From positions 105,848 through 169,847 of IMG/VR virus record IMGVR_UViG_3300020048_000021: a DNA stretch of 64,000 bases; one strand, given 5' to 3'. The translations under genes and the position numbers were made by a program. The notes below the pieces were generated by a model. That model was not told the DNA's origin. It did not search any database and was given only the letters and a program-made list of their open reading frames with translations. This DNA comes from a virus (Duplodnaviria; Heunggongvirae; Uroviricota; Caudoviricetes). Shown here in pieces: positions 1-64,000 of this stretch. Position 1 is the first letter of the stretch; the number at the start of each line of letters is the position of its first letter.

Positions 1-119
1 GTGAAAGCGGGTAACCCATCTGAGACTTTTAAAATCACACCCGACATTCAACGAGCGATTGAAGTTGTAGCCAAGGCTGAAGTAGAATACGCAAAAACAG
101 TTACATACAAGGAGAAAAA

Positions 120-374
120 ATGATTACAGTGTATACAAAAGATAATTGTCAATTTTGCGATATGGCAAAAGCATTACTAGAAAGTCGTGGCGTTGAATTC
201 ACGACAGTTAATGTTAGTGAAAAATCTGAGGCTCGTGACTATCTTATTGAGAACGGTCATCGCTCAGTGCCACAAATCTTTAGAGGCACTACGCACATTC
301 CAGGTGGATGGCAAGGCTTAGCCGGCATGACAGAAGAAGATTTTAATATTAAAGTTAAAGGAGAAGTAAAATGA
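120..374 (+). CDS. glutaredoxin (NrdC-like thiol-disulfide oxidoreductase)
   Basis: CQFC active-site motif near N-terminus, VPQIF glutaredoxin motif, 84 aa; RBS AAGGAGAAAAAATG. Confidence 0.75.
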   Translation: MITVYTKDNCQFCDMAKALLESRGVEFTTVNVSEKSEARDYLIENGHRSVPQIFRGTTHIPGGWQGLAGMTEEDFNIKVKGEVK

Positions 375-562
375 CAAAGAGCGTAGAATTTCAGGTAATA
401 CCAAAATTGCAAGCAGGTGAAACCCTAGTAGTAAATGTAGAGGTAGGCAATCTTCCTCAGAGGCTTGCAGAGGAATATGTGGCAAATTTTAAAGAAAGTT
501 TTATGAAAACTCGTGATGACGCAGATTCCGTACAGTACTTTTTTGTACCACAGCGTAATTAA
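371..562 (+). CDS. hypothetical protein
   Basis: ORF with ATGA overlap to upstream gene, same-strand operon context. Confidence 0.4.
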   Translation: MTKSVEFQVIPKLQAGETLVVNVEVGNLPQRLAEEYVANFKESFMKTRDDADSVQYFFVPQRN

Positions 563-571
563 AGGACATTA

Positions 572-838
572 ATGAACGAACAACAAACTACTAAATTTGA
601 TTTTTTTACTCCGATAGAAGTAATGTACGCACATTTTGATAATCCAGATTGTGGTCGTGATTCTTGGGATATAGCAGCGGATATCGTAAACGTATTAGTT
701 ACTAGAGAACAATTTACTTCAGACGCTGGATATTATTATCATGTGTATGAAGTAGTTAGAATGGTAATGGAATACGTAGCATCAACTCATCTTCCAATTA
801 TTGAAGCCAGCACTAAAACACAAAATAGACCATATTAA
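572..838 (+). CDS. hypothetical protein
   Basis: ORF, RBS AAGGACATTAATG. Confidence 0.4.
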   Translation: MNEQQTTKFDFFTPIEVMYAHFDNPDCGRDSWDIAADIVNVLVTREQFTSDAGYYYHVYEVVRMVMEYVASTHLPIIEASTKTQNRPY

Positions 839-846
839 GGATAATA

Positions 847-1149
847 ATGACATATAAAACAAACGAAATTTACACAATTAAAGTACTAAGTGGCGAAGAA
901 CTAATCACTAAAGTATTAGACGAAAATGTCGATACGATTACTGTAAGCGAACCATTATCGATTGCACCAAATCAGCAGGGAATGGGCTTAATCCCATCAT
1001 TGTTTTCAGCAGAAATGGACAAACCAGTGACGATAAATAAGAGTGGAATTACAATGTATGCTATTACAGCAGAACAGATTAGAGTGAAATACATTGAAGT
1101 TACTACTGGTATCTCAACACCACCAGCAAAGAAGATCGTACTAGGATAA
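847..1149 (+). CDS. hypothetical protein
   Basis: ORF, RBS AAGGATAATAATG. Confidence 0.4.
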   Translation: MTYKTNEIYTIKVLSGEELITKVLDENVDTITVSEPLSIAPNQQGMGLIPSLFSAEMDKPVTINKSGITMYAITAEQIRVKYIEVTTGISTPPAKKIVLG

Positions 1150-1153
1150 TTAT

Positions 1154-1432
1154 ATGGCAAAGTTAAGTAGAGTTGGAGATAAGAATGGCGGTGGCGGACA
1201 AATTGTTCGTGGTAGCAGCACGGTCTTCTGTAATGGAAAGCCTGTTGGATTACACGTTAGTGCTATTACTCCACACTCTCCTAAGCCAAAGAAAAAGCCA
1301 CATAATACAGCTAAAACTACAGACGGTAGTCCAACTGTATTTTGCGATGGAGTAGCGGTACTCAGAGTTGGTAGTGGTAATAGTTGTGGTCATAAAATAA
1401 TAGAAGGTAGTCCGGACGTTAACGTATCATGA
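1154..1432 (+). CDS. PAAR-repeat protein (T4 gp5.4-like spike tip)
   Basis: 92 aa, repeated motif STVFCNGKPVGL / PTVFCDGVAVLRVGS / CGHKIIEGSP typical of PAAR domains. Confidence 0.6.
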   Translation: MAKLSRVGDKNGGGGQIVRGSSTVFCNGKPVGLHVSAITPHSPKPKKKPHNTAKTTDGSPTVFCDGVAVLRVGSGNSCGHKIIEGSPDVNVS

Positions 1433-3972
1433 GTCAAAATGGAAGTTACACACCTCTTCAATTAAATGTATTGTCAGAATTAAAATCTGATAGAGGATTT
1501 GCTATTAACGCTACTGCTCAAGCATTAATGGGCGTATGGAATCCAGCAGGGTATCATCAGGGGAGTGTCAGCTCCAATACAGTGTTGAGTAAATTAACAT
1601 CTAGTATACCTAATTACTATCAATTAACAATTGTAGTTCCTATTCCTGACCCGCCACCTGATCCACCTGAACCAGTAACTAATATTTCAGTTCAAACCTA
1701 TCGTAAGTTGTTATCGTTGGGAGCAGGAATTTGCCCAGCACTAGGTAATAGTTTACCATCAACATTCAAGCCAAGTTATCCTGGATATGGAAGCTGGCAG
1801 GGTGCTACGCTAGCAAGTGATAATTATCCTCCAAAGAATTATCCCAGTAGCGGAGAATACAGTTACGTGTACACTGATTACAATCAGTATTGTTATATTA
1901 CTGGATGGCCTGGAAAAAATAGTTGGCAGAAAGACACTGATACTTATATAGCGGCATTGCCACCTAGTGTAGATGATGTAATACCCACTAGCTATGATGA
2001 ATATTTTAGCAACGGGTTTATTTCTCTGTTGGCTAGACAAGCATATTATGAATTATGGTCGGGACAGTTTAATCAGTATAATGACATTACCAGTTCATTT
2101 TCCACTACTGACAGTAACAAGTCACAAAATAATCAAGAGATATCTAGTTTGATCAATAGTCAAACAATGTCTACCAACTTTAGTAATATCAATGACTTGA
2201 CAACTAATGATGTTAGTGGTGTTAATCTAGCATTTAGATCATGGGGCACTGACTTAGTTAACAGCGGAAAAGTAATTGATTTATCAAATATATCACGATT
2301 TGGAACTCCAAGCGTGTTGTTAATCACGCTACAAAAATACAATGCTCTTACACCAGCGGTTGGTCTAGCATTACAGTATGCTGGATTAACTAGTCAAGAA
2401 TTAGCTAAGATATGTGATCCAACTTATATTCCTACACCAGATCAAGAAAAGAAAATCTATGATTCGTTTAAGCTAATATCAGGTGATGATCTATATAGTT
2501 TGAATGGCGGTATTACATTACAATTAAATTGTAGAATACCAAATCTTCGAACATTGGCAGATTTATTAGATCCATTATATTTATTTCCTAATAGTTATGG
2601 TAGCTTAACTGTACCACAGTACAGACCAGAAACATTAAGCAGCAAGATTTATTATTTAATATATACTAAAGATGCTCTTAATCCTCAAATAACTTCTATA
2701 GTTCAATCAGCATTAAGTCAGCTTATTGGAATATTACCAACTGACGTGGCTACAGCTTGTGCAGCATTTTCTACTAGCATGCAGCAAATTCAGAATATTT
2801 CACAAGGAACTATAGAAAAATTTGGAGTAGCAGTTACCAATTTAGAATTAACTAATAAAGATTTGCCGTTGATTAATCAAGCAACTGGTACTCCTGGAAG
2901 TGTTTCATCTGCTAATCAATTGTTAAACAATACAGCATTGGGTAGTGGTAATTCTGGTGTATATCGTCAGTGTGATTACTTTGGTGCTGCTAGTGGCTAT
3001 CCATATTCAGATTGGATGACAGAGATAACATCAATAATAAATTCACTACCCACTACTGCACTACAGCAAACGTATAAGAATATTTTCAATCTAAGTGTTA
3101 GTCCAACTGCCACAGTAGACGCTGACTTAACTGCTCTATTAGCAACTGCTACTGCTCAAATAACAGCAATTAAGAACAGTAATACTGGACAAGTTAATAG
3201 ATTGAATGATTTGTGGAACAAAATGGGTAATCAATTGTTTATTGAGCAAAGAGCTATCCCATATGCTATTCCAAGAACCACTGATATTACTTCTAATGTT
3301 GATAGTAATAACATCAGTAGTTTTGTAAAGAGCTTAGAGACTTATGCTCAAGACATTGGAGATGGTGAAGCAGCCAAGACATTAGAAGCCATTAGTAATA
3401 TTACTAATTTCGGTGGTCAAAGTGTAGTAGCTGCTATGCGTGAAGCAAGAAATGCTCAACAACTTAACAATGCTGGTATACCACCTAACAACGACGTTTC
3501 AAACGCAATTGACCCGTGTGCTGCCAGCGCAACAGTAGTATTAGGACCAACTGGTAGTATACAGTCAGTGACTATGACTAATCAAAGTACAGGATACAGT
3601 TTGTCGTCACCACCGCAAGTTAACATATATCCATTTGGATACGGAGGATTATTAGTTCCAGTAATAGAAAACGATGGGTCTATTAGTAGATTAATTATAG
3701 CCAATGCTGGTTTAGGATATCAGTATGCTACAGTAACTATAGATAGCCCCCCACAATGTTTGCCAACTACCATTGGTAGTGATACTGCTATTCCTGCTTA
3801 TGCAGCTACAGTTACTAACCCACAAACATTTCCGGGACCAGGACCATTTACAACCTTTAGTTATAATCCATATTTACCAGTGCCATCATTGCCATCACCG
3901 ACTTCTAGTCCCACAGTAGACCAAGCTATCGTAGATGTAATACTTTGCAACTGCGATTGTTGGAACTTGTAG
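1429..3972 (+). CDS. large S/T/N-rich protein, possible virion/adhesin-type structural protein
   Basis: 847 aa ORF translationally coupled (ATGA) to the PAAR gene; proline-rich PDPPPDPPEP linker; no recognisable catalytic motif. Confidence 0.45.
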   Translation: MSQNGSYTPLQLNVLSELKSDRGFAINATAQALMGVWNPAGYHQGSVSSNTVLSKLTSSIPNYYQLTIVVPIPDPPPDPPEPVTNISVQTYRKLLSLGAGICPALGNSLPSTFKPSYPGYGSWQGATLASDNYPPKNYPSSGEYSYVYTDYNQYCYITGWPGKNSWQKDTDTYIAALPPSVDDVIPTSYDEYFSNGFISLLARQAYYELWSGQFNQYNDITSSFSTTDSNKSQNNQEISSLINSQTMSTNFSNINDLTTNDVSGVNLAFRSWGTDLVNSGKVIDLSNISRFGTPSVLLITLQKYNALTPAVGLALQYAGLTSQELAKICDPTYIPTPDQEKKIYDSFKLISGDDLYSLNGGITLQLNCRIPNLRTLADLLDPLYLFPNSYGSLTVPQYRPETLSSKIYYLIYTKDALNPQITSIVQSALSQLIGILPTDVATACAAFSTSMQQIQNISQGTIEKFGVAVTNLELTNKDLPLINQATGTPGSVSSANQLLNNTALGSGNSGVYRQCDYFGAASGYPYSDWMTEITSIINSLPTTALQQTYKNIFNLSVSPTATVDADLTALLATATAQITAIKNSNTGQVNRLNDLWNKMGNQLFIEQRAIPYAIPRTTDITSNVDSNNISSFVKSLETYAQDIGDGEAAKTLEAISNITNFGGQSVVAAMREARNAQQLNNAGIPPNNDVSNAIDPCAASATVVLGPTGSIQSVTMTNQSTGYSLSSPPQVNIYPFGYGGLLVPVIENDGSISRLIIANAGLGYQYATVTIDSPPQCLPTTIGSDTAIPAYAATVTNPQTFPGPGPFTTFSYNPYLPVPSLPSPTSSPTVDQAIVDVILCNCDCWNL

Positions 3973-4007
3973 ATACTATCTACTTGTTATAATCAAAGGA
4001 GAATTAT

Positions 4008-4700
4008 ATGCTTAGTATAAGCAAACTAAAATCATTGACATTATGTGCGACTATCTCAATTATAGTATTACTACTTGGGACAATGTCCTTAAATAATACT
4101 GATTATTTAAAACAGTACGAAGAAAAAAAGAGTGTATTACTAGTCACAGCCGCTCCAAGTTTTATAAGTGAAATGAAACCAATTAAGTTTCCGGACTTAA
4201 CTGAATTTATTATTCAGCCTGTTGAAATTAAATCTGAATTTGTTATCAAAACAGATATTATCAAATTGACCAAACGTGATCAGATCAAGTGTATGGCTCA
4301 TAACATATACTACGAAGCAGGCGGCGAGTCTTATATGGGACAAATCGCAGTTGCTAGAGTAGTGATGAATCGCGTATTACACGGCTTTGCTGAGAATCCA
4401 TGTAAAGTGATTTATCAGACCACGAGAAAAGTAAATGTAGAAACAGAACGAGCTACTATACACTGTCAGTTCTCTTGGGTATGTCATGGAAAGCTTCAGC
4501 CTGATACTACTAGTAACAAATATAAAACAGCAGAAGAAATAGCTGAGCAAGTTATTCACGAAGATAAGTGGAATGATGAAATACCGAACAATGTATTATT
4601 CTTTCACAATAAAAGTGTTAATCCATCATGGCCATACAAAACCGCAATGGTAATCGGCAATCATGTATTTTATTCTTATGGAAAAGAAAAGAAAAATTAA
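4008..4700 (+). CDS. SleB-like cell wall hydrolase with N-terminal membrane anchor
   Basis: N-terminal TM helix; motif MAHNIYYEAGGESYMGQIAVARVVMNRV matches the SleB/CwlJ hydrolase signature. Confidence 0.6.
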   Translation: MLSISKLKSLTLCATISIIVLLLGTMSLNNTDYLKQYEEKKSVLLVTAAPSFISEMKPIKFPDLTEFIIQPVEIKSEFVIKTDIIKLTKRDQIKCMAHNIYYEAGGESYMGQIAVARVVMNRVLHGFAENPCKVIYQTTRKVNVETERATIHCQFSWVCHGKLQPDTTSNKYKTAEEIAEQVIHEDKWNDEIPNNVLFFHNKSVNPSWPYKTAMVIGNHVFYSYGKEKKN

Positions 4701-4702
4701 CA

Positions 4703-5560
4703 CTAGGTTAATTTATTATTTATTTTATCTGTTCTTGCTTTATAAATCGACTCACGACTTTCTACAGTAGCAACAAAAGGCAACAGTAATAAAGCAGGAT
4801 CATATTCTTTGGGATTTCCACTAATGGTTGTCCCAAAGTCATATGATTTTGAGTTAGCATGATGATTGTTATGATATCCTTGACCCCAGTTAGTATATGC
4901 CATTACTGTAATGTTTCTGCTATGATCATTAGTGTCAAAATTACGATATCCCCAGTTTGGAGAATGACACAGTGTATTGACAAAGCTTTCTTGATATAAT
5001 CCAATCACAGCTGGTAGCATTAATCCAAATAGCAGTACTTGCCAGCTAATTAGTCCTACGATAATATATGTACACAATATTATTACTCCATAGTTTTTTG
5101 CAAACCACACATGAGTGGGATTTCTTAATAAGTCTATTACTGAACGAGCATTGAAATAAGAATTCCAGTCCCACATCCATCCATGCCATGAATACCACGT
5201 ACCATGTACTGGACTATGAGCATCTTTTAAGGTGTCACAGTACTTATGATGACTGCCCCGATGTACTGATGCCCAGCCAAGTGGGCTTCCCTGTATTGCT
5301 AAACATGCTATATATAATAATATAGGCTCTAATCCTTTTTTTGCTATGAATGTCATATGACTTACATAACGATGTAATACAACATGAACTCCAATACCGT
5401 ATATCAATGTCCATCCAATTACAAAACTTAATACGTTAATCAATGATATTCCTATCATGACAGTATAACAAATTAATCCTAGCAATGTTACAGCATGAAT
5501 TGGATATAGTATATAAAACAGAAAATCTGTTCCGGTTTTTTCTGTAACAGTATTACTCAT
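4703..5560 (-). CDS. membrane fatty acid desaturase (delta-9 acyl-CoA/acyl-lipid desaturase family)
   Basis: Three histidine boxes HRYVSH, HRGSHHKY(x)DAHSP and HNNHH closely resembling stearoyl-CoA desaturase boxes HRLWSH/HRAHHKF/HNYHH; multiple TM segments. Confidence 0.8.
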   Translation of the reverse strand: MSNTVTEKTGTDFLFYILYPIHAVTLLGLICYTVMIGISLINVLSFVIGWTLIYGIGVHVVLHRYVSHMTFIAKKGLEPILLYIACLAIQGSPLGWASVHRGSHHKYCDTLKDAHSPVHGTWYSWHGWMWDWNSYFNARSVIDLLRNPTHVWFAKNYGVIILCTYIIVGLISWQVLLFGLMLPAVIGLYQESFVNTLCHSPNWGYRNFDTNDHSRNITVMAYTNWGQGYHNNHHANSKSYDFGTTISGNPKEYDPALLLLPFVATVESRESIYKARTDKINNKLT

Positions 5561-6141
5561 GATTGATTCCTTTTGTATTCGGCTACGTACTGATCAGTAA
5601 AATTCACGCTTCTAATACCAATCGGTAAAAAATTACTATATATTTTATCCCAAGCGTTTTTGAGACCAGTGCTTTTGCCCTGTTGAATTCTAGTAAATGC
5701 TTTATATATTGCTTTGTTATACTCGTTACATGTGATCCATAATCTATTATATGATTCGGAATCTTTAATTATAAGAGGTAATATATGATTAGCTATTAAA
5801 TTACGCTGCCTATATTCTGAAAGTACATATGTTCTAGTCAATGCCAATGCAATGTCATCTTTATACCAATTCCAACCAGAACTACATATATAATTATTAT
5901 CTTCTTCTACTATATAATAGTTTCCTATTTTAAATCTATCATGACGTAAGATATAAAATAAATTAGAGTTTTCGTTTTTATAATCTGGGTGATAATTTTT
6001 AATCAGTTCAGATTCAGTGACTTTTTGTAAACCCTTTTCTAAAAGTTTAATCACTTTTGTGTTTGATAAATTCTGTATCTGATGTATTAACATATTACGA
6101 ATATTTATATAATATAGCTGAACTATATTAATTTCGTTCAA
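5557..6141 (-). CDS. hypothetical protein
   Basis: ORF overlapping the desaturase stop by 4 nt, same-strand cassette. Confidence 0.4.
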   Translation of the reverse strand: MNEINIVQLYYINIRNMLIHQIQNLSNTKVIKLLEKGLQKVTESELIKNYHPDYKNENSNLFYILRHDRFKIGNYYIVEEDNNYICSSGWNWYKDDIALALTRTYVLSEYRQRNLIANHILPLIIKDSESYNRLWITCNEYNKAIYKAFTRIQQGKSTGLKNAWDKIYSNFLPIGIRSVNFTDQYVAEYKRNQS

Positions 6142-6721
6142 TAAGTAAATTTTTCGATTTTAAGTGAATTATTAATTCTTCCCAAGTATATGACAGTGAT
6201 CGTTTGATGCTAATACACCATCTCGGAACCTTTCCCATTGTTATGCTATGAGGAATATCAGTTCTGACCAGAGTAGAAACATTTTTAATTTCACGTTGTT
6301 CAATTTCTGTAAGATCATTGATCTTCCATGAAACATATGGAGTATTAGCCATTGTTCTCTCAACACAATTATCTTTTGACAAATCGTAATGATCTTTTGG
6401 AAAATTGTACCATACCATTTTGCTATCATCACCTCCAATTACCCAATTTATTGCCCACGGAACAGCTCCAGTGACTGTTTTGTTTATATCTATGTGTGCA
6501 TAAGGTCTTGTATTGTCGCTTGGATATCGATAAAATAATACGGCACGATATATAGGAATTTCAATTGATTCCATATAGTCTAGCCATTCAGTATTAAAAA
6601 TACTAGAATCGACCACTTGAATATTCATACTATTATTTAATTCACTTACGTCCCAAACCCAGTCTTTTCTTAGTGCATTTGACGTATCTATTTTGAGTTC
6701 ATACCAACAATTGTTATTCAT
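6128..6721 (-). CDS. hypothetical protein
   Basis: ORF in minus-strand cassette 4703-6721. Confidence 0.4.
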   Translation of the reverse strand: MNNNCWYELKIDTSNALRKDWVWDVSELNNSMNIQVVDSSIFNTEWLDYMESIEIPIYRAVLFYRYPSDNTRPYAHIDINKTVTGAVPWAINWVIGGDDSKMVWYNFPKDHYDLSKDNCVERTMANTPYVSWKINDLTEIEQREIKNVSTLVRTDIPHSITMGKVPRWCISIKRSLSYTWEELIIHLKSKNLLIERN

Positions 6722-6735
6722 AATACTATTTATGC

Positions 6736-6790
6736 TGTTGTATTTTTACAACACTAATTATTTGACAATAAATCTGCTTTCCTCTATAAT
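6736..6790 (+). promoter_or_regulatory. PeSL-type cassette: palindrome TGTTGTA-N5-TACAACA followed by sigma70 promoter (TTGACA 6762-6767, TATAAT 6785-6790, 17 bp spacer)
   Basis: exact consensus boxes and 17-bp spacer read from sequence. Confidence 0.7.
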
Positions 6791-6819
6791 GGTTGTATTG
6801 TCTAAACAAGGAAGCAAAA

Positions 6820-7038
6820 ATGTCTAAAAAATACGTAGTTATTAGCCCTGATTCAAGCTCACTGAGCTATCGTGTCTATGAATTAGACATTATCGCTGGC
6901 ACTGAAGTTTGTGTGGGTAACTGTGTTGGTAGCTTTGATACTGACGAATACGCTCAAGCGTATGCCAGCGACATGCAAATGGTTCACGACTGGGAATCTG
7001 CCAATATTCAACTTGAAGTTGGCTGTGAATTTGACTAA
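6820..7038 (+). CDS. hypothetical protein
   Basis: ATG 6820 with RBS AAGGAAGCAAAAATG (ORF-track start 6793 lies in the promoter). Confidence 0.45.
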   Translation: MSKKYVVISPDSSSLSYRVYELDIIAGTEVCVGNCVGSFDTDEYAQAYASDMQMVHDWESANIQLEVGCEFD

Positions 7039-7040
7039 AG

Positions 7041-7093
7041 TGTTGTATTTTTACAACACTTTAGTTGACAGTAATTATAGTATTTGCTATAAT
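7041..7093 (+). promoter_or_regulatory. PeSL-type cassette: palindrome TGTTGTA-N5-TACAACA + promoter TTGACA(7065-7070)-17-TATAAT(7088-7093)
   Basis: sequence read. Confidence 0.7.
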
Positions 7094-7124
7094 TCACACT
7101 TACATTGATAAACAGGAATACAAA

Positions 7125-7472
7125 ATGAACGTAAATTTGAATGAACTCATTGAGGGACTCAATCAAGCAGAAAATCTGGTTGATCAAGTTTATCATTATG
7201 CCATGGAATCTGGCAATGCTGAATTACAAAGCATTATGAATAGTGCTGGCACTGGCATCAATGATGGTCGTAATATCTTGGACAATATCAAAAAGAACAA
7301 TGAAAAGAAATTACGTAACAATGAGTTATTGCAAAAATTGCAATTAGCTCAACAACTTCTTTCTGATGTTTATTACGATGCTTGTGAAAATAAAAATTCT
7401 GAAATCGAAAGCAATATGTCGGTTGCTGATGACTGTATTAATGACTCAATTGGTATGTTGGAGACAAAATAA
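7125..7472 (+). CDS. hypothetical protein
   Basis: ATG 7125 after RBS CAGGAATACAAAATG; ORF-track start 7065 lies in the promoter so is rejected. Confidence 0.45.
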   Translation: MNVNLNELIEGLNQAENLVDQVYHYAMESGNAELQSIMNSAGTGINDGRNILDNIKKNNEKKLRNNELLQKLQLAQQLLSDVYYDACENKNSEIESNMSVADDCINDSIGMLETK

Positions 7473-7879
7473 TGGCTTATGTATCTCAAGAAATGAAAGC
7501 TAAATTAGCACCCACAATTAAAGCTGTGCTGAAAAAGTACGGCGTTAAGGGTACGATTTCGGTTCAAAATCATATGTCGTTGGTAGTCAATATCAAGTCT
7601 GGCAGCATTGATTTTATCAAGAATTATAACGATACTGTATCGAAACAACCGGGTGGATTTCGCAATGGCGGACCCGCGGAGAAATATTTACAAGTAAATC
7701 ATTACTGGTATCATGAGCATTATTCTGGCGTTGTCAAGAAGTTCTTGGGTGAGTTGATTCAGGCAATGAAGGGTCCTGATTTCTTCGATCATACTGATGC
7801 TCAAATTGATTACTTTCATGTATCACATTACTTTGATATTAATATTGGTCGTTGGAATAAACCATACGAGTTAGTATGA
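7472..7879 (+). CDS. hypothetical protein
   Basis: ORF with ATGG overlap coupling. Confidence 0.45.
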   Translation: MAYVSQEMKAKLAPTIKAVLKKYGVKGTISVQNHMSLVVNIKSGSIDFIKNYNDTVSKQPGGFRNGGPAEKYLQVNHYWYHEHYSGVVKKFLGELIQAMKGPDFFDHTDAQIDYFHVSHYFDINIGRWNKPYELV

Positions 7880-8079
7880 TCTTATTTTCTATCAATTTCT
7901 TTTTTGCCATACTCTTTACAGTATTGGCATTTGATGCTAGTAAATGGACAGGTCGGACCGGAGCTGTGATATTCTATCTAGTGATAGCTGGTATGTGCTT
8001 GTTCTCATGTGTATACTCTATCATGAATCATGATTCAGAACCAGTCAAGCCAGTAGTTAATAAGTTTTTACTTGTATGA
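7876..8079 (+). CDS. small membrane protein
   Basis: 67 aa, two hydrophobic helices. Confidence 0.4.
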   Translation: MILFSINFFFAILFTVLAFDASKWTGRTGAVIFYLVIAGMCLFSCVYSIMNHDSEPVKPVVNKFLLV

Positions 8080-8158
8080 GTTACTTTGACGTAGTTGTAG
8101 TATTAATTGGAATCGTGTTATATTTAATCTCTCGTTATATTTAAATTGGAAAATTGAA

Positions 8159-8401
8159 ATGCTTATTAAACTTACAGCAGCATTATTAACAGCATTAATA
8201 TTAGCTGCCATTCCCGGTATAATCTATGGAGTAGTCGAACTATTGCAGCATTTAGAACCGACGCCGTGGCAAGTCTTGGCGTTTGTAATTGGAATGGCAT
8301 TGGTGCCATTTGTTTCGCTAGTGACAAGTTTAATTTATAACGCTGTTCAGAGCAACTTACTTGACTTAGAAGCTCGTCGCTTTTGGAAGAAAAAATTATG
8401 A
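8159..8401 (+). CDS. small membrane protein
   Basis: 80 aa, hydrophobic helices, RBS. Confidence 0.4.
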   Translation: MLIKLTAALLTALILAAIPGIIYGVVELLQHLEPTPWQVLAFVIGMALVPFVSLVTSLIYNAVQSNLLDLEARRFWKKKL

Positions 8402-8688
8402 AACATATACATTGTGATTTAATTATAGCTTGGGCGAATGGCGCAGAAATTCAAGTTTATTTTGAACTTAAAAATACTTGGTTGGATGTTAAAACGCCAA
8501 TGTGGGATAACGATGAAGAATATAGAATTAAGCCTAAACCACCATGCGATATTGTTAGACAAATTGTCGCCGAAATCAGCGGGGCGGCCGCAGTATATGT
8601 GGTAGGGAGTGCTGTACCTCCCAATTTGCGGCTAACTTTTGACGGGAAAACCGGTAAATTAAAATCAGCAGAGGTGCTGAAATGGTAA
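8398..8688 (+). CDS. hypothetical protein, AWANGAxIQVY paralog family member 1
   Basis: motif IIAWANGAEIQVY...YRIKPKP shared with 8682-8960 and 13276-13701. Confidence 0.45.
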   Translation: MKHIHCDLIIAWANGAEIQVYFELKNTWLDVKTPMWDNDEEYRIKPKPPCDIVRQIVAEISGAAAVYVVGSAVPPNLRLTFDGKTGKLKSAEVLKW

Positions 8689-8960
8689 AGAATAAACACT
8701 ACAATGAAATTATTGCTTTCGCTGAAGGTATGACGATTCAATATTTTGATCATTATATGGATGAATGGGCAGATTGCTATGGCGCGCCTCAGTGGGGTGA
8801 ACGTACTCTATATCGTGTAAAGCCCGTGCTTAAAGAAAATCATGTTAGAATCGTTGGACTATATGAGCCTGATGGTTACGAGTGGAATTATTTGGGCCAG
8901 TTTCGTGTAATCTCTGACGGCGACACAAACAAAGTAATCAGCATAGAGGTGTTGGAATGA
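8682..8960 (+). CDS. hypothetical protein, AWANGAxIQVY paralog family member 2
   Basis: motif IIAFAEGMTIQYF...YRVKPV. Confidence 0.45.
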   Translation: MVKNKHYNEIIAFAEGMTIQYFDHYMDEWADCYGAPQWGERTLYRVKPVLKENHVRIVGLYEPDGYEWNYLGQFRVISDGDTNKVISIEVLE

Positions 8961-8995
8961 ATCAATTACGAGATATGTACATTGATAAATAAAGT

Positions 8996-9778
8996 ATGAA
9001 AAATTATCTATTTAAAAGTCTATTTCAAGTTACTGATACTAATTGGTATTTTAAAGATAGAAAAAATGAGCAGAATCTATATAATAAATATGTAGAAATG
9101 CATCAACTTAGTGTAGACAGTTATAATAAATATCTTAAAGGTGACTGGGAATTAAAATTTATACAGGGATCAGTAGAAAATATCAATGATGCTTTTAAAA
9201 AAACATTTATTGAAATCTATAAATTATGGAAACAAGGCGACACTAATATATTATATACCGATCCAGATACACTGGCTATTAATGATATGGATCCTTGGGA
9301 AATATCTGATAAGTTCATGATGTTTAATTTTACTAGTATGAAATCTCTGAGAACAAGTTGTCATTATAAAAGAAATTTTCCTTGGTACTTTAATGCCGGA
9401 GTAAGATATTTTCCAGCAAACATGACTCAACGTATCTGGGATATCGGCTTTAAAATGTACGATAACTGGGAAGAAAATTCATATAATACAGAACAGATTA
9501 TATTAAATTCAATGTTGTGGGATCAAGGTCTTACACTAGAACAAGCATTAAAACCTCAATTCGCATATCAAGCACACTGGCTTCCCAAGAAAGCATTGTT
9601 ATTAGAACAAGATATATGGAATGGTATGGATATTAATAAAGCATTTATAATTCATACTCATAGCAGCAGAGGCGTAGCAGAAAAGCTTAGTTTTATGAAA
9701 AGAATTTCAAATCGTACAGGTTTGATTAATCAAGAAACTTGTTTGAATGAAAATATTAACTTATTAATTGAAGAGTGA
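8996..9778 (+). CDS. hypothetical protein
   Basis: 260 aa ORF. Confidence 0.45.
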   Translation: MKNYLFKSLFQVTDTNWYFKDRKNEQNLYNKYVEMHQLSVDSYNKYLKGDWELKFIQGSVENINDAFKKTFIEIYKLWKQGDTNILYTDPDTLAINDMDPWEISDKFMMFNFTSMKSLRTSCHYKRNFPWYFNAGVRYFPANMTQRIWDIGFKMYDNWEENSYNTEQIILNSMLWDQGLTLEQALKPQFAYQAHWLPKKALLLEQDIWNGMDINKAFIIHTHSSRGVAEKLSFMKRISNRTGLINQETCLNENINLLIEE

Positions 9779-9785
9779 CATTATA

Positions 9786-10487
9786 ATGACTGATCGTGAA
9801 TTATTACAGCAAGCATTTAAATACCTGAAAGTTCTTAGCAGATTTTTAGGTGGGCATAGAAGTGAAAAAATGGATCAACTTATGATGGCGATTGAGATTG
9901 AGTTATCCAAGCCTGAGCAAGAGCCTGAGATTGTGCGGCGAGTAAGAAGATACACAGGTAAGCGGCGTGAATCTGTTGGCAGTCCTCATATCACTGCAAA
10001 AGAGTGTATTGCATTGGCAAACTGGATTGACTCCATACTTGCCGCACCACAAGAGCTGGCCAAACAGGAGTTTTATCCGGACTGGGACATGATAAAACCT
10101 TTTTACGAACGCATTGCGGAACTTGAGGCGCAGCTTGCACAGCCTGAGCAAGAACCTTTAATTGACGGAGACACATCAGATGGTTATCATACGTTCAATG
10201 AACTGTACGACTTTCGCAAGGCATACAACGCAGCATTGTTTAATGAATGGGCGACTAGTGGCAAGTATTCAGTACACAAGTCAAAGTGTCATTATAATGG
10301 AGAAACATGTTTTGGTGGTGGATGGTTTATCGTGATTGCACAATTACCAAATGGTCAAATTTCAAATCATTATGAGATGAAAGATTGGCAATTGTTTCAA
10401 TTGCCCGAAACCGAAAAAGCCTTGTTTGAGTATGATAACCATACTAGTGCAGATGTTTTAAAAAGATTATATTCTTTACACGATTGA
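9786..10487 (+). CDS. hypothetical protein with PEQEP repeats
   Basis: ATG 9786 after upstream stop 9776-9778; repeated PEQEPEI / AQPEQEPL segments. Confidence 0.4.
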   Translation: MTDRELLQQAFKYLKVLSRFLGGHRSEKMDQLMMAIEIELSKPEQEPEIVRRVRRYTGKRRESVGSPHITAKECIALANWIDSILAAPQELAKQEFYPDWDMIKPFYERIAELEAQLAQPEQEPLIDGDTSDGYHTFNELYDFRKAYNAALFNEWATSGKYSVHKSKCHYNGETCFGGGWFIVIAQLPNGQISNHYEMKDWQLFQLPETEKALFEYDNHTSADVLKRLYSLHD

Positions 10488-10569
10488 ATAGATATAGAAG
10501 AAAAACACTGAAAAATAGCACTTATTATATCATTTGGTAAACAAAAGATAAATAAACATAAGAAAGTGC

Positions 10570-10598
10570 TTGACAATTAACCTAACTTAATATATAAT
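10570..10598 (+). promoter_or_regulatory. sigma70-type promoter TTGACA-17-TATAAT
   Basis: TTGACA 10570-10575, TATAAT 10593-10598. Confidence 0.6.
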
Positions 10599-10604
10599 AC
10601 TAAC

Positions 10605-10808
10605 ATGAACTCGAAACTTACTCAGACAATTAATTCTTCCTCGATGCTACAACTAGCGTCAGCGGGATCATATTGGCTCGGGCATGATGCGAGTTTAGCC
10701 ACAATCGTCCCGACAATACGCCAAATTAATAATTCAGCGAATTTTATGGGCACAGTATGTGGTAATGAGTATAAGAGTATTGAGGTTTTTGAAGGGCAAG
10801 ATAGTTAG
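10605..10808 (+). CDS. hypothetical small protein
   Basis: ORF between consensus promoter and terminator. Confidence 0.4.
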   Translation: MNSKLTQTINSSSMLQLASAGSYWLGHDASLATIVPTIRQINNSANFMGTVCGNEYKSIEVFEGQDS

Positions 10809-10837
10809 AAGTATAACTTTCTAATCAATTCAAAAAA

Positions 10838-10871
10838 CCTCAGACCCAAAAGCTCTGAGGTTTTTCTTTTT
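10838..10871 (+). terminator. rho-independent terminator
   Basis: stem CCTCAGA...TCTGAGG followed by TTTTTCTTTTT. Confidence 0.7.
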
Positions 10872-11010
10872 GTAGTAAGTGGATGTAGGCAACGCGAGTC
10901 GTGTGACCACTATAAAATAAGCACTTAATGGGCGGACAGAATACATGAATGTGTGGCGATAACATACATAGTAAGACTTCTGGTATGGGTTAAACCCATA
11001 TAGAAAAGAA

Positions 11011-11394
11011 TTAGTTTCTTTTCTTATATTTACTATATTTTTTACCGTAATACCAATCGTTGATCAAATAATCATCTATATTATATTTAGATACATATTT
11101 GGTTTCTTTAAGATCATCATTTGATATCCATTTGTGATATGTTGCTGGATTTATGGCACGACCGGATTTTATTGCTGCTTTCATATCTCTAGATCGATTA
11201 TCGCTAAATTGTTTTTTAAATTCTATATCAGCTTCTAATTTATGTTTAAATGCTAAATTTCCTGCTTCTGATATGTCTTTTTGTTGATTTAAACGATGAC
11301 CTTGATTTGGTAAAGAGTTAATATAAGAAAATGAACCACCCCCACCCCCGCATTCAATCACCTTATTTATCATTTTTAAGCGCATTGTTGTCAA
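11011..11394 (-). CDS. hypothetical protein (isolated minus-strand gene)
   Basis: 127 aa ORF, GGGGG glycine run, basic C-terminus. Confidence 0.35.
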   Translation of the reverse strand: MTTMRLKMINKVIECGGGGGSFSYINSLPNQGHRLNQQKDISEAGNLAFKHKLEADIEFKKQFSDNRSRDMKAAIKSGRAINPATYHKWISNDDLKETKYVSKYNIDDYLINDWYYGKKYSKYKKRN

Positions 11395-11446
11395 AGATCG
11401 ACCACGAGTTTATCGATGTTATAGTGTGTTTAAAAATTGTAAATAT

Positions 11447-11521
11447 GCTCGGTTAGCTGAAATGGATTAGCAGCGTCTTGATAAGGCGCAGATATTGGAT
11501 CGTTACCAATACCGAGTACCA
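11447..11521 (+). tRNA. tRNA-Ile (anticodon GAU)
   Basis: hand-folded cloverleaf: acceptor GCTCGGT/ACCGAGT, D GCTG/TAGC, anticodon loop TTGATAA, T-loop ATCGTTA, CCA encoded. Confidence 0.7.
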
Positions 11522-11522
11522 A

Positions 11523-11600
11523 GCCCTGTTGGACAAATTGGCAAAGTCGTCTCTCTCAAAAGGAGAAATTCTCTCAGTTCAAATCTGAGACAGGGTACCA
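11523..11600 (+). tRNA. tRNA with anticodon CAA (Leu-type anticodon) but short variable arm
   Basis: acceptor GCCCTGT/ACAGGGT, anticodon stem TCTCT/GGAGA loop CTCAAAA, T-arm CTCAG-TTCAAAT-CTGAG, A73, CCA; variable region only 6 nt. Confidence 0.55.
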
Positions 11601-11606
11601 AATAAT

Positions 11607-11682
11607 GCGGGATTAGCTCAGTTGGTAGAGCGTCTGCTTGCCAAGCAGAAGGTCGTCGGTTCGAGCCCGATATCCCGCTCCA
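11607..11682 (+). tRNA. tRNA-Gly (GCC)
   Basis: canonical cloverleaf GCGGGAT...TTGCCAA...GGTTCGAGCC...ATCCCGC-T-CCA. Confidence 0.85.
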
Positions 11683-11754
11683 GAGTACTCTTTATTGTCT
11701 ACTGTTCATTGACGATAGGGGAAGGGAGAAAGAACAGTTCTCCCGAGAGTTTAT

Positions 11755-11830
11755 GGGCTGTGATTGAGCTGGGGTTCTTGGCTGCTTTGCAAGCAGTTAT
11801 CGTAGGGTTCGATTCCCTAACGGTCCACCA
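11755..11830 (+). tRNA. tRNA-Ala (UGC)
   Basis: acceptor GGGCTGT/ACGGTCC with G3-U70 Ala identity pair, anticodon loop TTTGCAA, T-arm TAGGG-TTCGATT-CCCTA; weak D-stem. Confidence 0.65.
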
Positions 11831-11897
11831 AATTAGTTGACATTTAATTCATCATGAGTTATAATGTGTAAATAGTAGTAGAAATAAAAAGTTTAAT

Positions 11898-11973
11898 TGC
11901 TTAGTAGCTCAGTTGGTAGAGTAGATGACTGTTAATCATTTGGTCCGTGGTTCGAGCCCACGCTAGGCAGCCA
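11898..11973 (+). tRNA. tRNA-Asn (GUU)
   Basis: acceptor TGCTTAG/CTAGGCA, anticodon loop CTGTTAA, T-arm CGTGG-TTCGAGC-CCACG, CCA. Confidence 0.8.
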
Positions 11974-12011
11974 GTTTAAGTAATAGTGTAGTTAACATAC
12001 AAAAGACAAAT

Positions 12012-12206
12012 ATGAAAACAATTCTAGTAAATAATGATGGTTTTAACACTAAAGTAGAATTACGAGAAGTTCTTAGTCCAAAAGGCTCAGTACAACTTCG
12101 TTTTCTTACTGAATGGGATGAAGCAAAACGAGATGTAGGTGATCATGTTCAATATGAAGTTGTATTGACTGCCAATCAACTCAAAAATCTGAAAGATTTA
12201 CTGTAA
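12012..12206 (+). CDS. hypothetical small protein inside tRNA cluster
   Basis: 64 aa ORF between tRNA genes. Confidence 0.35.
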   Translation: MKTILVNNDGFNTKVELREVLSPKGSVQLRFLTEWDEAKRDVGDHVQYEVVLTANQLKNLKDLL

Positions 12207-12213
12207 GGTCTGA

Positions 12214-12293
12214 TGCGGAGTAGGGGAGTCTGGTCGTCCCCGCTAGTCTCATAAGCTAGAGATCGTGTGGTTCGAATCCCACTTCCGCTTCCA
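12214..12293 (+). tRNA. tRNA with CAU anticodon (Met or Ile2), atypical T-arm
   Basis: acceptor TGCGGAG, U8-A9, D GGGG/CCCC with 11-nt loop, anticodon stem CTAGT/GCTAG loop CTCATAA; T-arm only 4 bp with 8-nt loop; 1-72 mismatch. Confidence 0.5.
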
Positions 12294-12315
12294 AAATATA
12301 TGACAAGGAGTCATT

Positions 12316-12552
12316 ATGAAAGCAGCATTGGCAATTATCGTAGCAACAGCGGCACTTAGTGGATGTGTAGTAGCTGATCCATATTATGTTCAGACTAGAC
12401 CAGTGTATGTTCAATCGGCGCCTGTTTATGTACAGCCTCCTGTGTATATACAGCCTAGACCTGTTTATGTAGTTCCATATGTTCGTTGTGGTTATGTACA
12501 ACAATGGAATAATTATTACAGAACATATCAAAGTGTAAGAGTCTGTCGTTAA
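12316..12552 (+). CDS. small lipoprotein with PVYVQ repeats
   Basis: signal peptide with lipobox LSGC; repeats RPVYVQ / APVYVQ / PVYIQ / RPVYVV; RBS AAGGAGTCATTATG. Confidence 0.55.
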   Translation: MKAALAIIVATAALSGCVVADPYYVQTRPVYVQSAPVYVQPPVYIQPRPVYVVPYVRCGYVQQWNNYYRTYQSVRVCR

Positions 12553-12562
12553 AAGTTTAATT

Positions 12563-12639
<77 letters not shown>

Positions 12640-12647
12640 TTTTTTAT

Positions 12648-12724
12648 ATCCGCGTAGCTCAATTGGATAGAGCAACAGTTTACGAAACTGTAGGTTGGGG
12701 GCTCGTATCCCTCCGTGGGTACCA
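12648..12724 (+). tRNA. tRNA-Arg (ACG)
   Basis: acceptor ATCCGCG/CGTGGGT, anticodon stem ACAGT/ACTGT loop TTACGAA, T-loop CTCGTAT (non-canonical), CCA. Confidence 0.7.
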
Positions 12725-12725
12725 A

Positions 12726-12802
12726 GTCGCCTTAACTCAACTGGATAGAGTGTCAGTCTTCGAAACTGAAAGTTGTGGGTTCAAGTCCCTCAGGCGGCAC
12801 CA
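12726..12802 (+). tRNA. tRNA-Arg (UCG)
   Basis: acceptor GTCGCCT/AGGCGGC, anticodon stem TCAGT/ACTGA loop CTTCGAA, T-loop TTCAAGT, CCA. Confidence 0.7.
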
Positions 12803-12818
12803 TTAGAGAAACCTAACT

Positions 12819-13319
12819 ATGAAAAAAATATTTCTAGACACTGAATTTACAGATTTTATTGACTGTGAGTTGATTAGTATCGGCGCAGTTGATGAATCTG
12901 GCTTTGAATTTTATGCTGAAGTTACTGACTTTAGACGAGAAGCCTGTAGTTCATTTGTTAAAGAAACGGTTATTCCATTATTGGGACAATATCCCAAATC
13001 GTATGTGAACACAAAACAACGAGTAGCTGAAGTATTTTATGAATGGTTGCAATCATATCGTCACGATGGGTGTATACTATGTGTTGACTATCATGCTGAT
13101 TGGGATTTAACCTTAGATTTACTAAGTTTAGTGCCTGATGCTGATATTAGTTTTATTCAAGGTCGAATGATATGGACTGATCTAGATCATCAGAAAATTG
13201 AACAGTATTGGGTCGATAGTCAACTACCACGACACATGGCGTTATATGATGCTCGTGCTAATCGTATAGGCTACGATGAAGAGAATGGTTACCGAGAAGA
13301 TAATGAAGAATCGTTATAA
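12819..13319 (+). CDS. DEDD-family 3'-5' exonuclease (DnaQ/oligoribonuclease-like)
   Basis: N-terminal motif FLDTEFTD (Exo I), later HxxxD-type residues; 166 aa. Confidence 0.55.
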   Translation: MKKIFLDTEFTDFIDCELISIGAVDESGFEFYAEVTDFRREACSSFVKETVIPLLGQYPKSYVNTKQRVAEVFYEWLQSYRHDGCILCVDYHADWDLTLDLLSLVPDADISFIQGRMIWTDLDHQKIEQYWVDSQLPRHMALYDARANRIGYDEENGYREDNEESL

Positions 13320-13701
13320 GAAAATATCGCCTGTTACTGCGTGGTGTATGTATGATAAGAAACAAGATACGTATATTCATCATCATATTGAAGACGGGCA
13401 TTGCGAGAATGATATTCCTACACCGAAAGAATCAATTCATTCGTCGTGGGAAAATCAAAAATGGGTAAAAGAATTCAAATGGATTCGTTCTGATTATGTA
13501 GTACAAGATGATAGAAAGCACAAGTATGCCGAATTGATACACGCATGGGCAAATGGTGCTACAATACAAGTATATTGGACCGGTAGTGGTATGACTCAAT
13601 ACGATTGGATCGATGTTGAATACCCTATTTGGAACATGGACGACTGTAAGACTCTCGAAGGCGAGAACATTACATGGCGATTTAGAATTAAACCCGAATA
13701 A
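13276..13701 (+). CDS. hypothetical protein, AWANGAxIQVY paralog family member 3
   Basis: motif LIHAWANGATIQVYW...WRFRIKPE; start uncertain (alternative ATG 13306). Confidence 0.4.
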   Translation: MKRMVTEKIMKNRYKKISPVTAWCMYDKKQDTYIHHHIEDGHCENDIPTPKESIHSSWENQKWVKEFKWIRSDYVVQDDRKHKYAELIHAWANGATIQVYWTGSGMTQYDWIDVEYPIWNMDDCKTLEGENITWRFRIKPE

Positions 13702-13720
13702 TAGAAAAAAAAGAAAATAG

Positions 13721-13948
13721 ATGTATAAAGTATATTGGACTTCAGAAGATGGAGTAGCTAGAAGTGAAGATTATTTAGAAATGGTAACAGCATTGACTGA
13801 AGCCAATCGTCTTCGTTCCGTAGGTTTTGCTTACGTTGCAATGGTAGGCGAGAATCCAAACCAAGTCGGTAAGATGGGCGTGGATAGTGTAGTAGATGGT
13901 AAATTGCCAAGTGGAGAAGAGTACACTTGGAAGATGCGAAGAATTTAA
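13721..13948 (+). CDS. hypothetical protein
   Basis: 75 aa ORF. Confidence 0.4.
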   Translation: MYKVYWTSEDGVARSEDYLEMVTALTEANRLRSVGFAYVAMVGENPNQVGKMGVDSVVDGKLPSGEEYTWKMRRI

Positions 13949-13981
13949 ATTTTCCATGATCTCTTTAATATAAATAATTTT

Positions 13982-14662
13982 ATGAAATCAATATTATTAT
14001 ATTCTTTGCCAAGAGCAAAAAGCACTGCTGTTTTATATTCATGTAAGAGTAAATTTAAATTAAATGAACCATTTGGGCTTACTAATATATATAAACATAT
14101 AACTTCTAATGAGTCGTGGATAAAACGAGCTGAGCTTAATAGTAAATTTGTTGATTCCGGACAATGGGACGAATTACTAGATCAGATGAATAGTGACAAT
14201 ACGGTAACGAAAATCGTTAGCACTGATATTTATAATTTTAATCCAGCAAGATCATGGTTTGAATATTCAATTGAGAATCAAACTCATGACATTTTTATTA
14301 TTGAAAGAGAAAATAGAGAAGAGACGTTAATATCATATATTATTGCCAGACATTTTGGATGGCATAAATCTACAGAAGTAGAGCCGTATGAATTTAAAGC
14401 AGACAATAATTTATTACCGTTTTTAAATTCAATGATAGATAGTTATCTTAGATTTTATCCTAAGAAGGGTAAAATAATAACACTTAATAATTTACCAGAA
14501 AGTCATTTTGATAAAACATTAAATCATACAGTTGATCAAGAATCATTATCTAAATATAGATATTTTAAAAATTTAGATGAATTTAGAGTTCATATTAAAT
14601 ATATTCTTGATTATTATAAAGATGAGTGGGATTTCAAAATAAGAAATTTAGATCAATCATAG
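13982..14662 (+). CDS. hypothetical protein (possible sulfotransferase-like fold)
   Basis: N-terminal LYSLPRAKSTAV resembles the PAPS-binding 5'-PSB loop; weak. Confidence 0.35.
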   Translation: MKSILLYSLPRAKSTAVLYSCKSKFKLNEPFGLTNIYKHITSNESWIKRAELNSKFVDSGQWDELLDQMNSDNTVTKIVSTDIYNFNPARSWFEYSIENQTHDIFIIERENREETLISYIIARHFGWHKSTEVEPYEFKADNNLLPFLNSMIDSYLRFYPKKGKIITLNNLPESHFDKTLNHTVDQESLSKYRYFKNLDEFRVHIKYILDYYKDEWDFKIRNLDQS

Positions 14663-14703
14663 TTACAAATTGACAATGTTCAATTTAAACAAAAATTTTT
14701 TAT

Positions 14704-14779
14704 CTCCGTGTGGCGTAATCTGGTAGCGTAGTCGGTCTGGAGCCGAGCGGTCCAAGTTCAAATCTTGGCATGGAGACCA
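14704..14779 (+). tRNA. tRNA-like gene, anticodon loop TCTGGAG (UGG reading, C at position 33)
   Basis: 76 nt, acceptor CTCCGTG/CATGGAG, D GCGT/GCGT via G-U pairs, T-arm CCAAG-TTCAAAT-CTTGG, CCA; anticodon stem has outer mismatch. Confidence 0.5.
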
Positions 14780-14784
14780 TTTTT

Positions 14785-14862
14785 GCAGGGTGAGCTAGTT
14801 TGGTAATTCAGCGACGGTTTGAAGAACCGTAGAACCCAGTTCGATTCTGGGACCCTGTACCA
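14785..14862 (+). tRNA. tRNA-Phe (GAA)
   Basis: acceptor GCAGGGT/ACCCTGT, anticodon stem ACGGT/ACCGT loop TTGAAGA, T-arm CCCAG-TTCGATT-CTGGG, CCA. Confidence 0.75.
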
Positions 14863-14871
14863 AAGTTTTAT

Positions 14872-14947
14872 GGGTAAGTAGTTCAATTGGCAGAATAGCG
14901 GTCTCCAAAACCGTTGGTTGTAGGTTCGAGTCCTACCTTGCCCGCCA
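14872..14947 (+). tRNA. tRNA-Trp (CCA)
   Basis: acceptor GGGTAAG/CTTGCCC, anticodon loop CTCCAAA, T-arm GTAGG-TTCGAGT-CCTAC, CCA. Confidence 0.8.
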
Positions 14948-14956
14948 AATAGCAAT

Positions 14957-15031
14957 GCTGATATAGCGTAGTGGTAGCGCACTCCCTTGGTAAGGGAGAG
15001 GTCATGAGTTCAATCCTCATTATCAGCACCA
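14957..15031 (+). tRNA. tRNA-Thr (GGU)
   Basis: acceptor GCTGATA/TATCAGC, anticodon stem CTCCC/GGGAG loop TTGGTAA, T-arm ATGAG-TTCAATC-CTCAT, CCA. Confidence 0.85.
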
Positions 15032-15060
15032 ATGAGTAACACAATTTAAAGGAGACGTAA

Positions 15061-15276
15061 ATGAGTATCAAGGATATGGTTGCTGGAAAAACTGTAAAGT
15101 TTGTCAAGTACCAACGTAGTGAACTGTGGTATGTGACTGAGTGCGGATTTGAATTTCCTGTTCCTCTAGATGAAACAGGTGACGCTGCATTTCTTGATAC
15201 TGATAAGGCTATGATGTTTATGAGATGGATTCGCAAGTACATGGAATTTCTAGAAACAGCAAAGCAAGAAAGTTAA
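15061..15276 (+). CDS. hypothetical small protein inside tRNA cluster
   Basis: 71 aa ORF with RBS AAGGAGACGTAAATG. Confidence 0.45.
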   Translation: MSIKDMVAGKTVKFVKYQRSELWYVTECGFEFPVPLDETGDAAFLDTDKAMMFMRWIRKYMEFLETAKQES

Positions 15277-15282
15277 TTTAAT

Positions 15283-15367
15283 GCCCCGATGGTGGAATCG
15301 GCAGACACGCTGGTCTTAGAAGCCAGTACCGAAAGGTGTGAGAGTTCAAGTCTCTCTTGGGGCACCA
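15283..15367 (+). tRNA. tRNA-Leu (UAG), type II
   Basis: acceptor GCCCCGA/TTGGGGC, anticodon stem CTGGT/GCCAG loop CTTAGAA, long variable arm, T-arm GAGAG-TTCAAGT-CTCTC, CCA. Confidence 0.75.
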
Positions 15368-15374
15368 AATATTT

Positions 15375-15449
15375 AGATGATTAGAGCAGCGGTAGCTCAT
15401 CGCCTCGACATGGCGCAGGTCATTGGTTCAAATCCAATATCATCTACCA
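15375..15449 (+). tRNA. tRNA, probable Val (GAC), C at position 33
   Basis: acceptor AGATGAT/ATCATCT perfect, D GAGC/GCTC, anticodon loop TCGACAT with 27-43 mismatch, T-arm ATTGG-TTCAAAT-CCAAT, CCA. Confidence 0.55.
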
Positions 15450-15456
15450 AAACAAT

Positions 15457-15549
15457 GGGTAGTAATGCAGCGGGGTTGGTCCTGCGACTGGCCTTGAAAA
15501 CCAGGTTCTCTGTAATGGGGATGGGGTTCGACTCCTCTGCTACCCGCCA
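15457..15549 (+). tRNA. tRNA-Ser (UGA), type II
   Basis: acceptor GGGTAGT/GCTACCC, anticodon loop CTTGAAA, variable arm stem TCTC/GGGA, T-loop TTCGACT, CCA; 93 nt. Confidence 0.65.
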
Positions 15550-15630
15550 ATTTTTTTAGGAGCAATTATGTTTAAATTTACAGAAAGATACTTTTTCCGA
15601 ATGCGTTAGGTTACGCAAAAGGAGAAAGAC

Positions 15631-15948
15631 ATGAGTAGAACATATCGTTTTAAGCACGACGAGTACATGATACAAGATGAACTTTATAAATGGGTAAAAG
15701 TAGAAAATAATCGATACGCTTATAATAAAGTTAAATTAGATTCAAAGAGTAAAGAAGGTCAACGTAAAATTGCAGTTACTCGCTCAGGAAAGCATATTAT
15801 GCAACACAATGGGCCAAGTTGGTTTAGACGTGAATTTTCACAAGTTCCATATCGAAGACGTGCAAAAAGATTGATTCATCAATATATTCGTGGTGAAATA
15901 GAAGATGTATTGTTAGAATCCAAACCACACAGAGAGTATTGGTATTAA
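15631..15948 (+). CDS. hypothetical basic protein
   Basis: 105 aa ORF, RBS AAAGGAGAAAGACATG, followed by terminator. Confidence 0.5.
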   Translation: MSRTYRFKHDEYMIQDELYKWVKVENNRYAYNKVKLDSKSKEGQRKIAVTRSGKHIMQHNGPSWFRREFSQVPYRRRAKRLIHQYIRGEIEDVLLESKPHREYWY

Positions 15949-15951
15949 AAT

Positions 15952-15977
15952 ATCACGCCTTTGGGCGTGATATTTTA
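15952..15977 (+). terminator. rho-independent terminator
   Basis: stem ATCACGCC/GGCGTGAT with TTTG loop then ATTTTA. Confidence 0.65.
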
Positions 15978-15999
15978 TGAACATTAAAGAGAAAATAAA

Positions 16000-16365
16000 A
16001 TGAGAAATTATAATTCAAAGATAGAAGATATGGTAGGAAAAGTATTTACTTCAGTTACATCAGATCATGACACTATGGTATTCAAAAATGACACAGAATC
16101 GTTTACATTTTTTCATAGTCAAAGTTGCTGTGAGAATGTAGAGATCAATGACATTGTTGGTGATTTATCTGACTTGGTCGGAACTCCATTATTAATGGCA
16201 GAAGAAGTATCGGGTAGTGGTCCAGATTCAGAAGATTCGTGGACGTCACGTACTTGGACATTCTATAAATTTGCCACTATTCACGGATACGTAGATGTAC
16301 GCTGGCTGGGTGAGTCAAATGGCTACTATAGCGAGAGTGTCGATTTAGATCATCAAATGTTGTAA
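16000..16365 (+). CDS. hypothetical protein
   Basis: 121 aa ORF, RBS. Confidence 0.45.
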   Translation: MRNYNSKIEDMVGKVFTSVTSDHDTMVFKNDTESFTFFHSQSCCENVEINDIVGDLSDLVGTPLLMAEEVSGSGPDSEDSWTSRTWTFYKFATIHGYVDVRWLGESNGYYSESVDLDHQML

Positions 16366-16411
16366 AAATACAACACTATTATTTGACGATAATTCGGTTT
16401 TAGTGTATAAT
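16358..16411 (+). promoter_or_regulatory. PeSL cassette: palindrome + promoter TTGACG(16383-16388)-17-TATAAT(16406-16411) with conserved leader ATACACATACACTAGAGAAAAGGA
   Basis: sequence read; leader repeated at 16710, 17285, 63977. Confidence 0.7.
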
Positions 16412-16441
16412 ATACACATACACTAGAGAAAAGGATAGAAA

Positions 16442-16654
16442 ATGAGCGAATTAACAGCGTGTTCTAAAGAGGCAAAAGCCGTAGTAGAATTCGAGAATCG
16501 TATTAAATATATGATTATTATGAGCAATGGCTATCATGATCGGTTAAGTGCCATTCGCTGGATCGCTAAACGAGAAGGCGCTGTTAAAAACCCAGAATCT
16601 CTGTGTCTTTTGTTGGGTCTCCCACGCGATTACTTTGCCGGTGATTTTTTCTAA
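16442..16654 (+). CDS. hypothetical protein
   Basis: 70 aa ORF downstream of PeSL with RBS AAAAGGATAGAAAATG. Confidence 0.45.
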   Translation: MSELTACSKEAKAVVEFENRIKYMIIMSNGYHDRLSAIRWIAKREGAVKNPESLCLLLGLPRDYFAGDFF

Positions 16655-16709
16655 TGTTGTAAAAATACAACACTATTTGATTGACAGTAAATCCTGTTTA
16701 CTGTACAAT
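16655..16709 (+). promoter_or_regulatory. PeSL cassette: palindrome + promoter TTGACA(16681-16686)-17-TACAAT(16704-16709)
   Basis: sequence read. Confidence 0.7.
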
Positions 16710-16739
16710 ACACACATACACTAGAGAAAAGGAAGTACA

Positions 16740-17009
16740 ATGTCTAAAAAGAATGTCGCAGTTGTTCGTATGAAAACCCACGGGTCGCACGGCGGAACTG
16801 ATGTCAATTTCTTTGTCACTAAGAATTCTCAGATTAACATTCACGAGTATGCACACCCAAGTCATAGACGAAATGACGAGTCGCTACGCTATATTTGTGT
16901 AGATGATGGTCGTCATGGCAACGGTGGGTGGCTATTTGAAACAGATCGAGACTATAAACTCGCTGACGTATTAAAAGTGTTTGAAGATGCTTTCAACAGT
17001 TTGGACTAA
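16740..17009 (+). CDS. hypothetical protein
   Basis: 89 aa ORF after conserved leader AAAAGGAAGTACAATG. Confidence 0.45.
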   Translation: MSKKNVAVVRMKTHGSHGGTDVNFFVTKNSQINIHEYAHPSHRRNDESLRYICVDDGRHGNGGWLFETDRDYKLADVLKVFEDAFNSLD

Positions 17010-17010
17010 T

Positions 17011-17229
17011 ATGAAAATTACAATTGACGTTGAGGAAATTGCTCGATTGGCAGAAAAACATCAAGAAATTAGTTATAATTTCGATGTTCCGTTTATGGAT
17101 GCTTTACGAGAATTACATCCAGAGTTGTGGGAGCCAGTTGACAGAATTATGACTGAGCAGTTGAAAAACAAATACAAGTGGCAGCGAGTTGGGAATGTAA
17201 TGTTTATCGATCATACTCAATCAGAATAA
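17011..17229 (+). CDS. hypothetical protein
   Basis: ATG 17011 immediately after upstream TAA; ORF-track start 16981 overlaps upstream gene. Confidence 0.4.
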   Translation: MKITIDVEEIARLAEKHQEISYNFDVPFMDALRELHPELWEPVDRIMTEQLKNKYKWQRVGNVMFIDHTQSE

Positions 17230-17283
17230 TGTTGTAACAATACAACAAAATAACTTGACAGTAAATCGATATTCCTGTATAAT
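17230..17283 (+). promoter_or_regulatory. PeSL cassette: palindrome TGTTGTA-N4-TACAACA + promoter TTGACA(17255-17260)-17-TATAAT(17278-17283)
   Basis: sequence read. Confidence 0.7.
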
Positions 17284-17314
17284 ATACACATACACTAGAG
17301 AAAAGGAAGTAAAC

Positions 17315-17506
17315 ATGAATTTACTAAATCAAATGGAACAGGCTGAAGAAAAATTTTGTGATAAATTAGATGCCGAAGGTCCCGTTGTTATTCACGGCAT
17401 GAAGTTTGATCGTAGTTTGATCATGCGAGTAATGGCAGAAAATTATTATTCCGATGCTCTTGACGCTTATATGATTTCACTCGGAATCGATATTGATGGC
17501 GAATAA
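17315..17506 (+). CDS. hypothetical acidic protein
   Basis: ATG 17315 after leader AAAAGGAAGTAAACATG; ORF-track start lies in promoter. Confidence 0.45.
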   Translation: MNLLNQMEQAEEKFCDKLDAEGPVVIHGMKFDRSLIMRVMAENYYSDALDAYMISLGIDIDGE

Positions 17507-17507
17507 T

Positions 17508-17735
17508 ATGAGCATCGACAAAGTTATCGAAATTGTCGAACAGGCAGCAATTTATTCCCCAGTAACGGGCGAGTCAATTCGTATCGACTATTGGGATACT
17601 CCAGATGAGGATCCACAAGAAATGTTTTATGGGACTGGCGAAGAATCAGGCGAAGAATATGGAATTCGTTTTGATGAAGTCGATCTAGAATTAGATTTGT
17701 TTTACAAATTAGTTTTAATTAATCCTAAGGATTAA
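17508..17735 (+). CDS. hypothetical acidic protein
   Basis: 75 aa ORF, acidic DE-rich. Confidence 0.4.
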   Translation: MSIDKVIEIVEQAAIYSPVTGESIRIDYWDTPDEDPQEMFYGTGEESGEEYGIRFDEVDLELDLFYKLVLINPKD

Positions 17736-17753
17736 TCAGAAAAAGGAAAAGCA

Positions 17754-17945
17754 ATGACCGTAACCGTGGCTAAAATGAACAACAAGATTGTTGAAGTTCT
17801 TAGAGTAGCGGAAACAGTTGGCTTCTCTGACGAACGTGGTTGGGTCTGTATTTGCTATCATGTAGGCGATGTTAATAGCAACGCCGTTAAGTGGGTAAAA
17901 ATAGACAAAAATCATTTTTCTTGGATAAGAGAATTTAATTTTTAA
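17754..17945 (+). CDS. hypothetical protein
   Basis: 63 aa, RBS AAAAGGAAAAGCAATG. Confidence 0.4.
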   Translation: MTVTVAKMNNKIVEVLRVAETVGFSDERGWVCICYHVGDVNSNAVKWVKIDKNHFSWIREFNF

Positions 17946-17961
17946 AAGTAGTTAAATTCTC

Positions 17962-17990
17962 TTGACAATAAATCAGTAGTACGCTATAAT
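17962..17990 (+). promoter_or_regulatory. sigma70-type promoter TTGACAATAAATC-17-TATAAT driving the third tRNA/structured-RNA cluster
   Basis: TTGACA 17962-17967, TATAAT 17985-17990. Confidence 0.65.
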
Positions 17991-18029
17991 AGAAGTTCAG
18001 TAAGTAAATCGTTCTTTAAAAATCAGACG

Positions 18030-18110
18030 CAATATTGAAGTACTCTTAAACATTGGTCTTGGTCGTTACCAGCCTAAGGCGAAAACGGCGACGAGAGTAT
18101 TTCAATATTG
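18030..18110 (+). repeat. inverted-repeat hairpin element (arms CAATATTGAAGTACT / AGTATTTCAATATTG) enclosing about 50 nt
   Basis: arms read from sequence, 14 of 15 complementary. Confidence 0.6.
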
Positions 18111-18184
18111 TGTTAATCACAATAGTAGTACGTTGACTCTATGATACTGGGAAGTATCGACCTGCTGGGAAGCACTTCTGAGAG

Positions 18185-18268
18185 TCATCATTATGAAGTA
18201 CATTTGCACTCCTTTTCTCAAAGATCCGATTGGCGCATAATCAGAGCGAGTGTACTTCATTATGATGA
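18185..18268 (+). repeat. inverted-repeat hairpin element (arms TCATCATTATGAAGTACAT / GTGTACTTCATTATGATGA) enclosing about 47 nt
   Basis: 19-nt arms with one mismatch and one G-U pair. Confidence 0.6.
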
Positions 18269-18281
18269 TTAATAGTACAAT

Positions 18282-18356
18282 ACAGCTATCGTCTATCGGT
18301 TAGGACGCTAGGTTTTCATCCTAGTAAGCGGGGTTCGATTCCCCGTAGCTGTACCA
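18282..18356 (+). tRNA. tRNA-Glu (UUC)
   Basis: acceptor ACAGCTA/TAGCTGT, D GTCT/GGAC, anticodon stem CTAGG/CCTAG loop TTTTCAT, T-arm CGGGG-TTCGATT-CCCCG, CCA. Confidence 0.8.
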
Positions 18357-18451
18357 ATAATAGTACATTTTAGGCTGATGACGGCAATCGTCAGAAGGTC
18401 TGTATTTTACCATCATGATTCGAGTATCTTGCCGGAGAAACAAATTGTGAT

Positions 18452-18522
18452 GAAGCATTCGTATAGCCGGAAGTACGCCGTCAATTGAGACGGAAACGTG
18501 GGTTCGACTCCTACATGCTTGT
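18452..18522 (+). pseudogene. aberrant tRNA-like element (6-nt or 8-nt anticodon loop, 1-72 G-G mismatch, no CCA)
   Basis: acceptor GAAGCAT/ATGCTTG, D GTAT/GTAC with AGCCGGAA loop, T-arm GTGGG-TTCGACT-CCTAC; anticodon region CCGTC-AATTGA-GACGG; flanked by long-range pairing AGGCTGATGACG (18375) with CGTCAGCCT (18528). Confidence 0.45.
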
Positions 18523-18554
18523 TACGTAAACGTCAGCCTAAAGTGTATTATAAT

Positions 18555-18629
18555 GCTGCATTCGACTTCTGGTGAGGTCATCACCCTTTCAAGGTGACCA
18601 GACGGGATCGTAACCCGTATGCAGTACCA
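18555..18629 (+). tRNA. tRNA-Glu (UUC), second copy with non-canonical T-loop ATCGTAA
   Basis: acceptor GCTGCAT/ATGCAGT, D GACT/GGTC loop TCTGGTGA, anticodon stem TCACC/GGTGA loop CTTTCAA, T-arm ACGGG-ATCGTAA-CCCGT, CCA. Confidence 0.65.
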
Positions 18630-18638
18630 AGTTTCAAT

Positions 18639-18715
18639 GGTGTAGATAGCTTAATTGGTAAAGCCCCGGATTGTGAAGCCGGCGGATGCGGATTCAAATT
18701 CCGTTCTACACCCCA
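18639..18715 (+). tRNA. tRNA-His (GUG) with encoded G-1
   Basis: extra 5' G pairing with discriminator C73, acceptor GTGTAGA/TCTACAC, anticodon loop TTGTGAA, T-arm GCGGA-TTCAAAT-TCCGT, CCA. Confidence 0.75.
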
Positions 18716-18900
18716 AAGTACATAAGATAGCGACCAGTAAGGCACGTGACTGAAAAATCGCCGTAAAGTCGAGGTGGGGCCGGTAGATAACCTCGTGAAA
18801 CACCGGCCAGAAATTTAGTAACCATAGTCGGCATGTGTTCCCACCGTGCATCAACCGACTTAAAATAAAGCTAGGACGCATGCTGTCGTTAACGGTGGGG
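18716..18900 (+). ncRNA. structured non-coding region with nested and interleaved helices (candidate ncRNA)
   Basis: GAGGT(18764)/ACCTC(18790) interleaved with GGCCGGT(18772)/ACCGGCC(18810), giving pseudoknot topology; long-range CCCACCGT(18851)/ACGGTGGG(18888); no ORF. Confidence 0.35.
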
Positions 18901-18998
18901 CCATATTGAAGTACATTACATACACAATCGGGTAGACATGACAGTATTGCTTGAGATACAGCAGTGTAACATCATGGTAGTGTATTTCAATATGGTAA
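18901..18998 (+). repeat. inverted-repeat hairpin element (CCATATTGAAGTACA / TGTATTTCAATATGG) enclosing about 62 nt
   Basis: 15-bp stem with one G-U wobble. Confidence 0.6.
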
Positions 18999-19166
18999 TC
19001 ACATAATGGTGAGACAGGAGACAAGGTGAGATTAACTTCTCAGTGAGCGTATCTCTCTATCCAACGCAGATAGGTCGGTTGAGTTCGATTCTCAGCAGTG
19101 ATTACTATATTGAAACACATTTGCGGGTATTCTGAAAGGACTAGTCCCTAACAATGTGACGACCAA

Positions 19167-19346
19167 GTGTATTTCAATATGGTATCGCTACTTAGTTGCA
19201 ATGGTCACACGCCCTTGACTGAGTAGAATGTTACCATATTGAAGTACATTGATGCCTGACTGAAACGGGCATATAGAGTAACTGGCACTAAGAGAGGTTC
19301 GATTCCTCTGACTCTTATTTCAGATCAGTGTATTTCAATATGGTAA
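19167..19346 (+). repeat. three alternating copies of the 19-nt repeat (R 19167-19184, R' 19231-19249, R 19327-19346) enclosing a T-arm-like hairpin AGAGG-TTCGATT-CCTCT
   Basis: sequence read; the central R' can pair with either flanking R. Confidence 0.6.
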
Positions 19347-19391
19347 TTGACTAATTTATGAATAACTACATATATACAATGTGAAATTTAT

Positions 19392-19399
19392 TATAAATA
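19392..19399 (+). promoter_or_regulatory. T4-type late promoter-like box TATAAATA upstream of lipoprotein gene
   Basis: exact TATAAATA about 31 nt upstream of ATG 19431. Confidence 0.35.
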
Positions 19400-19430
19400 C
19401 ATGGCAGGTCTTTCATAAAGGAAAATAATC

Positions 19431-19544
19431 ATGAAGAAAATAGCAGCAGTTTTAGCAATCGTATTGTTGAGCGCATTGGGTTTATCAGCTTGTGACAACA
19501 AGGGAATAACAGCACCAACGTACAACAGCAACACAGCTAACTAA
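19431..19544 (+). CDS. small lipoprotein (37 aa)
   Basis: MKKIAAVLAIVLLSALGLSACDNKG..., lipobox LSAC, RBS AAGGAAAATAATCATG; below ORF-track length cutoff. Confidence 0.55.
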   Translation: MKKIAAVLAIVLLSALGLSACDNKGITAPTYNSNTAN

Positions 19545-19562
19545 GTTTTTGTTTACATTGTA

Positions 19563-19588
19563 GTATAACTTGAGGGAACATTGTTCCC
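19563..19588 (+). terminator. rho-independent terminator
   Basis: GAGGGAAC-ATT-GTTCCCTC hairpin followed by ATTTTATT. Confidence 0.65.
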
Positions 19589-19641
19589 TCATTTTATTAG
19601 ACACTAGCTTAGTATTTAAAATAATACAAGGAACAAAGTAA

Positions 19642-21033
19642 TTGGCTAATTTAATTTTATGGAACTGTCTCAATGTAGATCATGCATCGATTCGACCTGC
19701 TGGGCCACATCAATTGGCTCATTGGTTACAATTGAACGGTTATACCGTTAAAGTTATAGATTTTTGTCACTCAATGAGTACCGATAATCTGGTCAATATT
19801 ACATTAAAGCATATTGATCTTAATACAATCGGAATAGGAGTTAGTACTACATTTTGGAATAATACCAATAATATTGATCCTAAATCTTTATCAGTAACAA
19901 TGGAACCAGAATGGGTAATAAATGCTAGAGATAGATTAAGTCATTTAAATGTAAAATGGATATTGGGCGGAGCTAATAGTACAAATGTATTCAGTTACGA
20001 TTGGAAAATATTACATGGTCACGCAGAAGATTCATTATTACAATTTATGGATGAACATTCGTCTAAAATTAGCGTAAGACCTCAATTTGATATTAAAAAT
20101 CTAGAAAATTGTTTTTACGATGATTTAGCTATACAAAGTACAGAAGTATTACCAATAGAATTAAGTAGAGGATGTCAGTTCAAATGTAAATTTTGTCGAT
20201 ATCCATTATTGGGAAAGAAAAAGAATACATATATACGAAATTATAAACTTATAGAAACTGAGTTTGTTGAAAATTATGAACGTTATGGAATCACAAAGTA
20301 TTTTTTCTTAGATGATACCGTAAATGAAAGTATTGAAAAGATAGAGGCGTTGGCCGAAATGGCACAACGATTGCCATTCAAACTTAATTGGTTTGGATAT
20401 AATAGATTAGACTTGATAGGCACACGACCATCTACTATTGAGTTATTGAAACATAGTGGATTAAAAAGTGCTTTTTTTGGAATAGAAAGCTTTCATTCTA
20501 AGGCCAGCAAGATTGTGGGCAAAGGATGGAATGGAGTTCATGGTAAAGAATTTTTATTAGAGTTACGTCAGAAATGGGGTAATGACATAAGTTTTCATCT
20601 GGCGTTTATAGCTGGACTTACTGGCGAAACATCTGAAAATTTAGATGATACTCAACGTTGGTGTATAGATAATAATATTGCTAGTTGGAGATTTTCTGGA
20701 TTGCATATTAGCAAAAGTGAAAATCTTGTTTGGAAAAGTGAATTCGATTTAAATCACGGATTATATGGGTATAAATTTCCATACGATGATAAACCAGAAT
20801 TCTGGACTAATAGTTTATGGACTTCTCAGTCTGCGGCTAGTAAAGCAATTCAATTACTAAAAGATTCACAGAAACATATTAAGCCAGCAGTTTGGTTATT
20901 GGGCGAGTTATCGTCATTGGGATATGATTTAGATCATTTAATGAGTAAGTACAAACATGAACTTGACTGGGACGATATTAAAAATCGTAATAAGATATTT
21001 GTTGAAAAATACGTAACAACTCAATTGAAATAA
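19642..21033 (+). CDS. radical SAM enzyme with N-terminal B12-binding-like domain
   Basis: CxxxCxxC motif in GCQFKCKFCRY; N-terminal Rossmann-like segment typical of class B radical SAM; TTG start with RBS AAGGAACAAAGTAATTG. Confidence 0.65.
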   Translation: MANLILWNCLNVDHASIRPAGPHQLAHWLQLNGYTVKVIDFCHSMSTDNLVNITLKHIDLNTIGIGVSTTFWNNTNNIDPKSLSVTMEPEWVINARDRLSHLNVKWILGGANSTNVFSYDWKILHGHAEDSLLQFMDEHSSKISVRPQFDIKNLENCFYDDLAIQSTEVLPIELSRGCQFKCKFCRYPLLGKKKNTYIRNYKLIETEFVENYERYGITKYFFLDDTVNESIEKIEALAEMAQRLPFKLNWFGYNRLDLIGTRPSTIELLKHSGLKSAFFGIESFHSKASKIVGKGWNGVHGKEFLLELRQKWGNDISFHLAFIAGLTGETSENLDDTQRWCIDNNIASWRFSGLHISKSENLVWKSEFDLNHGLYGYKFPYDDKPEFWTNSLWTSQSAASKAIQLLKDSQKHIKPAVWLLGELSSLGYDLDHLMSKYKHELDWDDIKNRNKIFVEKYVTTQLK

Positions 21034-21041
21034 ATATTATT

Positions 21042-21614
21042 ATGAAAAATATACTATGGTGTCCAATAGATTTGCCCAAGTGTCCGGTTATTCCTAAATT
21101 ACAGCCATCTGTAAAGTGGCACTTTTGGGAATTTGCAAAACTTATTGATAGTCATGAAAATCCTTACGCTATTACTGACTTTACTAAAGAAATAAAAACA
21201 GAATATCCTGAATTAGTAGAATGGTTTAAATTATTTCCGTATACTAGTATACGTAATATTAAATTGAATCATCAACTTACAGCAGTTAAAGCTCATATTG
21301 ACTTTACAAAGCCCGATTTAGATCCTAAGTTACATAAAAACAACGTTGAAAATGAACCATGTGGTTACAGAATTCTTCTTAGTGGTTCGAGAAATAACAA
21401 ACTATATGTAGTTCATAACGGAGAAAAGATATACTGTGAAATGCCAGATGATACCGATACGTATGTGTTAGGTCATACTTGTACATTACACGGAGTAGAT
21501 GATGATATTGATCGATGGACTCTATTCACTCATTTTGAAATAGATTCAGAAAACCATAAATCATTGTTAAATACGTCTTTACAAAAATATTCTAATTATG
21601 CTATAATTCGTTAA
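21042..21614 (+). CDS. hypothetical protein, possible cupin/2OG-Fe(II) oxygenase-like partner of the radical SAM gene
   Basis: 190 aa, HxD (AHIDF) and downstream His plus Asp-rich VDDDID segment; 8-nt gap to upstream gene. Confidence 0.35.
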   Translation: MKNILWCPIDLPKCPVIPKLQPSVKWHFWEFAKLIDSHENPYAITDFTKEIKTEYPELVEWFKLFPYTSIRNIKLNHQLTAVKAHIDFTKPDLDPKLHKNNVENEPCGYRILLSGSRNNKLYVVHNGEKIYCEMPDDTDTYVLGHTCTLHGVDDDIDRWTLFTHFEIDSENHKSLLNTSLQKYSNYAIIR

Positions 21615-21642
21615 GTTTTATTGAATTTGGATAACAATGTAG

Positions 21643-21671
21643 TTGACAGTAAATCATAATTCAGTTATAAT
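21643..21671 (+). promoter_or_regulatory. sigma70-type promoter TTGACAGTAAATC-17-TATAAT upstream of tRNA-Asp
   Basis: TTGACA 21643-21648, TATAAT 21666-21671. Confidence 0.65.
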
Positions 21672-21688
21672 AGATTTATAAAGAATTT

Positions 21689-21764
21689 GGATTGGTAGTT
21701 CAATGGTTAGAGCACCGCCCTGTCACGGCGGAAGTTGCGAGTTCGAGTCTCGTCCAGTCCGCCA
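21689..21764 (+). tRNA. tRNA-Asp (GUC)
   Basis: acceptor GGATTGG/CCAGTCC, anticodon stem CCGCC/GGCGG loop CTGTCAC, T-arm GCGAG-TTCGAGT-CTCGT, G73, CCA. Confidence 0.8.
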
Positions 21765-22005
21765 AGTTTTGTTGTAAGTAGATGTTGAGAAAGCAAAGCC
21801 TCGAAAACTTTGTGAAAGGGTTCTCTCCGCGATGAGGCTAAACTAGAAACCCCGTTATCGACTAAATCTATGTACCTCTAACCCAGCCGGCCTAGTATAA
21901 ATGGGTAAAATGGTTCCAAATGAAGGAGGTGGAACGTTACAACAAATTCATTTTATTAAGACACTGTTACAAGACAGTAAATACATATTCATATAAGGAA
22001 TTACA

Positions 22006-22203
22006 ATGTCAGACACTATTAAATTAATCAATGATCAGATCGAAGCATGGCAAACTGAAGATACAAAGTTTATCTCTGGAAATTCGTCTGCTGGTACTCG
22101 CTCACGTAAAGCGTTGGGTGAACTATCTAAATTGATTAAGATTCGTCGTAATGAAATTACTGCAGAAAAAAACGCTCGTAAAGAAGCTAAAGCAGCAAAG
22201 TAA
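22006..22203 (+). CDS. hypothetical small basic protein
   Basis: 65 aa, lysine/arginine-rich C-terminus, RBS AAGGAATTACAATG. Confidence 0.45.
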   Translation: MSDTIKLINDQIEAWQTEDTKFISGNSSAGTRSRKALGELSKLIKIRRNEITAEKNARKEAKAAK

Positions 22204-22209
22204 AGTTTT

Positions 22210-22295
22210 GGAGTAGAAGCATCAATGGTGATGCAGTGGACTGTAAATCCGCCGCCCTTCGGGCACGACTGGTTCGATCCCAGTATACTCCACCA
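22210..22295 (+). tRNA. tRNA-Tyr (GUA), type II
   Basis: acceptor GGAGTAG/ATACTCC (one mismatch), D GCAT/ATGC, anticodon loop CTGTAAA, variable arm GCCC-TTCG-GGGC, T-arm ACTGG-TTCGATC-CCAGT, CCA. Confidence 0.7.
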
Positions 22296-22390
22296 TAATT
22301 CGCCCGTAATGGATTAGCCTAACTCGCCACTTTCTCTCATAGGAAATTGGAAGTGACTCAAGGAGTAAGGCACAGATTAATTTTTAAAAT

Positions 22391-22485
22391 GCTAGATAGC
22401 ACTGGTGTGCGGCTGAATCTTATAAGTTCGGGAGAGTGGTCAGATGGGCTGCAACGGATAGGTTCGAATCCTATATCTAGTACCA
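22391..22485 (+). tRNA. 95-nt tRNA-like gene with Sec-like architecture, anticodon apparently UAU
   Basis: 8-bp acceptor GCTAGATA/TATCTAGT, D-stem GCAC/GTGC with 4-nt loop, GGCTGAA motif, 6-bp anticodon stem CTGAAT/GTTCGG loop CTTATAA, about 26-nt variable region, 4-bp T-stem TAGG/CCTA loop TTCGAAT, CCA. Confidence 0.45.
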
Positions 22486-22491
22486 AACAAC

Positions 22492-22569
22492 GGTGGGATG
22501 GCCGAGTGACCAAAGGCAAGTGACTGCAAATCTCTACAATCGTCGGTTTGAATCCGACTCCCACTTCCA
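22492..22569 (+). tRNA. tRNA-Cys (GCA)
   Basis: acceptor GGTGGGA/TCCCACT, anticodon loop CTGCAAA (stem with one U-U mismatch), T-arm GTCGG-TTTGAAT-CCGAC, CCA. Confidence 0.65.
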
Positions 22570-22578
22570 ATAAATTAC

Positions 22579-22607
22579 TTGACATTAAATCAAGTTTGCG
22601 CTATAAT
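22579..22607 (+). promoter_or_regulatory. sigma70-type promoter TTGACATTAAATC-17-TATAAT
   Basis: TTGACA 22579-22584, TATAAT 22602-22607. Confidence 0.65.
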
Positions 22608-22748
22608 GTTTTATCAATAGGAGAAGTACAATGAAGTCTAAGATGACCGTACCCAAACGTAACCCCTTCGTTTGTTTGGTACTAAAAAAGACAGGGGCAG
22701 GTAGTCATCGTAAGTCTAACAAGGCTACGAGAAAGCAAGACAAGCAAC

Positions 22749-22822
22749 GGGGGTATAGCTCAATGGTAGAGCATCCGGCTTTTAACCGGTCGACCACGGA
22801 TCGTTACCGTGTGCCCCCACCA
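22749..22822 (+). tRNA. tRNA-Lys (UUU)
   Basis: acceptor GGGGGTA/TGCCCCC, D GCTC/GAGC, anticodon loop CTTTTAA, T-arm CACGG-ATCGTTA-CCGTG (non-canonical T-loop), CCA. Confidence 0.75.
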
Positions 22823-22825
22823 ATG

Positions 22826-22939
22826 TTATCATATTGAAATACATTCAAAGGCTATGTACAAGCCCAGTGGTGGATTCATAGCATCGTGCCAACGATGTTC
22901 ACAGGTTCGATTCCTGTAGAGTGTATTTCAATATGATAA
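22826..22939 (+). repeat. inverted-repeat hairpin element (TTATCATATTGAAATACA / TGTATTTCAATATGATAA) enclosing a 77-nt tRNA-like insert
   Basis: 18-bp stem with a U-G wobble; insert has hairpins GCTATG...CATAGC, CATCGT-GCCA-ACGATG and T-arm ACAGG-TTCGATT-CCTGT; sits exactly between tRNA-Lys and the next tRNA. Confidence 0.6.
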
Positions 22940-22940
22940 T

Positions 22941-23017
22941 GGTGATGTAGCTCAGTTGGTTAGAGCAGGTGCTTCATACGCACAAGGTCAGTGGTTCGAA
23001 TCCACTCTTCACTACCA
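22941..23017 (+). tRNA. tRNA with CAU anticodon (Met or Ile2)
   Basis: acceptor GGTGATG/CTTCACT (one mismatch), D GCTC/GAGC, anticodon loop TTCATAC, T-arm AGTGG-TTCGAAT-CCACT, CCA. Confidence 0.7.
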
Positions 23018-23027
23018 GAAGTTCAGT

Positions 23028-23104
23028 TGGGATATCGCCTAGTTGGTCTAAGGCACTGGTCTTTGAAATCAGTATCGTTGGTTCGAATCCAACTATCCCT
23101 GCCA
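23028..23104 (+). tRNA. tRNA-Gln (UUG)
   Basis: acceptor TGGGATA/TATCCCT (1-72 mismatch), D GCCT/AGGC, anticodon stem CTGGT/ATCAG loop CTTTGAA, T-arm GTTGG-TTCGAAT-CCAAC, CCA. Confidence 0.7.
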
Positions 23105-23124
23105 AAATATAAAAGGAAAATAAA

Positions 23125-23673
23125 ATGAATACTTGGATTACATCTGATCTTCATTTTAGTCACGCGAACATTATGAAATTTTGCCCAGAATCACGGGCAC
23201 GATTTGTGTATGACGGCGTAGACTATATGAACGAAACGATGATTAAAGAATGGAATGAACTGATTGACCCAAATGACTTGACGTATATACTGGGCGATTT
23301 TGCGTTTTGTAACGCTCAAAAAGCAACCGAGATTGCTCGTAGACTAAATGGCACTAAGATTTTGGTAGAAGGAAATCATGATCGTAAATCACTAAACGAT
23401 CCTACATTTCGTAAATGTTTTAAAGAAGTTCACAAATATCTAGATATCAATTATAATGGTACTAAGATTGTGATGCTTCATTATCCAATTGCCGAATGGG
23501 ATCAGATGCATCGTGGAAGTGTTCATTTTCACGGTCATCTTCACGGTAACGTTAGCGGAATGGAAAAGTATCGTTGTCGTGATATGGGAATGGATGCAAC
23601 GGGTCGTATTGCCATTAGCATGGAAGAAGCTATTACAGACGCATTGACTGGTGAAATTAAAAGTCATCACTAG
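23125..23673 (+). CDS. calcineurin-like metallophosphoesterase
   Basis: N-terminal DLHFSH, GDFAF, GNHD motifs of the metallophosphatase fold. Confidence 0.65.
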   Translation: MNTWITSDLHFSHANIMKFCPESRARFVYDGVDYMNETMIKEWNELIDPNDLTYILGDFAFCNAQKATEIARRLNGTKILVEGNHDRKSLNDPTFRKCFKEVHKYLDINYNGTKIVMLHYPIAEWDQMHRGSVHFHGHLHGNVSGMEKYRCRDMGMDATGRIAISMEEAITDALTGEIKSHH

Positions 23674-23728
23674 ACATTAATTAATAATTCTGTTATAATT
23701 AACTCTTTTACACATACTGAGAAAAGAA

Positions 23729-24106
23729 ATGGGCTTTGTAATTAAACTTGATAAACTAGAATGGATAGAATCCATTAGAGCGGCTATTCGTGCAGAAGGG
23801 TGGACTGGTACTTCTGGTTGTAAAGAGTGGGCCAAAAAGACCTATGATGCCACTCTGAATTACAATTGCTATGGTAATATGTCTAGCATTAAGTTTAAGA
23901 CAGAAGAGATATGTCAGAAATTTGCTAAAGTATATGAAATTCCATACTTGACCAATGTACAGAAATTACAGGAAGATCACATGTACAAATTGTTGATGAG
24001 TGTGACTGAACTGTTAGAACGACCATCCTCGAATAGTATTGAGATTATTAAATCTGATATACTCAGTGCCATTAACAATATTAAAGCAACCTACGGAGTT
24101 AAATAA
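23729..24106 (+). CDS. hypothetical protein
   Basis: 125 aa ORF. Confidence 0.4.
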   Translation: MGFVIKLDKLEWIESIRAAIRAEGWTGTSGCKEWAKKTYDATLNYNCYGNMSSIKFKTEEICQKFAKVYEIPYLTNVQKLQEDHMYKLLMSVTELLERPSSNSIEIIKSDILSAINNIKATYGVK

Positions 24107-25014
24107 TGAATTCGTTAGAATTAAAAACCTTCGTTGAAGAAAATCCAAAATTGGTTTCTAAGAAGGTAGCAGGAGATGGAATCTACGTACTGAAATACAA
24201 ACGTCGAGTATTCTATGACAAATTGTGGAATGAATTTCTAGAAGAATGTCGTGGTACTATTGTCGATGAAGATTTTAATGTCGTTGCTCGTCCTTTTACA
24301 AAGATATATAATTTTCGAATCGAAGATAAGTCTCCTGTTTTGTCAGATGATACACTTGTTACCGCTTATCGCAAGGTAAATGGTTTCATGGTCGCAGTGA
24401 CTTGGTACAATGATGACATCTTGGTGTCTACCACTGGGTCTACTGATTCGCCCTATGTTGATATGGCACGTGAAATGATGGTGAAAGAACAGCCATGGGT
24501 CAACTGGGTATCTGCTATCAGCATGAATCAGGGTTACACCATGATGTTTGAGTGTGTACATCCCGACGATCCACACATTATCCCAGAACAAACAGGAATG
24601 TATTTTCTGGGTTGGCGTGAGAACACATGGGACTCTAAGGTCGAGGGATTTGGCGGAACAATTCAAGATCACTGGCAAAAGTATGCGGTGAGTTTCTTGC
24701 GTTGTAAGTGCGCTGAATCTTTTCAGACTTCTATCGATGAACTGGTAGAAATGTCTAAGACTGTTAAGCACGAGGGTTTCGTTTTCTATACAAAAGATGA
24801 AGTGTCGGCAAAGATCAAGTCGCCGTACTATTTGATCAAGAAGTTTGTAGCTCGTAACCCACGTACTGACAAGTTGATGAGAGCAGATATCAAACAATCA
24901 ATAGATGAAGAATACTATCCATTGATTGATCATATTCAAGCAAACATTGTTGAGTATACTGCCCTAGACGAGCAAGCTCGATTGTCATGGGTTCGTGAAT
25001 TTTTGGAGCGATAG
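24106..25014 (+). CDS. rnlA: RNA ligase 1 (T4 gp63 / RnlA-like)
   Basis: segment ECRGTIVDEDFNVVARPFTKIYNF aligns with T4 Rnl1 [28 protein letters not shown]; adjacent to other RNA-repair genes. Confidence 0.65.
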   Translation: MNSLELKTFVEENPKLVSKKVAGDGIYVLKYKRRVFYDKLWNEFLEECRGTIVDEDFNVVARPFTKIYNFRIEDKSPVLSDDTLVTAYRKVNGFMVAVTWYNDDILVSTTGSTDSPYVDMAREMMVKEQPWVNWVSAISMNQGYTMMFECVHPDDPHIIPEQTGMYFLGWRENTWDSKVEGFGGTIQDHWQKYAVSFLRCKCAESFQTSIDELVEMSKTVKHEGFVFYTKDEVSAKIKSPYYLIKKFVARNPRTDKLMRADIKQSIDEEYYPLIDHIQANIVEYTALDEQARLSWVREFLER

Positions 25015-25254
25015 ATGAAAAAGAATAAGGCTAATATCGAACATCAAATTCAATTAAAAAAGGATGAGATCATTAAATATGAAGAGGTAATTAAAAATTA
25101 TCCCCCAGATCGTATGAAAAAATACGGTCAGCCCTATCTTCAACAGTTACATAATGATCTTCAGATTCTACACAATGAATTAGAAGATCGAGAAGGTCGA
25201 CGTGAGATTAAAACAAAATTAGACTATAGTAGAATCGGATTGAACAATATATGA
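25015..25254 (+). CDS. hypothetical protein
   Basis: 79 aa, coiled-coil-like. Confidence 0.4.
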   Translation: MKKNKANIEHQIQLKKDEIIKYEEVIKNYPPDRMKKYGQPYLQQLHNDLQILHNELEDREGRREIKTKLDYSRIGLNNI

Positions 25255-25937
25255 AAATAAAAAGTAACTTTAAAGATTACTATGATCATGTAGCTCATGT
25301 ATACGGTGGAGGAGACCCCAAATTCGTATACGCTCGTTTACCTATTCAGTCAGAACGTTGTACATTAGAACTTAATGACAATCAAATGACTGAACTACGA
25401 ATGAATAGATTGTATAATCATGACTTTGATCATCAATATAACTATCAATATAAGTATTTGGTTATTGCTGGTCGTCGTTATCTCACGGCTTGTAAATGGG
25501 CAAAGAACGAATTGATGCCAATTGATTACAAGTTATGGACAGAAAAGAATTTTCCAGAAGAATATGAACATGCTCGTAATGGACGTAGTTTTTGGTCCCG
25601 TCGCATTAACTATGAAACAGAACTCGGAGGAGAATTCCCAGTTTTAACTGAGATTGCTCATATGATCAATGCTCCGGTATATTCCGTAAATATGGTAAAT
25701 CACAATGTTGGTAGAAACAAAAATCTAATTACAATCGATAGCAATATACCAGTATTAGCTAATTATGAAATACCTACTATCATTACAGCAGAACAATTGT
25801 ATCAAGATTTGTCTTACTACGTATCAAACAAGATGCACACTTCTCCTGATTTGGTAGTCAATGACAATCAAACTAACAAAGAAAAAATTGCTGGACATGG
25901 TTTCGATGTTAAGCAAAGTTTTAGACATAGGAAATAA
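25251..25937 (+). CDS. hypothetical protein
   Basis: 228 aa ORF, ATGA coupling. Confidence 0.45.
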   Translation: MKIKSNFKDYYDHVAHVYGGGDPKFVYARLPIQSERCTLELNDNQMTELRMNRLYNHDFDHQYNYQYKYLVIAGRRYLTACKWAKNELMPIDYKLWTEKNFPEEYEHARNGRSFWSRRINYETELGGEFPVLTEIAHMINAPVYSVNMVNHNVGRNKNLITIDSNIPVLANYEIPTIITAEQLYQDLSYYVSNKMHTSPDLVVNDNQTNKEKIAGHGFDVKQSFRHRK

Positions 25938-25938
25938 T

Positions 25939-26184
25939 ATGAACGAAGAAGATTTAGAATATCGCTTGAGAAAACGTGCTGAGATTCGTAGACAAATACT
26001 GACTCGCAAGAGTGTCATGGAAAATACTCCGGATCGAATAGCGGATCTACTTGAAGAAGCGGCTGCTGAACTTAATCGCTTAAAGATAGAGATCGAACGA
26101 CTTGGTAATCCGACTGATGAAGTTAAACGTTTGACTGAAGAAGTTGAACGATTAAATAACCTTCCAGGTCCAGCCTTTGCATAG
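25939..26184 (+). CDS. hypothetical coiled-coil protein
   Basis: ATG 25939 two nt after upstream TAA. Confidence 0.4.
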   Translation: MNEEDLEYRLRKRAEIRRQILTRKSVMENTPDRIADLLEEAAAELNRLKIEIERLGNPTDEVKRLTEEVERLNNLPGPAFA

Positions 26185-26209
26185 ATAAATACATGACAAA
26201 GGAACTATC

Positions 26210-26551
26210 ATGGAATCAAACTTTCTAAGAAAATATTCAGACATCATCACTGAGATGGAAAATTCAGTAGACGAAGGAATCTTTAGATCAACTAAAGTGT
26301 TTAATAACAAGAAAGGAGAATTGGAACCAGTTGGCGTTGCAACCAAAACTCTTCCGTATTGTAAAAAAATAGTAGCAATGTTGGGCAAATATGGAATTGA
26401 TAGTCAAGTTGAACAAGTAGGTCATGAATTGAATTCACGATACGTAGTTCAATTGGCTAATCCACAAGAAATACAGACCGTAACTGAGTTATTCAATGCC
26501 GGTAAAATCAAGGGATTTGAATTAACTGATGTATGGCCCTCAATGTATTAA
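26210..26551 (+). CDS. hypothetical protein
   Basis: 113 aa ORF. Confidence 0.4.
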   Translation: MESNFLRKYSDIITEMENSVDEGIFRSTKVFNNKKGELEPVGVATKTLPYCKKIVAMLGKYGIDSQVEQVGHELNSRYVVQLANPQEIQTVTELFNAGKIKGFELTDVWPSMY

Positions 26552-26573
26552 CATTTAATTTTGGACAAGTAGT

Positions 26574-27350
26574 ATGAAATTCTTAGTGCAGTTTAATTTA
26601 ATTCATGAAATGGGTCTTGCTCAAGTTCGTGAAGCTATTAGTTCTTACCCACATCAATACGTAAGCGTCATTCCATTCTCTAACGAGATTATCTCTGATG
26701 AGTCGGTTGAAGGCACTGACTATCTTGCTTATGGTAGTACATTGTTTATCAAACTTGGACACGAACGTGGATGGCAGGGTGTTTATTTTGACTATGAGAA
26801 TTTCAATTACGAAACCGCAGTTAAACATCGCACAGATATGCTCAATAATGAAGTTATACTGTCTGCAATCGACGTAATTCCGTTTCTTGAAGAATCTAAA
26901 ACAGATACGTGGTTCATTCGTCCTTCGCTTGATTTAAAGCATTTTAACGGTCAAGTTATCGACAGAGTAGAGTGTATTACATGGCTGAAAGACGCTATGC
27001 AATGTGCTTCTAGTGGGTCATATCAGATATCCGAGGACTTAAAGATTGTATTGGCACAACCAAAAAATATCCAAGCCGAATGGCGATGGTTCATTGTCAA
27101 TGGAAAAGTAGTATCTGGCGCAATGTATCGCTGTCGTGGTCAATTAGTTAAGATTCGTGAGCTAGACAAAGAAGTAATCGACGAAGCACAGAAATTGGCT
27201 GATGGATGGTTACCACATCGTAATTGCGTTATGGATACTGCATTGGTAGATGATAAGTTATCGGTGATTGAGTTCAATTGCATAAACGGTAGCGGATTTT
27301 ATGGACATGATGTTAAAATTATTTTCAAAGAATTGTACGAAAACGCTTGA
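26574..27350 (+). CDS. hypothetical protein (possible ATP-grasp-like fold)
   Basis: 258 aa; weak resemblance only. Confidence 0.3.
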   Translation: MKFLVQFNLIHEMGLAQVREAISSYPHQYVSVIPFSNEIISDESVEGTDYLAYGSTLFIKLGHERGWQGVYFDYENFNYETAVKHRTDMLNNEVILSAIDVIPFLEESKTDTWFIRPSLDLKHFNGQVIDRVECITWLKDAMQCASSGSYQISEDLKIVLAQPKNIQAEWRWFIVNGKVVSGAMYRCRGQLVKIRELDKEVIDEAQKLADGWLPHRNCVMDTALVDDKLSVIEFNCINGSGFYGHDVKIIFKELYENA

Positions 27351-27375
27351 CTTTTATTTCAACGTCATGTATAAT
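27347..27375 (+). promoter_or_regulatory. sigma70-type promoter TTGACT-17-TATAAT upstream of tRNA-Ser
   Basis: TTGACT 27347-27352, TATAAT 27370-27375. Confidence 0.6.
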
Positions 27376-27400
27376 AGTTAAATAGTAGAGTAAGTAATAC

Positions 27401-27488
27401 GGGTAGTTGCCTGAGTGGTTAAAGGAGCAGTTTGCTAAACTGTCGTCCCGAAAGGGGCGCATAGGTTCGAATCCTATACTACCCGCCA
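27401..27488 (+). tRNA. tRNA-Ser (GCU), type II
   Basis: acceptor GGGTAGT/ACTACCC, anticodon stem GCAGT/ACTGT loop TTGCTAA, variable arm GTCCC-GAAA-GGGGC, T-arm ATAGG-TTCGAAT-CCTAT, G73, CCA. Confidence 0.75.
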
Positions 27489-27505
27489 CTAATTTGTAGT
27501 ACACC

Positions 27506-27579
27506 GCAGGATTGGCATATTGGTTGTGTCCTAGCCTTCCAAGCTAGTCAAAGGAGTTCGATTCTCCTATCCTGCTCCA
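27506..27579 (+). tRNA. tRNA-Gly (UCC)
   Basis: acceptor GCAGGAT/ATCCTGC, anticodon stem CTAGC/GCTAG loop CTTCCAA, T-arm AGGAG-TTCGATT-CTCCT, CCA. Confidence 0.75.
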
Positions 27580-27596
27580 ATTTTTATAGGAAGTGC

Positions 27597-27854
27597 ATGG
27601 CTGTAATAACTGAGGATCGTTTAAAACAATTAATGATTGAGGCTGGTGGATCCATTGATGAGAAATCGTGGGCAATTGCTAGAAAGTTTGCCAGTTTAGT
27701 ATTACAAGATAATGCAAGTCTAAATCCGACAGTTAAAAATTTAACAGAAGATGAAATACTAGAATTATGGGATTGGAATAGTGGTGAAATTTTAGCCACT
27801 GACATTTTAGATTTTGCCAATGCTCATTGGCGAGTTTTATCAGGACGTATTTAG
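27597..27854 (+). CDS. hypothetical protein
   Basis: 85 aa ORF. Confidence 0.4.
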   Translation: MAVITEDRLKQLMIEAGGSIDEKSWAIARKFASLVLQDNASLNPTVKNLTEDEILELWDWNSGEILATDILDFANAHWRVLSGRI

Positions 27855-27863
27855 GAGAAGTAA

Positions 27864-28073
27864 ATGGCACAACGTAATCAAGTTAAAGATCCAAACAAAA
27901 CCAAAACTGGTAAACCCAAGTTAGGTGGATTAACAGTAAGTCAACTCACTACTATGGTTGAAAAAGAAGGTAAGAAGAAAATTAAGGCAAAAATTCTTAA
28001 TCGTATTCGTATTGTAACTAGTCGTAAAGGCTATGTAGCACCAGTTATTGTAGTAGAACCTACAGTAGTATAA
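27864..28073 (+). CDS. hypothetical basic protein
   Basis: 69 aa, lysine-rich, RBS AGGAGAAGTAAATG. Confidence 0.45.
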   Translation: MAQRNQVKDPNKTKTGKPKLGGLTVSQLTTMVEKEGKKKIKAKILNRIRIVTSRKGYVAPVIVVEPTVV

Positions 28074-28084
28074 ATAGTATCAAT

Positions 28085-28160
28085 GCCCGGTTAGCTCAGT
28101 TGGTAGAGCAGCTCACTTGTAATGAGAAGGTCGAGGGTTCGACTCCTTTACTGGGCACCA
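28085..28160 (+). tRNA. tRNA-Thr (UGU)
   Basis: acceptor GCCCGGT/ACTGGGC, D GCTC/GAGC, anticodon loop CTTGTAA, T-arm GAGGG-TTCGACT-CCTTT, CCA. Confidence 0.75.
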
Positions 28161-28164
28161 AATA

Positions 28165-29316
28165 TCAAAGCTTGAATAACTTCAAGTGTTCGTGAATACG
28201 GTTCAATGGTTCATCCCAATCGCCAATAGTTGGCTGTCTAAAAATACGACACGATGGATACCACGGACTGTCTTCACGATGTAGTAACCATCTCCAACAA
28301 TTTCCGAATTGATTCAACGGTAGTAACAATGGTTGACCCATTGCACCAGTTAAATGTGCAACAGCAGTATCAATCGATACGACTACATCTAAATTATGAA
28401 TCAATCCCGCAGTATCATTCCAATTTGTAATCGAAAGTGGATACGTGTTTAATCCTAGTTCAATTAATTTATCAGATTGTTCTTGATCGCAGTCAGCTTG
28501 TAAGCTTATCCATTCATAGTTTGGATTACGTTTAACTAATTCAAGCATCTTTTCAAATGGAATAGACTTGTGTTGATTGATCCAACTGTCACGACGACCA
28601 GACCAACAAAACCCAACTCTAAGTTTAGTTTTGGTACCTAATTTTGTTTGCCAATTCTGAATTGATTGTGGGCCAGCACTGATGTATTTTATTTCAGTTG
28701 GAAGATTCTCATACGTAATTTTTAGTACGCCGGGAATACTCATCATTGAAATCCAGTAATCAAATTCTGGTAATATTTCTTCATAAGAGTATACTTGTAT
28801 TGAATCTTTGAACGACATTTTAAACAGTACTTTAAGCACACTTTCACATTGAATAATGACATCTGTGCCTAATAATTTTAATTGTGTAATGAATCGAGAG
28901 AATTGAATATTGTCACCATGACCCTGTTCACACACAATAAGCAATCGTTTATTGTTTAAATCTTCTCCTGACCATCGTGGTTGTTCAAATCGTGGACTTA
29001 ATCCATTCAAGTGTTCGAATTGCCAACGCTTTTCGTATTGCTCCCATCCACGAGTTAAGTCTCCTGATAGTAAATAAGCAACTGCTAAATTGAATTGAGC
29101 TATGCTGTCAGTTGGATCAATGTCAATGGCACATTGCAAGAATCTGATTGCTCTTTCTGGATGTCCCATTTCTCTAATCACATTACCGTAATTGGTATAT
29201 GCAGAACCTAAGTCAGGAAATTGAGCAAATGCTTGGGCATATAAATCAATTGCATCTTTTGGTCGTGAAGTGGCTCTAAAATGAGCGGCTTGTTCAAATA
29301 GTTCTATTAATGTCAT
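28165..29316 (-). CDS. TPR-repeat protein fused to glycosyltransferase family 9 (heptosyltransferase-like) domain
   Basis: N-terminal TPR-like helices; C-terminal EQGHGDNIQFSRF and DTAVAHLTGAMGQPLLLPL resemble GT9 motifs. Confidence 0.55.
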   Translation of the reverse strand: MTLIELFEQAAHFRATSRPKDAIDLYAQAFAQFPDLGSAYTNYGNVIREMGHPERAIRFLQCAIDIDPTDSIAQFNLAVAYLLSGDLTRGWEQYEKRWQFEHLNGLSPRFEQPRWSGEDLNNKRLLIVCEQGHGDNIQFSRFITQLKLLGTDVIIQCESVLKVLFKMSFKDSIQVYSYEEILPEFDYWISMMSIPGVLKITYENLPTEIKYISAGPQSIQNWQTKLGTKTKLRVGFCWSGRRDSWINQHKSIPFEKMLELVKRNPNYEWISLQADCDQEQSDKLIELGLNTYPLSITNWNDTAGLIHNLDVVVSIDTAVAHLTGAMGQPLLLPLNQFGNCWRWLLHREDSPWYPSCRIFRQPTIGDWDEPLNRIHEHLKLFKL

Positions 29317-29671
29317 GCTAATATTTACTATTATTTCATTCGTTAATTATTTTTATCAGTTTGTCCGAATTTCATTGACTTTATAACAGTTATAAAGTAT
29401 AATAGTTTTATTGATTGAGAAGCAATTCTTAAATCAATCGTGAAGTAAAAGGTAGACGAGGGTAGGCACACAAGTCTCTTGAAAAGACTCATCCTAAGCT
29501 TAGCGTCATGTGTCATGATCTGGATCGCTGATCCACCAAATTGTTTATTGTTGATCATGAATATATGAACCACTGTTTATTGTACTTTGAGCATTGTATT
29601 ATGTTTATTGTCCGGTCTATTACTTGACCTTTTGCCACGTTAAATTTACCAATCACCCAAAGAGAGAAAAT

Positions 29672-30250
29672 ATGAATATTACCCTACGTAAAGCATCAGC
29701 ACTACAAAATCGTATCAACGAAACAATCGCTGATATCAGAATGAACCCATACGTAACTCTGAATGAGTTTCAAGATCCATCGACAATGTTACTTAACGCA
29801 AAAACTACATTGTTTGAAAACGATACTCGTCGTCAACGACTGTTATTGACCATGTATACCATTCGTAGTTTAGTAGCAGCAGCTAATTCTGCTTCGGGCG
29901 TAGACTTAAAGCTGGCAACCGCTGCGTACATCGACAAACGAATTGTACAATTAAACGAGTTGGCTGTATTACAACCACAAGAACCACTAAGTGTCATTGA
30001 GGGTCAGCTTGCTAAGCTCAAAGCTCAAGATACGACTAAGAATCAGCGTAGTATGTACGGTTATGATGACGGTGGAGTAAAGACTTCTGTTATTGAGAAT
30101 GAGCAAATCAAAAGATTTAAACAGGAAATTTTGAATTTGAAAAAGCAAAAGCAAGGCATCAATGATGAAGTTCTTGCACTGAATATCAAAACCGAGATTC
30201 CATTGAGTGAAGAATCGGTGGGTATTTTAACAGAAGAAGGTTTGCTATAA
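29672..30250 (+). CDS. hypothetical protein
   Basis: ATG 29672 after RBS AGAGAGAAAATATG; ORF-track start 29594 is upstream of the RBS. Confidence 0.4.
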   Translation: MNITLRKASALQNRINETIADIRMNPYVTLNEFQDPSTMLLNAKTTLFENDTRRQRLLLTMYTIRSLVAAANSASGVDLKLATAAYIDKRIVQLNELAVLQPQEPLSVIEGQLAKLKAQDTTKNQRSMYGYDDGGVKTSVIENEQIKRFKQEILNLKKQKQGINDEVLALNIKTEIPLSEESVGILTEEGLL

Positions 30251-30257
30251 ATAGATA

Positions 30258-30806
30258 ATGACGCCCGATAACATAAATTCAACATTAATTCAGATTGTAG
30301 ACTCGATTGATGTTGAATCTATTGTAGAATGCTTTCAATCTATGAAAGATATTATTCAATTCACTGAGTCTGGTCACAAGGGCAGTCAATCCGGACTTCA
30401 ATATTTATCAGAAGAAGATCCACATACTAGCGCCGTAGGTCGAGGCAAGGGTCGAGATCATGAATACACATCATTAAATCCCTTATTTGTAGGAACCATT
30501 TTCGAAACCATCATTAATAAATATAAGTTCACACGAACCAGATTAATGTGGGTTAATCATATGTCGTGCTATAGTATGCATAGAGATCCTAGTCCACGAG
30601 TACATATTCCTCTTATCACCAACGAACAATGTTATTTTATATTCAAACATGGATTAATACAGCATTTTCCAGTAGGTTATGTGTATTATACTGACACCAG
30701 ACACGATCATACATTTGCAAACTGTTCAGAAGAAAGACGATTACATTTAGTTGGCGCAGTTGATGATAATTGGATAACTGATAGATTGACAATAAATAAG
30801 AATTAA
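30258..30806 (+). CDS. hypothetical protein, possible cupin/2OG-Fe(II) oxygenase-like
   Basis: MHRDPSPRVH and HDH segments. Confidence 0.3.
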   Translation: MTPDNINSTLIQIVDSIDVESIVECFQSMKDIIQFTESGHKGSQSGLQYLSEEDPHTSAVGRGKGRDHEYTSLNPLFVGTIFETIINKYKFTRTRLMWVNHMSCYSMHRDPSPRVHIPLITNEQCYFIFKHGLIQHFPVGYVYYTDTRHDHTFANCSEERRLHLVGAVDDNWITDRLTINKN

Positions 30807-30814
30807 GTTATAAT
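30786..30814 (+). promoter_or_regulatory. sigma70-type promoter TTGACAATAAATA-17-TATAAT upstream of tRNA cluster, overlapping the end of the previous gene
   Basis: TTGACA 30786-30791, TATAAT 30809-30814. Confidence 0.6.
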
Positions 30815-30833
30815 AGTTTTATAGTAAAGAAAT

Positions 30834-30909
30834 GCTCCTCTAGCTCATCGGTTAGAGCAGGAAACTCATAATTTCTTGGTACCGTGTTCGATTCACGGGG
30901 GGAGTACCA
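30834..30909 (+). tRNA. tRNA with CAU anticodon (Met or Ile2)
   Basis: acceptor GCTCCTC/GGGGAGT, D GCTC/GAGC, anticodon stem GGAAA/TTTCT loop CTCATAA, T-arm CCGTG-TTCGATT-CACGG, CCA. Confidence 0.7.
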
Positions 30910-30914
30910 AATAT

Positions 30915-30989
30915 TCGCGCGTAGTTCAACGGATAGAACAGGGGATTTCTACTCCTCTGATGTGGGTTCGATTCCTGCCGCGCGAACCA
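30915..30989 (+). tRNA. tRNA-Arg (UCU)
   Basis: acceptor TCGCGCG/CGCGCGA, D GTTC/GAAC, anticodon loop TTTCTAC, T-loop TTCGATT, CCA. Confidence 0.7.
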
Positions 30990-31013
30990 GAATTCGTAGT
31001 AAATAGAAATAAT

Positions 31014-31098
31014 GCGAGAGTGGTGGAATTGGTATACACAAGGCGCTTAAAACGCCTCGCCGTAAGGATTATGGGTTCAAGTCCCGTCTCTCGTACCA
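31014..31098 (+). tRNA. tRNA-Leu (UAA), type II
   Basis: acceptor GCGAGAG/CTCTCGT, D GTG/CAC with GAATTGGTATA loop, anticodon stem AGGCG/CGCCT loop CTTAAAA, long variable arm, T-loop TTCAAGT, CCA. Confidence 0.75.
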
Positions 31099-31099
31099 T

Positions 31100-31175
31100 G
31101 GATCGTTAGCTCAGCGGTAGCAGCGGCGCCTTTACACGGCGTAGGTCGTAGGTTCGATCCCTACACGATCCACCA
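31100..31175 (+). tRNA. tRNA-Val (UAC)
   Basis: acceptor GGATCGT/ACGATCC, anticodon stem GCGCC/GGCGT loop TTTACAC, T-arm GTAGG-TTCGATC-CCTAC, CCA. Confidence 0.75.
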
Positions 31176-31196
31176 GATTTAGTTAAAAGGAGATTT

Positions 31197-31451
31197 ATGA
31201 AACGAGAACTAATTAATATTTATGAGCGAGTATTGGCCACATCAGCCCGAGTTAGAGAAATCAAAGAAGTTCGAGCGGCTGCCATTGAGATTGGACATTA
31301 CGAACTTAATCAGTATAAAAAACACGACACACCCGCTCAAATGGTAGACAAAGAAATTGAAGCTGGCGTGATTGGTCGAGATTACCTAATGAAAGCTATA
31401 TCAAAAACCAATAAGAGAAATAAGGATTACAACAAAACTAAACGAAGGTAG
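31197..31451 (+). CDS. hypothetical protein
   Basis: 84 aa, RBS AAAGGAGATTTATG. Confidence 0.45.
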   Translation: MKRELINIYERVLATSARVREIKEVRAAAIEIGHYELNQYKKHDTPAQMVDKEIEAGVIGRDYLMKAISKTNKRNKDYNKTKRR

Positions 31452-31457
31452 TTAATC

Positions 31458-31952
31458 ATGTATAAGAAACAAATCAACACAGATGACGTAGTAAAATTTC
31501 TAGAAACTTGCGATGACACGACTAAAGTGTACATCGGTTGTGACTCAGAACGATTTCAAATAAATTCAGTCTGGTATGCAGACTATATTACCGCGGTTGT
31601 GGTACATATTAATGGAAATCAAGGATGTAAGATTTTTGGCGCAGTTGATCGTGAACGAGATTATGAACAAAATGTCAACAAGCCTCGTCATCGTCTTATG
31701 TCGGAAGTTTATCGTGTGGCGGATTTGTATCTTAGATTAAGTGAAGTTGTAGCTCACGATATTGAAGTTCATTTGGACTTAAATCCAAGTGAAATCCATA
31801 ATAGTTCTATTGTGGTTAATGAGGCAGTTGGTTATATTAAGGGAATGTGTGGAGTGGTTCCTTTCGTTAAACCAGAGGCTTTTGCTGCTAGTTATGCTGC
31901 TGATCGATACAAGTCTTTGACAGAATATCAGCGTCATATGACTGGAACGTAA
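31458..31952 (+). CDS. hypothetical protein
   Basis: 164 aa ORF. Confidence 0.45.
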   Translation: MYKKQINTDDVVKFLETCDDTTKVYIGCDSERFQINSVWYADYITAVVVHINGNQGCKIFGAVDRERDYEQNVNKPRHRLMSEVYRVADLYLRLSEVVAHDIEVHLDLNPSEIHNSSIVVNEAVGYIKGMCGVVPFVKPEAFAASYAADRYKSLTEYQRHMTGT

Positions 31953-32057
31953 TGTTGTAAAAAAACAACACTTTTGCCCCCTTAGTCTTTAGAGACTTTG
32001 GGGGTTTTTTATTGCTCCGAAAATGCTTGACATTAAATCAAAAACAGTCTATAATGT
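31953..32057 (+). promoter_or_regulatory. PeSL-like cassette: palindrome TGTTGTA-N5-ACAACA, rho-independent terminator (31977-32010) and promoter TTGACA(32029-32034)-17-TATAAT(32052-32057)
   Basis: CCCCC...GGGGG hairpin followed by TTTTTT; exact promoter boxes. Confidence 0.65.
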
Positions 32058-32085
32058 ATCATAAACTGAAAAAACGGAAGAAAAG

Positions 32086-32355
32086 ATGATTACAGCAGAA
32101 AAATTAGAGCAGTTGCAGAATATCAATGCCGATCAAATGACTAACTTAATGTCTGATTGTGGGTATGATGTTACTTCTGAGCCGTATCTCAACACTTATT
32201 TCGAGGGTGTTACTACTTCTACTGAGAATAAAGTTAACTTCATTTATCAGGGCATGTATTACGATATTCATGTTACACACGCTATTCAGTACGCTCATTT
32301 GATCGTGTCGTTCGATTTGGTGACTGGCAAAACTTCAGTAGACTACTCAGCTTAA
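32086..32355 (+). CDS. hypothetical protein
   Basis: 89 aa, RBS AACGGAAGAAAAGATG. Confidence 0.4.
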   Translation: MITAEKLEQLQNINADQMTNLMSDCGYDVTSEPYLNTYFEGVTTSTENKVNFIYQGMYYDIHVTHAIQYAHLIVSFDLVTGKTSVDYSA

Positions 32356-32368
32356 AAAGGAAAAAATT

Positions 32369-33238
32369 ATGATCACGGTACGCGGCTTTGAAGATAAATT
32401 CTGGACATTTCCCGGTGGGGAACGTTCAGTCAAATTAACCCCGAATGAAAAACAAATTGCTACACAACGAGTTTTTGATGCCACGCCCGCTGGCGAATGG
32501 CCTGTATTTGAAATGCGTATGGACTTTCGTGGTTCAGACGATTTAGTGGATATGATGCTGGCAGTAAACGCTCTACGCAATGCGTATGGGCATGAAATTG
32601 AGTTAACATTGAATGTGCCATATTTCCCATTCTCTCGTCAAGATCGTGTGATGACTGGTGGAGAGTCGTTTGGACTTCAAGTGGTTGCTGATATGATTAA
32701 ACTGTGCAATTTCAAACGTGTTACTACGCTTGATATTCACAGTGATGTAGCTCGCGCAATGTTCCCAGCAGGCGTGTTTGGGAATGTATCGCAAGACACA
32801 GTGTGGGCTACTCGCATCAAAGACTTGACACACTTGGCAGAGTTGGAACTCAACGGAAAAACCGTTATTGTATCGCCTGATGCCGGCGCACTCAAGAAAA
32901 TTTACAAAGTAGCCGCTGCTACAGGATTGCCAGTAGTAGAGGCTAAAAAGATTCGTGACGTTGCCACAGGGCACATTGTCAAGACTGAAATTGATGGCTC
33001 ACAACTTAGTGAGTTTGAACAAGTAGTTATCGTTGACGATATTTGTGACGGTGGACGTACATTCGTAGAACTTGGTAAAGTCATTCGTGATAGCGGGTTT
33101 CGGGGTAGATTAGTACTGTGTGTAACTCACGGTATTTTCTCGAAAGGTCTGGATGTGTTTACTGAGTACTTTGATGAAATTCACACAGTAAACAATATCG
33201 GTGGGGTTGATCTGGTCGCATTTAATAGTGTAAAGTAG
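32369..33238 (+). CDS. ribose-phosphate pyrophosphokinase (PRPP synthetase)-like enzyme; candidate ADP-ribose pyrophosphate synthetase (Adps) of NARP1
   Basis: PRPP-synthetase/PRTase-type architecture including VVIVDDICDGGRTF PRPP-binding loop; directly upstream of NAMPT-like gene. Confidence 0.6.
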   Translation: MITVRGFEDKFWTFPGGERSVKLTPNEKQIATQRVFDATPAGEWPVFEMRMDFRGSDDLVDMMLAVNALRNAYGHEIELTLNVPYFPFSRQDRVMTGGESFGLQVVADMIKLCNFKRVTTLDIHSDVARAMFPAGVFGNVSQDTVWATRIKDLTHLAELELNGKTVIVSPDAGALKKIYKVAAATGLPVVEAKKIRDVATGHIVKTEIDGSQLSEFEQVVIVDDICDGGRTFVELGKVIRDSGFRGRLVLCVTHGIFSKGLDVFTEYFDEIHTVNNIGGVDLVAFNSVK

Positions 33239-33267
33239 TTGACAATAAATCAGTATTTTGATATAAT
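33239..33267 (+). promoter_or_regulatory. sigma70-type promoter TTGACAATAAATC-17-TATAAT in front of the NAMPT-like gene
   Basis: TTGACA 33239-33244, TATAAT 33262-33267. Confidence 0.6.
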
Positions 33268-33298
33268 ATTTACATAGACTAAAGAAAAGGAAAAGAAA

Positions 33299-34798
33299 AT
33301 GAAAATTACAGCACTCACTTCAATGGACTCGTACAAACTGGGTCACGGGGAAATGTACCCCGAAGGCACTACTAAAGTTTACTCAAACTTTACTCCACGT
33401 TCGCTCAAGCATTTGAACATGCCTGATCACTGGAAAGCAGATAACAAAATTGTTTGGTTTGGATTGCAAGGTTTTCTGCACGAACTCAACACAGTTTGGA
33501 AAGAGACATTTTTCGATTTACCCGAAGATGAAATTTGTGACGAGTTTCTTGAATTCGTAGCACCATTTGTCGGGCCCAACGGTTTCAATATTGAACGTAT
33601 TCGTGAATTACATCGTATTGGATACTTGCCACTTGAAATCAAATCTCTGCCAGAAGGATCACGAGTGCCGATTGGTGTGCCAGTATTGACGGTTACTAAC
33701 ACTGTAGCATCAGCATTTTGGTTGCCTAACTTTCTTGAAACATGGCTCTCTGCTGAGTTGTGGAAATCATCGACTTCTGCCACAATGGCACGAGTATATC
33801 GTAAAATTATCGACTCATACGCTGATGCTACAGGCGGCAGCAAAGAGTTTGTCGTATGGCAAGGTCATGACTTCTCAATGCGTGGCATGTCCGGTATTGC
33901 CGATGGTGCAAAATCGGGTGCTGGTCATTTGTTGAGTTTTCTTGGAACTGACGTACTATCAGCAGTCAAGTATGTCAACGACTACTACCATGGTAAATCA
34001 ACCTTTGTTGGTGGTTCGGTGCCTGCTAGTGAGCATAGCGTAATGAGTTCTTCTAGCCGTGATGCTGAGTTGGATACATATCGCTACATCTTGAGCAAAT
34101 ACCCAAGTGGTGTTGTCTCACTTGTATCAGATACATACGACTTTTTCCAAGTGATCACAACATACGCCACGATTCTCAAAGATGATATTCTGAATCGTAC
34201 TCCTGACTCACTTGGCTTGGCTAAAGTTGTGTTTCGTCCTGATTCGGGTGATCCAGTCAAGATTATCACTGGCGATCCAGAGGCACCAGCGGGTTCACCT
34301 GAACATAAAGGTGCTGTTGAATGTTTGTGGGAAATCTTTGGTGGCACAGTAAACAATAAAGGGTACAAAACTCTGAATCAACGTGTTGGTCTTATCTACG
34401 GAGATTCGATTACCATTGAGCGTTGCAAAGATATCCTGTTTATGTTGGCCGCTAAAGGATTCGCAAGTGACAACATTGTATTTGGTATCGGTTCGTACAC
34501 GTATCAGTTTGCTACTCGTGACTCGCTTGGGTTTGCTATGAAAGCTACTCATCGTGTTACTAACGGCGAAGGTGTTGCTATCTTTAAGGATCCTAAGACT
34601 GATTCTGGTACTAAGAAATCTGCTCGTGGCTTACTGTGTGTACATCGTAGCCCACTCTCAGGTGACTATGTATTAGTTGATGGTGTCACAGTAGAAGCCG
34701 AACGTTGTGGTGAGTTGAAGACTGTGTTTCTTGACGGTCAGATTCTTGTTGACGAGACATTTGAAACTATTCGTAAAAGGTTGACAGATAATGCTTAA
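33299..34798 (+). CDS. nicotinamide phosphoribosyltransferase family protein (NadV/NAMPT-like; candidate Namat of NARP1)
   Basis: 499 aa with N-terminal TSMDSYKLGH-type NAMPT motif and overall NAPRTase/NAMPT family length and layout. Confidence 0.7.
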   Translation: MKITALTSMDSYKLGHGEMYPEGTTKVYSNFTPRSLKHLNMPDHWKADNKIVWFGLQGFLHELNTVWKETFFDLPEDEICDEFLEFVAPFVGPNGFNIERIRELHRIGYLPLEIKSLPEGSRVPIGVPVLTVTNTVASAFWLPNFLETWLSAELWKSSTSATMARVYRKIIDSYADATGGSKEFVVWQGHDFSMRGMSGIADGAKSGAGHLLSFLGTDVLSAVKYVNDYYHGKSTFVGGSVPASEHSVMSSSSRDAELDTYRYILSKYPSGVVSLVSDTYDFFQVITTYATILKDDILNRTPDSLGLAKVVFRPDSGDPVKIITGDPEAPAGSPEHKGAVECLWEIFGGTVNNKGYKTLNQRVGLIYGDSITIERCKDILFMLAAKGFASDNIVFGIGSYTYQFATRDSLGFAMKATHRVTNGEGVAIFKDPKTDSGTKKSARGLLCVHRSPLSGDYVLVDGVTVEAERCGELKTVFLDGQILVDETFETIRKRLTDNA

Positions 34799-34976
34799 AG
34801 CACTACTATCATTTATAGCATTATTTTGGGTATTTTATTATGGTATTATCGGACTCAGGTTTGTTACCAAAAAGCAAGCATGGGAGTGGACTAAAGTTTT
34901 AACAATTAGCGCAGTATGTTCTGCATTATCCATCGTAGTATTAACAACTTTCGTTATTTTATTCTAAGGAAATTAT

Positions 34977-35774
34977 ATGAAACAAATTTTTAAATTAGCA
35001 ATCGTAGCAGGTCTAATCGCAACCACAGTTGGTTGTACCCGTATTGAAACCGGCGAAGTCGGTGTACGAGTTGGCTTTGATAAACAGGTAAAACCAGGTG
35101 AATTGATGCCAGGTTCATTCAATCAAACCTTAATCGGTGATGTACTTACATTTCCTATCCGTGATGTGTCAGTTAAGATTGATAACATGACTCCCTTGGC
35201 TCAAGACAACAGCACCATGAAAGACATGGATGTCACTGTTATCTACAACATCACTCCCGCACAGGTTAGTGAATTGTATGTGAGCAAGAACCGTAGCTTC
35301 CACGTTGTCCACAACGGCGATACTTATTTGATGTACAACTACATATTCAATGCCGCACGAAATGCTGCCTACAAAGCTGCTCGTAAGTATGACGCATTGA
35401 CCATGAACGACAGTCGTGCCCAAATGGAACAGGACATGAAAGAAATCATTGCCAAGACATTGGCTGATGAAAATCTTGCGGGATCAATTACCGTGAGTCA
35501 AGTTCTTATTCGTGCCCTTACACCGGCGGATTCTGTTGTGGCAAGTGCCAACGAATTGGTTCGCTCCAAGAATGAATTGCTGCAAAAAGAAGTTGAAGTT
35601 AAGACCGCCGAAGCAGAATCTCGTCGTATGGCAGCACTTACCAACCAAAGCTCAGCCAGCATTGCTTACATGAACGCTCAGGCTGCGTTGAACATCTCTG
35701 AAGGTGTTAAGAACGGCAAAGTCCAGACTATTATTGTTCCAAGCAATATGACTGGTTTGATGATTGGAAAATAA
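34977..35774 (+). CDS. SPFH/band-7-like lipoprotein
   Basis: signal peptide with lipobox VGC, then TGEVGVRVGF... pattern typical of SPFH domains. Confidence 0.45.
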   Translation: MKQIFKLAIVAGLIATTVGCTRIETGEVGVRVGFDKQVKPGELMPGSFNQTLIGDVLTFPIRDVSVKIDNMTPLAQDNSTMKDMDVTVIYNITPAQVSELYVSKNRSFHVVHNGDTYLMYNYIFNAARNAAYKAARKYDALTMNDSRAQMEQDMKEIIAKTLADENLAGSITVSQVLIRALTPADSVVASANELVRSKNELLQKEVEVKTAEAESRRMAALTNQSSASIAYMNAQAALNISEGVKNGKVQTIIVPSNMTGLMIGK

Positions 35775-35775
35775 A

Positions 35776-36375
35776 ATGGAAGAAATAATTGCGCTATCAA
35801 TTATCGCAATTCTTCTCATTGTTACCATCATCGGTGCTATTCTACTGCGAAGACGTTTTGTTCGCAGTAGAGAGAAGAAATTAACTCAAATAAAAGAGCA
35901 ATGGGAACAAGCTGAATCTCAAGAACGGCAGCGTTTTAAAAAACAGACCGAGTTATTGGCTCAGGCTCGTTCAGAAGAAGAAATACAGTTACGAGATCGT
36001 GCCGAACGACTGCGTATTAAAGGAATGCAAAATGTAACTCCAACATATCCAAATCTTGGTAATGCTGGAGCACAGAGATATGACACTAAGACTGGTACTA
36101 TCCAAACTGTGGTTTATGATAATAAAACTAACGACACTCAATGGAGAACGATTGGTGGCAGCGGTGGGACTACATCAGCGCAACCTGTTACTAATTCCAG
36201 TACCGATTTGTTTACAGGAATGGCTATAGGGAGTTTGGTAAATAGTCTTTTCAGTACACCATCATATTCAAGACCTAGTTCAGATGATAGTGATAGTCAA
36301 AAGTCGGTATCTAGTAGTTCTAGTTCTAGTAGTTGGAGTGATAGCTCAGACAGTGGTCCTAGTTCGGATTGGTAG
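35776..36375 (+). CDS. membrane-anchored protein with serine-rich C-terminus
   Basis: ATG 35776 after upstream TAA; N-terminal TM helix; SSSSSSSSWSDSSDSGPSSDW tail. Confidence 0.45.
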   Translation: MEEIIALSIIAILLIVTIIGAILLRRRFVRSREKKLTQIKEQWEQAESQERQRFKKQTELLAQARSEEEIQLRDRAERLRIKGMQNVTPTYPNLGNAGAQRYDTKTGTIQTVVYDNKTNDTQWRTIGGSGGTTSAQPVTNSSTDLFTGMAIGSLVNSLFSTPSYSRPSSDDSDSQKSVSSSSSSSSWSDSSDSGPSSDW

Positions 36376-36400
36376 TATAAAACAAATACAGGAAAATAAA

Positions 36401-36631
36401 ATGGATAATACAATTAGAGAATCAAAATATAAAGTTGGTGACATTGTTAATATTTTATATTACAAAGATATGACTGAGAAAGTACTATCCCCTGATTCCT
36501 TTACAATAACAGAGGTAGTATATGATCTTAATAAACATACTAGTGATACTCATATGTATGTTGCTAAAAACGACCACGAATTCGGATTTTGGTTTGAATC
36601 GGAGCTAGTTCTTTGTAATCAAGGAGAATAA
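36401..36631 (+). CDS. hypothetical protein
   Basis: ATG 36401 with RBS CAGGAAAATAAAATG; ORF-track start overlaps upstream gene. Confidence 0.4.
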   Translation: MDNTIRESKYKVGDIVNILYYKDMTEKVLSPDSFTITEVVYDLNKHTSDTHMYVAKNDHEFGFWFESELVLCNQGE

Positions 36632-36632
36632 A

Positions 36633-36824
36633 ATGAACAATAAAATTTCAGTGCAGTACAATGGACAGTTAGTGGGTTCAATTGATACAAACTCAACAAT
36701 GACTACTCAAGAAATTGAGAATATGGCTATTCAGCATTTGAGTATTGCTGATCAGCTAAATGGTTTATCAGCTACTAGATTTATTCACGTACCTGAAAAA
36801 CTTATCAATGTAATTGGAGCATAA
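36633..36824 (+). CDS. hypothetical protein
   Basis: 63 aa ORF, RBS. Confidence 0.4.
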   Translation: MNNKISVQYNGQLVGSIDTNSTMTTQEIENMAIQHLSIADQLNGLSATRFIHVPEKLINVIGA

Positions 36825-36825
36825 A

Positions 36826-36978
36826 ATGGAAACACAACAGCTATTAAACGAAGGTATTCTCAGATTTGGAATTGAATCACGAGATGTCTCAGTGGATGGA
36901 CACTGGGTGGGTGTAATTTGGAATGAAGTATGGCGACTCGCCGGAATTATTGTCGATGGAGAAACTAATGACAACACG
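36826..36978 (+). CDS. hypothetical small protein (50 aa)
   Basis: ATG 36826 after upstream TAA; below ORF-track cutoff. Confidence 0.3.
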
Positions 36979-37411
36979 TAGAGGATTTTTACAAACAATG
37001 GGGGCAGTATTCGGGTCAACAGTGCTGCCAGCAGGGGCAGTCGCGTCTGTAGCGTCAGCAGCACCCGTAGCAGAAGTAGCGGTTGGAGTAATGGCAGCGG
37101 CCGCAGTTGTTCGACAGTTCAAAACATCAATGGTACTTGACCCACAAACACTTGAGCCAAAAATTGCTGTTTCCGTTACAGAAAATGGAGAGAGACACGC
37201 TCTAGCTGGTTGTACATATTTAAATGAGGTCAAGATTGATGGCAAAACCCCATTGGAATTTATCGATAATTCAACACCTGAGAAACGTCAAGAATCACAA
37301 AATCTATTAGATGTGGTTGTTATTCGTGAGCAACTTGAACGTCAGGGTTTACCGCCATTGACCGACTTTGAGGCCGCGCTGCTCATGGCACGAGAAGGAG
37401 AAACAGCATGA
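36968..37411 (+). CDS. exported protein with twin-arginine (Tat) signal peptide
   Basis: N-terminus MTTRRGFLQTMGAVFGSTVLPAGAVASVASAAP fits the S/T-RRxFLK Tat motif with AxA-like cleavage region. Confidence 0.5.
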   Translation: MTTRRGFLQTMGAVFGSTVLPAGAVASVASAAPVAEVAVGVMAAAAVVRQFKTSMVLDPQTLEPKIAVSVTENGERHALAGCTYLNEVKIDGKTPLEFIDNSTPEKRQESQNLLDVVVIREQLERQGLPPLTDFEAALLMAREGETA

Positions 37412-37878
37412 GTCAATATAAATTCTTTTGGAGTGGACCATTCAGTCAATGGTTCAAGAGTTCATTCGTTATTGATGGAAAAACATTCAATACGTGTGAA
37501 CAGTGGATGATGTGGAACAAAGCTATGTTATTTCAAGATACTGAAATTGCAGATGCTATTCTTGCAACGTCTGATTCTAAAAAACAAAAAGCATTGGGTC
37601 GTCAAGTTAAAAACTTTGTAGATTCAGTTTGGATGAACGTCGCATATGACATCGTTGTCCGAGGCAATCGTGCCAAGTTTGAACAGAATCCAGAACTATA
37701 TAGCGAATTAGAAAAGACCAAAGGTCTGACTCTAGTTGAAGCTAGCCCACTTGACAAACGATGGGGAATTGGAATGGCTGAAGATGAAGAAGGAGTCGAA
37801 GACTCTGCAAATTGGAAAGGTGAGAATTTGCTAGGTAAAGCAATTACTCAAGTTCGTATGGACATGTTTCAAAGTTAA
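37408..37878 (+). CDS. NADAR (YbiA-like) domain protein
   Basis: FFWSGPFSQWF... CEQWMM... VVRGNRAKFEQNPEL... LVEASPLDKRWGIG matches conserved NADAR/DUF1768 blocks. Confidence 0.65.
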   Translation: MSQYKFFWSGPFSQWFKSSFVIDGKTFNTCEQWMMWNKAMLFQDTEIADAILATSDSKKQKALGRQVKNFVDSVWMNVAYDIVVRGNRAKFEQNPELYSELEKTKGLTLVEASPLDKRWGIGMAEDEEGVEDSANWKGENLLGKAITQVRMDMFQS

Positions 37879-38447
37879 TGAACTACGAAGCTATTTGGAA
37901 AAAGTGGTCTGAACGCTTTGGGTGGCAGCCGTTAGAGATTAAATTCACTAACAATTGGCGTGATTGTGTTCACATTCAAGACGTGACTCTAACTGATAAT
38001 AAGATATGGTATATGTCATTTATGTCTGAAGATGGCAAAGCCAGTAGCAGTTATCGATTAAGTCTTCAAAGTTCTCGACTTGAATGTACTTTAACCGAAT
38101 ATGAAGTAGAATGGAGATTACGTAATTTATTCATGCAATTTGAGACTCTTGATCGTGCCAATTTAGTATCTCATGTTGCGAAATCATACAGTGAGTATCA
38201 CTATAAAATTCAAGAATACTATAGTGATAAAGTGGATTTTCATAGATTAGTAAGTGCCGGCAGCAGAGTAGCACACGTTAGTAGACGAGGTCGTGGCAAT
38301 GTGTTTTTCAAGAATAACATCTTGTTGTATGTGGGTAAAAACAAGTATGATGCTGGTATTATTGTTGGTCAAAAACATGATAAATTTGGTATCTTCACGT
38401 TGGACGATAAACATACATGGAAAGATTACGGGATTAGAATGATATGA
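37878..38447 (+). CDS. hypothetical protein
   Basis: 189 aa, ATGA coupling. Confidence 0.4.
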   Translation: MNYEAIWKKWSERFGWQPLEIKFTNNWRDCVHIQDVTLTDNKIWYMSFMSEDGKASSSYRLSLQSSRLECTLTEYEVEWRLRNLFMQFETLDRANLVSHVAKSYSEYHYKIQEYYSDKVDFHRLVSAGSRVAHVSRRGRGNVFFKNNILLYVGKNKYDAGIIVGQKHDKFGIFTLDDKHTWKDYGIRMI

Positions 38448-38833
38448 AAGTTACAAAAATTTTAGTTAGTGAAATAGGTCGTCCAAACCCTAATGGCAGA
38501 GTATATACTGCTACTGAAATTCAACGAGCAATCAACGAAATTAAAAATAAGATTGACGGTAGAAAATTACTAGGGGAAATCGGTGTCGCTTTATATGGTC
38601 ACGTTAATCTTGATCAAGTATCACACATAATTGACAGACTGTGGATCGAAAATTATAAACTTTATGCCGATGCTACATTACTAGATACGCCAAGAGGTCT
38701 AGTGGCACAACATCTATTTTCTCAAGTATCACCAAGTGTCAAATTTGGAATTAGAGGAACTGGAATAATCAATGAATCTTTTTTGGTGTCAGACTTGACA
38801 ATAATTGCAATAGATGTTATACTGAAAGCATAA
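38444..38833 (+). CDS. hypothetical protein
   Basis: 129 aa, ATGA coupling. Confidence 0.4.
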   Translation: MKVTKILVSEIGRPNPNGRVYTATEIQRAINEIKNKIDGRKLLGEIGVALYGHVNLDQVSHIIDRLWIENYKLYADATLLDTPRGLVAQHLFSQVSPSVKFGIRGTGIINESFLVSDLTIIAIDVILKA

Positions 38834-38847
38834 ACTTAATATAGAAG

Positions 38848-39144
38848 ATGAAAATGAAAACATATACTATGAAACAAATTGTAATTTTTTTAAATTATAC
38901 TCAGTTGGCGGGTGACGAACGAATTAAATTTGCAGAAACGTTGTCAGACGAAGAAGCCAAGGAATTATTTCAGTTTGTGTTAGACTATATGATTCATATT
39001 ACTGTGTCTCGATTTGTAAATCCACAAGTAAATGAAGTCAGTGAAGTTGAAGAAACTGATAGTCTTTCAGATTTATTTAAAGATGAACTTGATAATTATC
39101 CTGAAGCAAACGAAATTATCAACAAAATAAAGAACATGAAGTAA
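38848..39144 (+). CDS. hypothetical acidic protein
   Basis: 98 aa ORF. Confidence 0.4.
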   Translation: MKMKTYTMKQIVIFLNYTQLAGDERIKFAETLSDEEAKELFQFVLDYMIHITVSRFVNPQVNEVSEVEETDSLSDLFKDELDNYPEANEIINKIKNMK

Positions 39145-39162
39145 ATTAGAAAAGGAAATAGT

Positions 39163-39525
39163 ATGAACGAACAGACTAGAATTAAACAACTAATTGAACA
39201 GTGTGAACAAGATACTCAGTATCTTGTTCAGGATCTTTCCAGTGATAGCTTTCTATACAGACTTGTCGAATTAACTATTGAAGATTGTGTTAATAAGATT
39301 GAGAATTTAAAAGATATTACTAATGATGCTTTAAAAACCAATAATTTTCAATGGAATACTTACAAAGAAACATTGAATCTTGTTGTTAAGGTGATAAAAA
39401 GAACAACTACTACTGATGAAGAATTACAGAAATATCGTTCAAAGATTATCGATGATGAAGGATATTGTCTAGTATGTGGCGAAACGTGGAATAGTGATTG
39501 CGGTTGTGCTTTGGAGTTAAAATAA
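39163..39525 (+). CDS. hypothetical protein with C-terminal Cys cluster
   Basis: CLVCGETWNSDCGC motif, 120 aa. Confidence 0.4.
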   Translation: MNEQTRIKQLIEQCEQDTQYLVQDLSSDSFLYRLVELTIEDCVNKIENLKDITNDALKTNNFQWNTYKETLNLVVKVIKRTTTTDEELQKYRSKIIDDEGYCLVCGETWNSDCGCALELK

Positions 39526-39983
39526 TGAATATTGTAAAAGGTAATTTATTAACGTTAGCAGTTAACGGTAAGTTTGATGTTATTGTACAGGGCTGTAATT
39601 GCTTTTGTGCAATGGGTGGTGGTATTGCTCGTGAAATTGCTGAACGTTTTCCAGAAGCTGTACTAGAAGATAATAAAACTACCAAAGGTGACTACAACAA
39701 ATTAGGTAATTACACACAAGTCGAAATTGACGATACGTTTATCCTGATTAACGCTTACACTCAATATGCATTGAGTAATGGAAATGATGTATTTGAATAC
39801 GATGCTTTCAAATTGATTCTACAGAAATTAGCACGAGAATACCCAACCGCTCGTTTTGGTTTTCCATTAATTGGCATGGGTTTGGCTAATGGAAATAAGA
39901 CTCGTATCATGGGAATGTTGGCTGAATTTTCAGAGAAAATTGCTGAGTTTGGTGGGACGTTCACACTCGTAGAATTTGAATAA
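39525..39983 (+). CDS. macro domain protein (ADP-ribose binding / deacylase family)
   Basis: GNLL...DVIVQGCNCFCAMGGGIAREI matches the macro domain signature (compare E. coli YmdB VNAAN...GGGGVDGAI); TAATG overlap. Confidence 0.65.
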   Translation: MNIVKGNLLTLAVNGKFDVIVQGCNCFCAMGGGIAREIAERFPEAVLEDNKTTKGDYNKLGNYTQVEIDDTFILINAYTQYALSNGNDVFEYDAFKLILQKLAREYPTARFGFPLIGMGLANGNKTRIMGMLAEFSEKIAEFGGTFTLVEFE

Positions 39984-39986
39984 AAG

Positions 39987-40041
39987 TGTTGTTTTTATAC
40001 AACAGTCATAAGTTGACAATAAATCGATAATCGATTATAAT
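39987..40041 (+). promoter_or_regulatory. PeSL cassette: palindrome TGTTGT-N-ACAACA + promoter TTGACA(40013-40018)-17-TATAAT(40036-40041); ATG only 6 nt downstream
   Basis: sequence read. Confidence 0.65.
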
Positions 40042-40047
40042 GTAGTT

Positions 40048-40266
40048 ATGATGAATTCAATACTTAAATGGTCAGCAACGCTTCTCACGATTCTGGGAGC
40101 GTTAGCTATTACTTATGGGCTGGACCCGCTCAATATCTACTTGCTAAATGTAGCTAGTATTCTATGGATTATTTGGGCACTAAGAATAGGTGAGCGTTCT
40201 ATTATCGTTGTAAATGCGGCAATGCTAGTAATTTACGGCTATGGTCTGATTATCAGACTGTTGTAA
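40048..40266 (+). CDS. small membrane protein (two TM helices), probably leaderless mRNA
   Basis: ATGATG begins 7 nt after the -10 box; hydrophobic 72 aa. Confidence 0.4.
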   Translation: MMNSILKWSATLLTILGALAITYGLDPLNIYLLNVASILWIIWALRIGERSIIVVNAAMLVIYGYGLIIRLL

Positions 40267-40311
40267 AAATACAACAAATCTATTGACAATAAATCAAAAA
40301 TCGTCTATAAT
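40259..40311 (+). promoter_or_regulatory. PeSL cassette: palindrome + promoter TTGACA(40283-40288)-17-TATAAT(40306-40311); ATG 7 nt downstream
   Basis: sequence read. Confidence 0.65.
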
Positions 40312-40317
40312 AGTTAC

Positions 40318-40638
40318 ATGATGACAAAACGCAAACGCCGTAACGACTGTACCCATCTAATCTACGTGATTAATAACACTGTCACGGGCGATCAATACGT
40401 GGGTCTAACTGTCAAGAATGTAGGCGGTGTTCAAAAAACTCTCAAGCGTCGCATTCAAAAACACGTTCAACGTGCTTTGGCAGAAGACAAAGGCTGGGCA
40501 TTATCTGAGTCGATTCGTAAACACGGCTCTGAGGCATTTACTTATGGTTTGCTTGAATCTGTACGTGGTCGTTTAGCTGCTCATTCTCGTGAGCGTGAAT
40601 TGATCAATACTTATCAGCCTACTTTGAACACATTTTAA
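40318..40638 (+). CDS. GIY-YIG domain nuclease (small homing-endonuclease-like)
   Basis: LIYVINNTVTGDQYVGLT motif. Confidence 0.55.
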   Translation: MMTKRKRRNDCTHLIYVINNTVTGDQYVGLTVKNVGGVQKTLKRRIQKHVQRALAEDKGWALSESIRKHGSEAFTYGLLESVRGRLAAHSRERELINTYQPTLNTF

Positions 40639-40647
40639 GGGTATACA

Positions 40648-40869
40648 ATGAACGAGCTGATTGAACGACTTGCCGAACAAGCTACTATAAAAGAAGAATA
40701 TTATCCTGCTGGTTGTAACGGATATCCTGAGTATCGTTACGACTTTGATAAAGAAAAGTTCGCCCGATTGATTGCGGCAGAGTGTGCCAGTATCTGTTAC
40801 GACGAAGATTTTGTCTCAGGCAGCGGATATGCTCGGGAAATTACAAAACGGTTTGGAGTTGAAGAATGA
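40648..40869 (+). CDS. MNExIxxLA...GVEE paralog family protein
   Basis: MNELIERLAEQ... ends KRFGVEE; GAATGA stop-start overlap with next paralog. Confidence 0.5.
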   Translation: MNELIERLAEQATIKEEYYPAGCNGYPEYRYDFDKEKFARLIAAECASICYDEDFVSGSGYAREITKRFGVEE

Positions 40870-41084
40870 ACGACAAAATTAAGGAACTAGCCGAAAAGTG
40901 TGGTTCTTGGGATCATTGTGATTGTGGTAACATTCGATTTGATTGGGAAGAATTCTATGAGTTGATTGTCAAAGAATCTGTCAAGGCACTGTGGACTGAG
41001 GATTGTCATGTAAGTGATCTGGCAATTATCGATTTTAACGAAAAGAAACGTAAAATTTTTAAACATATGGGAGTCACAGAATGA
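40866..41084 (+). CDS. MNExIxxLA...GVEE paralog family protein
   Basis: MNDKIKELAEKCG... ends KHMGVTE. Confidence 0.5.
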   Translation: MNDKIKELAEKCGSWDHCDCGNIRFDWEEFYELIVKESVKALWTEDCHVSDLAIIDFNEKKRKIFKHMGVTE

Positions 41085-41518
41085 TTTGTATGAAATGTGG
41101 ATATAATGATAATAGCTATCATACTTTTTATTCTCATGCTTGTTTTAAAAAACTGCAGCGTGAATTCAATCAACGCTTAATTGATAAACATAACGAAAAG
41201 GAAAGTAAAATGATTAGCGCAAAAATCGCAAGAGAAATCACTGATTCCAATAACACAGTAATGAATGATCGTTTAGAACGAATCGGCAAAATGATTGAGC
41301 ATGAAGCCAAAAACGGCAAGAGTGAATTATTACTTGATGCAGCTACGGATGTAGACTCTTTCTTTGAAGTCAATAGCGAATCCTTTAACTATACTTCTGA
41401 TCAAATGTTGCTTAAAGGGCAACTTGAGAAAATTGGATATAAAGTAGCAATCACCGGCGGACACGTACGGGGAACTCAAACGTCTGTCACAACTTACTAC
41501 ATTGTAGTACGGTGGTAA
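41081..41518 (+). CDS. hypothetical protein
   Basis: 145 aa, ATGA coupling. Confidence 0.4.
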   Translation: MICMKCGYNDNSYHTFYSHACFKKLQREFNQRLIDKHNEKESKMISAKIAREITDSNNTVMNDRLERIGKMIEHEAKNGKSELLLDAATDVDSFFEVNSESFNYTSDQMLLKGQLEKIGYKVAITGGHVRGTQTSVTTYYIVVRW

Positions 41519-41570
41519 ATCAATCATGATTAACAATAAAGTTAACTGACCCAACAGAAAAGGAATCAAA

Positions 41571-41747
41571 ATGACAGAACGTGAAGAAATTCAAACATAC
41601 TACAGCGGAGTGTCAGAGGGCATTTGCAAGTACGCACATTGGAAAGACGGCGTACAGTATGTGGGCACTACTGGTAAAACCTTGAAACAGGCACTTGAAG
41701 ACCTTAAAGCCGAACGTAAGTATCAATTGGCAGGAGCATTCAATTGA
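41571..41747 (+). CDS. hypothetical small protein (58 aa)
   Basis: RBS AAAAGGAATCAAAATG; below ORF-track cutoff. Confidence 0.35.
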   Translation: MTEREEIQTYYSGVSEGICKYAHWKDGVQYVGTTGKTLKQALEDLKAERKYQLAGAFN

Positions 41748-41804
41748 AATATATTGTAACTATCAGATAGTTACTATGATGGTTAATTAAATTAAGGAAA
41801 TATT

Positions 41805-42836
41805 ATGAGAAAGATGGCAACAATTCGTCGTATTGACGAACTAAACCCTATTGAGGGTGCTGATAAAATTGAAGTGGCTACCGTTGGTGGATGGAAAGTC
41901 GTGTGTCAGAAAGGATTGTATGTAGTTGGCGATCTAGCGGTATATTGTGAGATTGATAGTTTCATTCCCACTGCCATTGCTCCATTCCTGACTCGCGACG
42001 GGCATTACCCCAAGACGTATGAAGGTATTGAAGGTGAACGTCTTCGCACTATCAAGTTGCGTGGGCAAATCTCTCAAGGATTGTTACTGCCCTTGAGTGT
42101 TCTTGCTGTTAATACTTCTTCAGGTGATTATCTTGGTGACTGGGAACAGTTTGAGAATGAAGATGTAAGTGAGAATCTTGGCATCGTCAAATACGAACCG
42201 CCAATGTCAGCACAACTTGCTGGTGTCGCTCGTGGTAATTTCCCAAGTCAGATTCCAAAGACTGATCAAGAACGTTGTCAGAATCTGAAGCGTGAGATTT
42301 CTCAAGCTGGTGATACTACGTTCGAGGTTACTGAAAAGTTAGACGGTTCATCAATGACTGTATATCTGATTGATGGTGTCTTTGGTGTATGTTCACGCAA
42401 TCTTGATCTGAAAGAAAGTGAAGGAAATACTTTTTGGAAAGTTGCTCGTGAGTTGGATCTTGAAACTAAGATGCGGACTATGGGTGATAACTTTGCTATT
42501 CAAGGTGAACTAATTGGCGAAGGAATTCAAAAGAATATCTACGAAATCAAAGGTCATAAATTCATGGTATTCGATATCTATGATATTGTCGTGGGTGATT
42601 ATATGATTCCAGACATGGTTCGTACTATCTGCAAAATGCAGAACTTGAACCACTGTCCTGTTATTCTGCCTCACGGTTCAGTAAATCATACTATCGATGA
42701 ACTGCTTGAATTAGCAGAAGGAAAGTCTGAGCTGAATGTCAAGACTGAGCGTGAAGGTTTAGTATTCAAGGCAGTGAATGGTAGTTTTACATTCAAGGCT
42801 ATCTCAAATAAATTCTTATTAAAGCACGGGGATTAA
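41805..42836 (+). CDS. ATP-dependent RNA ligase (KxDG nucleotidyltransferase superfamily, Rnl2-like)
   Basis: motif I EKLDGSSMTVY; N-terminal OB-like region; RBS AAGGAAATATTATG. Confidence 0.55.
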   Translation: MRKMATIRRIDELNPIEGADKIEVATVGGWKVVCQKGLYVVGDLAVYCEIDSFIPTAIAPFLTRDGHYPKTYEGIEGERLRTIKLRGQISQGLLLPLSVLAVNTSSGDYLGDWEQFENEDVSENLGIVKYEPPMSAQLAGVARGNFPSQIPKTDQERCQNLKREISQAGDTTFEVTEKLDGSSMTVYLIDGVFGVCSRNLDLKESEGNTFWKVARELDLETKMRTMGDNFAIQGELIGEGIQKNIYEIKGHKFMVFDIYDIVVGDYMIPDMVRTICKMQNLNHCPVILPHGSVNHTIDELLELAEGKSELNVKTEREGLVFKAVNGSFTFKAISNKFLLKHGD

Positions 42837-42837
42837 A

Positions 42838-43002
42838 ATGAACGAAGCAACTTATACCATGATTAGAAAAAAATTCGATAAGTCGATGATGAAGATTGGC
42901 TGGATTGAAGATCGTAAAACAAGACACGCACTTGAATCACTACAAATTCAAATGAATGAAATTTTGCTTAAACATTTTGAAAGTAATAGAGGCGAAGAAT
43001 GA
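42838..43002 (+). CDS. hypothetical small protein (54 aa)
   Basis: ATG 2 nt after upstream TAA; first of four coupled small ORFs. Confidence 0.35.
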   Translation: MNEATYTMIRKKFDKSMMKIGWIEDRKTRHALESLQIQMNEILLKHFESNRGEE

Positions 43003-43169
43003 TTATATTTAAAAAAGAATATGATGATGAATCTCTCTATGATTTGGACAGAGATGTTTCAGAAGCAATTGATAGCGATTTCAATCCCAAGTTGGAAGCA
43101 ATTTCAACAGATGAACATGGTTTTCGATTGGGTAAATTCACAATAACTATTGAATGGAGTGAAGAATGA
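42999..43169 (+). CDS. hypothetical small acidic protein (56 aa)
   Basis: ATGA coupling. Confidence 0.35.
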   Translation: MIIFKKEYDDESLYDLDRDVSEAIDSDFNPKLEAISTDEHGFRLGKFTITIEWSEE

Positions 43170-43339
43170 ACTGGATACTAATTATTTTTGTGTGGGGCAC
43201 TGGTATGCAATCGGCGCCTGCATTGACTAGCATAGCTGTAGATACAGAGGCAGCGTGTCAATCAGCAGGCGTAAAATCCGTGCAAGACCTATCTACAAAA
43301 TATCATGTAGTTAAATTTTCTTGCTCAAAGAAGAATTAA
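43166..43339 (+). CDS. hypothetical small protein with N-terminal hydrophobic helix (57 aa)
   Basis: ATGA coupling. Confidence 0.35.
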   Translation: MNWILIIFVWGTGMQSAPALTSIAVDTEAACQSAGVKSVQDLSTKYHVVKFSCSKKN

Positions 43340-43510
43340 ATGACACGTAAAATTATACACATTGATGTTAGTAAAATGTCAGAAAAAGAAATTTGTGAAG
43401 CTATTGGCAGAAAATATATTCCTTGGTACAAAGACCTTGTATTTTGGTCGATTATTCTCTTGACTTTAAGTCAATCTTATGCTATAATTACTTTTATGAA
43501 AGGAATTTAA
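43340..43510 (+). CDS. hypothetical small protein (56 aa)
   Basis: TAAATG coupling; contains an internal promoter. Confidence 0.3.
   Translation: MTRKIIHIDVSKMSEKEICEAIGRKYIPWYKDLVFWSIILLTLSQSYAIITFMKGI
43460..43488 (+). promoter_or_regulatory. sigma70-type promoter TTGACT-17-TATAAT upstream of the kinase gene
   Basis: TTGACT 43460-43465, TATAAT 43483-43488. Confidence 0.55.
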
Positions 43511-43511
43511 A

Positions 43512-43943
43512 ATGAGACTAATCTTGATTCGTGGATTGCCGGGAAGTGGCAAGTCTACTCTTGCTCTTCAATTGATGTCATCAAATGGATTAACTTGCGC
43601 TCAACATTTTGAAGCAGATCAATATTTTATGGAAGATGGCGAATATAATTTCAACGTCGACCATTTACATTTGGCTCATAAATGGTGTCAAGATAAGACT
43701 CGTGATGCACTACAAGCTAACTGCGATGTGATCGTGTCTAACACATTCACAACCGCAAAAGAACTAAAATCGTATTTTAAAATTGCAGCAGAATACGATA
43801 TAGTACCTCAAGTAATTCTATGTCAGGGTTCTTGGGAAAGTGTACATAATGTACCAACTGAGGTTTTAGTCAAAATGAAAAATCGTTTTGATTATGATAT
43901 CACACGTTTATTTGAAACGTTAATTAACGATAAAGGAAAATAA
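43512..43943 (+). CDS. P-loop polynucleotide 5'-kinase-like protein (kinase domain only)
   Basis: LILIRGLPGSGKSTLA Walker A resembling T4 Pnk ILTIGCPGSGKSTWA; only 143 aa, no phosphatase domain. Confidence 0.55.
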   Translation: MRLILIRGLPGSGKSTLALQLMSSNGLTCAQHFEADQYFMEDGEYNFNVDHLHLAHKWCQDKTRDALQANCDVIVSNTFTTAKELKSYFKIAAEYDIVPQVILCQGSWESVHNVPTEVLVKMKNRFDYDITRLFETLINDKGK

Positions 43944-43950
43944 GTAAATC

Positions 43951-44439
43951 ATGAACAAGCATTATTATTTCGCATACGGAATGAATACTAATATCGGGGG
44001 GATGAAGTCAAGATGTCCCGCTGCTATCAGTATTGGTTCCTCTATGTTGGCAAATTACGAGTTTCGTTTTGCCTGTCACGCAGATGTAGTACCAAAATTA
44101 GGAGCCAAAACGGTTGGAGTATTATGGGAATTAACTGATAAATGTCTAGCTAGTCTAGATCGTTTAGAAAGCTATCCTGTATACTATGATCGTGTAATTG
44201 TTCCTATTATACACAGAGATCGTGTATATAACGGTTGGGTATACGTTATGCAACCGGGACATCCAAAAAGCCCTCCAGGAAATGGATATTGGGATTGCTT
44301 AATGGAAGGCTACAAAGAACACGATGTTAGTCGGCGTCAATTACATATTGCGCTGAATAATAGTCGTGATAGTATTAGAACCGGTGCCTATTCTCATGAT
44401 TGGCACGATTATCATGTTGATCAATACGTTACACATTAA
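43951..44439 (+). CDS. gamma-glutamyl cyclotransferase-like (AIG2/GGCT fold) protein
   Basis: N-terminal YFAYGMNTN resembles the YGSxL GGCT motif. Confidence 0.4.
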   Translation: MNKHYYFAYGMNTNIGGMKSRCPAAISIGSSMLANYEFRFACHADVVPKLGAKTVGVLWELTDKCLASLDRLESYPVYYDRVIVPIIHRDRVYNGWVYVMQPGHPKSPPGNGYWDCLMEGYKEHDVSRRQLHIALNNSRDSIRTGAYSHDWHDYHVDQYVTH

Positions 44440-44448
44440 GGATTTAAA

Positions 44449-44850
44449 ATGATTAATTACAAAGATTTTCCAGTGGTATCAATGGATGAATACGAGGGTA
44501 TTGTAATCGATGCTCATCAAAACAAAGATGGTTATACTCCTAGTATTCACTTTGTCAAACAATTTTGGAATCCAGACGCCAAGAAAAAAAGTAAGCGTAG
44601 AGCAGAGGGTTTTGTCATGGTTACTTATATGACATGCAAAACTCTAGAAGAATTACACGCTAAAATTAGTATGATGATCGAAATTGGGTTTTTCAATAAT
44701 ACCCAAGTGTCGGCATACGGTAATTTATGGAACGAATCTGACGAAATTGTGTCTCAAATTGACTGGCAGAAAATCGGTGATAACATTGAATGGGAAGAAG
44801 AAGATATTACCGATTCTATTCTCAACCGTGTAAGTAGAACATTACACTAG
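44449..44850 (+). CDS. hypothetical protein
   Basis: 133 aa ORF. Confidence 0.4.
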   Translation: MINYKDFPVVSMDEYEGIVIDAHQNKDGYTPSIHFVKQFWNPDAKKKSKRRAEGFVMVTYMTCKTLEELHAKISMMIEIGFFNNTQVSAYGNLWNESDEIVSQIDWQKIGDNIEWEEEDITDSILNRVSRTLH

Positions 44851-44854
44851 AATG

Positions 44855-45115
44855 TTATTTTACACTGTCAAAAATCTTTTTCTGATCTTCGTACCATTGA
44901 ATCCAGCTATCTAACTTAATGCTACATTCGTTATATTGACCGTAATTTTGTGTTACGGTCAATAGAACATCACTCAACTTATCAGTCTTTTTGACATCTA
45001 GCAATTCAGGACATTTTTCTTTTAAAATAGCAGGAACATCAGGGAAATTTCGTTTCACTGGCGTAACACATCCGCTGAGCGATAATATAACGAGTATTAG
45101 TATTAACGTTTTCAT
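44855..45115 (-). CDS. outer-membrane spanin (Rz1-like lipoprotein)
   Basis: signal peptide with lipobox LSGC, 86 aa, 4-nt overlap with the i-spanin gene. Confidence 0.55.
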   Translation of the reverse strand: MKTLILILVILSLSGCVTPVKRNFPDVPAILKEKCPELLDVKKTDKLSDVLLTVTQNYGQYNECSIKLDSWIQWYEDQKKIFDSVK

Positions 45116-45549
45116 TTCTTCACTCCTGAATGTGCAGCTTGATTAAGTATTTCAATAGCTTCTGGATCTATCTTACAAGTTCTGTCTAGTTTATCAGCAT
45201 CTTTATTGATACGAGTTTGATTAACGTATTGTATTTCTTTTACTACTTTAACTCGATCTACATATACAGTTTCAATTTTGCCATTAGCTTCGGCTGCAGC
45301 TTTCTCTGCTTTAGCAACTTTAATTTCAAGTTCAGCAACTCTTGCTTTCCATTTGGCTTCATTAACGATGCCACCTTCCATCCAAACTGAAAATATCATT
45401 ACTACTATACTAATGATACGAATAATTTCTACGTTGGTTGAAATAAACGGTATCATTTTAAGAACATAACAAGCTCCAAATGCAATCACACTGGCTAATA
45501 GTAACAAGTGATACACGAAATCAGGAATAAACGACAGTAGCCACATCAT
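45112..45549 (-). CDS. inner-membrane spanin (Rz-like)
   Basis: N-terminal TM helices then coiled coil AKWKARVAELEIKVAKAEKAAAEANGKIE. Confidence 0.55.
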   Translation of the reverse strand: MMWLLSFIPDFVYHLLLLASVIAFGACYVLKMIPFISTNVEIIRIISIVVMIFSVWMEGGIVNEAKWKARVAELEIKVAKAEKAAAEANGKIETVYVDRVKVVKEIQYVNQTRINKDADKLDRTCKIDPEAIEILNQAAHSGVKK

Positions 45550-45551
45550 GA

Positions 45552-46181
45552 TTAAGCTCCAAGTACGCGCATTGCGTGTTGATAATTATGAGTTCGTTCT
45601 TCTAGACCATTTTCTCCGCCATTGATAGCACGAGTGAGTCCGAGTACGTCTCCTACGTCGGCAAATCGATTTAATCGTTTATCTTCCCAAAACCAACAAG
45701 CACTTTGTACCGCTCCTTCAAATGTAGCTAGATAATCTGGCAGTTGTTCTACTGGAGTTTCTATACTTTCGGCAAAACGTGTATAATTATCTTTGCCAGT
45801 TAGCTGTATAAGACCTTTTCCAGCATATCGCCATCCATCTCCACTTGCTTCATTGCCATTTCCCATACGATCAGCATATGCTCTGTTTGCAATTTTCTCT
45901 TGATTGTGTGCATATTGATCTGCCATGTCTGGAGTGAATCTACTTGGCCATACTCGACATAATGAAGCAGCAGTGTAATTCAAATTCTCTCTAAGTGCAG
46001 TGAAATTTGCACTTTCGTGAGCGCATTGAGATAGAAAAGCGGCAACTCGTAATACGGTATTGATTTCGTAATCAGGTAATATAAGTGTTAGCGCAGTATA
46101 CCATTCAGTAACAAAAGAGTTACCCGGTATAATTTGTGCTAATTGTGATTCTGTAAAATTAAATGTAAATGATTGACTCAT
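45552..46181 (-). CDS. endolysin, glycoside hydrolase family 19 (chitinase-like lysozyme)
   Basis: CAHESANF... GKGLIQLTGKDNY matches GH19 catalytic blocks. Confidence 0.65.
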   Translation of the reverse strand: MSQSFTFNFTESQLAQIIPGNSFVTEWYTALTLILPDYEINTVLRVAAFLSQCAHESANFTALRENLNYTAASLCRVWPSRFTPDMADQYAHNQEKIANRAYADRMGNGNEASGDGWRYAGKGLIQLTGKDNYTRFAESIETPVEQLPDYLATFEGAVQSACWFWEDKRLNRFADVGDVLGLTRAINGGENGLEERTHNYQHAMRVLGA

Positions 46182-46195
46182 AATAGTTTTTTCCT

Positions 46196-46543
46196 TTATT
46201 TTTTAGGTACAAGATATCCGAATTCTGCTTCTGCTCGTCGTGTTGCTGGACCCGTAATTCCATCGGCTATAATTTTGGCACCTGCTGATATCAATTCCAA
46301 TTGACGTTTTTTCACAACTGAGTCAAATCCATATGGAGTAGGTGTTAACGATTTAGTAGGTACTACGGTTCCTTCATATTTTTTATGAATTGTTATGACT
46401 CGACATGTTTGTTTCGCAACTTCATTAACATCTAATACGACCTGCCCGTTTTTATCTTTGATATCAGTGCAAATTTGTTTGGTTTCTGCTGCATAAACAG
46501 AAGACGATGCTACAATCAATGTAATTAATGCAAGTTTTTTCAT
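46196..46543 (-). CDS. secreted protein with putative peptidoglycan-binding C-terminal domain
   Basis: signal peptide MKKLALITLIVASSSVYA; C-terminal LELISAGAKIIADGITGPATRRAEAEFGYL resembles PG_binding_1 repeats. Confidence 0.45.
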   Translation of the reverse strand: MKKLALITLIVASSSVYAAETKQICTDIKDKNGQVVLDVNEVAKQTCRVITIHKKYEGTVVPTKSLTPTPYGFDSVVKKRQLELISAGAKIIADGITGPATRRAEAEFGYLVPKK

Positions 46544-46553
46544 AATTTAATCC

Positions 46554-47003
46554 TTAAAGTGGTCTATCAACTTGATGCGGTGGCCCTGATCTCGGAGCGT
46601 ACATAGTTCTAGTGGGCGATACTTGTTGAGGCTGGTTGCTAACTTGTGCATTTCCCTGTCCCGGCGGAATGTAAGTAGTTCCGGAACCTTGACCAAATCC
46701 TTCCAATCCACTAATTTCTGCGCCCGCTATTTTTTCTTTAGTTCTACCATAAGCGGCTATACCCAATACCGCACCCATTGCTAGATGAAATAATCCAGCA
46801 CCCTGTAGTGTTAGTGGTTGCCATTGACTGGTCACTTGGCCATCAGCATATGCTTGTAATAAACTCCACAGAATAGGAAATCCTACAAAATCCATGATAC
46901 AAACCAACATATACATCCAGCCCATCATTGGTCGCCATTTGGAATTCATCCAATTTTCTTTTTTTCTTTCGCTATCAATCATTGTGTCATTTGACATTTT
47001 CAA
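46554..47003 (-). CDS. membrane protein, candidate holin
   Basis: hydrophobic helices with WRPMMGW motif and G/P-rich tail; heads the minus-strand lysis cassette. Confidence 0.4.
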   Translation of the reverse strand: MKMSNDTMIDSERKKENWMNSKWRPMMGWMYMLVCIMDFVGFPILWSLLQAYADGQVTSQWQPLTLQGAGLFHLAMGAVLGIAAYGRTKEKIAGAEISGLEGFGQGSGTTYIPPGQGNAQVSNQPQQVSPTRTMYAPRSGPPHQVDRPL

Positions 47004-47071
47004 ACCATTTTAAATATATAGATATTTATCCATTTTTAATTATTATATCTAGATATATTATACCTAAATAG

Positions 47072-47100
47072 TTGACATTAATGTGATATTAACGTATAAT
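47072..47100 (+). promoter_or_regulatory. sigma70-type promoter TTGACATTAATGT-17-TATAAT
   Basis: TTGACA 47072-47077, TATAAT 47095-47100. Confidence 0.6.
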
Positions 47101-47121
47101 CATATAAACAAGGACGAAATC

Positions 47122-47424
47122 ATGAGCACCGAAGAAGATAAGTTCAAGCATAGTCGAAGAATTTTGAAAGATGACAATGCTATATCCAAACAACTAAAGA
47201 TTGCAAAATCTAATAGTGCTATGGGTAAGATGATTGATGAGCCACATCGAATGGCAAAGCATCATGCCATGAATTGTGGTAATTCAAATTGTTTAATGTG
47301 TGGAAATCCTCGTAAGATATTCAACGAAAAGACCATGCAAGAACAACGTATGGAACAAGATATGGATACTATTAGAGATCGTCATAGTAATGGTACTGTA
47401 ATTATTAACGAAGACGACAAATAA
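47122..47424 (+). CDS. hypothetical protein with Cys-rich motif
   Basis: ATG 47122 after RBS CAAGGACGAAATCATG; CGNSNCLMCGNPRK. Confidence 0.45.
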   Translation: MSTEEDKFKHSRRILKDDNAISKQLKIAKSNSAMGKMIDEPHRMAKHHAMNCGNSNCLMCGNPRKIFNEKTMQEQRMEQDMDTIRDRHSNGTVIINEDDK

Positions 47425-47425
47425 A

Positions 47426-47599
47426 ATGGCCCTAATCGCAATCTTAATATTTTTTATATTAGTTATAACAAATTGTGTGTTTTTTGGTCTAGTAAAGATT
47501 GCAGTAGTATTTGCTATTCTTGCTGTACTTGGTGTAATAGCGATATTCGTAGCAATATTAGTTGGTATCATAACATTAGCAATTAAACTCTCGGAGTAA
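47426..47599 (+). CDS. small membrane protein (57 aa)
   Basis: MALIAILIFFILVIT... two TM helices; below ORF-track cutoff. Confidence 0.35.
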   Translation: MALIAILIFFILVITNCVFFGLVKIAVVFAILAVLGVIAIFVAILVGIITLAIKLSE

Positions 47600-47603
47600 T
47601 AAA

Positions 47604-47885
47604 ATGGACAAAATTTTGTCAGAAAGTGAAGTACTAGAAATGTTACGTGAATCAGTTTGTGAAGTAACATTCAAAAAAGTAGATGGCGAACTTAGAGTTA
47701 TGCCGTGTACGTTAAAATCAGATGTGTTGCCAGCAAAACCAGTTTTGTCAGAAAATGAAATTGTCAAAACTCGTACAAAAGCTCCAGGAGTTATCTCTGT
47801 ATGGAGTATGGATCGAAAAGAATGGCGTAGCTTTCGATTAGCAAACATTGTTAGCGTAGTTAAGCTACCAGACTCGGTAGTATAA
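47604..47885 (+). CDS. hypothetical protein
   Basis: 93 aa, RBS. Confidence 0.4.
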   Translation: MDKILSESEVLEMLRESVCEVTFKKVDGELRVMPCTLKSDVLPAKPVLSENEIVKTRTKAPGVISVWSMDRKEWRSFRLANIVSVVKLPDSVV

Positions 47886-48018
47886 GCTCATCTGAGTAGT
47901 ACAAATTTTAAGATAGTGATTATATCATATAAATATACGTTCATTATACCAAAAAATTTGTATAGTAAGTCATTATAGTATATAATGACATTGTTTTATA
48001 ACCTTAAGGAAAATATAA

Positions 48019-49173
48019 ATGCAATTTAATAAAACTTTAGTCGCATCAGCAGTACTCGCAATGGGCACAACTGTAGCGCAAGCAGCAGATTCGTCTGTAA
48101 CGCTTTACGGTGTTATCGACGCTGGATTTCAAGTATCTACTCAGAGTTTGGCCAATGGCTATTCAACGAGCAACGTAGGTATTGCCAGTGGTGTTCAACA
48201 AGGAAACCGATTTGGTATCAAAGGATCGGAAGATTTGGGAAATGGTCTACGTGCCACATTCACTCTTGAGTCTGGATTCAATCTTGGAAATGGCGCAAGT
48301 CAACAAGGTGGAACACTTTTCGGACGTCAATCATGGGTTGGGTTAGAAAGTGACAAATTGGGCTACGCTCGTTTGGGTAAACAATATAACTTTGCCACTG
48401 ACTACGTTGGTGCTATTGATCCATTCTTGTTAGGCTTCGGTCAAGCTAACATTGGTGCTACATTCGGTGCTGCCAACACTACACGTTACAACAACATGAT
48501 CAAATATCAATCACCAACATACTCAGGATTCACTGCTGGTGTCGGTTATTCATTTGCTAGTGGTCTAAGCACAGTCTACGCCGATAATGGTGCTGTAGCT
48601 GCTGCAAACACTTACAATTATGCTACAAACAACAACACTCGTGTACTGACAGTTGGCGGAAAATACGCAAGCGGTCCATTAACAGTGGTTGCTTCGTATG
48701 ACGTAATGTATGGTGCTGACAACGTAGTTGGTTCTAATGCCGCTAATCCAAAACAATGGATCTTCGGTGGAGCGTATGACTTCACAGTTGTAAAAGTTGC
48801 AGCCGCATATAGCCAAACCCGAAATGGTTGGATTAATGGTCAAGCTAGTGTAGACCCAACATTCAGTACTAATGCTTATGGTGGTGGTGCAGGTGGTGTA
48901 TTGTTCGACACTAACTTTGGTGCTAACAGCTACATGTTAGGTGCTACTGTTCCAGTAACAGGCGCTCAAAAAGTATTTGCATCATATCAGTATGCTACTC
49001 CAATTACAACATTGGCTAATGCTACTAACTTGAGCATCTACTCTGTTGGTTATCAATATGACTTCTCTAAGCGTACAAATGCGTATGCCTATGTTAGTCA
49101 GGCTCAGAACTATGCCTTCTTAGACGGTGCTAAAAGCACAGTTTATGGTGTAGGTTTACGTCACCAGTTTTAA
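48019..49173 (+). CDS. Gram-negative general porin (Porin_4 / Neisseria-Burkholderia type)
   Basis: signal peptide MQFNKTLVASAVLAMGTTVAQA, mature start ADSSVTLYGVIDAGF, alternating beta-strand pattern, C-terminal RHQF. Confidence 0.7.
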   Translation: MQFNKTLVASAVLAMGTTVAQAADSSVTLYGVIDAGFQVSTQSLANGYSTSNVGIASGVQQGNRFGIKGSEDLGNGLRATFTLESGFNLGNGASQQGGTLFGRQSWVGLESDKLGYARLGKQYNFATDYVGAIDPFLLGFGQANIGATFGAANTTRYNNMIKYQSPTYSGFTAGVGYSFASGLSTVYADNGAVAAANTYNYATNNNTRVLTVGGKYASGPLTVVASYDVMYGADNVVGSNAANPKQWIFGGAYDFTVVKVAAAYSQTRNGWINGQASVDPTFSTNAYGGGAGGVLFDTNFGANSYMLGATVPVTGAQKVFASYQYATPITTLANATNLSIYSVGYQYDFSKRTNAYAYVSQAQNYAFLDGAKSTVYGVGLRHQF

Positions 49174-49187
49174 TCCAAGGGATAACA

Positions 49188-49736
49188 ATGAAAGCATTAT
49201 TAGCAATCATGTTATCCTTCGTAACCCTCTGGTCGGCCGCTTTTGCGGTTGAGGGTTACGTAACGGATGGTAGTGGTCAAATTGTCAAGACAGGCTCCGG
49301 ACTGTGTCTTCACACTGGATCATTCACAGCAGCAAATGCAGTAGAAAATTGTGATTTGGTAGTTAAAGCTAAGTCAAAGCCAGTAGTATTGAGTTCAGAC
49401 GTACTGTTTGAGTTTGATAGTGCAGTCATTACCACTAAAGGTAAAGTAGCATTAGATCAATTATCAAAACAAATCAAAACAACTGATACTCTAGCTATCG
49501 TGGGTCATGCTGATCGTATTGGAACTGCTGTGTACAATCAACAACTGAGTTCACGTCGTGCTGATGCAGTTGCTATGTACTTAGATAGCAAAGTCAAAGC
49601 ATTGTATGTAACCACAGGAGTTGGCAGTACACAACCAACCGAAGATACTAAACTATGCAATGGCTTGAAGAATCAAGCAAAATTGATCAAGTGTTTATCA
49701 CCTGATCGACGGGTAGTAATTAGTTTTAGTAAATAA
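49188..49736 (+). CDS. OmpA-family protein (OmpA C-terminal peptidoglycan-binding domain)
   Basis: signal peptide; VLFEFDSAVI... AIVGHADRIGTAVYNQQLSSRRADAVAMYL matches the OmpA_C consensus. Confidence 0.65.
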   Translation: MKALLAIMLSFVTLWSAAFAVEGYVTDGSGQIVKTGSGLCLHTGSFTAANAVENCDLVVKAKSKPVVLSSDVLFEFDSAVITTKGKVALDQLSKQIKTTDTLAIVGHADRIGTAVYNQQLSSRRADAVAMYLDSKVKALYVTTGVGSTQPTEDTKLCNGLKNQAKLIKCLSPDRRVVISFSK

Positions 49737-49737
49737 T

Positions 49738-49763
49738 AAAATGCCTCTTCGGAGGCATTTTTA
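49738..49763 (+). terminator. rho-independent terminator
   Basis: ATGCCTC-TTCG-GAGGCAT followed by TTTTTA. Confidence 0.7.
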
Positions 49764-49814
49764 CTTGTAACATAACTGTAATACCATTGAATAGAATAGC
49801 AGATAAATATTTTT

Positions 49815-50603
49815 ATGAACAAAACATACCGTACTATATGTATTTCAGATATTCATCTCGGCACTCGTGATTGTAAAGCAGCTAAGCTAAATAATTTTCT
49901 CAAACACAATACTTGCGAAACATTATATCTCGTGGGTGACATCATTGATGCTTGGAAAATCCAACAGAATAAATGGCAATGGAAGCAAAGTCATAGTAAT
50001 GTAATTCGTAGAATATTAGGACATGCTAAGCGAGACACAAGAGTAGTTTATGTTGCTGGTAATCATGACGAATTTCTAAGACCATTAATGTCATATAAAA
50101 TTGGATTTGGAGATATCGAAATAGTAAACCAAGCAGAACATGTCGGAATAGACGGCAAACGTTACTTGGTCACTCACGGCGATTTATTCGATGGAATCAC
50201 AAGATTAGCACCGTGGATTAGTTTTTTAGGAGATAAAGCGTATGATTGTGTACTTAATTTCAATAGCAAATTTAATTGGATTCGTCACCGTATGGGTTTT
50301 GGTTATTGGAGTCTTAGCCAATATCTTAAACGCCGTGTCAAAAAAGCAGTAGATTTTATTTTCAAATTTGAAAATAATTTAGCAGCGTATTGTAAGAAAC
50401 GTGAATTTGACGGAGTAATTTGCGGTCATATACATCATGCTGAGATCAAAGATATAGACGGTATCACTTACATGAATGATGGTGACTGGGTAGAAAGTTG
50501 CACCGCATTAGTCGAACATCATGACGGGCGTTGGGAAATAATAACTTGGACTCAGGAGATCGATAATGTGGATACTACTACTGATAGCGATACACATCAG
50601 TGA
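49815..50603 (+). CDS. calcineurin-like metallophosphoesterase (LpxH-like layout)
   Basis: DIHLG, GDIIDAW, GNHDEF, HGD, GHIHH motifs; layout resembles UDP-2,3-diacylglucosamine hydrolase. Confidence 0.6.
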   Translation: MNKTYRTICISDIHLGTRDCKAAKLNNFLKHNTCETLYLVGDIIDAWKIQQNKWQWKQSHSNVIRRILGHAKRDTRVVYVAGNHDEFLRPLMSYKIGFGDIEIVNQAEHVGIDGKRYLVTHGDLFDGITRLAPWISFLGDKAYDCVLNFNSKFNWIRHRMGFGYWSLSQYLKRRVKKAVDFIFKFENNLAAYCKKREFDGVICGHIHHAEIKDIDGITYMNDGDWVESCTALVEHHDGRWEIITWTQEIDNVDTTTDSDTHQ

Positions 50604-50720
50604 TTCCAAAGATATACCTGCTAGAGTACAAATTCCATTTGAAAATCAAGCAGCATGTGAGTATGCAAAAGCCAATATGTCGTATTGGATAAAATTCGAG
50701 TCATTTAAAATAGAAGCAAT

Positions 50721-51728
50721 ATGTCAACCAAAAAAATCTTAATAGTAACTGATAATTTACCAAATCAAATTAACGGTGTAGTCACCACATTCAAAAATAT
50801 TGCATCATATGCAGAAAAAGATGGATATGAATTATGTCACATAAATCCTACTTTCTTTCATTATATAGATGCCCCTAGATATCCAGAAGTTAAGTTATCA
50901 TGGCCGTGGGGTATTGCTAAGTTGATCAGAGATCATAATCCCGATTACATACACATTGCCACCGAGGGTCCATTAGGTATTGCTGCTAGTAATTATTGTT
51001 GGAGAAATAATCTTCGTTACAATACTAGCTATCATACGAAATTTCCAGAGTTTTTGAAAAAGATTTACAATATTCCGGAATCTTTAACTTATCGATATGT
51101 TCGATGGTTTCATAAACACAGTGGTAAAGTATTGACCACTACTCAGACTATGGTTAATGAATTAAAAGCAAATGGTTTTATTGGTAAAATTTATGGATGG
51201 ACAAGAGGCGTAGATAAGACAGTGTTCATTGATGGTTTGCGAAATGAAGATATCAAAAATCAATCTATATTACTCAGTGTTGGTCGAGTTAGTAAAGAGA
51301 AAAATCTAGATGCCTTTTGTCAATTGGATATTCCAAATACGATTAAAATAATTGTCGGAGATGGGCCGTATCGAAAAGAATTAGAAATTAAATACCCAAA
51401 TGTAAAATTCGTTGGAGTTAAAACTGGCACAGAACTCGCTAGATATTATGCCAATGCTGACGTTTTTGTTTTTCCGAGTCGAGTAGATACATTTGGAATC
51501 GTCATGATTGAATCTATTAGTATGGGAACACCAGTGGCAGCTTATCCAGTGCCTGGACCGATTGACATCATTGAGAATAATGTAACCGGTATATTGAATG
51601 ATGATCTAGAATTTGCAGTGAAAGAATGTTTGCAATTGAGCAGAGGACAAGTCAAGAAAAATAGTAATAAATGGACTTGGGAAAATTGTTGGGAAATATT
51701 TAGAGACAATCTAGTTACATCAAAATAA
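50721..51728 (+). CDS. glycosyltransferase family 4 (group 1 GT)
   Basis: GRVSKEKNLD... and VFVFPSRVDTFGIVMIESISMGTPVAAY match the GT4 C-terminal EX7E-type block. Confidence 0.65.
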   Translation: MSTKKILIVTDNLPNQINGVVTTFKNIASYAEKDGYELCHINPTFFHYIDAPRYPEVKLSWPWGIAKLIRDHNPDYIHIATEGPLGIAASNYCWRNNLRYNTSYHTKFPEFLKKIYNIPESLTYRYVRWFHKHSGKVLTTTQTMVNELKANGFIGKIYGWTRGVDKTVFIDGLRNEDIKNQSILLSVGRVSKEKNLDAFCQLDIPNTIKIIVGDGPYRKELEIKYPNVKFVGVKTGTELARYYANADVFVFPSRVDTFGIVMIESISMGTPVAAYPVPGPIDIIENNVTGILNDDLEFAVKECLQLSRGQVKKNSNKWTWENCWEIFRDNLVTSK

Positions 51729-51875
51729 TTCATTTATCCACATTAGATTGACATTATAATAGCATATGTTATATACTAGTATACATACACGAATCGTGTA
51801 TTCTAACTTAAAGAAAATTAAAAATGAAATCAGTTCTTACACTTTTGACTATGATCATTAGGCATATTTAATAAA

Positions 51876-52292
51876 ATGAGCTACTTAAATACTCGTGGTA
51901 TTACCATTGACTTTGAAGAATGGATTGTTAAACGTAGAGAAGAAAAAGAAGAGTATAATTGGAGCGTAGATAATTGGGTTAGAGACATACATGGTTTGTA
52001 TTATCTTGATAGAAAATGTAATCTTTCTGGTTTCATGATCGGTCCCGTAGTTACATATCGAGGTAGTTTCTGTAACGCAATTACACGTAAGATTGAATCT
52101 CTTGATGAGTTTATTCTTCATTGTGAAGAAGAATTTGCAGAAAAGCATATATTTCTATACGATCTACACTACAATGTAGGTATGCCAACGTATACCAAAG
52201 AACTAGATCCTACAACATTTGAGCCAGTATATTTAGATCGACCAATAGAACATGAAATTTGTGGCTGGCGTATAAGATACGGCGAAATATAG
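51876..52292 (+). CDS. hypothetical protein
   Basis: 138 aa ORF. Confidence 0.4.
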   Translation: MSYLNTRGITIDFEEWIVKRREEKEEYNWSVDNWVRDIHGLYYLDRKCNLSGFMIGPVVTYRGSFCNAITRKIESLDEFILHCEEEFAEKHIFLYDLHYNVGMPTYTKELDPTTFEPVYLDRPIEHEICGWRIRYGEI

Positions 52293-52345
52293 TGTTGTAT
52301 TTTTACAACACTATAGTTGACAGTAAATCCATAGTATAGTATACT
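52293..52345 (+). promoter_or_regulatory. PeSL cassette: palindrome TGTTGTA-N5-TACAACA + promoter TTGACA(52317-52322)-17-TATACT(52340-52345)
   Basis: sequence read. Confidence 0.65.
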
Positions 52346-52375
52346 ATAAGTGTAAGATAAGAAAAGGAATTAAAT

Positions 52376-52819
52376 ATGAAAAAAGGCGAAATGCTTGACA
52401 GGATGTTAGTTATTGCTACTAATGCTCACTCTGGTCAATTTGATCGTGGGGGTGCTCCATATATTCTTCATCCTCTTAGAGTTATGTCGTTTTTAAAAAC
52501 CTCTGATGAAGAATTACAATGTATTGCTTTGGGACATGATGTTATCGAAGACACCGATGTTACCTATAAGGATTTAGCTGATAGTGGAATCTCTGAACGT
52601 GTTATTATCGGCATTCGTGCTTTGACTAAAGTTCCGGGAGAAACTCTTGATGAATACAAAGCACGAGTTTTTGCCAATATTGATGCCATGCAAGTTAAAC
52701 TTTGTGACTTACGGCACAATACGGATATTCGCCGCTTAAAGGGCGTTACAGAAAAAGATATTGCCCGTATGGCAAAATATCATACTTTTTATTTAGAAAT
52801 TCAAGCACGTTTAGATTGA
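52376..52819 (+). CDS. HD-domain protein of the RelA/SpoT hydrolase type (candidate (p)ppGpp hydrolase)
   Basis: ATNAHSGQFDRGGAPYILHPLRV and IALGHDVIEDTD match the SpoT-type HD hydrolase motif; 147 aa. Confidence 0.55.
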   Translation: MKKGEMLDRMLVIATNAHSGQFDRGGAPYILHPLRVMSFLKTSDEELQCIALGHDVIEDTDVTYKDLADSGISERVIIGIRALTKVPGETLDEYKARVFANIDAMQVKLCDLRHNTDIRRLKGVTEKDIARMAKYHTFYLEIQARLD

Positions 52820-52844
52820 CAGTAAATCAGAATTCTGATACAAT
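52816..52844 (+). promoter_or_regulatory. sigma70-type promoter TTGACAGTAAATC-17-TACAAT upstream of rIIA
   Basis: TTGACA 52816-52821, TACAAT 52839-52844. Confidence 0.6.
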
Positions 52845-52877
52845 TACACTTACACTGACACACAACAAGAGATTTTA

Positions 52878-55079
52878 ATGATTCTTAATAATACCCCAAA
52901 ACACGAAGCAGTTCTTAGCAATGTTGGCGAAATCGGTGAATTCCGAATTCGTAATAGTGCTAAGGCATTCTCGATTCTATCTAGTGGCTTATATGCCAAT
53001 AAAATTCGTGCCATTATTCGTGAATTATCATGTAATGCTGTAGACAGTCATGTGGCGGCTGATTGTCCTGATACGCCATTCGATGTTCATCTGCCTACTA
53101 GTTTAGAACCGTGGTTTTCTATTCGTGATTATGGAACTGGCTTATCTCACGATCAAGTTACACGAATTTACACTACATATTTTGAATCGACCAAAACTGG
53201 ATCAAACGATTTTATCGGAGCATTGGGTCTTGGCTCAAAATCCCCATTCTCTTATACTGACAACTTTACTGTTGCTGCCGTACAAAATGGAGTTCGTGGA
53301 ATTTATTCTGCCTTTATTAACGCTGATGGTGTTCCCAGTATTGCTCTTATGTCTACAGAAACATCAGATCAACCAAATGGCGTTGAGATCAAATTTTCTG
53401 TAAATTCTTCATATGATTATTCAAAGTTTCGTGAAGAAGCCCAAAATGTTTATCTTCATTTCAAATTACGTCCAGTTTTTAATATTGATTTAAAGATCAA
53501 CACTCATGAATATAGCTCGCGAGATATTATTACTGGAGTTCATGAGTACAAGAATCGAACTGTTACTACTGCCATTATGGGTAATATTGCTTATCCAATT
53601 GACGTTCCAAACTCTAGAACTGCGTTAGGGGATTTATCACAACTGCTAAATTCCAATCTTGAAATGCACTTTGATATTGGTGAATTAGACTTTCAGGCAA
53701 GTCGTGAGGGCTTGTCGTATGTTCCACAAACCATTGAGGCTATCAAGAATAAGCTAGCAAAGATCAACTCGGCTCTTACTAAGCGACTGACAACAGAAAT
53801 GGATTTGATCGAAAATCTATGGGATCGTGCCCATATGTTGAGCAAGAAAATGGAACGAAATTTATGGCGCGAAGCAGTAGTAAAATACATTGCTGATACC
53901 AAATTTCCTTTGCTTAAAGCATCCGGTGGATATGGAAATTATTCGGTTTTTGATCTGTTGAGTTTGGAATTACAATCTAAGTATAACATTGTAATTCGTT
54001 CATTTACTGTATCTAGTACTACTGGTAATAAGATAACGTGTTCTATTAATCACGAACGTTCTGTTCGTATTATTGACCCGAAAAATCCGACCGCTCTTCA
54101 TCAACAGGGTTGGCAAATTCCGTCTTCGCCCAGTGTTAGCTTTATCGTTAATGATACAAAAAAGGGAGCGACTGAGCGTTCTAAATTTCATTATCGTTCA
54201 ACCAAAACCAATCACTCAACAGAGACAATTTATGTTATTGAGCCATTTGATCGTAGTAAGAAAATTGAAGTAGATGAATTTTTTAAATTTTTGAAAAATC
54301 CTCCTCGTGTTGTATTGGTCAGCACTTTGTTACAAAAAGAACGTAAGTCAGTAAACAAAGATGTAACCATTATGAGTTTACAACGGCGAGATCCTCGCGG
54401 CTATAATAGTAATAGCAGTGATTTAGTATGGCGAGATGCAGGCAAAAGCGATAGTTTTTGTACAACCACTACTCACTACTACTTACCATTGAATGGATTC
54501 ATTATGACTTCCAAATATGAATGGATTCAATCTGCCAGTGAGTTGGGTAGTATCTTACGAAACATTGAATTCGGTGATTTAAATAAAATTAACGTTTATG
54601 GTGTTCGTAAGGGTGATATTAAGTTTATTGAATCACAGACAAATTGGGTCAATTTAGAAGATCATATTGTTGCCACACTTGTTAAGTTTCGTAGCAATAT
54701 TATTGATACAATGATGTCCAAATCTCTTGACTATTTTGTCTTTGGGAAGTATAATAAGAATACAGCATCAATTTTAAATCAAGTCACTGATTCAACCGGT
54801 AAATACTCAGCATTGATTAATAAGATTAAGCAATTGAATACTATTCCAATGTCTAGTGAAAGTTGTATTAAGCAGTTAGTAAGTGGATATGATAAAGATA
54901 CAATGTCATTGATCACTTCAAGTATTACTAAATTACACTCTGAGTGTAAGGAATGCTACAATCATTATCCATTGTTATCTATGTTGGAACATTCCATTAA
55001 TCAGTTTAGTTTTGATAGCAGTAAATTTGCAGACTACATTAATTTAATTGATAGTAAATCTAATAAAAAGGAAATTTAA
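52878..55079 (+). CDS. rIIA: rIIA protein (membrane-integrity protector)
   Basis: AKAFSILSSGLYANKIRAIIRELSCNAVDSH and NDFIGALGLGSKSPFSYTDNFTVAA align with T4 rIIA; 733 aa. Confidence 0.8.
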   Translation: MILNNTPKHEAVLSNVGEIGEFRIRNSAKAFSILSSGLYANKIRAIIRELSCNAVDSHVAADCPDTPFDVHLPTSLEPWFSIRDYGTGLSHDQVTRIYTTYFESTKTGSNDFIGALGLGSKSPFSYTDNFTVAAVQNGVRGIYSAFINADGVPSIALMSTETSDQPNGVEIKFSVNSSYDYSKFREEAQNVYLHFKLRPVFNIDLKINTHEYSSRDIITGVHEYKNRTVTTAIMGNIAYPIDVPNSRTALGDLSQLLNSNLEMHFDIGELDFQASREGLSYVPQTIEAIKNKLAKINSALTKRLTTEMDLIENLWDRAHMLSKKMERNLWREAVVKYIADTKFPLLKASGGYGNYSVFDLLSLELQSKYNIVIRSFTVSSTTGNKITCSINHERSVRIIDPKNPTALHQQGWQIPSSPSVSFIVNDTKKGATERSKFHYRSTKTNHSTETIYVIEPFDRSKKIEVDEFFKFLKNPPRVVLVSTLLQKERKSVNKDVTIMSLQRRDPRGYNSNSSDLVWRDAGKSDSFCTTTTHYYLPLNGFIMTSKYEWIQSASELGSILRNIEFGDLNKINVYGVRKGDIKFIESQTNWVNLEDHIVATLVKFRSNIIDTMMSKSLDYFVFGKYNKNTASILNQVTDSTGKYSALINKIKQLNTIPMSSESCIKQLVSGYDKDTMSLITSSITKLHSECKECYNHYPLLSMLEHSINQFSFDSSKFADYINLIDSKSNKKEI

Positions 55080-55080
55080 A

Positions 55081-55896
55081 ATGTCTTATCCGTATATTGT
55101 ACAAGGTAATAACATCGTAGTGGTCATTGACAATCAGCCACATACGATTTCTAAAACACACATCACTTATCAAAAAGTGCTGGATGCCATTAAGGCAAAT
55201 GATTGGGATGCAGTTAAAGACGTAATCGAACCAAAGAAAGTAGTTCTGAATTACGGTCAAGGTAACGTTGAAATTCAAGGCGAAACTTTGTTTTGGCGTG
55301 GAACTGAAATGCACAATTCACTCACCACTAGAATGATTTCTATGTTGCAAGAGGGTTTCCCAATTGAACCTTTGGTATTGTTCATGGAAAATCTTATGAG
55401 CAATCCAAGCAAGCGTGCAGTTGATGAACTGTATGGTTTCTTGGAACACAATGTTCTTCCGATTACACCCGATGGTCATTTCTTGGCTTACAAGAAAGTC
55501 CGTGAAGACTATATGGACGTTCATAGCGGAACTTTCAATAACTCAGTCGGTAAGATTTGTGAAATGGAACGTAATCAAGTTGACGATGACAAAGATCGTA
55601 CTTGTTCGACTGGATTGCACTTTTGCTCACAAGAGTATTTGTCTAGCTTTGGTGGTCAACATACGATGATTCTCAAGATCAATCCTCGTGACGTTGTTAG
55701 TATTCCTAGTGATTACAACAACAGCAAGGGTCGTACTTGTCGCTACGAAGTTATCGACGAATTGGCAGTGGATCCAAGTGATGCATTTACTCGTTCGATT
55801 CAAAATTCTGCTAATGGTTCTGATCTTTACGAAGATGAAGACGATTGGATCGATGATGACGAAGACGAGTTCGATACGTCTAAAGGCTGGAATTAA
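55081..55896 (+). CDS. rIIB: rIIB protein
   Basis: ATG 55081; LENLMSNPSKRAVDELYGFL... CSTGLHFCSQEYL... INPRDVVSIPSDYNNSKGRTCRYEVIDEL align with T4 rIIB. Confidence 0.8.
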   Translation: MSYPYIVQGNNIVVVIDNQPHTISKTHITYQKVLDAIKANDWDAVKDVIEPKKVVLNYGQGNVEIQGETLFWRGTEMHNSLTTRMISMLQEGFPIEPLVLFMENLMSNPSKRAVDELYGFLEHNVLPITPDGHFLAYKKVREDYMDVHSGTFNNSVGKICEMERNQVDDDKDRTCSTGLHFCSQEYLSSFGGQHTMILKINPRDVVSIPSDYNNSKGRTCRYEVIDELAVDPSDAFTRSIQNSANGSDLYEDEDDWIDDDEDEFDTSKGWN

Positions 55897-55902
55897 TCAA
55901 TC

Positions 55903-56382
55903 ATGATCGAGATTCAAGCACCTAATAGTGATGAACATATCGATCATGTTCTGCCAAGAATCTTTTTGGCAGGGTCAATCGAAATGGGTGTAGCTGAAAA
56001 TTGGCAAACTCGTGTTACTAAAGATTTGGCTGATTATGACGTGGTGCTATTGAATCCTCGTCGTGATGATTGGGATTCGTCGTGGAAACAATCTATCGAC
56101 GATCCTCAGTTTAATGAACAGGTTTCATGGGAACTGAACGGGTTAGAATCTGCCAGCTTCATTATCTTTTATTTTGATCCTAGTACTAAGTCACCAATTA
56201 CATTAATGGAATTGGGTTTGGAAGCTAGTTCACATGGACACTTAGTAGTATGTTGCCCAGAAGGTTTTTGGCGTAAGGGTAATGTAGAAATGGTATGTGA
56301 TCGATATGCTATTCCATTGTACGATAACTACGATGAGATGATCACTCACGTTAAAGATTATCTTGGCTTGTATGTATGTTAA
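55903..56382 (+). CDS. nucleoside 2-deoxyribosyltransferase-like protein
   Basis: IFLAGSIEMG ... VVLLNPRRDDWD resembles NDT-family blocks. Confidence 0.45.
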   Translation: MIEIQAPNSDEHIDHVLPRIFLAGSIEMGVAENWQTRVTKDLADYDVVLLNPRRDDWDSSWKQSIDDPQFNEQVSWELNGLESASFIIFYFDPSTKSPITLMELGLEASSHGHLVVCCPEGFWRKGNVEMVCDRYAIPLYDNYDEMITHVKDYLGLYVC

Positions 56383-56477
56383 TGTTGGAATAAATTATGA
56401 ACGACGTATTTTTGATTATGATTTTAATTATTTGTATTCTGTTTCTTGTCATCTCATCAAAGTAGGAAAGTAAAATA

Positions 56478-56987
56478 ATGAAACACACAGTTGAATACGA
56501 GTTGATTAATCGTTTCTATGGAGATCGGGTCGCCCGGCGTAGCCAAGTTCCATTGATCAATCATATCAACGAAGGATTAGTTGTTCTCTCTGTTATTGGT
56601 GCCACAGATGCGGTCAAACGAGCATTTTGTATTCATCCTTTGTTACAAGCAGACGAAGATTTACAAGAGAACTATTATATTGCTTCCTTGATTGACCCTC
56701 ATGTGTTAATGTTGGCCATGGAGTATCGTAGTGTGGCAAATGAGTATTTGAGCAACAAAGTAAACACAGAGCAAGAGATTCGGTTAAGCCCATTGAAGGA
56801 AGTCAATCAAATGTTGATTGCCGACAAGGTACAAAACTACAAAGACTTTTTAACATATCACTATGATACTCACGAACTCAGTGCTGAGTTACTTGTATAC
56901 TTTGCAAGATGGTTTAAGAAACTGGATATTGACGATGCGACATATCTTGATCTCTGCAAAGCAATTGACGAAAGGAAAGTAAAATGA
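56478..56987 (+). CDS. hypothetical protein
   Basis: 169 aa ORF. Confidence 0.4.
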   Translation: MKHTVEYELINRFYGDRVARRSQVPLINHINEGLVVLSVIGATDAVKRAFCIHPLLQADEDLQENYYIASLIDPHVLMLAMEYRSVANEYLSNKVNTEQEIRLSPLKEVNQMLIADKVQNYKDFLTYHYDTHELSAELLVYFARWFKKLDIDDATYLDLCKAIDERKVK

Positions 56988-57223
56988 ACAAGATGAATGA
57001 CGCACTTGGCAATGAAATCGTAATCGGTCAACGGTACGGATATTCTACATCGAGTACCGTAGTGATCGGCCGCGCTGTTCGGTTGACTACTTTAAAGGTC
57101 ACCATAGAAAATGAAAAGACTCGTCATTTCTTATACGGCGAAGAAACTGTGAGAGATTGGGTCGGTAATGCAAAGACTGTATCAGTTTTCTCATGGCACC
57201 TATTTCCAATAAAGGACGTGTAA
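56984..57223 (+). CDS. hypothetical protein
   Basis: 79 aa, ATGA coupling. Confidence 0.4.
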   Translation: MNKMNDALGNEIVIGQRYGYSTSSTVVIGRAVRLTTLKVTIENEKTRHFLYGEETVRDWVGNAKTVSVFSWHLFPIKDV

Positions 57224-57435
57224 TGTTAAAAGATCGTAGAATATTAGTAGAGAAAGAACTTAACAAGACAAGAGCAGACGCAGCTATTGTGTACATGGAC
57301 ATGATGCGTAGTGAGATAACAAACTACGACGGCTTTCGGCTCGATGAGACGTATCAAGACCTCAAAGAACGCATTACGGATTTGACCATTGACCTAAGCG
57401 TGATCAATAGTCTGATCGAACAGGGACACGAATAA
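57223..57435 (+). CDS. hypothetical protein
   Basis: ATG 57223 overlapping upstream TAA by 1 nt. Confidence 0.35.
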   Translation: MLKDRRILVEKELNKTRADAAIVYMDMMRSEITNYDGFRLDETYQDLKERITDLTIDLSVINSLIEQGHE

Positions 57436-57680
57436 TGTTCTCAGTCGTAGTTGATGATAAGGTGGAGGACATTCGTTATAAACGTCACACTGAATATTCA
57501 TATCTTGTTTACTTAGGAGACAGATACATTGGACAAGTGTTTCGTCCCGATAAAGGATGGGATTTAGTGTCCACTAATTCGCCAGACATTGCCATGTCGC
57601 TAGGCGCAATGTCTGGATTCAGAACAAGACATAATGCGACAGAAATGTTGCTGAGATTGAATCAAATAGGCGGTAGATAA
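57435..57680 (+). CDS. hypothetical protein
   Basis: 81 aa, TAATG coupling. Confidence 0.4.
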   Translation: MFSVVVDDKVEDIRYKRHTEYSYLVYLGDRYIGQVFRPDKGWDLVSTNSPDIAMSLGAMSGFRTRHNATEMLLRLNQIGGR

Positions 57681-57928
57681 TGGACTGGGATAAAGAACCT
57701 AAACTAAAAGAATTTGCAGAGGCATTCGCTGACTATCTCAACGATGTAGGCTGTATGGACAATCCAGATGGTTGGATGGGTTCACACAAAATTGTATCCC
57801 GAATCAATATCCTATGCGAAGATTCGGATGAAGATATTGAGTATGAAGTATGCGGACTAGAATATGATCAGCTAATGGGCTGTGGTTGCCCCGCAGATAT
57901 TACAATTAAAATACGGAAAGTAAAATAA
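57680..57928 (+). CDS. hypothetical acidic protein
   Basis: 82 aa, TAATG coupling. Confidence 0.4.
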   Translation: MDWDKEPKLKEFAEAFADYLNDVGCMDNPDGWMGSHKIVSRINILCEDSDEDIEYEVCGLEYDQLMGCGCPADITIKIRKVK

Positions 57929-57960
57929 AAGAAATTAATTTAAAATCAATAAATAGTAAT

Positions 57961-58668
57961 ATGAGAACAGTAGAAGAAATTTCTAAAATTAAATCTAGAA
58001 TGACTGATCCGTATGCTATTCAAGATTTTTTGTCTATTGACGAAATAAATCATCTAATTGATTTATTTGAATCTCAAGAAATCGAACCAAATAAAGTATA
58101 TAAAAATACAGGTCCGATAACTCTAGATATTAAATTTCATTTAACTGATTCAGTAATATCTAAAATTATCGATAAACTAGTTAAAGAAATTGGACCATTT
58201 GAAATAACTGCTGGATTTTTCTTTACAACAAATTATCCACATATTATACATAATGATGATACATTTGAATTACCGAGCACCGTATATAAGGGAATAACTA
58301 TACCATTAAAAACGTATGGATCGAATAATATACCCAAACTTTGTTTTTTCGATCAATGTTACTTTCATGGTCCCGCTAAATTTTTTAATGAGGATAGTAA
58401 TATTCCAACATACTACAACAAGCAAATATATGAGTACTCGGACGTAGACGGAATTCAGAATGAAATGCTTATTGATGAATCCACAAGAGTTAAACATTTA
58501 ACACATTTAAAAACAATGTGGTTAAAGGGCTTAACACTGTGGGGAACATTAGATTGGAAACCCACCAGTGCATTAATTTTCGATAGTGTGAAATTACATT
58601 GCGCCAGCGATTTTAGAACTCAAGGAATTGAGCGTAAATTAGGTATAAGTATTTTTACAAAATTATAA
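57961..58668 (+). CDS. hypothetical protein
   Basis: 235 aa ORF in the local AT-rich stretch. Confidence 0.4.
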   Translation: MRTVEEISKIKSRMTDPYAIQDFLSIDEINHLIDLFESQEIEPNKVYKNTGPITLDIKFHLTDSVISKIIDKLVKEIGPFEITAGFFFTTNYPHIIHNDDTFELPSTVYKGITIPLKTYGSNNIPKLCFFDQCYFHGPAKFFNEDSNIPTYYNKQIYEYSDVDGIQNEMLIDESTRVKHLTHLKTMWLKGLTLWGTLDWKPTSALIFDSVKLHCASDFRTQGIERKLGISIFTKL

Positions 58669-58749
58669 GTTACTATCTCAGATAGTATCAAGTTTCAAAG
58701 TTGAAGTATATTAATATTGAACTTCAATGAAGCGAAAAATTATTTTAAG

Positions 58750-59442
58750 TCAATGAGTGTGTGCTAAACTTGCAATTACTTTTGATACATTAGATGTTGT
58801 AAACGGAACATTAATAATTAAGTGTTGACTATTATCAACCCAGCTAATAGTACGATGTGTCATACGTGTATTAACATAGTATACTTGACCCATTTGTATG
58901 TTCATTTTTCTATCATCCATTAACCAATCATACTGTAATGGCCCACAATTGTTTAAGAATACTATTAAACGAAAACATTCTCGTGGCATACTAGGATGAT
59001 CTCGATGAGGAACAAAGTATCCTCCTATATTAGATTGTACGATGAATGTTCGACCCAACGGTGACCACGAATTTAAAAATGAATGTAAACTAGTACACGC
59101 TCTATACACATCAGTTGGCTCGGTAAATTCTGTCTCACTTACTCTTCGACCAGCCTCGTAACTGGCTTGTGCGTTACTAGGAGAATCAATGTGAGTTTTC
59201 CCGGGAAGATTGGTAAGAGTTAACGCTCGTCTATTATTATGACGATCGGTACGAGGCAAATAATCTACCCAATCATTATTAAATTGACTTATTTCATTCA
59301 TATATTGACCAGTATTAATCCATATATTCAATGGTTCAAATGATCCGAGACTGAGTAACGAGAGTTCATTTGACAATGTTTCATTGTCAACATTTCCCGT
59401 ATACTCAGCAGATCGTCCACTTATTCCTGGTGGTACTTTCAT
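58750..59442 (-). CDS. hypothetical protein, possible cupin/2OG-Fe(II) oxygenase-like
   Basis: VPHRDH (HxD) and downstream MTHRT His. Confidence 0.3.
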   Translation of the reverse strand: MKVPPGISGRSAEYTGNVDNETLSNELSLLSLGSFEPLNIWINTGQYMNEISQFNNDWVDYLPRTDRHNNRRALTLTNLPGKTHIDSPSNAQASYEAGRRVSETEFTEPTDVYRACTSLHSFLNSWSPLGRTFIVQSNIGGYFVPHRDHPSMPRECFRLIVFLNNCGPLQYDWLMDDRKMNIQMGQVYYVNTRMTHRTISWVDNSQHLIINVPFTTSNVSKVIASLAHTH

Positions 59443-60092
59443 ATGTAACTTACCATTGAGTTTATGTCAGATCTTTTTATTCTAGTAGGGATGTCTCTGA
59501 TAGAGGAATGATGATTAGCAAGATCAAACCCCATTTCAACATTGTCATTATAAACTTTCATAGTTTGGCTTATATCATGACTAGTAGCATATCCAAATCC
59601 CATACTAACTATCGCAGTTGACTTAGGCTTGTTTAATCTATCAGCTATTTCTCGACCACCGATACATCCGCAAAATCCTGTATTAACACCTAGTTCTTCT
59701 GCTTGACACATGGCCATTGTAGCACTAATAATACAATCGTTATTAGTTCGTAAGAACTCGTTTTCATTATAATCGTTAACTGCCTGATCAAATTGTTTTG
59801 CTAGCCAAATCATTACAACAGGCGCCAGTACTTGTCCATTATATCTTCGTAGTCCTTCTCCTGGTTTATCTCGTACTTTATCCAAACACGAAGTATTGTC
59901 CCAATACAACCATTGTTTAAATTCTTTGCCGGTAGGACTATCTGTAAGTACAACTATTTCAAAATCATAGTTACCTTGTTTACTTGGCGCCAAATATGCA
60001 CACTCAATTATGGTTTTGATTTTTTCATCTTCGAGTGATCGGTCTTGCCACCATTTGGTTGTGTAACGATTTCTTAAATGATCTAATAACAT
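59439..60092 (-). CDS. hypothetical protein (possible nitroreductase-like fold)
   Basis: 217 aa, 4-nt overlap with downstream minus-strand gene; weak resemblance only. Confidence 0.3.
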   Translation of the reverse strand: MLLDHLRNRYTTKWWQDRSLEDEKIKTIIECAYLAPSKQGNYDFEIVVLTDSPTGKEFKQWLYWDNTSCLDKVRDKPGEGLRRYNGQVLAPVVMIWLAKQFDQAVNDYNENEFLRTNNDCIISATMAMCQAEELGVNTGFCGCIGGREIADRLNKPKSTAIVSMGFGYATSHDISQTMKVYNDNVEMGFDLANHHSSIRDIPTRIKRSDINSMVSYI

Positions 60093-60159
60093 ATTTATCC
60101 TAATAATATATATTTATCGTGTTATTCTATCATAACAAAAATATGTTTGTCCTAATTTA

Positions 60160-60188
60160 TTGACAAAATTCATTTAATATTATATAAT
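60160..60188 (+). promoter_or_regulatory. sigma70-type promoter TTGACA-17-TATAAT
   Basis: TTGACA 60160-60165, TATAAT 60183-60188. Confidence 0.55.
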
Positions 60189-60229
60189 ATTAAATCAAGT
60201 GATATTACAATTAAAATACGGAAAATAAA

Positions 60230-60499
60230 ATGATTATTAAAGATGCTACGCCTCATCAACAAGCATTGGCTGATTTACTAAACAAAAAACTTGACGAATA
60301 TTATATTGAATATGGGTCAGAACATGTTGCTGATAAATTCTTAGAATTTATTATGACTCATGATGAGCATACTCAGAAACAAATGAAGGCGGTATCATTA
60401 ATGACAATTCAGCAATTGGCAAATAATATTGGCACTCTTGAAGTTCAGCAAGAAGCACAAGAGAGCATAACAAGAATTTTAAAGAAACATTTGCCATGA
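60230..60499 (+). CDS. hypothetical protein
   Basis: 89 aa, RBS ACGGAAAATAAAATG. Confidence 0.4.
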   Translation: MIIKDATPHQQALADLLNKKLDEYYIEYGSEHVADKFLEFIMTHDEHTQKQMKAVSLMTIQQLANNIGTLEVQQEAQESITRILKKHLP

Positions 60500-61023
60500 A
60501 CAAAGAATTGATTAAAGAACTTGCTACGCTATCTGAAATGAATCCAAAAGTAGTAAGTTTAATCTTAGCCACTTGGGCACCTTTACCAGAAGCTAATCTT
60601 ATCTTGTCTAAGTTAATGATTAACGATATTCAATCTCGTCTAGATGCTGATGATGATACATGGTCAGACATGGATACATATCATTATGGCTTTAAACAGT
60701 TGCTACTTGAATGCGCTCGTGGACGTGCGGCTGGTGTATTAGATGCACGACAAATCAAAAAGATTATTGATGATTGTTGGTCATATCCGTATGTTGGATA
60801 TGATCTAATTCAATATGTAATCAAGTCAAAACTGTTTGATGGTGAAGTCGCAGGTGATGAGTTAACCGCTATCATTAAGAAAGCAATGGAAGCTAATCCC
60901 AAGGCTGTAGCAGAGCTTAAACAGGGCAAAGACAAGGCAATTGGTGCATTGGTTGGTGCTGTTATGAAACAACAAAAGGCAAGCCCACAAGAAGTACAGG
61001 CTATTATTAGATCGTTACTATAG
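60496..61023 (+). CDS. GatB/YqeY-domain protein
   Basis: C-terminal AMEANPKAVAELKQGKDKAIGALVGAVMKQQKASPQEVQAIIRSLL matches the YqeY/GatB C-terminal consensus. Confidence 0.5.
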   Translation: MNKELIKELATLSEMNPKVVSLILATWAPLPEANLILSKLMINDIQSRLDADDDTWSDMDTYHYGFKQLLLECARGRAAGVLDARQIKKIIDDCWSYPYVGYDLIQYVIKSKLFDGEVAGDELTAIIKKAMEANPKAVAELKQGKDKAIGALVGAVMKQQKASPQEVQAIIRSLL

Positions 61024-61032
61024 GAATAAATC

Positions 61033-61266
61033 ATGAACGAACGAATCAAAGAACTTGCAGTACAGGCTGGTTTACCGACATATATCACACGAGAGATCGG
61101 TCCAACAATAATTCAAAAGTTTGCCAAATTATTGATCAATGAATGTACCGAACAGATTAGATTAAAAGGTACAGACTGGATGGATTTTGCTCCCAGTCAA
61201 CATGGAATTCGCCCAGAGTATGTGGCAATGGCCCAACACATCAACGAGCATTTCGGAGTTGAATAG
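61033..61266 (+). CDS. MNERIKEL...HFGVE paralog family protein
   Basis: MNERIKELAVQAG... ends EHFGVE. Confidence 0.5.
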   Translation: MNERIKELAVQAGLPTYITREIGPTIIQKFAKLLINECTEQIRLKGTDWMDFAPSQHGIRPEYVAMAQHINEHFGVE

Positions 61267-61503
61267 ATGAAGAAAATTGAATTTACCAAAGAATTGATTA
61301 AAGAAATACAAGATTCTTTTCCTGAAGATGAGAAGCCTACAGTAGAGCAAGTAATTATAACGTTGGCAACTAAAGAATATATCGACAATCATTTAGATCA
61401 TTATAAAAATGATCAGTATTATATGATAGATATACAAGCAGAGCTTGCTAATTTTATTGAAGGATTATTTGATGAAATTATTAAACAAGGAGAAGTAAAA
61501 TGA
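61267..61503 (+). CDS. hypothetical acidic protein
   Basis: 78 aa, coupled. Confidence 0.4.
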   Translation: MKKIEFTKELIKEIQDSFPEDEKPTVEQVIITLATKEYIDNHLDHYKNDQYYMIDIQAELANFIEGLFDEIIKQGEVK

Positions 61504-61874
61504 ATCCATTTAAGGATCAAGAGCAATTTATGAAAGCGTGTGACCAATCAGTTGGTGACTTTAACGAAGCACAGTATAAACTATATTGTGATTTGATTGA
61601 CGAAGAATACAACGATGAATTCAAACATGCGTTGGCTACTAATGATCGAGTAGAGCAGTTAGACGCTCTAATTGACATTCTAGTGGTCACGATTGGTGCT
61701 ATCCATAGCGGTGGGTTTGATGCAGAAGGTGCTTGGAATGAAGTAATGAAAACAAACTTCGCCAAAATCGATCTCGATACAGGTAAAGTACGTAAGCGTG
61801 AAGACGGGAAAGTTTTAAAACCGGATGGTTGGGTCGCACCTAACTTGACACCATTCTTAAAGAAGACGGACTGA
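61500..61874 (+). CDS. MazG-like nucleotide pyrophosphohydrolase
   Basis: EExxE/DxxD pattern in DLIDEEYNDEFKHALATNDRVEQLDALIDILVV. Confidence 0.5.
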   Translation: MNPFKDQEQFMKACDQSVGDFNEAQYKLYCDLIDEEYNDEFKHALATNDRVEQLDALIDILVVTIGAIHSGGFDAEGAWNEVMKTNFAKIDLDTGKVRKREDGKVLKPDGWVAPNLTPFLKKTD

Positions 61875-62065
61875 TGAACGAACGAATCAAAGATTTCTTT
61901 CTACTCGTGTTGGTTCACGGGCTGATTCTGCCAGTATTCTGGTTGATTGTTTGGTACAGTGCCCTACACGAACGAGTCAAGGAGATGTACTATCGTTTGT
62001 TTGGTATTCCTTATTACAAAGGCCGAGACAAGTTTATTGACTATGTTAGAAGGACAGACCGATGA
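61874..62065 (+). CDS. small membrane protein starting MNERIKDF
   Basis: 63 aa, shares N-terminal nucleotide/peptide motif with the MNERI paralogs, then TM helix. Confidence 0.4.
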   Translation: MNERIKDFFLLVLVHGLILPVFWLIVWYSALHERVKEMYYRLFGIPYYKGRDKFIDYVRRTDR

Positions 62066-62256
62066 ACGAACGAATTAGAGAACTTTTAGAACAATCTGGT
62101 GTAAAATATGTCACTATGCCTAAAGACACGGTGTACGAAAAGTTCGCTGAGTTGATTGTTAGAGCGTGTGCGGGTGTTTGTCTTGAACAACGTCAATATC
62201 AACCCAAAGAGGTATATGCTAAGGCAGTGTTATCACATTTCGGAGTTGAAGAATGA
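62062..62256 (+). CDS. MNERIKEL...HFGVEE paralog family protein
   Basis: MNERIRELLEQSGV... ends SHFGVEE; GATGA coupling. Confidence 0.5.
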   Translation: MNERIRELLEQSGVKYVTMPKDTVYEKFAELIVRACAGVCLEQRQYQPKEVYAKAVLSHFGVEE

Positions 62257-62579
62257 ACGAACGAATTAGAGAACTATTGAAACAGAGTACCAATCCTCCC
62301 TGGGATGGTGAGCAGGGTCCAATGAACGAATTTAATCTGGAACGGTTCGCCGAGTTGATTGTGAAAGAAATGTGTGACATGATGGAACAAGCAGAGGATG
62401 ATTCGTATCATTGCTTTGAGCCAAGTGAAAGACCCATGGATTACATTCGATTCCTTTATGATTGGCGTACAAGATTTGAAAAACATTTCGGAGTTGAAGA
62501 ACAGACCATCTCTCAGAAAATGGCAGATGCCGGATATACTCGCAGACCACGTGGTTGGACAAAGGAAGATTCAGAATGA
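62253..62579 (+). CDS. MNERIKEL...HFGVEE paralog family protein (extended C-terminus)
   Basis: MNERIRELLKQS... internal KHFGVEEQ. Confidence 0.5.
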   Translation: MNERIRELLKQSTNPPWDGEQGPMNEFNLERFAELIVKEMCDMMEQAEDDSYHCFEPSERPMDYIRFLYDWRTRFEKHFGVEEQTISQKMADAGYTRRPRGWTKEDSE

Positions 62580-62788
62580 AAGAACGTTGGTATAAATTCT
62601 GGTTGCACGTCAATAATGAGATTGGTTCTTTAATTTTTCTTGTAATATTACTATACGCTGATATATTGGATATGATTGAGACAAAATGCAAGAACTTTCT
62701 ACATCGTATGAAAATAAAAAAAATACATAAAGAGAATCCCGAAATTATAGAACTAACAAAATTAGCAGGCATTAAACAACCTGACTAA
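62576..62788 (+). CDS. small membrane protein
   Basis: ATG 62576 in GAATGA overlap; hydrophobic segment. Confidence 0.35.
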   Translation: MKERWYKFWLHVNNEIGSLIFLVILLYADILDMIETKCKNFLHRMKIKKIHKENPEIIELTKLAGIKQPD

Positions 62789-62878
62789 ATACTTTCACTG
62801 CGTTAAACAATGCGTAGTCCTTAACAGAATTAAAACTATGGGCACTTATTCTGTGTGCCGTTACAAATGGAGAAGTAA

Positions 62879-63886
62879 ATGATGTACTCAAACAAGCTAG
62901 CAGTAGCAATCAAAACTAATGGGCAAGTCCTTCGTGAGTATGGGGATAAAGTCTATGTCAAATTCAATTCCGAATATTCAATTCTAATCAAAAATCTACA
63001 CACCACACGAGCAGTAGTCAACGTGTTCATCGACGGAGTAAATCAAACTCCAAGCGGTCTTGTAATCGATGCTGGTCGTGAGTGTGACTTTGAACGTAGT
63101 CTACTTAATGGAAGTTTAACTGCTGGCAACAAATTCAAATTTATTGAACGTACTGCTGGTATTGAGCAGCATCGTGGCGTACAACTCGAAGATGGATTGG
63201 TAAAAATTGAATATCAATTTGAAGCCGCTATGCAATATCGCACAACCACTAATACATTTTTGGTACACGATCATTACTACAATGGTCTCAAAGTTGGCAC
63301 AAGCAATCACCCACTGAATGTAGATAAAAGTTGGTTATCTGCCAGTGGGTCGTCTGTCAATGCTTACAACTCTAGTATAGCGACATCTCATTCTAGTTTT
63401 CGTGGAATGAGTGGGGGTGGGGGTGGTCAACCTACTGGAGGAATGGGTGGGGGTGGGGGTCCTGCACCTGAGGGAGTTTACAACGTAGGTGGTATCGCTC
63501 GTAGTGCTGATGTGAGCAAGAATGGTCAGTTTACTGGTGCGGTAGCAAGTGCGGCTGTCAATCAATACTGTAAGGACAACGGCATCAATTCATTCACAGG
63601 CGAGGTGCACGAGGGCTGTGCTACTATGGACTTGTACAACGATACTGGCATCACGGTAAGCGGCAGCAAGAGTACCCAGAAGTTCGCTACGACCACAATG
63701 GGCACTATGGATCCAGACAAATTCTCGATGGTCATTAAATTGTTGGGCGAGACGCCAGATAACAAGCCTGTACTTAAGCCTGTTACTGTAAAATCAAAAC
63801 CTAAATGCGTTACTTGTGGAACTCAAAATAAAGCAACTGCTCATTTTTGTACTAAGTGTGGGACAGCATTAGAAATCTTCGCTTAA
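62879..63886 (+). CDS. hypothetical protein with Gly-rich linker and C-terminal zinc ribbon
   Basis: GMSGGGGGQPTGGMGGGGGP and CVTCGTQNKATAHFCTKCGT. Confidence 0.45.
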   Translation: MMYSNKLAVAIKTNGQVLREYGDKVYVKFNSEYSILIKNLHTTRAVVNVFIDGVNQTPSGLVIDAGRECDFERSLLNGSLTAGNKFKFIERTAGIEQHRGVQLEDGLVKIEYQFEAAMQYRTTTNTFLVHDHYYNGLKVGTSNHPLNVDKSWLSASGSSVNAYNSSIATSHSSFRGMSGGGGGQPTGGMGGGGGPAPEGVYNVGGIARSADVSKNGQFTGAVASAAVNQYCKDNGINSFTGEVHEGCATMDLYNDTGITVSGSKSTQKFATTTMGTMDPDKFSMVIKLLGETPDNKPVLKPVTVKSKPKCVTCGTQNKATAHFCTKCGTALEIFA

Positions 63887-63911
63887 ACTGCTCAAAAAGT
63901 AAGCAAAAAGG

Positions 63912-63976
63912 TGTTGTAGAAATACAACACTTTTTTACGGCAAAATATTGACAATAAATCCATATTCCTGTATAAT
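63912..63976 (+). promoter_or_regulatory. PeSL cassette: palindrome TGTTGTA-N4-TACAACA followed by T-run, then promoter TTGACA(63948-63953)-17-TATAAT(63971-63976) and conserved leader
   Basis: sequence read; leader ATACACATACACTAGAGAAAAGGA identical to copies at 16412, 16710 and 17285. Confidence 0.7.
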
Positions 63977-64000
63977 ATACACATACACTAGAGAAAAGGA

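What the first reader, a model, noticed from the sequence alone, without database searches (positions are those of the whole stretch)
22826..22939. tRNA-like element with a tetraloop in place of an anticodon loop, enclosed in an 18-bp stem
Between R' and R the insert folds as acceptor-like stem, D-like hairpin GGCT-ATGTACA-AGCC, a hairpin CATCGT-GCCA-ACGATG with a 4-nt loop, and a canonical T-arm ACAGG-TTCGATT-CCTGT. It cannot decode, but it keeps the elements recognised by RNase P, CCA-adding enzyme and T-loop modifiers. It could be a decoy or processing-signal RNA, or a degenerate tRNA.
Basis: seen in the sequence. Interest (0 to 1): 0.6.

Follow-up and report, generated by a model that had tools for sequence, protein, structure and literature searches.

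The report
Stalked tRNA-like spacer RNA cassette
Between two tRNA genes of an uncultured T4-like phage lies a conserved, non-decoding tRNA-shaped RNA on a ~21-bp stalk; the same stalk carries many other small RNA "heads" in related phages, and heads are swapped by recombination in the stalk, a modular design I found no description of in the papers I searched.

Summary
Window 22826-22939 folds into a 21-22 bp stem capped by four hairpins, including a canonical T arm (z = -7.2). Neither ARAGORN at default settings nor Rfam calls it a tRNA. Relaxed ARAGORN gives a class II tRNA-Ser(GGA), but homologues give other or no anticodons. The element also lacks the encoded CCA that 30 of 32 tRNAs here carry, so it is tRNA-like but does not decode.

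Ten distinct homologues in related uncultured phages keep five helices with compensatory changes. One double change suggests a tRNA-elbow contact.

The main new point is the stem. Its arms are a repeat family with at least 7 copies in the window and about 86 distinct cassettes in related contigs, enclosing unrelated heads. The arms pair better on the tRNA strand (58 vs 2), so they are selected as RNA. They are tRNA trailer paired with tRNA leader: in 11 cases the 5' arm begins with the upstream tRNA's own CCA. Heads are exchanged by recombination within the arms; the window's head is 94% L025-like while its flanks are L043-like.

Best reading: a co-transcribed, excised, non-decoding tRNA-mimic spacer RNA. 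The closest analogue is T4 RNA C. Its function is not established.

The parts
22826..22846 (+). 5' strand of the stalk (P1). It is the trailer-type arm UUAUCAUAUUGAAAUACA plus UUC.
   Evidence: Repeat family.
22850..22864 (+). It is probably an extra helix, since its loop has no GG.
   Evidence: One search shows 2 pairs with double changes.
22867..22879 (+). P3 mini-hairpin GUG-GUGGAUU-CAU with a GG-containing loop. It is a candidate D-arm analogue; ARAGORN reads it as an anticodon arm with GGA.
   Evidence: One search counts the putative loop-loop pair with the T loop as G-C x9, U-A x1.
22881..22898 (+). P4 hairpin GCAUCGU-GCCA-ACGAUGU. Its length and sequence vary among homologues.
   Evidence: One search shows 5 of 7 pairs with double changes.
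22901..22917 (+). P5, a canonical T arm: ACAGG-UUCGAUU-CCUGU.
   Evidence: 100% paired, 2 pairs with double changes.
22919..22939 (+). 3' strand of the stalk (leader-type arm). It ends one base before tRNA-Met +1 (22941).
22749..22822 (+). Upstream tRNA-Lys(UUU) with encoded CCA. Its 3' maturation would define the 5' end of the element.
22941..23017 (+). Downstream tRNA-Met(CAU). RNase P cleavage at 22940|22941 would define the 3' end of the element (inferred).
22579..22607 (+). Perfect-consensus sigma-70 promoter (TTGACA-17-TATAAT) of the transcription unit that carries the element.
18027..18113 (+). Family member E1: same stalk, unrelated 47-nt head.
   Evidence: 98% identical in L038.
18185..18268 (+). 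Family member E2: a stalk variant with compensatory changes. It ends 14 nt before tRNA-Glu.
18357..18554 (+). Family member E3, which fills the gap between two tRNA-Glu genes. Its head contains a tRNA-like fold (18452-18522) with a 6-nt anticodon loop and no CCA.
18901..18998 (+). Family member E4.
19102..19185 (+). Family member E5.
   Evidence: 94% identical in L043.
19231..19346 (+). Family member E6. Its head has the T arm AGAGG-UUCGAUU-CCUCU and is a weak hit to the E7 model.
   Evidence: 21.1 bits.

Best explanation
The element is a conserved, non-decoding, tRNA-shaped small RNA (the 'head', helices P2-P5) carried on a ~21-bp double-stranded stalk. It is one member of a large family of 'stalked cassettes' that occupy spacers in the tRNA-rich early transcription units of a clade of uncultured T4-like phages. 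SHOWN: it lies on the tRNA strand, downstream of a perfect sigma-70 promoter. The five helices are conserved with compensatory changes. The stalk is selected at the RNA level. The stalk is made of tRNA-trailer sequence (in many cassettes starting with the upstream tRNA's CCA) paired with the leader of the next tRNA. Heads are unrelated between cassettes and are exchanged by recombination within the arms. INFERRED: the unit is transcribed as ORF - tRNA-Lys - E7 - tRNA-Met - tRNA-Gln. RNase P cutting at tRNA-Met +1 and 3' maturation of tRNA-Lys release a ~118-nt hairpin RNA. The two-turn stalk may in addition be an RNase III substrate, as in rRNA processing stalks. The stalk hides the acceptor end, which has no CCA, so the RNA cannot be charged, and it should protect the RNA from exonucleases. 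The head keeps the T arm and a likely T-loop/P3-loop elbow. It therefore most likely acts as a stable tRNA mimic that engages proteins which read tRNA shape and not the anticodon (RNase P, T-loop modifiers or another tRNA-binding factor). The target and the benefit to the phage are unknown.
For: Position and signals: the element lies between tRNA-Lys and tRNA-Met on the + strand. There is a 12/12 promoter at 22579-22607, and neither a promoter nor a terminator inside the arms. Structure: z = -7.2. RNAalifold on 8 homologues finds 40 pairs, 9 of them with double changes. On 10 sequences, 94% of cells are paired and 9 pairs show double changes, reached by 0 of 500 shuffles, while slid controls give 30-57%. 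The covariance model finds 87-101 bits for E7-type copies, 36-50 bits for a sister type, 21 bits for the window's E6 and 16-21 bits for true tRNAs. Not a decoder: default ARAGORN and Rfam are negative, relaxed calls disagree among homologues, and there is no CCA against 30 of 32 tRNAs with one. Elbow: the P3-loop G and T-loop C56 change together to U and A in L001 and L007, which are contigs from two different samples. RNA-level stalk: among cassettes with a strand asymmetry, 58 pair better on the tRNA strand and 2 on the other. Stalk lengths peak at 19-20 bp, and position 10 covaries between U-A (152) and C-G (35). Trailer/leader nature: 62 of 148 5' arms read CCAUAUUG; in 11 of them that CCA is a called tRNA's 3' end; 24 of 147 3' arms end <=15 nt before a tRNA (example L158). 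Modularity: about 70-86 distinct heads share the same arms. Homology between contigs is often limited to the cassette. In the mosaic test, flanks are 97.5%/87% identical to L043 and ~54% to L025, while the head is 75.6% identical to L043 and 93.6% to L025.
Against: There is no expression, end-mapping or structure-probing data, so every processing step is inferred from what is generally known about RNase P and RNase III. Only about 10 distinct E7-type sequences exist in public data. Most arm pairs never vary within the E7 set, so arm conservation could reflect gene conversion among the many copies and not recognition by a factor. The elbow covariation is a single evolutionary event. The head evolves faster than the flanking tRNAs (75.6% against 97.5% identity to L043). 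No partner protein was found: no RNase III, Ro60 or CCA-adding enzyme among about 45 ORFs tested. The assignment of P2/P3/P4 to D, anticodon and variable arms is ambiguous. An RNA without an anticodon arm is a poor decoy for the known anticodon-arm nucleases (PMC13056530, PMC10264068).
Confidence: 0.55

Rival explanations
1. It is a decaying tRNA pseudogene: a former class II tRNA such as tRNA-Ser whose anticodon arm has degenerated, with no function of its own. It survives only because it sits in a spacer between two needed tRNAs.
For: ARAGORN at -ps95 draws a class II cloverleaf, Ser(GGA), at 22840-22926. The five-way junction has the same topology as a class II tRNA. The head evolves faster than the neighbouring tRNAs. 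The window holds other defective tRNA-like folds.
Against: The structure is maintained by compensatory changes in P2, P4 and P5 across about 10 homologues in different genomic contexts. The element is transferred as a unit between phages. A sister type keeps the same skeleton. The variants with 5-nt and 7-nt loops are both conserved.
Confidence: 0.15
2. The arms are primarily a DNA-level device: recombination modules like PeSLs, or ends of a non-autonomous mobile element. In this view the head is passenger sequence, and the RNA fold is a by-product of the inverted repeat.
For: Cassette-limited homology and indels that begin and end in arms. Head replacement inside the arms. Cassettes swapped between close relatives. 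The arm sequence is more conserved than pairing alone requires. PeSL precedent in T4-type phages (PMC4122927, PMC2839356).
Against: The strand asymmetry of G.U against C.A follows the tRNA strand 58 to 2, which a DNA-only role does not predict. There are no target-site duplications beyond chance. There is no promoter or terminator in the arms. The heads themselves show RNA covariation. The arms coincide with tRNA 3' and 5' ends. The recombination role is real, but it is compatible with the RNA role and does not replace it.
Confidence: 0.17
3. In this particular phage the element is a working tRNA-Ser(GGA). After RNase P and 3' trimming plus CCA addition it is serylated, since SerRS reads the long variable arm and not the anticodon, and it decodes UCC/UCU.
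For: In the window and in L025 the loop is 7 nt, with U33 and GGA in the window copy. A long variable-arm-like hairpin and a canonical T arm are present. The window has no other tRNA reading UCN.
Against: It falls below default ARAGORN and below Rfam even at E<=10. It has an A.A mismatch in the anticodon stem, U37, no GG in the D loop, a bulged base between the T stem and acceptor stem, discriminator U, and no CCA although 30 of 32 tRNAs here encode it. L025, with the same loop length, is read as His(GUG) in a different fold. Eight of 10 distinct homologues have shorter loops. The acceptor end is locked in a 21-bp duplex.
Confidence: 0.04
4. It is a Y RNA-like (YrlA-type) RNA: a long stem binds a Ro60 ring protein and the tRNA-like module recruits an effector.
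For: The overall concept, a long terminal stem plus a tRNA-like module, matches. There is a weak Rfam YrlA hit at 23.5 bits, E 0.023. YrlA-like RNAs occur in some phages (PMC4201824).
Against: The hit is far below the gathering score (69) and is mis-registered, spanning 22872-23001 and borrowing the D arm of tRNA-Met. No Ro60/TROVE gene was found among the ORFs tested. No GNCGAAN0-1G motif is present. In E7 the long stem continues the acceptor stem, whereas the YrlA consensus has the T arm before the D arm.
Confidence: 0.02

Closest known systems
Phage T4 RNA C (species 1 RNA, rnaC), a stable small RNA of the T4 tRNA cluster
   Same: It is encoded in the tRNA cluster of a T4-type phage, co-oriented with the tRNAs. 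Its 5' and 3' ends pair in an acceptor-like stem. It has a canonical T arm (CCGGG-UUCGAAU-CCCGG) preceded by non-tRNA hairpins, and no anticodon. Its function is still unknown (PMC3014915). It is the best T4 hit to the E7 model, ahead of all eight T4 tRNAs.
   Different: It is not homologous: 16.7 bits, aligned only through the T arm. It has no 20-bp conserved stalk, and there is no family of alternative heads. rnaD has no T arm.
YrlA / bacterial Y RNA-like tRNA mimics (Rfam RF02553; PMC4201824)
   Same: It is a non-decoding RNA of about 100 nt with a long terminal stem and a tRNA-like module carrying T-arm and D-arm features. YrlA is a substrate of tRNA-recognising enzymes.
   Different: Rfam score is 23.5 against a gathering score of 69, and the hit is mis-registered. 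There is no adjacent Ro60 gene and no Ro-binding motif. The order of the arms relative to the terminal stem differs.
RNase III processing stalks (rRNA operon leader-trailer stems; inter-genic RNase III sites of phage T7). This comparison rests on my own knowledge, not on a tool result.
   Same: A stem of about two helical turns forms between sequences flanking an embedded RNA in a polycistronic transcript. The stem sequence recurs at several sites in one genome.
   Different: Cleavage was not tested here. The stalk is built from tRNA trailer and leader, in some cassettes including the CCA itself, and carries small variable heads, not rRNA or mRNA.
PeSL promoter-terminator cassettes of T4-type phages (PMC2839356, PMC4122927)
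   Same: They are short conserved repeats concentrated in plastic regions, sit at indel and replacement boundaries, and mediate modular shuffling.
   Different: PeSLs are direct-repeat composites of a short terminator hairpin plus a sigma-70 promoter that flank ORFs. The arms here contain neither signal, are inverted, enclose non-coding heads, and show RNA-strand-specific pairing.
Plant mitochondrial t-elements (tRNA-like structures used as RNase P/Z processing signals; PMC1920247)
   Same: They are a non-decoding tRNA-like fold embedded in a longer transcript, at a position where transcript ends are made.
   Different: t-elements punctuate mRNAs. E7 mostly lies between genuine tRNAs that already provide such signals, although in L023 and L012 it sits just upstream of an ORF start.

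Membership tests
tRNA (Rfam RF00005 / ARAGORN) | The cloverleaf scores above the detection thresholds. | tested here: not met
   No RF00005 hit at gathering or at E<=10. ARAGORN default is negative; a call appears only at -ps95.
tRNA (Rfam RF00005 / ARAGORN) | A 7-nt anticodon loop with U33 and a purine at 37, and an anticodon conserved among orthologues. | tested here: not met
   The window copy has loop GUGGAUU with U37. Eight of 10 distinct homologues have a shorter loop at that helix. Relaxed calls give Ser, His, nothing, Gly, Leu or Asn.
tRNA (Rfam RF00005 / ARAGORN) | A canonical T arm (5-bp stem, loop UUCRANY). | tested here: met
   ACAGG-UUCGAUU-CCUGU. It is 100% paired in 10 sequences, with 2 covarying pairs.
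tRNA (Rfam RF00005 / ARAGORN) | A D loop with G18G19 contacting the T loop. | tested here: inconclusive
   The 4-bp hairpin P2 has no GG in its loop. The 3-bp hairpin P3 has one, and its G covaries once with T-loop C56.
tRNA (Rfam RF00005 / ARAGORN) | A free 3' end with CCA, which is encoded in this genome's tRNAs. | tested here: not met
   30 of 32 tRNAs encode CCA. The E7 acceptor strand is followed by UUUC and is paired for 14 more bp.
tRNA (Rfam RF00005 / ARAGORN) | Aminoacylation and decoding. | not testable with these tools
   Needs charging assays or tRNA-seq.
YrlA / Y RNA-like | Match to RF02553 at the gathering score. | tested here: not met
   23.5 bits against 69. The alignment runs into tRNA-Met.
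YrlA / Y RNA-like | Encoded next to a Ro60 (TROVE) gene. | tested here: not met
   No TROVE hit in about 45 ORFs of the window. The rest of the phage genome was not available.
YrlA / Y RNA-like | A Ro60-binding stem with the GNCGAAN0-1G motif (PMC4201824). | tested here: not met
   The motif is absent from 22826-22939.
PeSL cassettes | A composite of a sigma-70-like promoter and a terminator stem-loop. | tested here: not met
   No promoter or terminator prediction falls within the arms. The promoters lie at 17962, 21643 and 22579, outside the cassettes.
PeSL cassettes | Located at the boundaries of indels or replacements between related phages. | tested here: met
MITE / transposon with terminal inverted repeats | Target-site duplications flanking the inverted repeats. 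| tested here: not met
   The TSD length distribution equals the chance expectation over 86 cassettes.
MITE / transposon with terminal inverted repeats | Copies share the internal sequence. | tested here: not met
   About 70-86 unrelated heads lie between the same arms.
T4 RNA C (rnaC) | Sequence and structure homology. | tested here: not met
   16.7 bits to model R1, aligned through the T arm only.
RNase III processing stalk | About 20 bp or more of uninterrupted dsRNA formed by the flanks of an embedded RNA. | tested here: met
   21-22 bp in E7. The family mode is 19-20 bp.
RNase III processing stalk | Cleavage by RNase III in vivo or in vitro. | not testable with these tools
   Needs rnc mutants or purified enzyme.

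The most novel reading that the evidence does not exclude
These phages carry a previously undescribed modular RNA system. A conserved ~20-bp stalk is built from the tRNA trailer (starting at the CCA) and the next tRNA's leader. It is read by one processing or binding factor, and it presents interchangeable structured heads. Several of these heads are anticodon-less tRNA mimics that titrate or redirect host tRNA-recognising proteins, either processing or modification enzymes or shape-reading defence factors. The same stalk sequence doubles as the recombination site that lets phages trade heads.
Probability: 0.25. Interest if true: 0.8.

Novelty: new variant of a known kind. Interest (0 to 1): 0.6.

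Why it matters
Non-decoding tRNA-like RNAs in phage tRNA clusters have been known since T4 RNA C, and their role is still unexplained (PMC3014915). This family offers something T4 does not. It has many paralogous and orthologous copies with covariation, a defined shared stalk, and natural head-swap variants, so structure-function hypotheses become testable. It also bears on current work on phage tRNAs as counter-defence tools (PMC10264068, PMC11464382, PMC11555353). It shows that some tRNA-cluster 'spacers' are selected RNAs, and that tRNA leader and trailer sequences can act as portable recombination junctions. Finally, it warns annotators that relaxed tRNA finders will mislabel such heads as tRNA-Ser, tRNA-His and so on.

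Tried and rejected
- Close phage relatives: megablast and blastn against 50,697 phage records gave only tRNA-level matches. tblastn of the 847-aa ORF found nothing, and RIIA matched at under 60% identity, so no annotated relative exists.
- Conserved-interior search (GAGTGRTGGACATAGC) in viral contigs: mostly chance hits in coding DNA, with one new member, L130.
- The metagenome scan re-found essentially the same contigs.
- The genome scan found only a phage-like contig binned into an Aquiluna MAG.
- Empty-site test for mobility: the region upstream of the phosphoesterase gene is too variable. Only L043 shares the layout, so no clean presence/absence allele was found.
- YrlA, tmRNA and all other Rfam families were rejected for E7 and for cassette heads in 8 relatives.
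- Anticodon-nuclease decoy idea: the bacterial Schlafen, like PARIS, cuts the anticodon arm (PMC13056530), which gives no support for an RNA that lacks that arm.
- Pairing of the P3 loop UGGUGG with a tRNA 3' CCACCA end was considered and dropped. The motif varies (AUGGA, GUGUA), and its change covaries with the element's own T loop instead.
- I first treated the stalk G.U as invariant. Across all cassettes it is G.U 109, A-U 94, G-C 19, so it is only the plurality state.
- ArfA-likeness of the small ORF: no Pfam hit even at E<=10.

Full report

Yes. The window is a tRNA-rich stretch of a phage: ARAGORN finds 32 tRNAs, all on the + strand. The finding fills the whole gap between tRNA-Lys(UUU) (22749-22822) and tRNA-Met(CAU) (22941-23017).

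The 18-nt arms TTATCATATTGAAATACA (22826-22843 and 22922-22939) are perfectly complementary. Pairing continues through UUC/GAG to 21 bp, or 22 bp with G22825.U22940.

The fold (-47.9 kcal/mol) lies 7.2 sd below dinucleotide shuffles, and 0 of 200 shuffles fold as well. These contain a fifth short helix, GUG-GUGGAUU-CAU (22867-79).

**2. Is it a tRNA that was missed by hand?**

Default ARAGORN and Rfam at gathering and at E<=10 do not call it. The only Rfam hit is YrlA at 23.5 bits against a gathering score of 69. That hit is mis-registered (22872-23001) and borrows the D arm of tRNA-Met.

With ARAGORN relaxed to 95% of threshold, 22840-22926 is drawn as a class II tRNA-Ser(GGA), in which the 'tetraloop hairpin' is a long variable arm. 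That fold is poor:
- an A.A mismatch in the anticodon stem
- U37
- no GG in the D loop
- a bulged A between the T stem and acceptor stem
- discriminator U

It is also not reproduced in homologues. L025 is read as His(GUG) in another fold, six others give nothing at 95%, and lower thresholds give unrelated anticodons.

30 of the 32 tRNAs in the window encode their CCA. E7 does not; its acceptor strand continues UUUC and stays paired. The element is therefore tRNA-like but not a decoder.

**3. Who carries it?**

The window belongs to a T4-like myovirus. It encodes RIIA, a baseplate wedge protein, Rnl1-like and Rnl2-like RNA ligases, NAMPT and PRPP synthetase. No close annotated relative exists. 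Many uncultured viral contigs are related: the adjacent phosphoesterase is 70-79% identical in 311 loci.

Relatives L025 and L001 encode a two-piece tmRNA of the betaproteobacterial type, which suggests a betaproteobacterial host.

**4. Conservation of the element**

Full-length homologues occur in L025 (94%), L043, L023, L010, L001/L007, L012, L130, L003 and L115. That makes about 10 distinct sequences. The metagenome and genome scans added essentially nothing new.

RNAalifold recovers the stalk P1 and four hairpins P2-P5, with 9 pairs carrying double changes. On a 10-sequence alignment with my explicit structure:
- 94% of cells pair.
- 9 pairs show double changes, which 0 of 500 column shuffles reach.
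- Slid controls fall to 30-57%.
- P4 is the most variable helix (5 of 7 pairs covary, loop 4-11 nt).
- The T arm is 100% paired.

A covariance model (R1) scores E7-type copies at 87-101 bits. A sister type with the same skeleton (L001 7605-7702, L030, L032, L043 572-674, L156) scores 36-50 bits. The window's E6 scores 21 bits, and genuine tRNAs score 16-21 bits.

**5. Which helix is which?**

Across both types, the short helix P3 covaries: GUG/CAU, UAU/AUA, UGU/ACA, UAUG/CAUA, UGUG/CACA, UAUA/UAUA. Its loop nearly always contains GG.

In L001 and L007, which are contigs from two different samples, the second loop G is U and the otherwise invariant T-loop C56 is A. The pair counts as G-C x9 and U-A x1. 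This looks like the G19:C56 elbow pair of tRNA.

It suggests that P3 is the D-arm analogue, P2 is an extra hairpin, and P4 occupies the anticodon-arm position. This rests on one event, and the class II reading (P2 = D, P3 = anticodon, P4 = variable) is not excluded.

**6. The stalk is a family**

The arm recurs in the window at 18027/18094, 18185/18243, 18357/18533, 18901/18977, 19102/19168 and 19231/19329. These arms enclose unrelated heads:
- E3 encloses a second defective tRNA-like fold, with a 6-nt anticodon loop and no CCA.
- E6 has a T arm.
- The arms alternate in orientation, so 'between' units such as 18981-19119 can also fold. That unit carries a T arm and is 93% conserved in L043.

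Across the fetched contigs I found about 70-86 distinct heads of 30-140 nt between the same arms.

**7. RNA or DNA?**

- Where the two strands differ in pairing quality (G.U against C.A), the better strand is the tRNA-gene strand in 58 cassettes and the opposite strand in 2.
- Stalk length peaks at 19-20 bp.
- Some stalk positions covary, for example U-A 152 / C-G 35 at position 10. The G.U at position 9 is the plurality state (109 against A-U 94), not an invariant.
- There are no target-site duplications beyond chance.
- The arms hold no promoter or terminator. Perfect-consensus promoters sit at 17962, 21643 and 22579, and a terminator at 19571-91 closes the 18-19.3 kb array.

The stalk is therefore selected as RNA. 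It is neither a PeSL (PMC4122927) nor a MITE.

**8. What the arms are**

In 62 of 148 distinct 5' arms the core is preceded by CC, giving CCAUAUUGAAGUACA. In 11 of these, that CCA is the 3' end of a called tRNA. 24 of 147 3' arms end within 15 nt of the next tRNA, and 5 of them end 1 nt before it. L158 gives a clear example.

The stalk is thus the trailer of one tRNA paired with the leader of the next, and the cassette is the inter-tRNA spacer. In the window copy the 5' arm starts 4 nt after the CCA of tRNA-Lys, and the 3' arm ends at position -1 of tRNA-Met.

**9. Recombination**

Between many contig pairs, homology is confined to the cassette. Indels between L025, L001, L007 and L130 start and stop in arms.

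The window itself is a mosaic:

| Segment | Identity to L043 | Identity to L025 |
|---|---|---|
| 200 nt upstream | 97.5% | ~54% |
| 200 nt downstream | 87% | ~54% |
| Head | 75.6% | 93.6% |

The outer arm bases follow L043. The head was therefore replaced by recombination inside the arms. E4 and E6 have no counterpart in L043, which carries other cassettes at those places. The arms behave as portable junctions, functionally like PeSLs but with a different anatomy.

**10. How it most likely works**

Shown:
- co-orientation with the tRNAs and a promoter upstream
- a conserved five-helix fold
- an RNA-level stalk
- the trailer/leader identity of the arms
- modular exchange of heads

Inferred from what is generally known about RNase P and tRNA 3' maturation: the precursor ORF - tRNA-Lys - E7 - tRNA-Met - tRNA-Gln is cut at tRNA-Met +1 and after the CCA of tRNA-Lys, releasing a ~118-nt hairpin. 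A two-turn duplex of this kind is also the classical RNase III substrate, as in rRNA stalks and T7 inter-genic sites (my own knowledge, not tested here).

The stalk buries an acceptor end that has no CCA, so the RNA should be uncharged and resistant to exonucleases. The head keeps the parts of a tRNA that shape-reading proteins use: the T arm, probably the elbow, and an acceptor-T coaxial stack. I therefore favour a stable tRNA mimic. The target is unknown.

A purely structural 'insulator or processing' role for the stalk would not explain why the heads are conserved with covariation. No partner protein (RNase III, Ro60, CCA-adding enzyme) is encoded in the ORFs I tested.

**11. Comparison with known systems**

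- T4 RNA C is the closest analogue. It lies in the tRNA cluster, has an acceptor-like closure and a canonical T arm preceded by foreign hairpins, and its role is unknown (PMC3014915). It is the top T4 hit to model R1, but only at 16.7 bits through the T arm, so it is an analogue and not a homologue.
- YrlA shares the concept of a long stem plus a tRNA-like module (PMC4201824). E7 fails every YrlA membership feature I could test.
- Plant t-elements (PMC1920247) and rRNA or T7 RNase III stalks are mechanistic analogies.
- I found no paper describing stem-enclosed tRNA-like cassettes.

**12. Verdict**

The finding is real and more interesting than a lone odd hairpin, but its function is not established. 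I rate it a new variant of a known kind (non-decoding tRNA-like RNAs of phage tRNA clusters). There is a 0.25 chance that it represents a genuinely new modular RNA system.

Noticed in passing
window 22631-22837 (+), promoter 22579-22607: A 68-codon ORF behind a perfect sigma-70 promoter reads straight into tRNA-Lys. Codon 39 ends at 22748 and the tRNA starts at 22749, so RNase P processing would leave a non-stop mRNA. By eye the peptide (…KKTGAGSHRKSNK…) resembles ArfA, but no Pfam hit appears even at E<=10.
   Followed up: partly
window 22391-22485 (+); also L025 2706-2801, L001 4811-4905, L043 1371-1465: A 95-nt tRNA with a long variable arm, encoded CCA and anticodon UAU, i.e. a class II body with an Ile-type anticodon. 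It is conserved in relatives. Rfam scores the window copy only as tRNA-Sec-like (27.5 bits) but scores the L001 copy as tRNA at 58.5 bits.
   Followed up: partly
window 22210-22292 (+): A class II tRNA-Tyr(GUA) with CCA is found by Rfam (34.5 bits) and by relaxed ARAGORN but missed by default ARAGORN.
   Followed up: yes
window 18452-18522 (+), inside cassette E3 (18357-18554): A second stem-enclosed tRNA-like fold, with a 6-nt anticodon loop (ARAGORN 'tRNA-???') and no CCA. It sits between two tRNA-Glu genes.
   Followed up: partly
window 18716-18823 (+): 108 nt directly after tRNA-His are 98-99% identical in L026 and L010, far above the surrounding identity. They have no significant fold (z = +0.4) and no Rfam match. 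The purpose is unknown.
   Followed up: partly
window 18981-19119 (+): A 'between-arm' unit: a 3'-type arm, then a head with the T arm UUGAG-UUCGAUU-CUCAG, then a 5'-type arm. It folds as an alternative hairpin, is 93% conserved in L043, and relaxed ARAGORN reads it as tRNA-Arg(ACG). The arrays can therefore adopt competing folds.
   Followed up: partly
L025 8258-8602 (-), L001 8476-8822 (-); L007 189-441 (-): Related phages encode a permuted two-piece tmRNA of the betaproteobacterial type (RF01850 92.8 bits, RF04321 111 bits). One carries a near-threshold group I intron match (49.3 against 50 bits).
   Followed up: no
window 48019-49736, 60496-61023, 19642-21033: The phage encodes a Gram-negative porin (Porin_4, E 4e-44) followed by an OmpA-like protein, and a GatB/YqeY-domain protein. 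A 463-aa radical SAM protein lies immediately downstream of the cassette array.
   Followed up: no
L158 (CAZKLA010000004.1, MAG 'uncultured Aquiluna sp.'): The 48-kb contig carries 16 tRNAs in 4.5 kb plus a stalked cassette, so it looks like a phage contig mis-binned into an actinobacterial MAG.
   Followed up: partly

Follow-up and report, generated by a model that had tools for sequence, protein, structure and literature searches.

A gene pair of the Adps-Namat type, predicted to form a NARP1 module, in an uncultivated large-phage lineage

NARP1, the NAD+ reconstitution system composed of Adps and Namat, is known from roughly 4% of phages. Both NAD+ reconstitution as a counter-defence and the presence of NARP1 on bacterial chromosomes have already been published, and the pair described here is an ordinary new example. 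The system of the Bacillus phage SpβL1 was reported by Osterman et al. 2024, and its Namat structures (9w5x/9w5w) by Lan et al. 2026. In the E. coli phage Bas63, NARP1 corresponds to genes 79-80 and was validated in vivo against SIR2-HerA, while the NrsA/NrsB pair of the Vibrio phage ICP1, from which the Adps structures of Liu et al. 2026 were obtained, counters Nezha in V. cholerae.

The window, the 64-kb stretch of phage DNA analyzed here, carries two intact genes on the plus strand that very probably constitute such a module. The upstream gene, adps (32369..33238), encodes a 289-aa PRPS-like protein, the predicted ADP-ribose pyrophosphate synthetase; namat (33299..34798) follows after a gap of 60 nt and encodes a 499-aa Nampt-like protein, the predicted nicotinamide ADP-ribose transferase. 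The first-pass annotation had placed both ORFs at exactly these coordinates and had proposed a NARP1 candidate, and the layout, the clades, the selectivity-clamp (SCH) motif, the PP loop, the catalytic residues, and the lost C-terminal module all fit that proposal. Its caution that sequence alone cannot tell Prs/NadV from Adps/Namat is outdated, since the structural papers of 2026 (PMC12774641, PMC13586617) have made the two separable at the sequence level. The resulting sequence rules, namely, the Namat SCH motif, the Adps PP loop, and the C-terminal truncation, sort the new pair cleanly without experiments, and the two genes are better named Adps and Namat than Prs and NadV.

As a NARP1 module, the pair would act in two steps. 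The predicted reaction of Adps is an ATP-dependent pyrophosphorylation of ADP-ribose at its free ribose, yielding ADPR-PP; Namat, for which a preference for ADPR-PP over PRPP is expected, would then exchange this pyrophosphate for nicotinamide, giving NAD+ directly. Since ADP-ribose and nicotinamide are the very products released by NADase defence effectors of the SIR2, TIR, and SEFIR types, the pair should keep NAD+ available in hosts with NAD+-depleting defences, such as SIR2-HerA, type I Thoeris, DSR1/2, and SEFIR, and thereby benefit the phage. A prediction that follows is that the hosts of the source phage use NAD+-depleting defences.

Family names alone would suggest another function. 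The upstream protein matches Pribosyltran/Pribosyltran_N and TIGR01251 (ribose-phosphate diphosphokinase), and the downstream one matches NAPRTase and NAMPT_N as well as NF006629 at 531 bits, the homologies of both having E-values of 1e-33 to 1e-159, far past chance. Such Pfam and NCBIfam names are in line with canonical salvage, in which a true PRPP synthetase feeds a true nicotinamide phosphoribosyltransferase and the NMN formed is turned into NAD+ by host NadR, NadD, or PncC routes or by an unseen phage Nmnat. We consider this highly improbable. Among the Prs models, the window Adps clears only the broad TIGR01251, and that by 1.7 bits (114.7 against a cut-off of 113); with the remaining models it scored 54 to 100 bits against cut-offs of 296 to 536, falling short by 180 to 480 bits. 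The validated Bas63 Adps gave similar values, 138.5 bits with TIGR01251 and 100.8 bits with NF002320 (100.3 for the window Adps), whereas E. coli Prs reached 422.7 and 532.6 bits, respectively. In addition, the Adps of SpβL1 gave no product in a PRPP-synthetase assay. We rejected phrog_619 as an Adps marker, since it gives 193 bits with E. coli Prs as well.

Residue mapping onto the ICP1 Adps pointed in the same direction. The predicted catalytic lysine of the window Adps is K194 (K162 in SpβL1, K185 in ICP1), and the ADPR-site residues are F14, R90, H124, D171, D223, and D224. The PP loop reads C226-D-G-G-R-T231 and is followed by the lid residue F232, while the Prs counterpart is IDTGGTL; DGGRT stands in place of the DTGGT ribose-5-phosphate loop expected for canonical salvage. 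A remodeled PP loop with a lid Phe is the Adps type described by Liu et al. 2026, the ICP1 Adps having been structurally characterized (PMC13586617), and CDGGRTF is the most frequent form among the viral homologues (34 of about 70). Bas63 Adps, although only 35% identical overall, shares an identical PP-loop block, DDICDGGRTFVE. ICP1 Adps (34% identity) has CDGAAS where the window has CDGGRT, but both start with Cys-Asp-Gly, and the catalytic Lys, the F, R, H, D, and DD of the ADPR site, and the lid Phe are common to the two. F92 and F223 of ICP1 Adps are replaced by Met and Glu in the window protein, exactly as in Bas63 Adps, and all invariant functional residues of ICP1 Adps are kept. Only 31 residues follow THGIFS in the window Adps, compared to 34 in ICP1 Adps, likewise truncated, and 61 in E. 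coli Prs, so that the C-terminal alpha11-alpha12 module of PRPS is missing. The hallmarks of a housekeeping class I Prs are thus absent from the window protein, with the equivalog and subfamily models failed, no DTGGT loop, and a truncated C terminus. Moreover, 39 columns of the clade alignment are at least 80% conserved, and the window protein has the consensus residue in every one of them.

The clamp of the second protein is of the Namat type. The published SCH signature of Namat is GSX-phi-X-phi-X-phi-TRD with aromatics at positions 3 and 7 (PMC12774641), and the window sequence, G398-S-Y-T-Y-Q-F-A-T-R-D408, fits it, phi-3 being Ala where Asn or Val is usual. The Bas63 motif, GSYTYQYMTRD, is near-identical. 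This aromatic clamp, missing from true Nampts, again argues against canonical salvage. Of the 20 residues that contact NAD+ in the structure of SpβL1 Namat, 17 are identical in the window Namat, including R313 (R306 of SpβL1), D218, and F192, and the other 3 are conservative, with Y400 and F404 being aromatic swaps of SpβL1 F392 and Y396. The catalytic core is intact (F192, D218, H246, R313, and D315, by reference to F189, D215, the catalytic His, R306, and D308 in SpβL1 numbering). Overall, the window Namat is 50% identical to that of SpβL1 over 474 aligned residues, with the same gene order, the same type of SCH motif, and no large insertion, 46% identical to that of ICP1, and 43% identical to that of Bas63, from which it differs by lacking an insertion of about 90 residues. 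The Bas63 genes have the same order as those of the window and a similarly short gap (45 nt).

A comparison of both proteins with Adps/Namat and Prs/NadV profiles, suggested beforehand as a check, came out in favor of NARP1: the Prs-profile scores of the upstream protein were at the level of Bas63 Adps, about 430 bits under E. coli Prs, and the downstream protein reached 469 and 426 bits with Namat structures (469 bits with SpβL1 9w5x/9w5w), compared to 226 to 236 bits with Nampts (Xcc, mammalian). A T4-like stand-alone Nampt showed the reverse, with best PDB matches to true Nampts (357/315 bits) and 163 to 174 bits to Namats; T4-like proteins stood in here for the Nampt of KVP40, while Bas63 and ICP1 served as Adps references. 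These T4-like Nampts and NARP2 (Nampt plus Nmnat, the type of the Vibrio phage KVP40) share with the window protein a homologous Nampt fold and more NAD+ as the end result, but identity is about 32% and GGGLLQxxxRD takes the place of the aromatic clamp. A point in favor of canonical salvage is that Namat enzymes can still make NMN from PRPP in vitro (PMC12774641).

One loop of the window Namat is less typical. According to the SCL rule, this loop supplies the residue that stacks on the adenine; its third residue is R, K, or Y, and with Lys or Tyr in that place stacking falls to the fourth. The window SCL reads S35-L-K37-H38, Lys then His, resembling Bas63, in which Lys is followed by an aromatic or His; stacking acts across the dimer. 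In SpβL1 the stacking residue is Arg40, and the window loop is 7 residues longer. In close relatives the third residue is Ser and only the following His or aromatic is conserved. The longer SCL, distinctive of the window clade, the unconserved stacking residue, and a strong promoter of its own, separate from that of adps, raise the question of whether the Namat of this clade might have changed its preferred donor or taken on two roles, which would make it a functionally distinct NARP1 variant and not a plain orthologue. Such a variant might, for example, make considerable amounts of NMN from PRPP under ADPR shortage or accept a modified ADPR-PP. We regard this as very unlikely.

Phylogenetic analysis separated both proteins from their canonical counterparts. 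Clustering with housekeeping PRPP synthetases, named in advance as an outcome that would speak against NARP1, was not seen: 33 Namat-linked proteins split from cellular Prs in 100% of 200 neighbor-joining (NJ) bootstraps, the outgroup being three cellular Prs sequences of which two are core fragments. The Adps-linked proteins also split from the Nampts in 100% of 200 NJ bootstraps, and both splits are at odds with canonical salvage. With bacterial sequences included, the window clade (the window and relatives L008-L014) was nested within the range covered by Bas63, SpβL1, and ICP1; without the bacterial sequences it was basal with 25% support, deep branching in the Namat clade being weakly supported. 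Gene linkage followed the same division. Of 80 viral loci with a relative of the window Namat, 72 had an Adps-like gene on the same strand, the SCH aromatic was found in all 76 readable motifs of these loci, and a 94%-identical relative had the same two-gene layout. In contrast, the stand-alone Nampt loci had GGGLLQ in 8/8 cases and a Prs-like gene within 8 kb in 0/8.

At the nucleotide level, the region matched none of 50,697 phage genomes searched, and the lineage is reachable through its proteins only. With this pair, the carriers of NARP1 come to include a divergent lineage of uncultivated large phages. A search of a genome collection gave no hint of a host or prophage, the best bacterial identity being 57%. 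The best "phage" match, Acinetobacter phage MD-2021a (H41), was considered as a prs-nadV-nadM salvage operon and rejected, its third gene being NrtR and not NMNAT; the H41 contig looks bacterial, and its nadV bears the Namat motif.

The nearest sequences beyond the window's clade were bacterial chromosomal pairs, with Namat identities of 52 to 57%. Among the bacterial related loci, an Adps-like gene was present in 77/80 and an NrtR-type Nudix regulator adjoined in 75/80. NrtR is said to have been described by Rodionov and co-workers in 2008 as responsive to ADP-ribose. The linkage of bacterial Adps-Namat pairs to such a regulator points to a homeostatic function within cells, and the NARP1 chemistry of the phage pair might likewise have as its main role the recycling of ADP-ribose and nicotinamide set free by ordinary NAD+ turnover or by NAD+-consuming reactions of the phage itself, so as to support a prolonged jumbo-phage infection. 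A role of this kind has been discussed for bacterial NARP1 by Lan et al., and also consistent with it is a gene for a NADAR-domain protein, a family tied to ADP-ribose chemistry, 2.6 kb downstream of the pair (37408-37878). We nevertheless find it unlikely that recycling is the main function, since in Bas63, Fado, and engineered SBSphiJ, the loss or gain of NARP1 mattered against NAD+-depleting defences only, ADPR-PP was seen in the tested phages only with a defence present, and the study of Nezha in V. cholerae called ICP1 NrsAB an NAD+-regenerating system. The NADAR gene, moreover, was found in only 1 of 80 related viral loci, and since this linkage is not conserved in relatives, we rejected NADAR as a functional partner. 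Recycling and counter-defence are compatible and not mutually exclusive. The bacterial prs-nadV-nrtR operons (e.g., Acinetobacter; Lan et al. 2026) resemble the window pair in their aromatic SCH, CDGGxTF PP loop, and gene order, but they are chromosomal, lack phage-type consensus promoters, and nearly always carry the NrtR gene, which does not accompany the window pair.

We then considered whether further NAD+-related genes accompany the predicted module. Among the matches listed in Pfam scans of the 110 window ORFs, which for the third batch comprised 25 of 27 matched families, there were none to the NMNAT, Nudix, Macro, RyR, PnuC, and NadR families. This leaves the window without an Nmnat (PF01467 or Nudix) of the kind expected for NARP2, while an Adps is present and the clamp is of the Namat type, and without the PnuC-like nicotinamide riboside transporter and bifunctional NadR-like enzyme of NARP3, which belong to different protein families. 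The lack of an Nmnat in the 64 kb searched, out of a phage genome of probably about 265 kb, also speaks against canonical salvage; relative L013 lies on a contig of 264.6 kb. Nor did the listed matches for the 110 ORFs include, at E ≤ 0.001, the NARP1-AP and RyDEP accessories PF01661, PF14519, PF20016, and PF02026, in a HMMER scan less sensitive than the HHpred search of the source paper. With no gene for Adpp (a Macro-domain phosphatase) or RyDEP (a RyR-domain glycosidase) in the window, the pair corresponds to the bare two-gene form of NARP1.

A small gene, orf89 (32086..32355, plus strand, 89 aa), ends 13 nt before adps and is probably cotranscribed with it. Its homologues fall into 7 clusters only, all at least 72% identical, and it precedes adps in L008, L013, and the P0001 contig, while L009/L010 lack it. 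The AF2 model is confident (pLDDT 91.7); fold matches were to uncharacterized phage proteins only, PDB matches had E ≥ 0.08, and neither profile nor predicted fold gave a Macro or RyR match. As an ORFan with no informative fold match, it is not claimed as a third component of the pathway.

Finally, we examined the transcription signals of the locus. A hairpin (GCCCCC...GGGGG) followed by a U-tract at 31976..32011 on the plus strand resembles an intrinsic terminator; the fold of 31953-32026 has an energy of -23.4 kcal/mol (z = -3.58), and none of 200 shuffles folded equally well. As read from the sequence, it would end the transcript of the upstream RNaseH-like gene and mark the 5' boundary of the unit. 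A perfect plus-strand sigma-70 consensus promoter (TTGACA-17-TATAAT, 12/12 match) follows at 32027..32055, 5' of orf89 and adps. The consensus promoter that the first-pass annotation had noticed between the two genes is equally perfect (12/12), with an extended -10 TG, and occupies 33239..33267 on the plus strand within the 60-nt gap, with an AAGGA ribosome-binding site between it and namat. It would give namat its own start site beside transcription from upstream of adps. Since 16 perfect copies of TTGACA-17-TATAAT occur across the window, all on the plus strand (chance expectation, 0.08), this promoter is nothing special to the gap. Among the relatives, L011 and L012, with gaps of 35 nt, have no promoter between adps and namat, L013 has a near-consensus one, and the perfect promoter is kept in L008, L009, L010, and L014. 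The source phage itself is large and tRNA-rich and probably represents a jumbo-phage lineage.

Phage operons labeled Prs plus Nampt have been found to encode two other enzymes, Adps, which converts ADPR and ATP to ADPR-PP, and Namat, which converts ADPR-PP and nicotinamide to NAD+; together they form NARP1 (Osterman et al., bioRxiv 10.1101/2024.02.11.579819). In that work, the Adps clade was phage dominated, separate from cellular Prs and 97% Namat linked, and Nampt homologues without Adps formed a separate clade partnered with Nmnat (NARP2). The first-pass annotation had proposed a NARP1-type module made of two open reading frames, and both were found on the + strand: adps (32369-33238; 289 amino acids) with phosphoribosyltransferase and PRPP-synthetase domains and a match to TIGR01251, and namat (33299-34798; 499 amino acids) with NAPRTase and NAMPT_N domains and a match to NF006629 at 531 bits. 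The gene content, residues, clades and linkage of the pair are established in this analysis, and judging from these the proposal appears right: the pair very probably carries NARP1 biochemistry, as a divergent and unsurprising new example of a known system. What is inferred, from homologues with 34 to 50% identity, are the enzymatic activities, the substrate preference and the counter-defense benefit.

In the profile comparison suggested in the first-pass annotation, the window Prs-like protein scored like the validated Adps of E. coli phage Bas63 and unlike E. coli Prs, with 100.3, 100.8 and 532.6 bits, respectively, against NF002320 and 114.7, 138.5 and 422.7 bits against TIGR01251. The family phrog_619 failed as a discriminator (238 bits for the window protein, 333 for Bas63 Adps and 193 for E. 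coli Prs). The solved structure of Adps from Vibrio phage ICP1 assigned the catalytic K185 and the ADPR-site residues, showed a remodeled PP loop binding ATP, and marked the lack of the C-terminal alpha11-12 module as a signature of the family (Liu et al., PMC13586617). By residue mapping, K185 corresponds to K194 of the window protein, F18 to F14, R87 to R90, H121 to H124, D161 to D171, D212/D213 to D223/D224 and the lid residue F221 to F232, while ICP1 F92 and F223 are replaced by Met and Glu, as they are in Bas63. The PP loop reads CDGGRT in the window and in Bas63, compared to CDGAAS in ICP1 and IDTGGT in Prs. Beyond THGIFS the window protein has just 31 residues left, compared to 61 in E. 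coli Prs, indicating that the C-terminal module is absent. In an alignment of 33 Namat-linked Prs-like proteins, the window Adps harbors the consensus residue at every one of the 39 columns with conservation of 80% or more.

Two elements make up the selectivity clamp of Namat: the SCH motif, GSX-phi-X-phi-X-phi-TRD, in which positions 3 and 7 are aromatic, and a variable loop, SCL, which provides one more stacking residue (Lan et al., PMC12774641). The window SCH, G398-S-Y-T-Y-Q-F-A-T-R-D408, fits this motif and resembles those of Bas63 (GSYTYQYMTRD) and Bacillus phage SpβL1 (GSFTYQYNTRD), whereas a stand-alone T4-like Nampt, Xcc Nampt and human NAMPT display G[GS]G[GA]LLQxxxRD at this position. 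Among the 20 NAD+-contact residues of SpβL1 Namat, 17 are identical in the window protein and the other three are conservative (R40 to K37, followed by H38; A362 to S370; F392 to Y400); SpβL1 Y396 corresponds to F404, so that the aromatic is kept. Against solved structures, the window Namat reached 469 bits for 9w5x/9w5w, which are SpβL1 Namat, and 426 for 9ke8, versus 226 to 236 bits for the Xcc and mammalian Nampts, and the stand-alone Nampt gave the reverse pattern (357/315 versus 163 to 174 bits). The single soft spot among these tests is the SCL, which is 7 residues longer than that of SpβL1. Its third and fourth positions are Lys-His, a Bas63-like arrangement; in close relatives the third position is Ser, and only the His/aromatic that follows it is kept.

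Neighbor-joining trees (Kimura distances, 200 bootstraps) separated Adps-linked Nampt-like proteins from true Nampts, and Namat-linked Prs-like proteins from cellular Prs, each with 100% support and with the window on the NARP1 side. The window and its relatives L008, L009, L013 and L014, plus L011 and L012, formed a clade with 100% support; its position in the Namat clade, poorly supported in the tree without bacterial sequences, was within the Bas63/SpβL1/ICP1 span, beside a Burkholderiales sequence, once these were added. In an independent test of this association, the 80 IMG/VR loci closest to the window Namat included 72 with an Adps-like gene in the same orientation, in most cases as the immediate upstream neighbor; six of the eight others have at most 507 nt of upstream DNA, and L046 and L076 have about 1.9 kb. 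All readable SCH motifs of these 80 loci were aromatic (76/76). Stand-alone Nampt loci carried the GGGLLQ motif in 8/8 cases, and none of the eight had a Prs-like gene within 8 kb. In the T4-like Aeromonas phage CC2 (L006), an Adps-like gene (425-1222) lies seven genes upstream of a Nampt-like gene (3016-4527). The Nampt-like product has a deviant SCH region (GSWGFLKNSSRD) and forms a basal branch of the Namat clade; it may therefore represent an intermediate or degenerate form.

The top phage-database match (54.5%) was L004 (CAKLQF020000015.1, "Acinetobacter phage MD-2021a"), in a prs-nadV-"nadM" operon; although filed as phage, this record looks like a bacterial chromosome. Its third gene, annotated as "nadM" or "bifunctional NMNAT/ADPR pyrophosphatase," encodes instead an NrtR regulator with Nudix and NrtR_WHD domains. 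Scanning species-representative genomes yielded 80 bacterial loci (52 to 57% identity), of which 77 had an Adps-like gene with a CDGGxTF loop, 75 an NrtR-like gene and 56 the order Adps-Namat-NrtR; their SCH motifs were aromatic in 68 of 72 readable cases. These loci agree with the functional bacterial NARP1 already published (Lan et al., PMC12774641), and such prs-nadV-nrtR operons suggest regulated ADPR-to-NAD+ recycling in bacteria. That even these loci bear NARP1 signatures weakens the reading of the window genes as a canonical Prs/Nampt salvage pair, which we consider highly improbable. The same chromosomal loci keep a homeostatic role in play, but that NARP1-type chemistry serves mainly NAD+ housekeeping here is still unlikely.

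As for other NARP forms (ALTERNATIVES), no NMNAT, Nudix, Macro, RyR, PnuC or NadR family was among the matches listed in Pfam scans of 110 window ORFs (25 of 27 matched families displayed in batch 3; the window is part of the genome), so within the window this is bare NARP1 and not NARP2, NARP3, NARP1-AP or a RyDEP-extended form. In the proposed NARP1 mechanism, NADase effectors would set free ADPR and nicotinamide, and Adps (K194, PP loop 226-231) would move the beta,gamma-pyrophosphate of ATP onto the ADPR 1'' hydroxyl. Namat (core F192, D218, H246 and R313) would then join ADPR-PP and nicotinamide into NAD+, with a clamp formed by Y400, F404 and K37/H38 supplied by the partner subunit. NARP1 is present in about 4% of sequenced phages; the pair is of use in annotation and hints at the defenses of the host.

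The consensus promoter reported between the two genes is present in the 60-nt gap (33239-33267, +; 12/12 TTGACA-17-TATAAT, the -10 element being extended by TG), with an AAGGA ribosome-binding site behind it. Chance would give 0.08 perfect TTGACA-N17-TATAAT promoters in the window; 16 occur, from 6762 to 63976 (for example at 40013-40041), without exception on the + strand. Most of them have the extension TTGACA[AGT]TAAATC in common, indicating a genome-wide, phage-specific promoter family not peculiar to this gap. Another one (32027-32055, +) follows a strong terminator-like hairpin (31976-32011, +; z = -3.6) and precedes orf89 (32086-32355, +; 89 amino acids), which ends 13 nt before adps. 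The local order is thus terminator, promoter, orf89, adps, promoter, namat; orf89 shares its upstream promoter with adps and is probably cotranscribed with it. It is a lineage-restricted ORFan (seven homologue clusters), and its confident AF2 model (pLDDT 91.7) has an alpha+beta fold of two helices and a four-stranded sheet matched by uncharacterized phage proteins only (BFVD A0A6J7WJ92, TM 0.94; Rhizobium phage RL38J1, TM 0.76). We do not count orf89 within the NARP1 pathway.

The window DNA is that of a phage without a close sequenced relative: megablast of the region against phage genomes gave no match, and all tblastn matches to Adps or Namat were below 60% identity. The closest relatives are metagenomic, with one protein 94% identical on a 53.9-kb contig (P0001, JGI 3300059473) and IMG/VR loci L008 to L014 77 to 97% identical; the 264.6-kb contig of L013 suggests a jumbo phage. 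On P0001, a homologue of the anti-CBASS protein Acb1 lies about 5 kb downstream of the pair, hinting at an anti-defense neighborhood; the Acb1 family was not among the matches listed for window ORFs in Pfam scans. The window also contains an rIIA-like gene and, shortly before the pair (11447-31175), several clusters with 32 tRNA genes in all. Among them are a tRNA-Ile(tat) that is unusually long at 95 nt (22391-22485) and an aberrant call whose anticodon has 2 nt (18452-18522). Two ligases, one T4 Rnl1-like and one Rnl2-like with an OB domain, and a metallophosphoesterase (24106-25014, 41805-42836 and 49815-50603) resemble an RNA-repair set, which fits this large tRNA complement; an AAA_33 kinase-like protein lies within 41.8-64 kb.

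Directly 3' of namat are a 58-amino-acid membrane ORF (34791-34967) and an SPFH/Band-7 lipoprotein (34977-35774), an order repeated on the 338-kb contig of L096 (12354-13338; Adps 65% identical) and missing from L013 and the 94% relative. A NADAR-domain protein (37408-37878; E = 3e-46), close in theme to ADP-ribose chemistry, is encoded 2.6 kb downstream of namat; it was rejected as a linked partner, being present in 1 of 80 viral loci. The 162-amino-acid ORF at 36923-37411 has no Pfam match, and its N terminus (…TTRRGFLQTMGAVFGSTVLPAGAVA…) resembles, by eye, an export signal of the twin-arginine type, an unusual feature for a phage protein. At 48019-49173 the window encodes a porin of the Gram-negative type (Porin_4, E = 4e-44) and at 49188-49736 a protein of the OmpA family, and in L096/L097 such a pair lies immediately upstream of Adps (L096 8061-9868).
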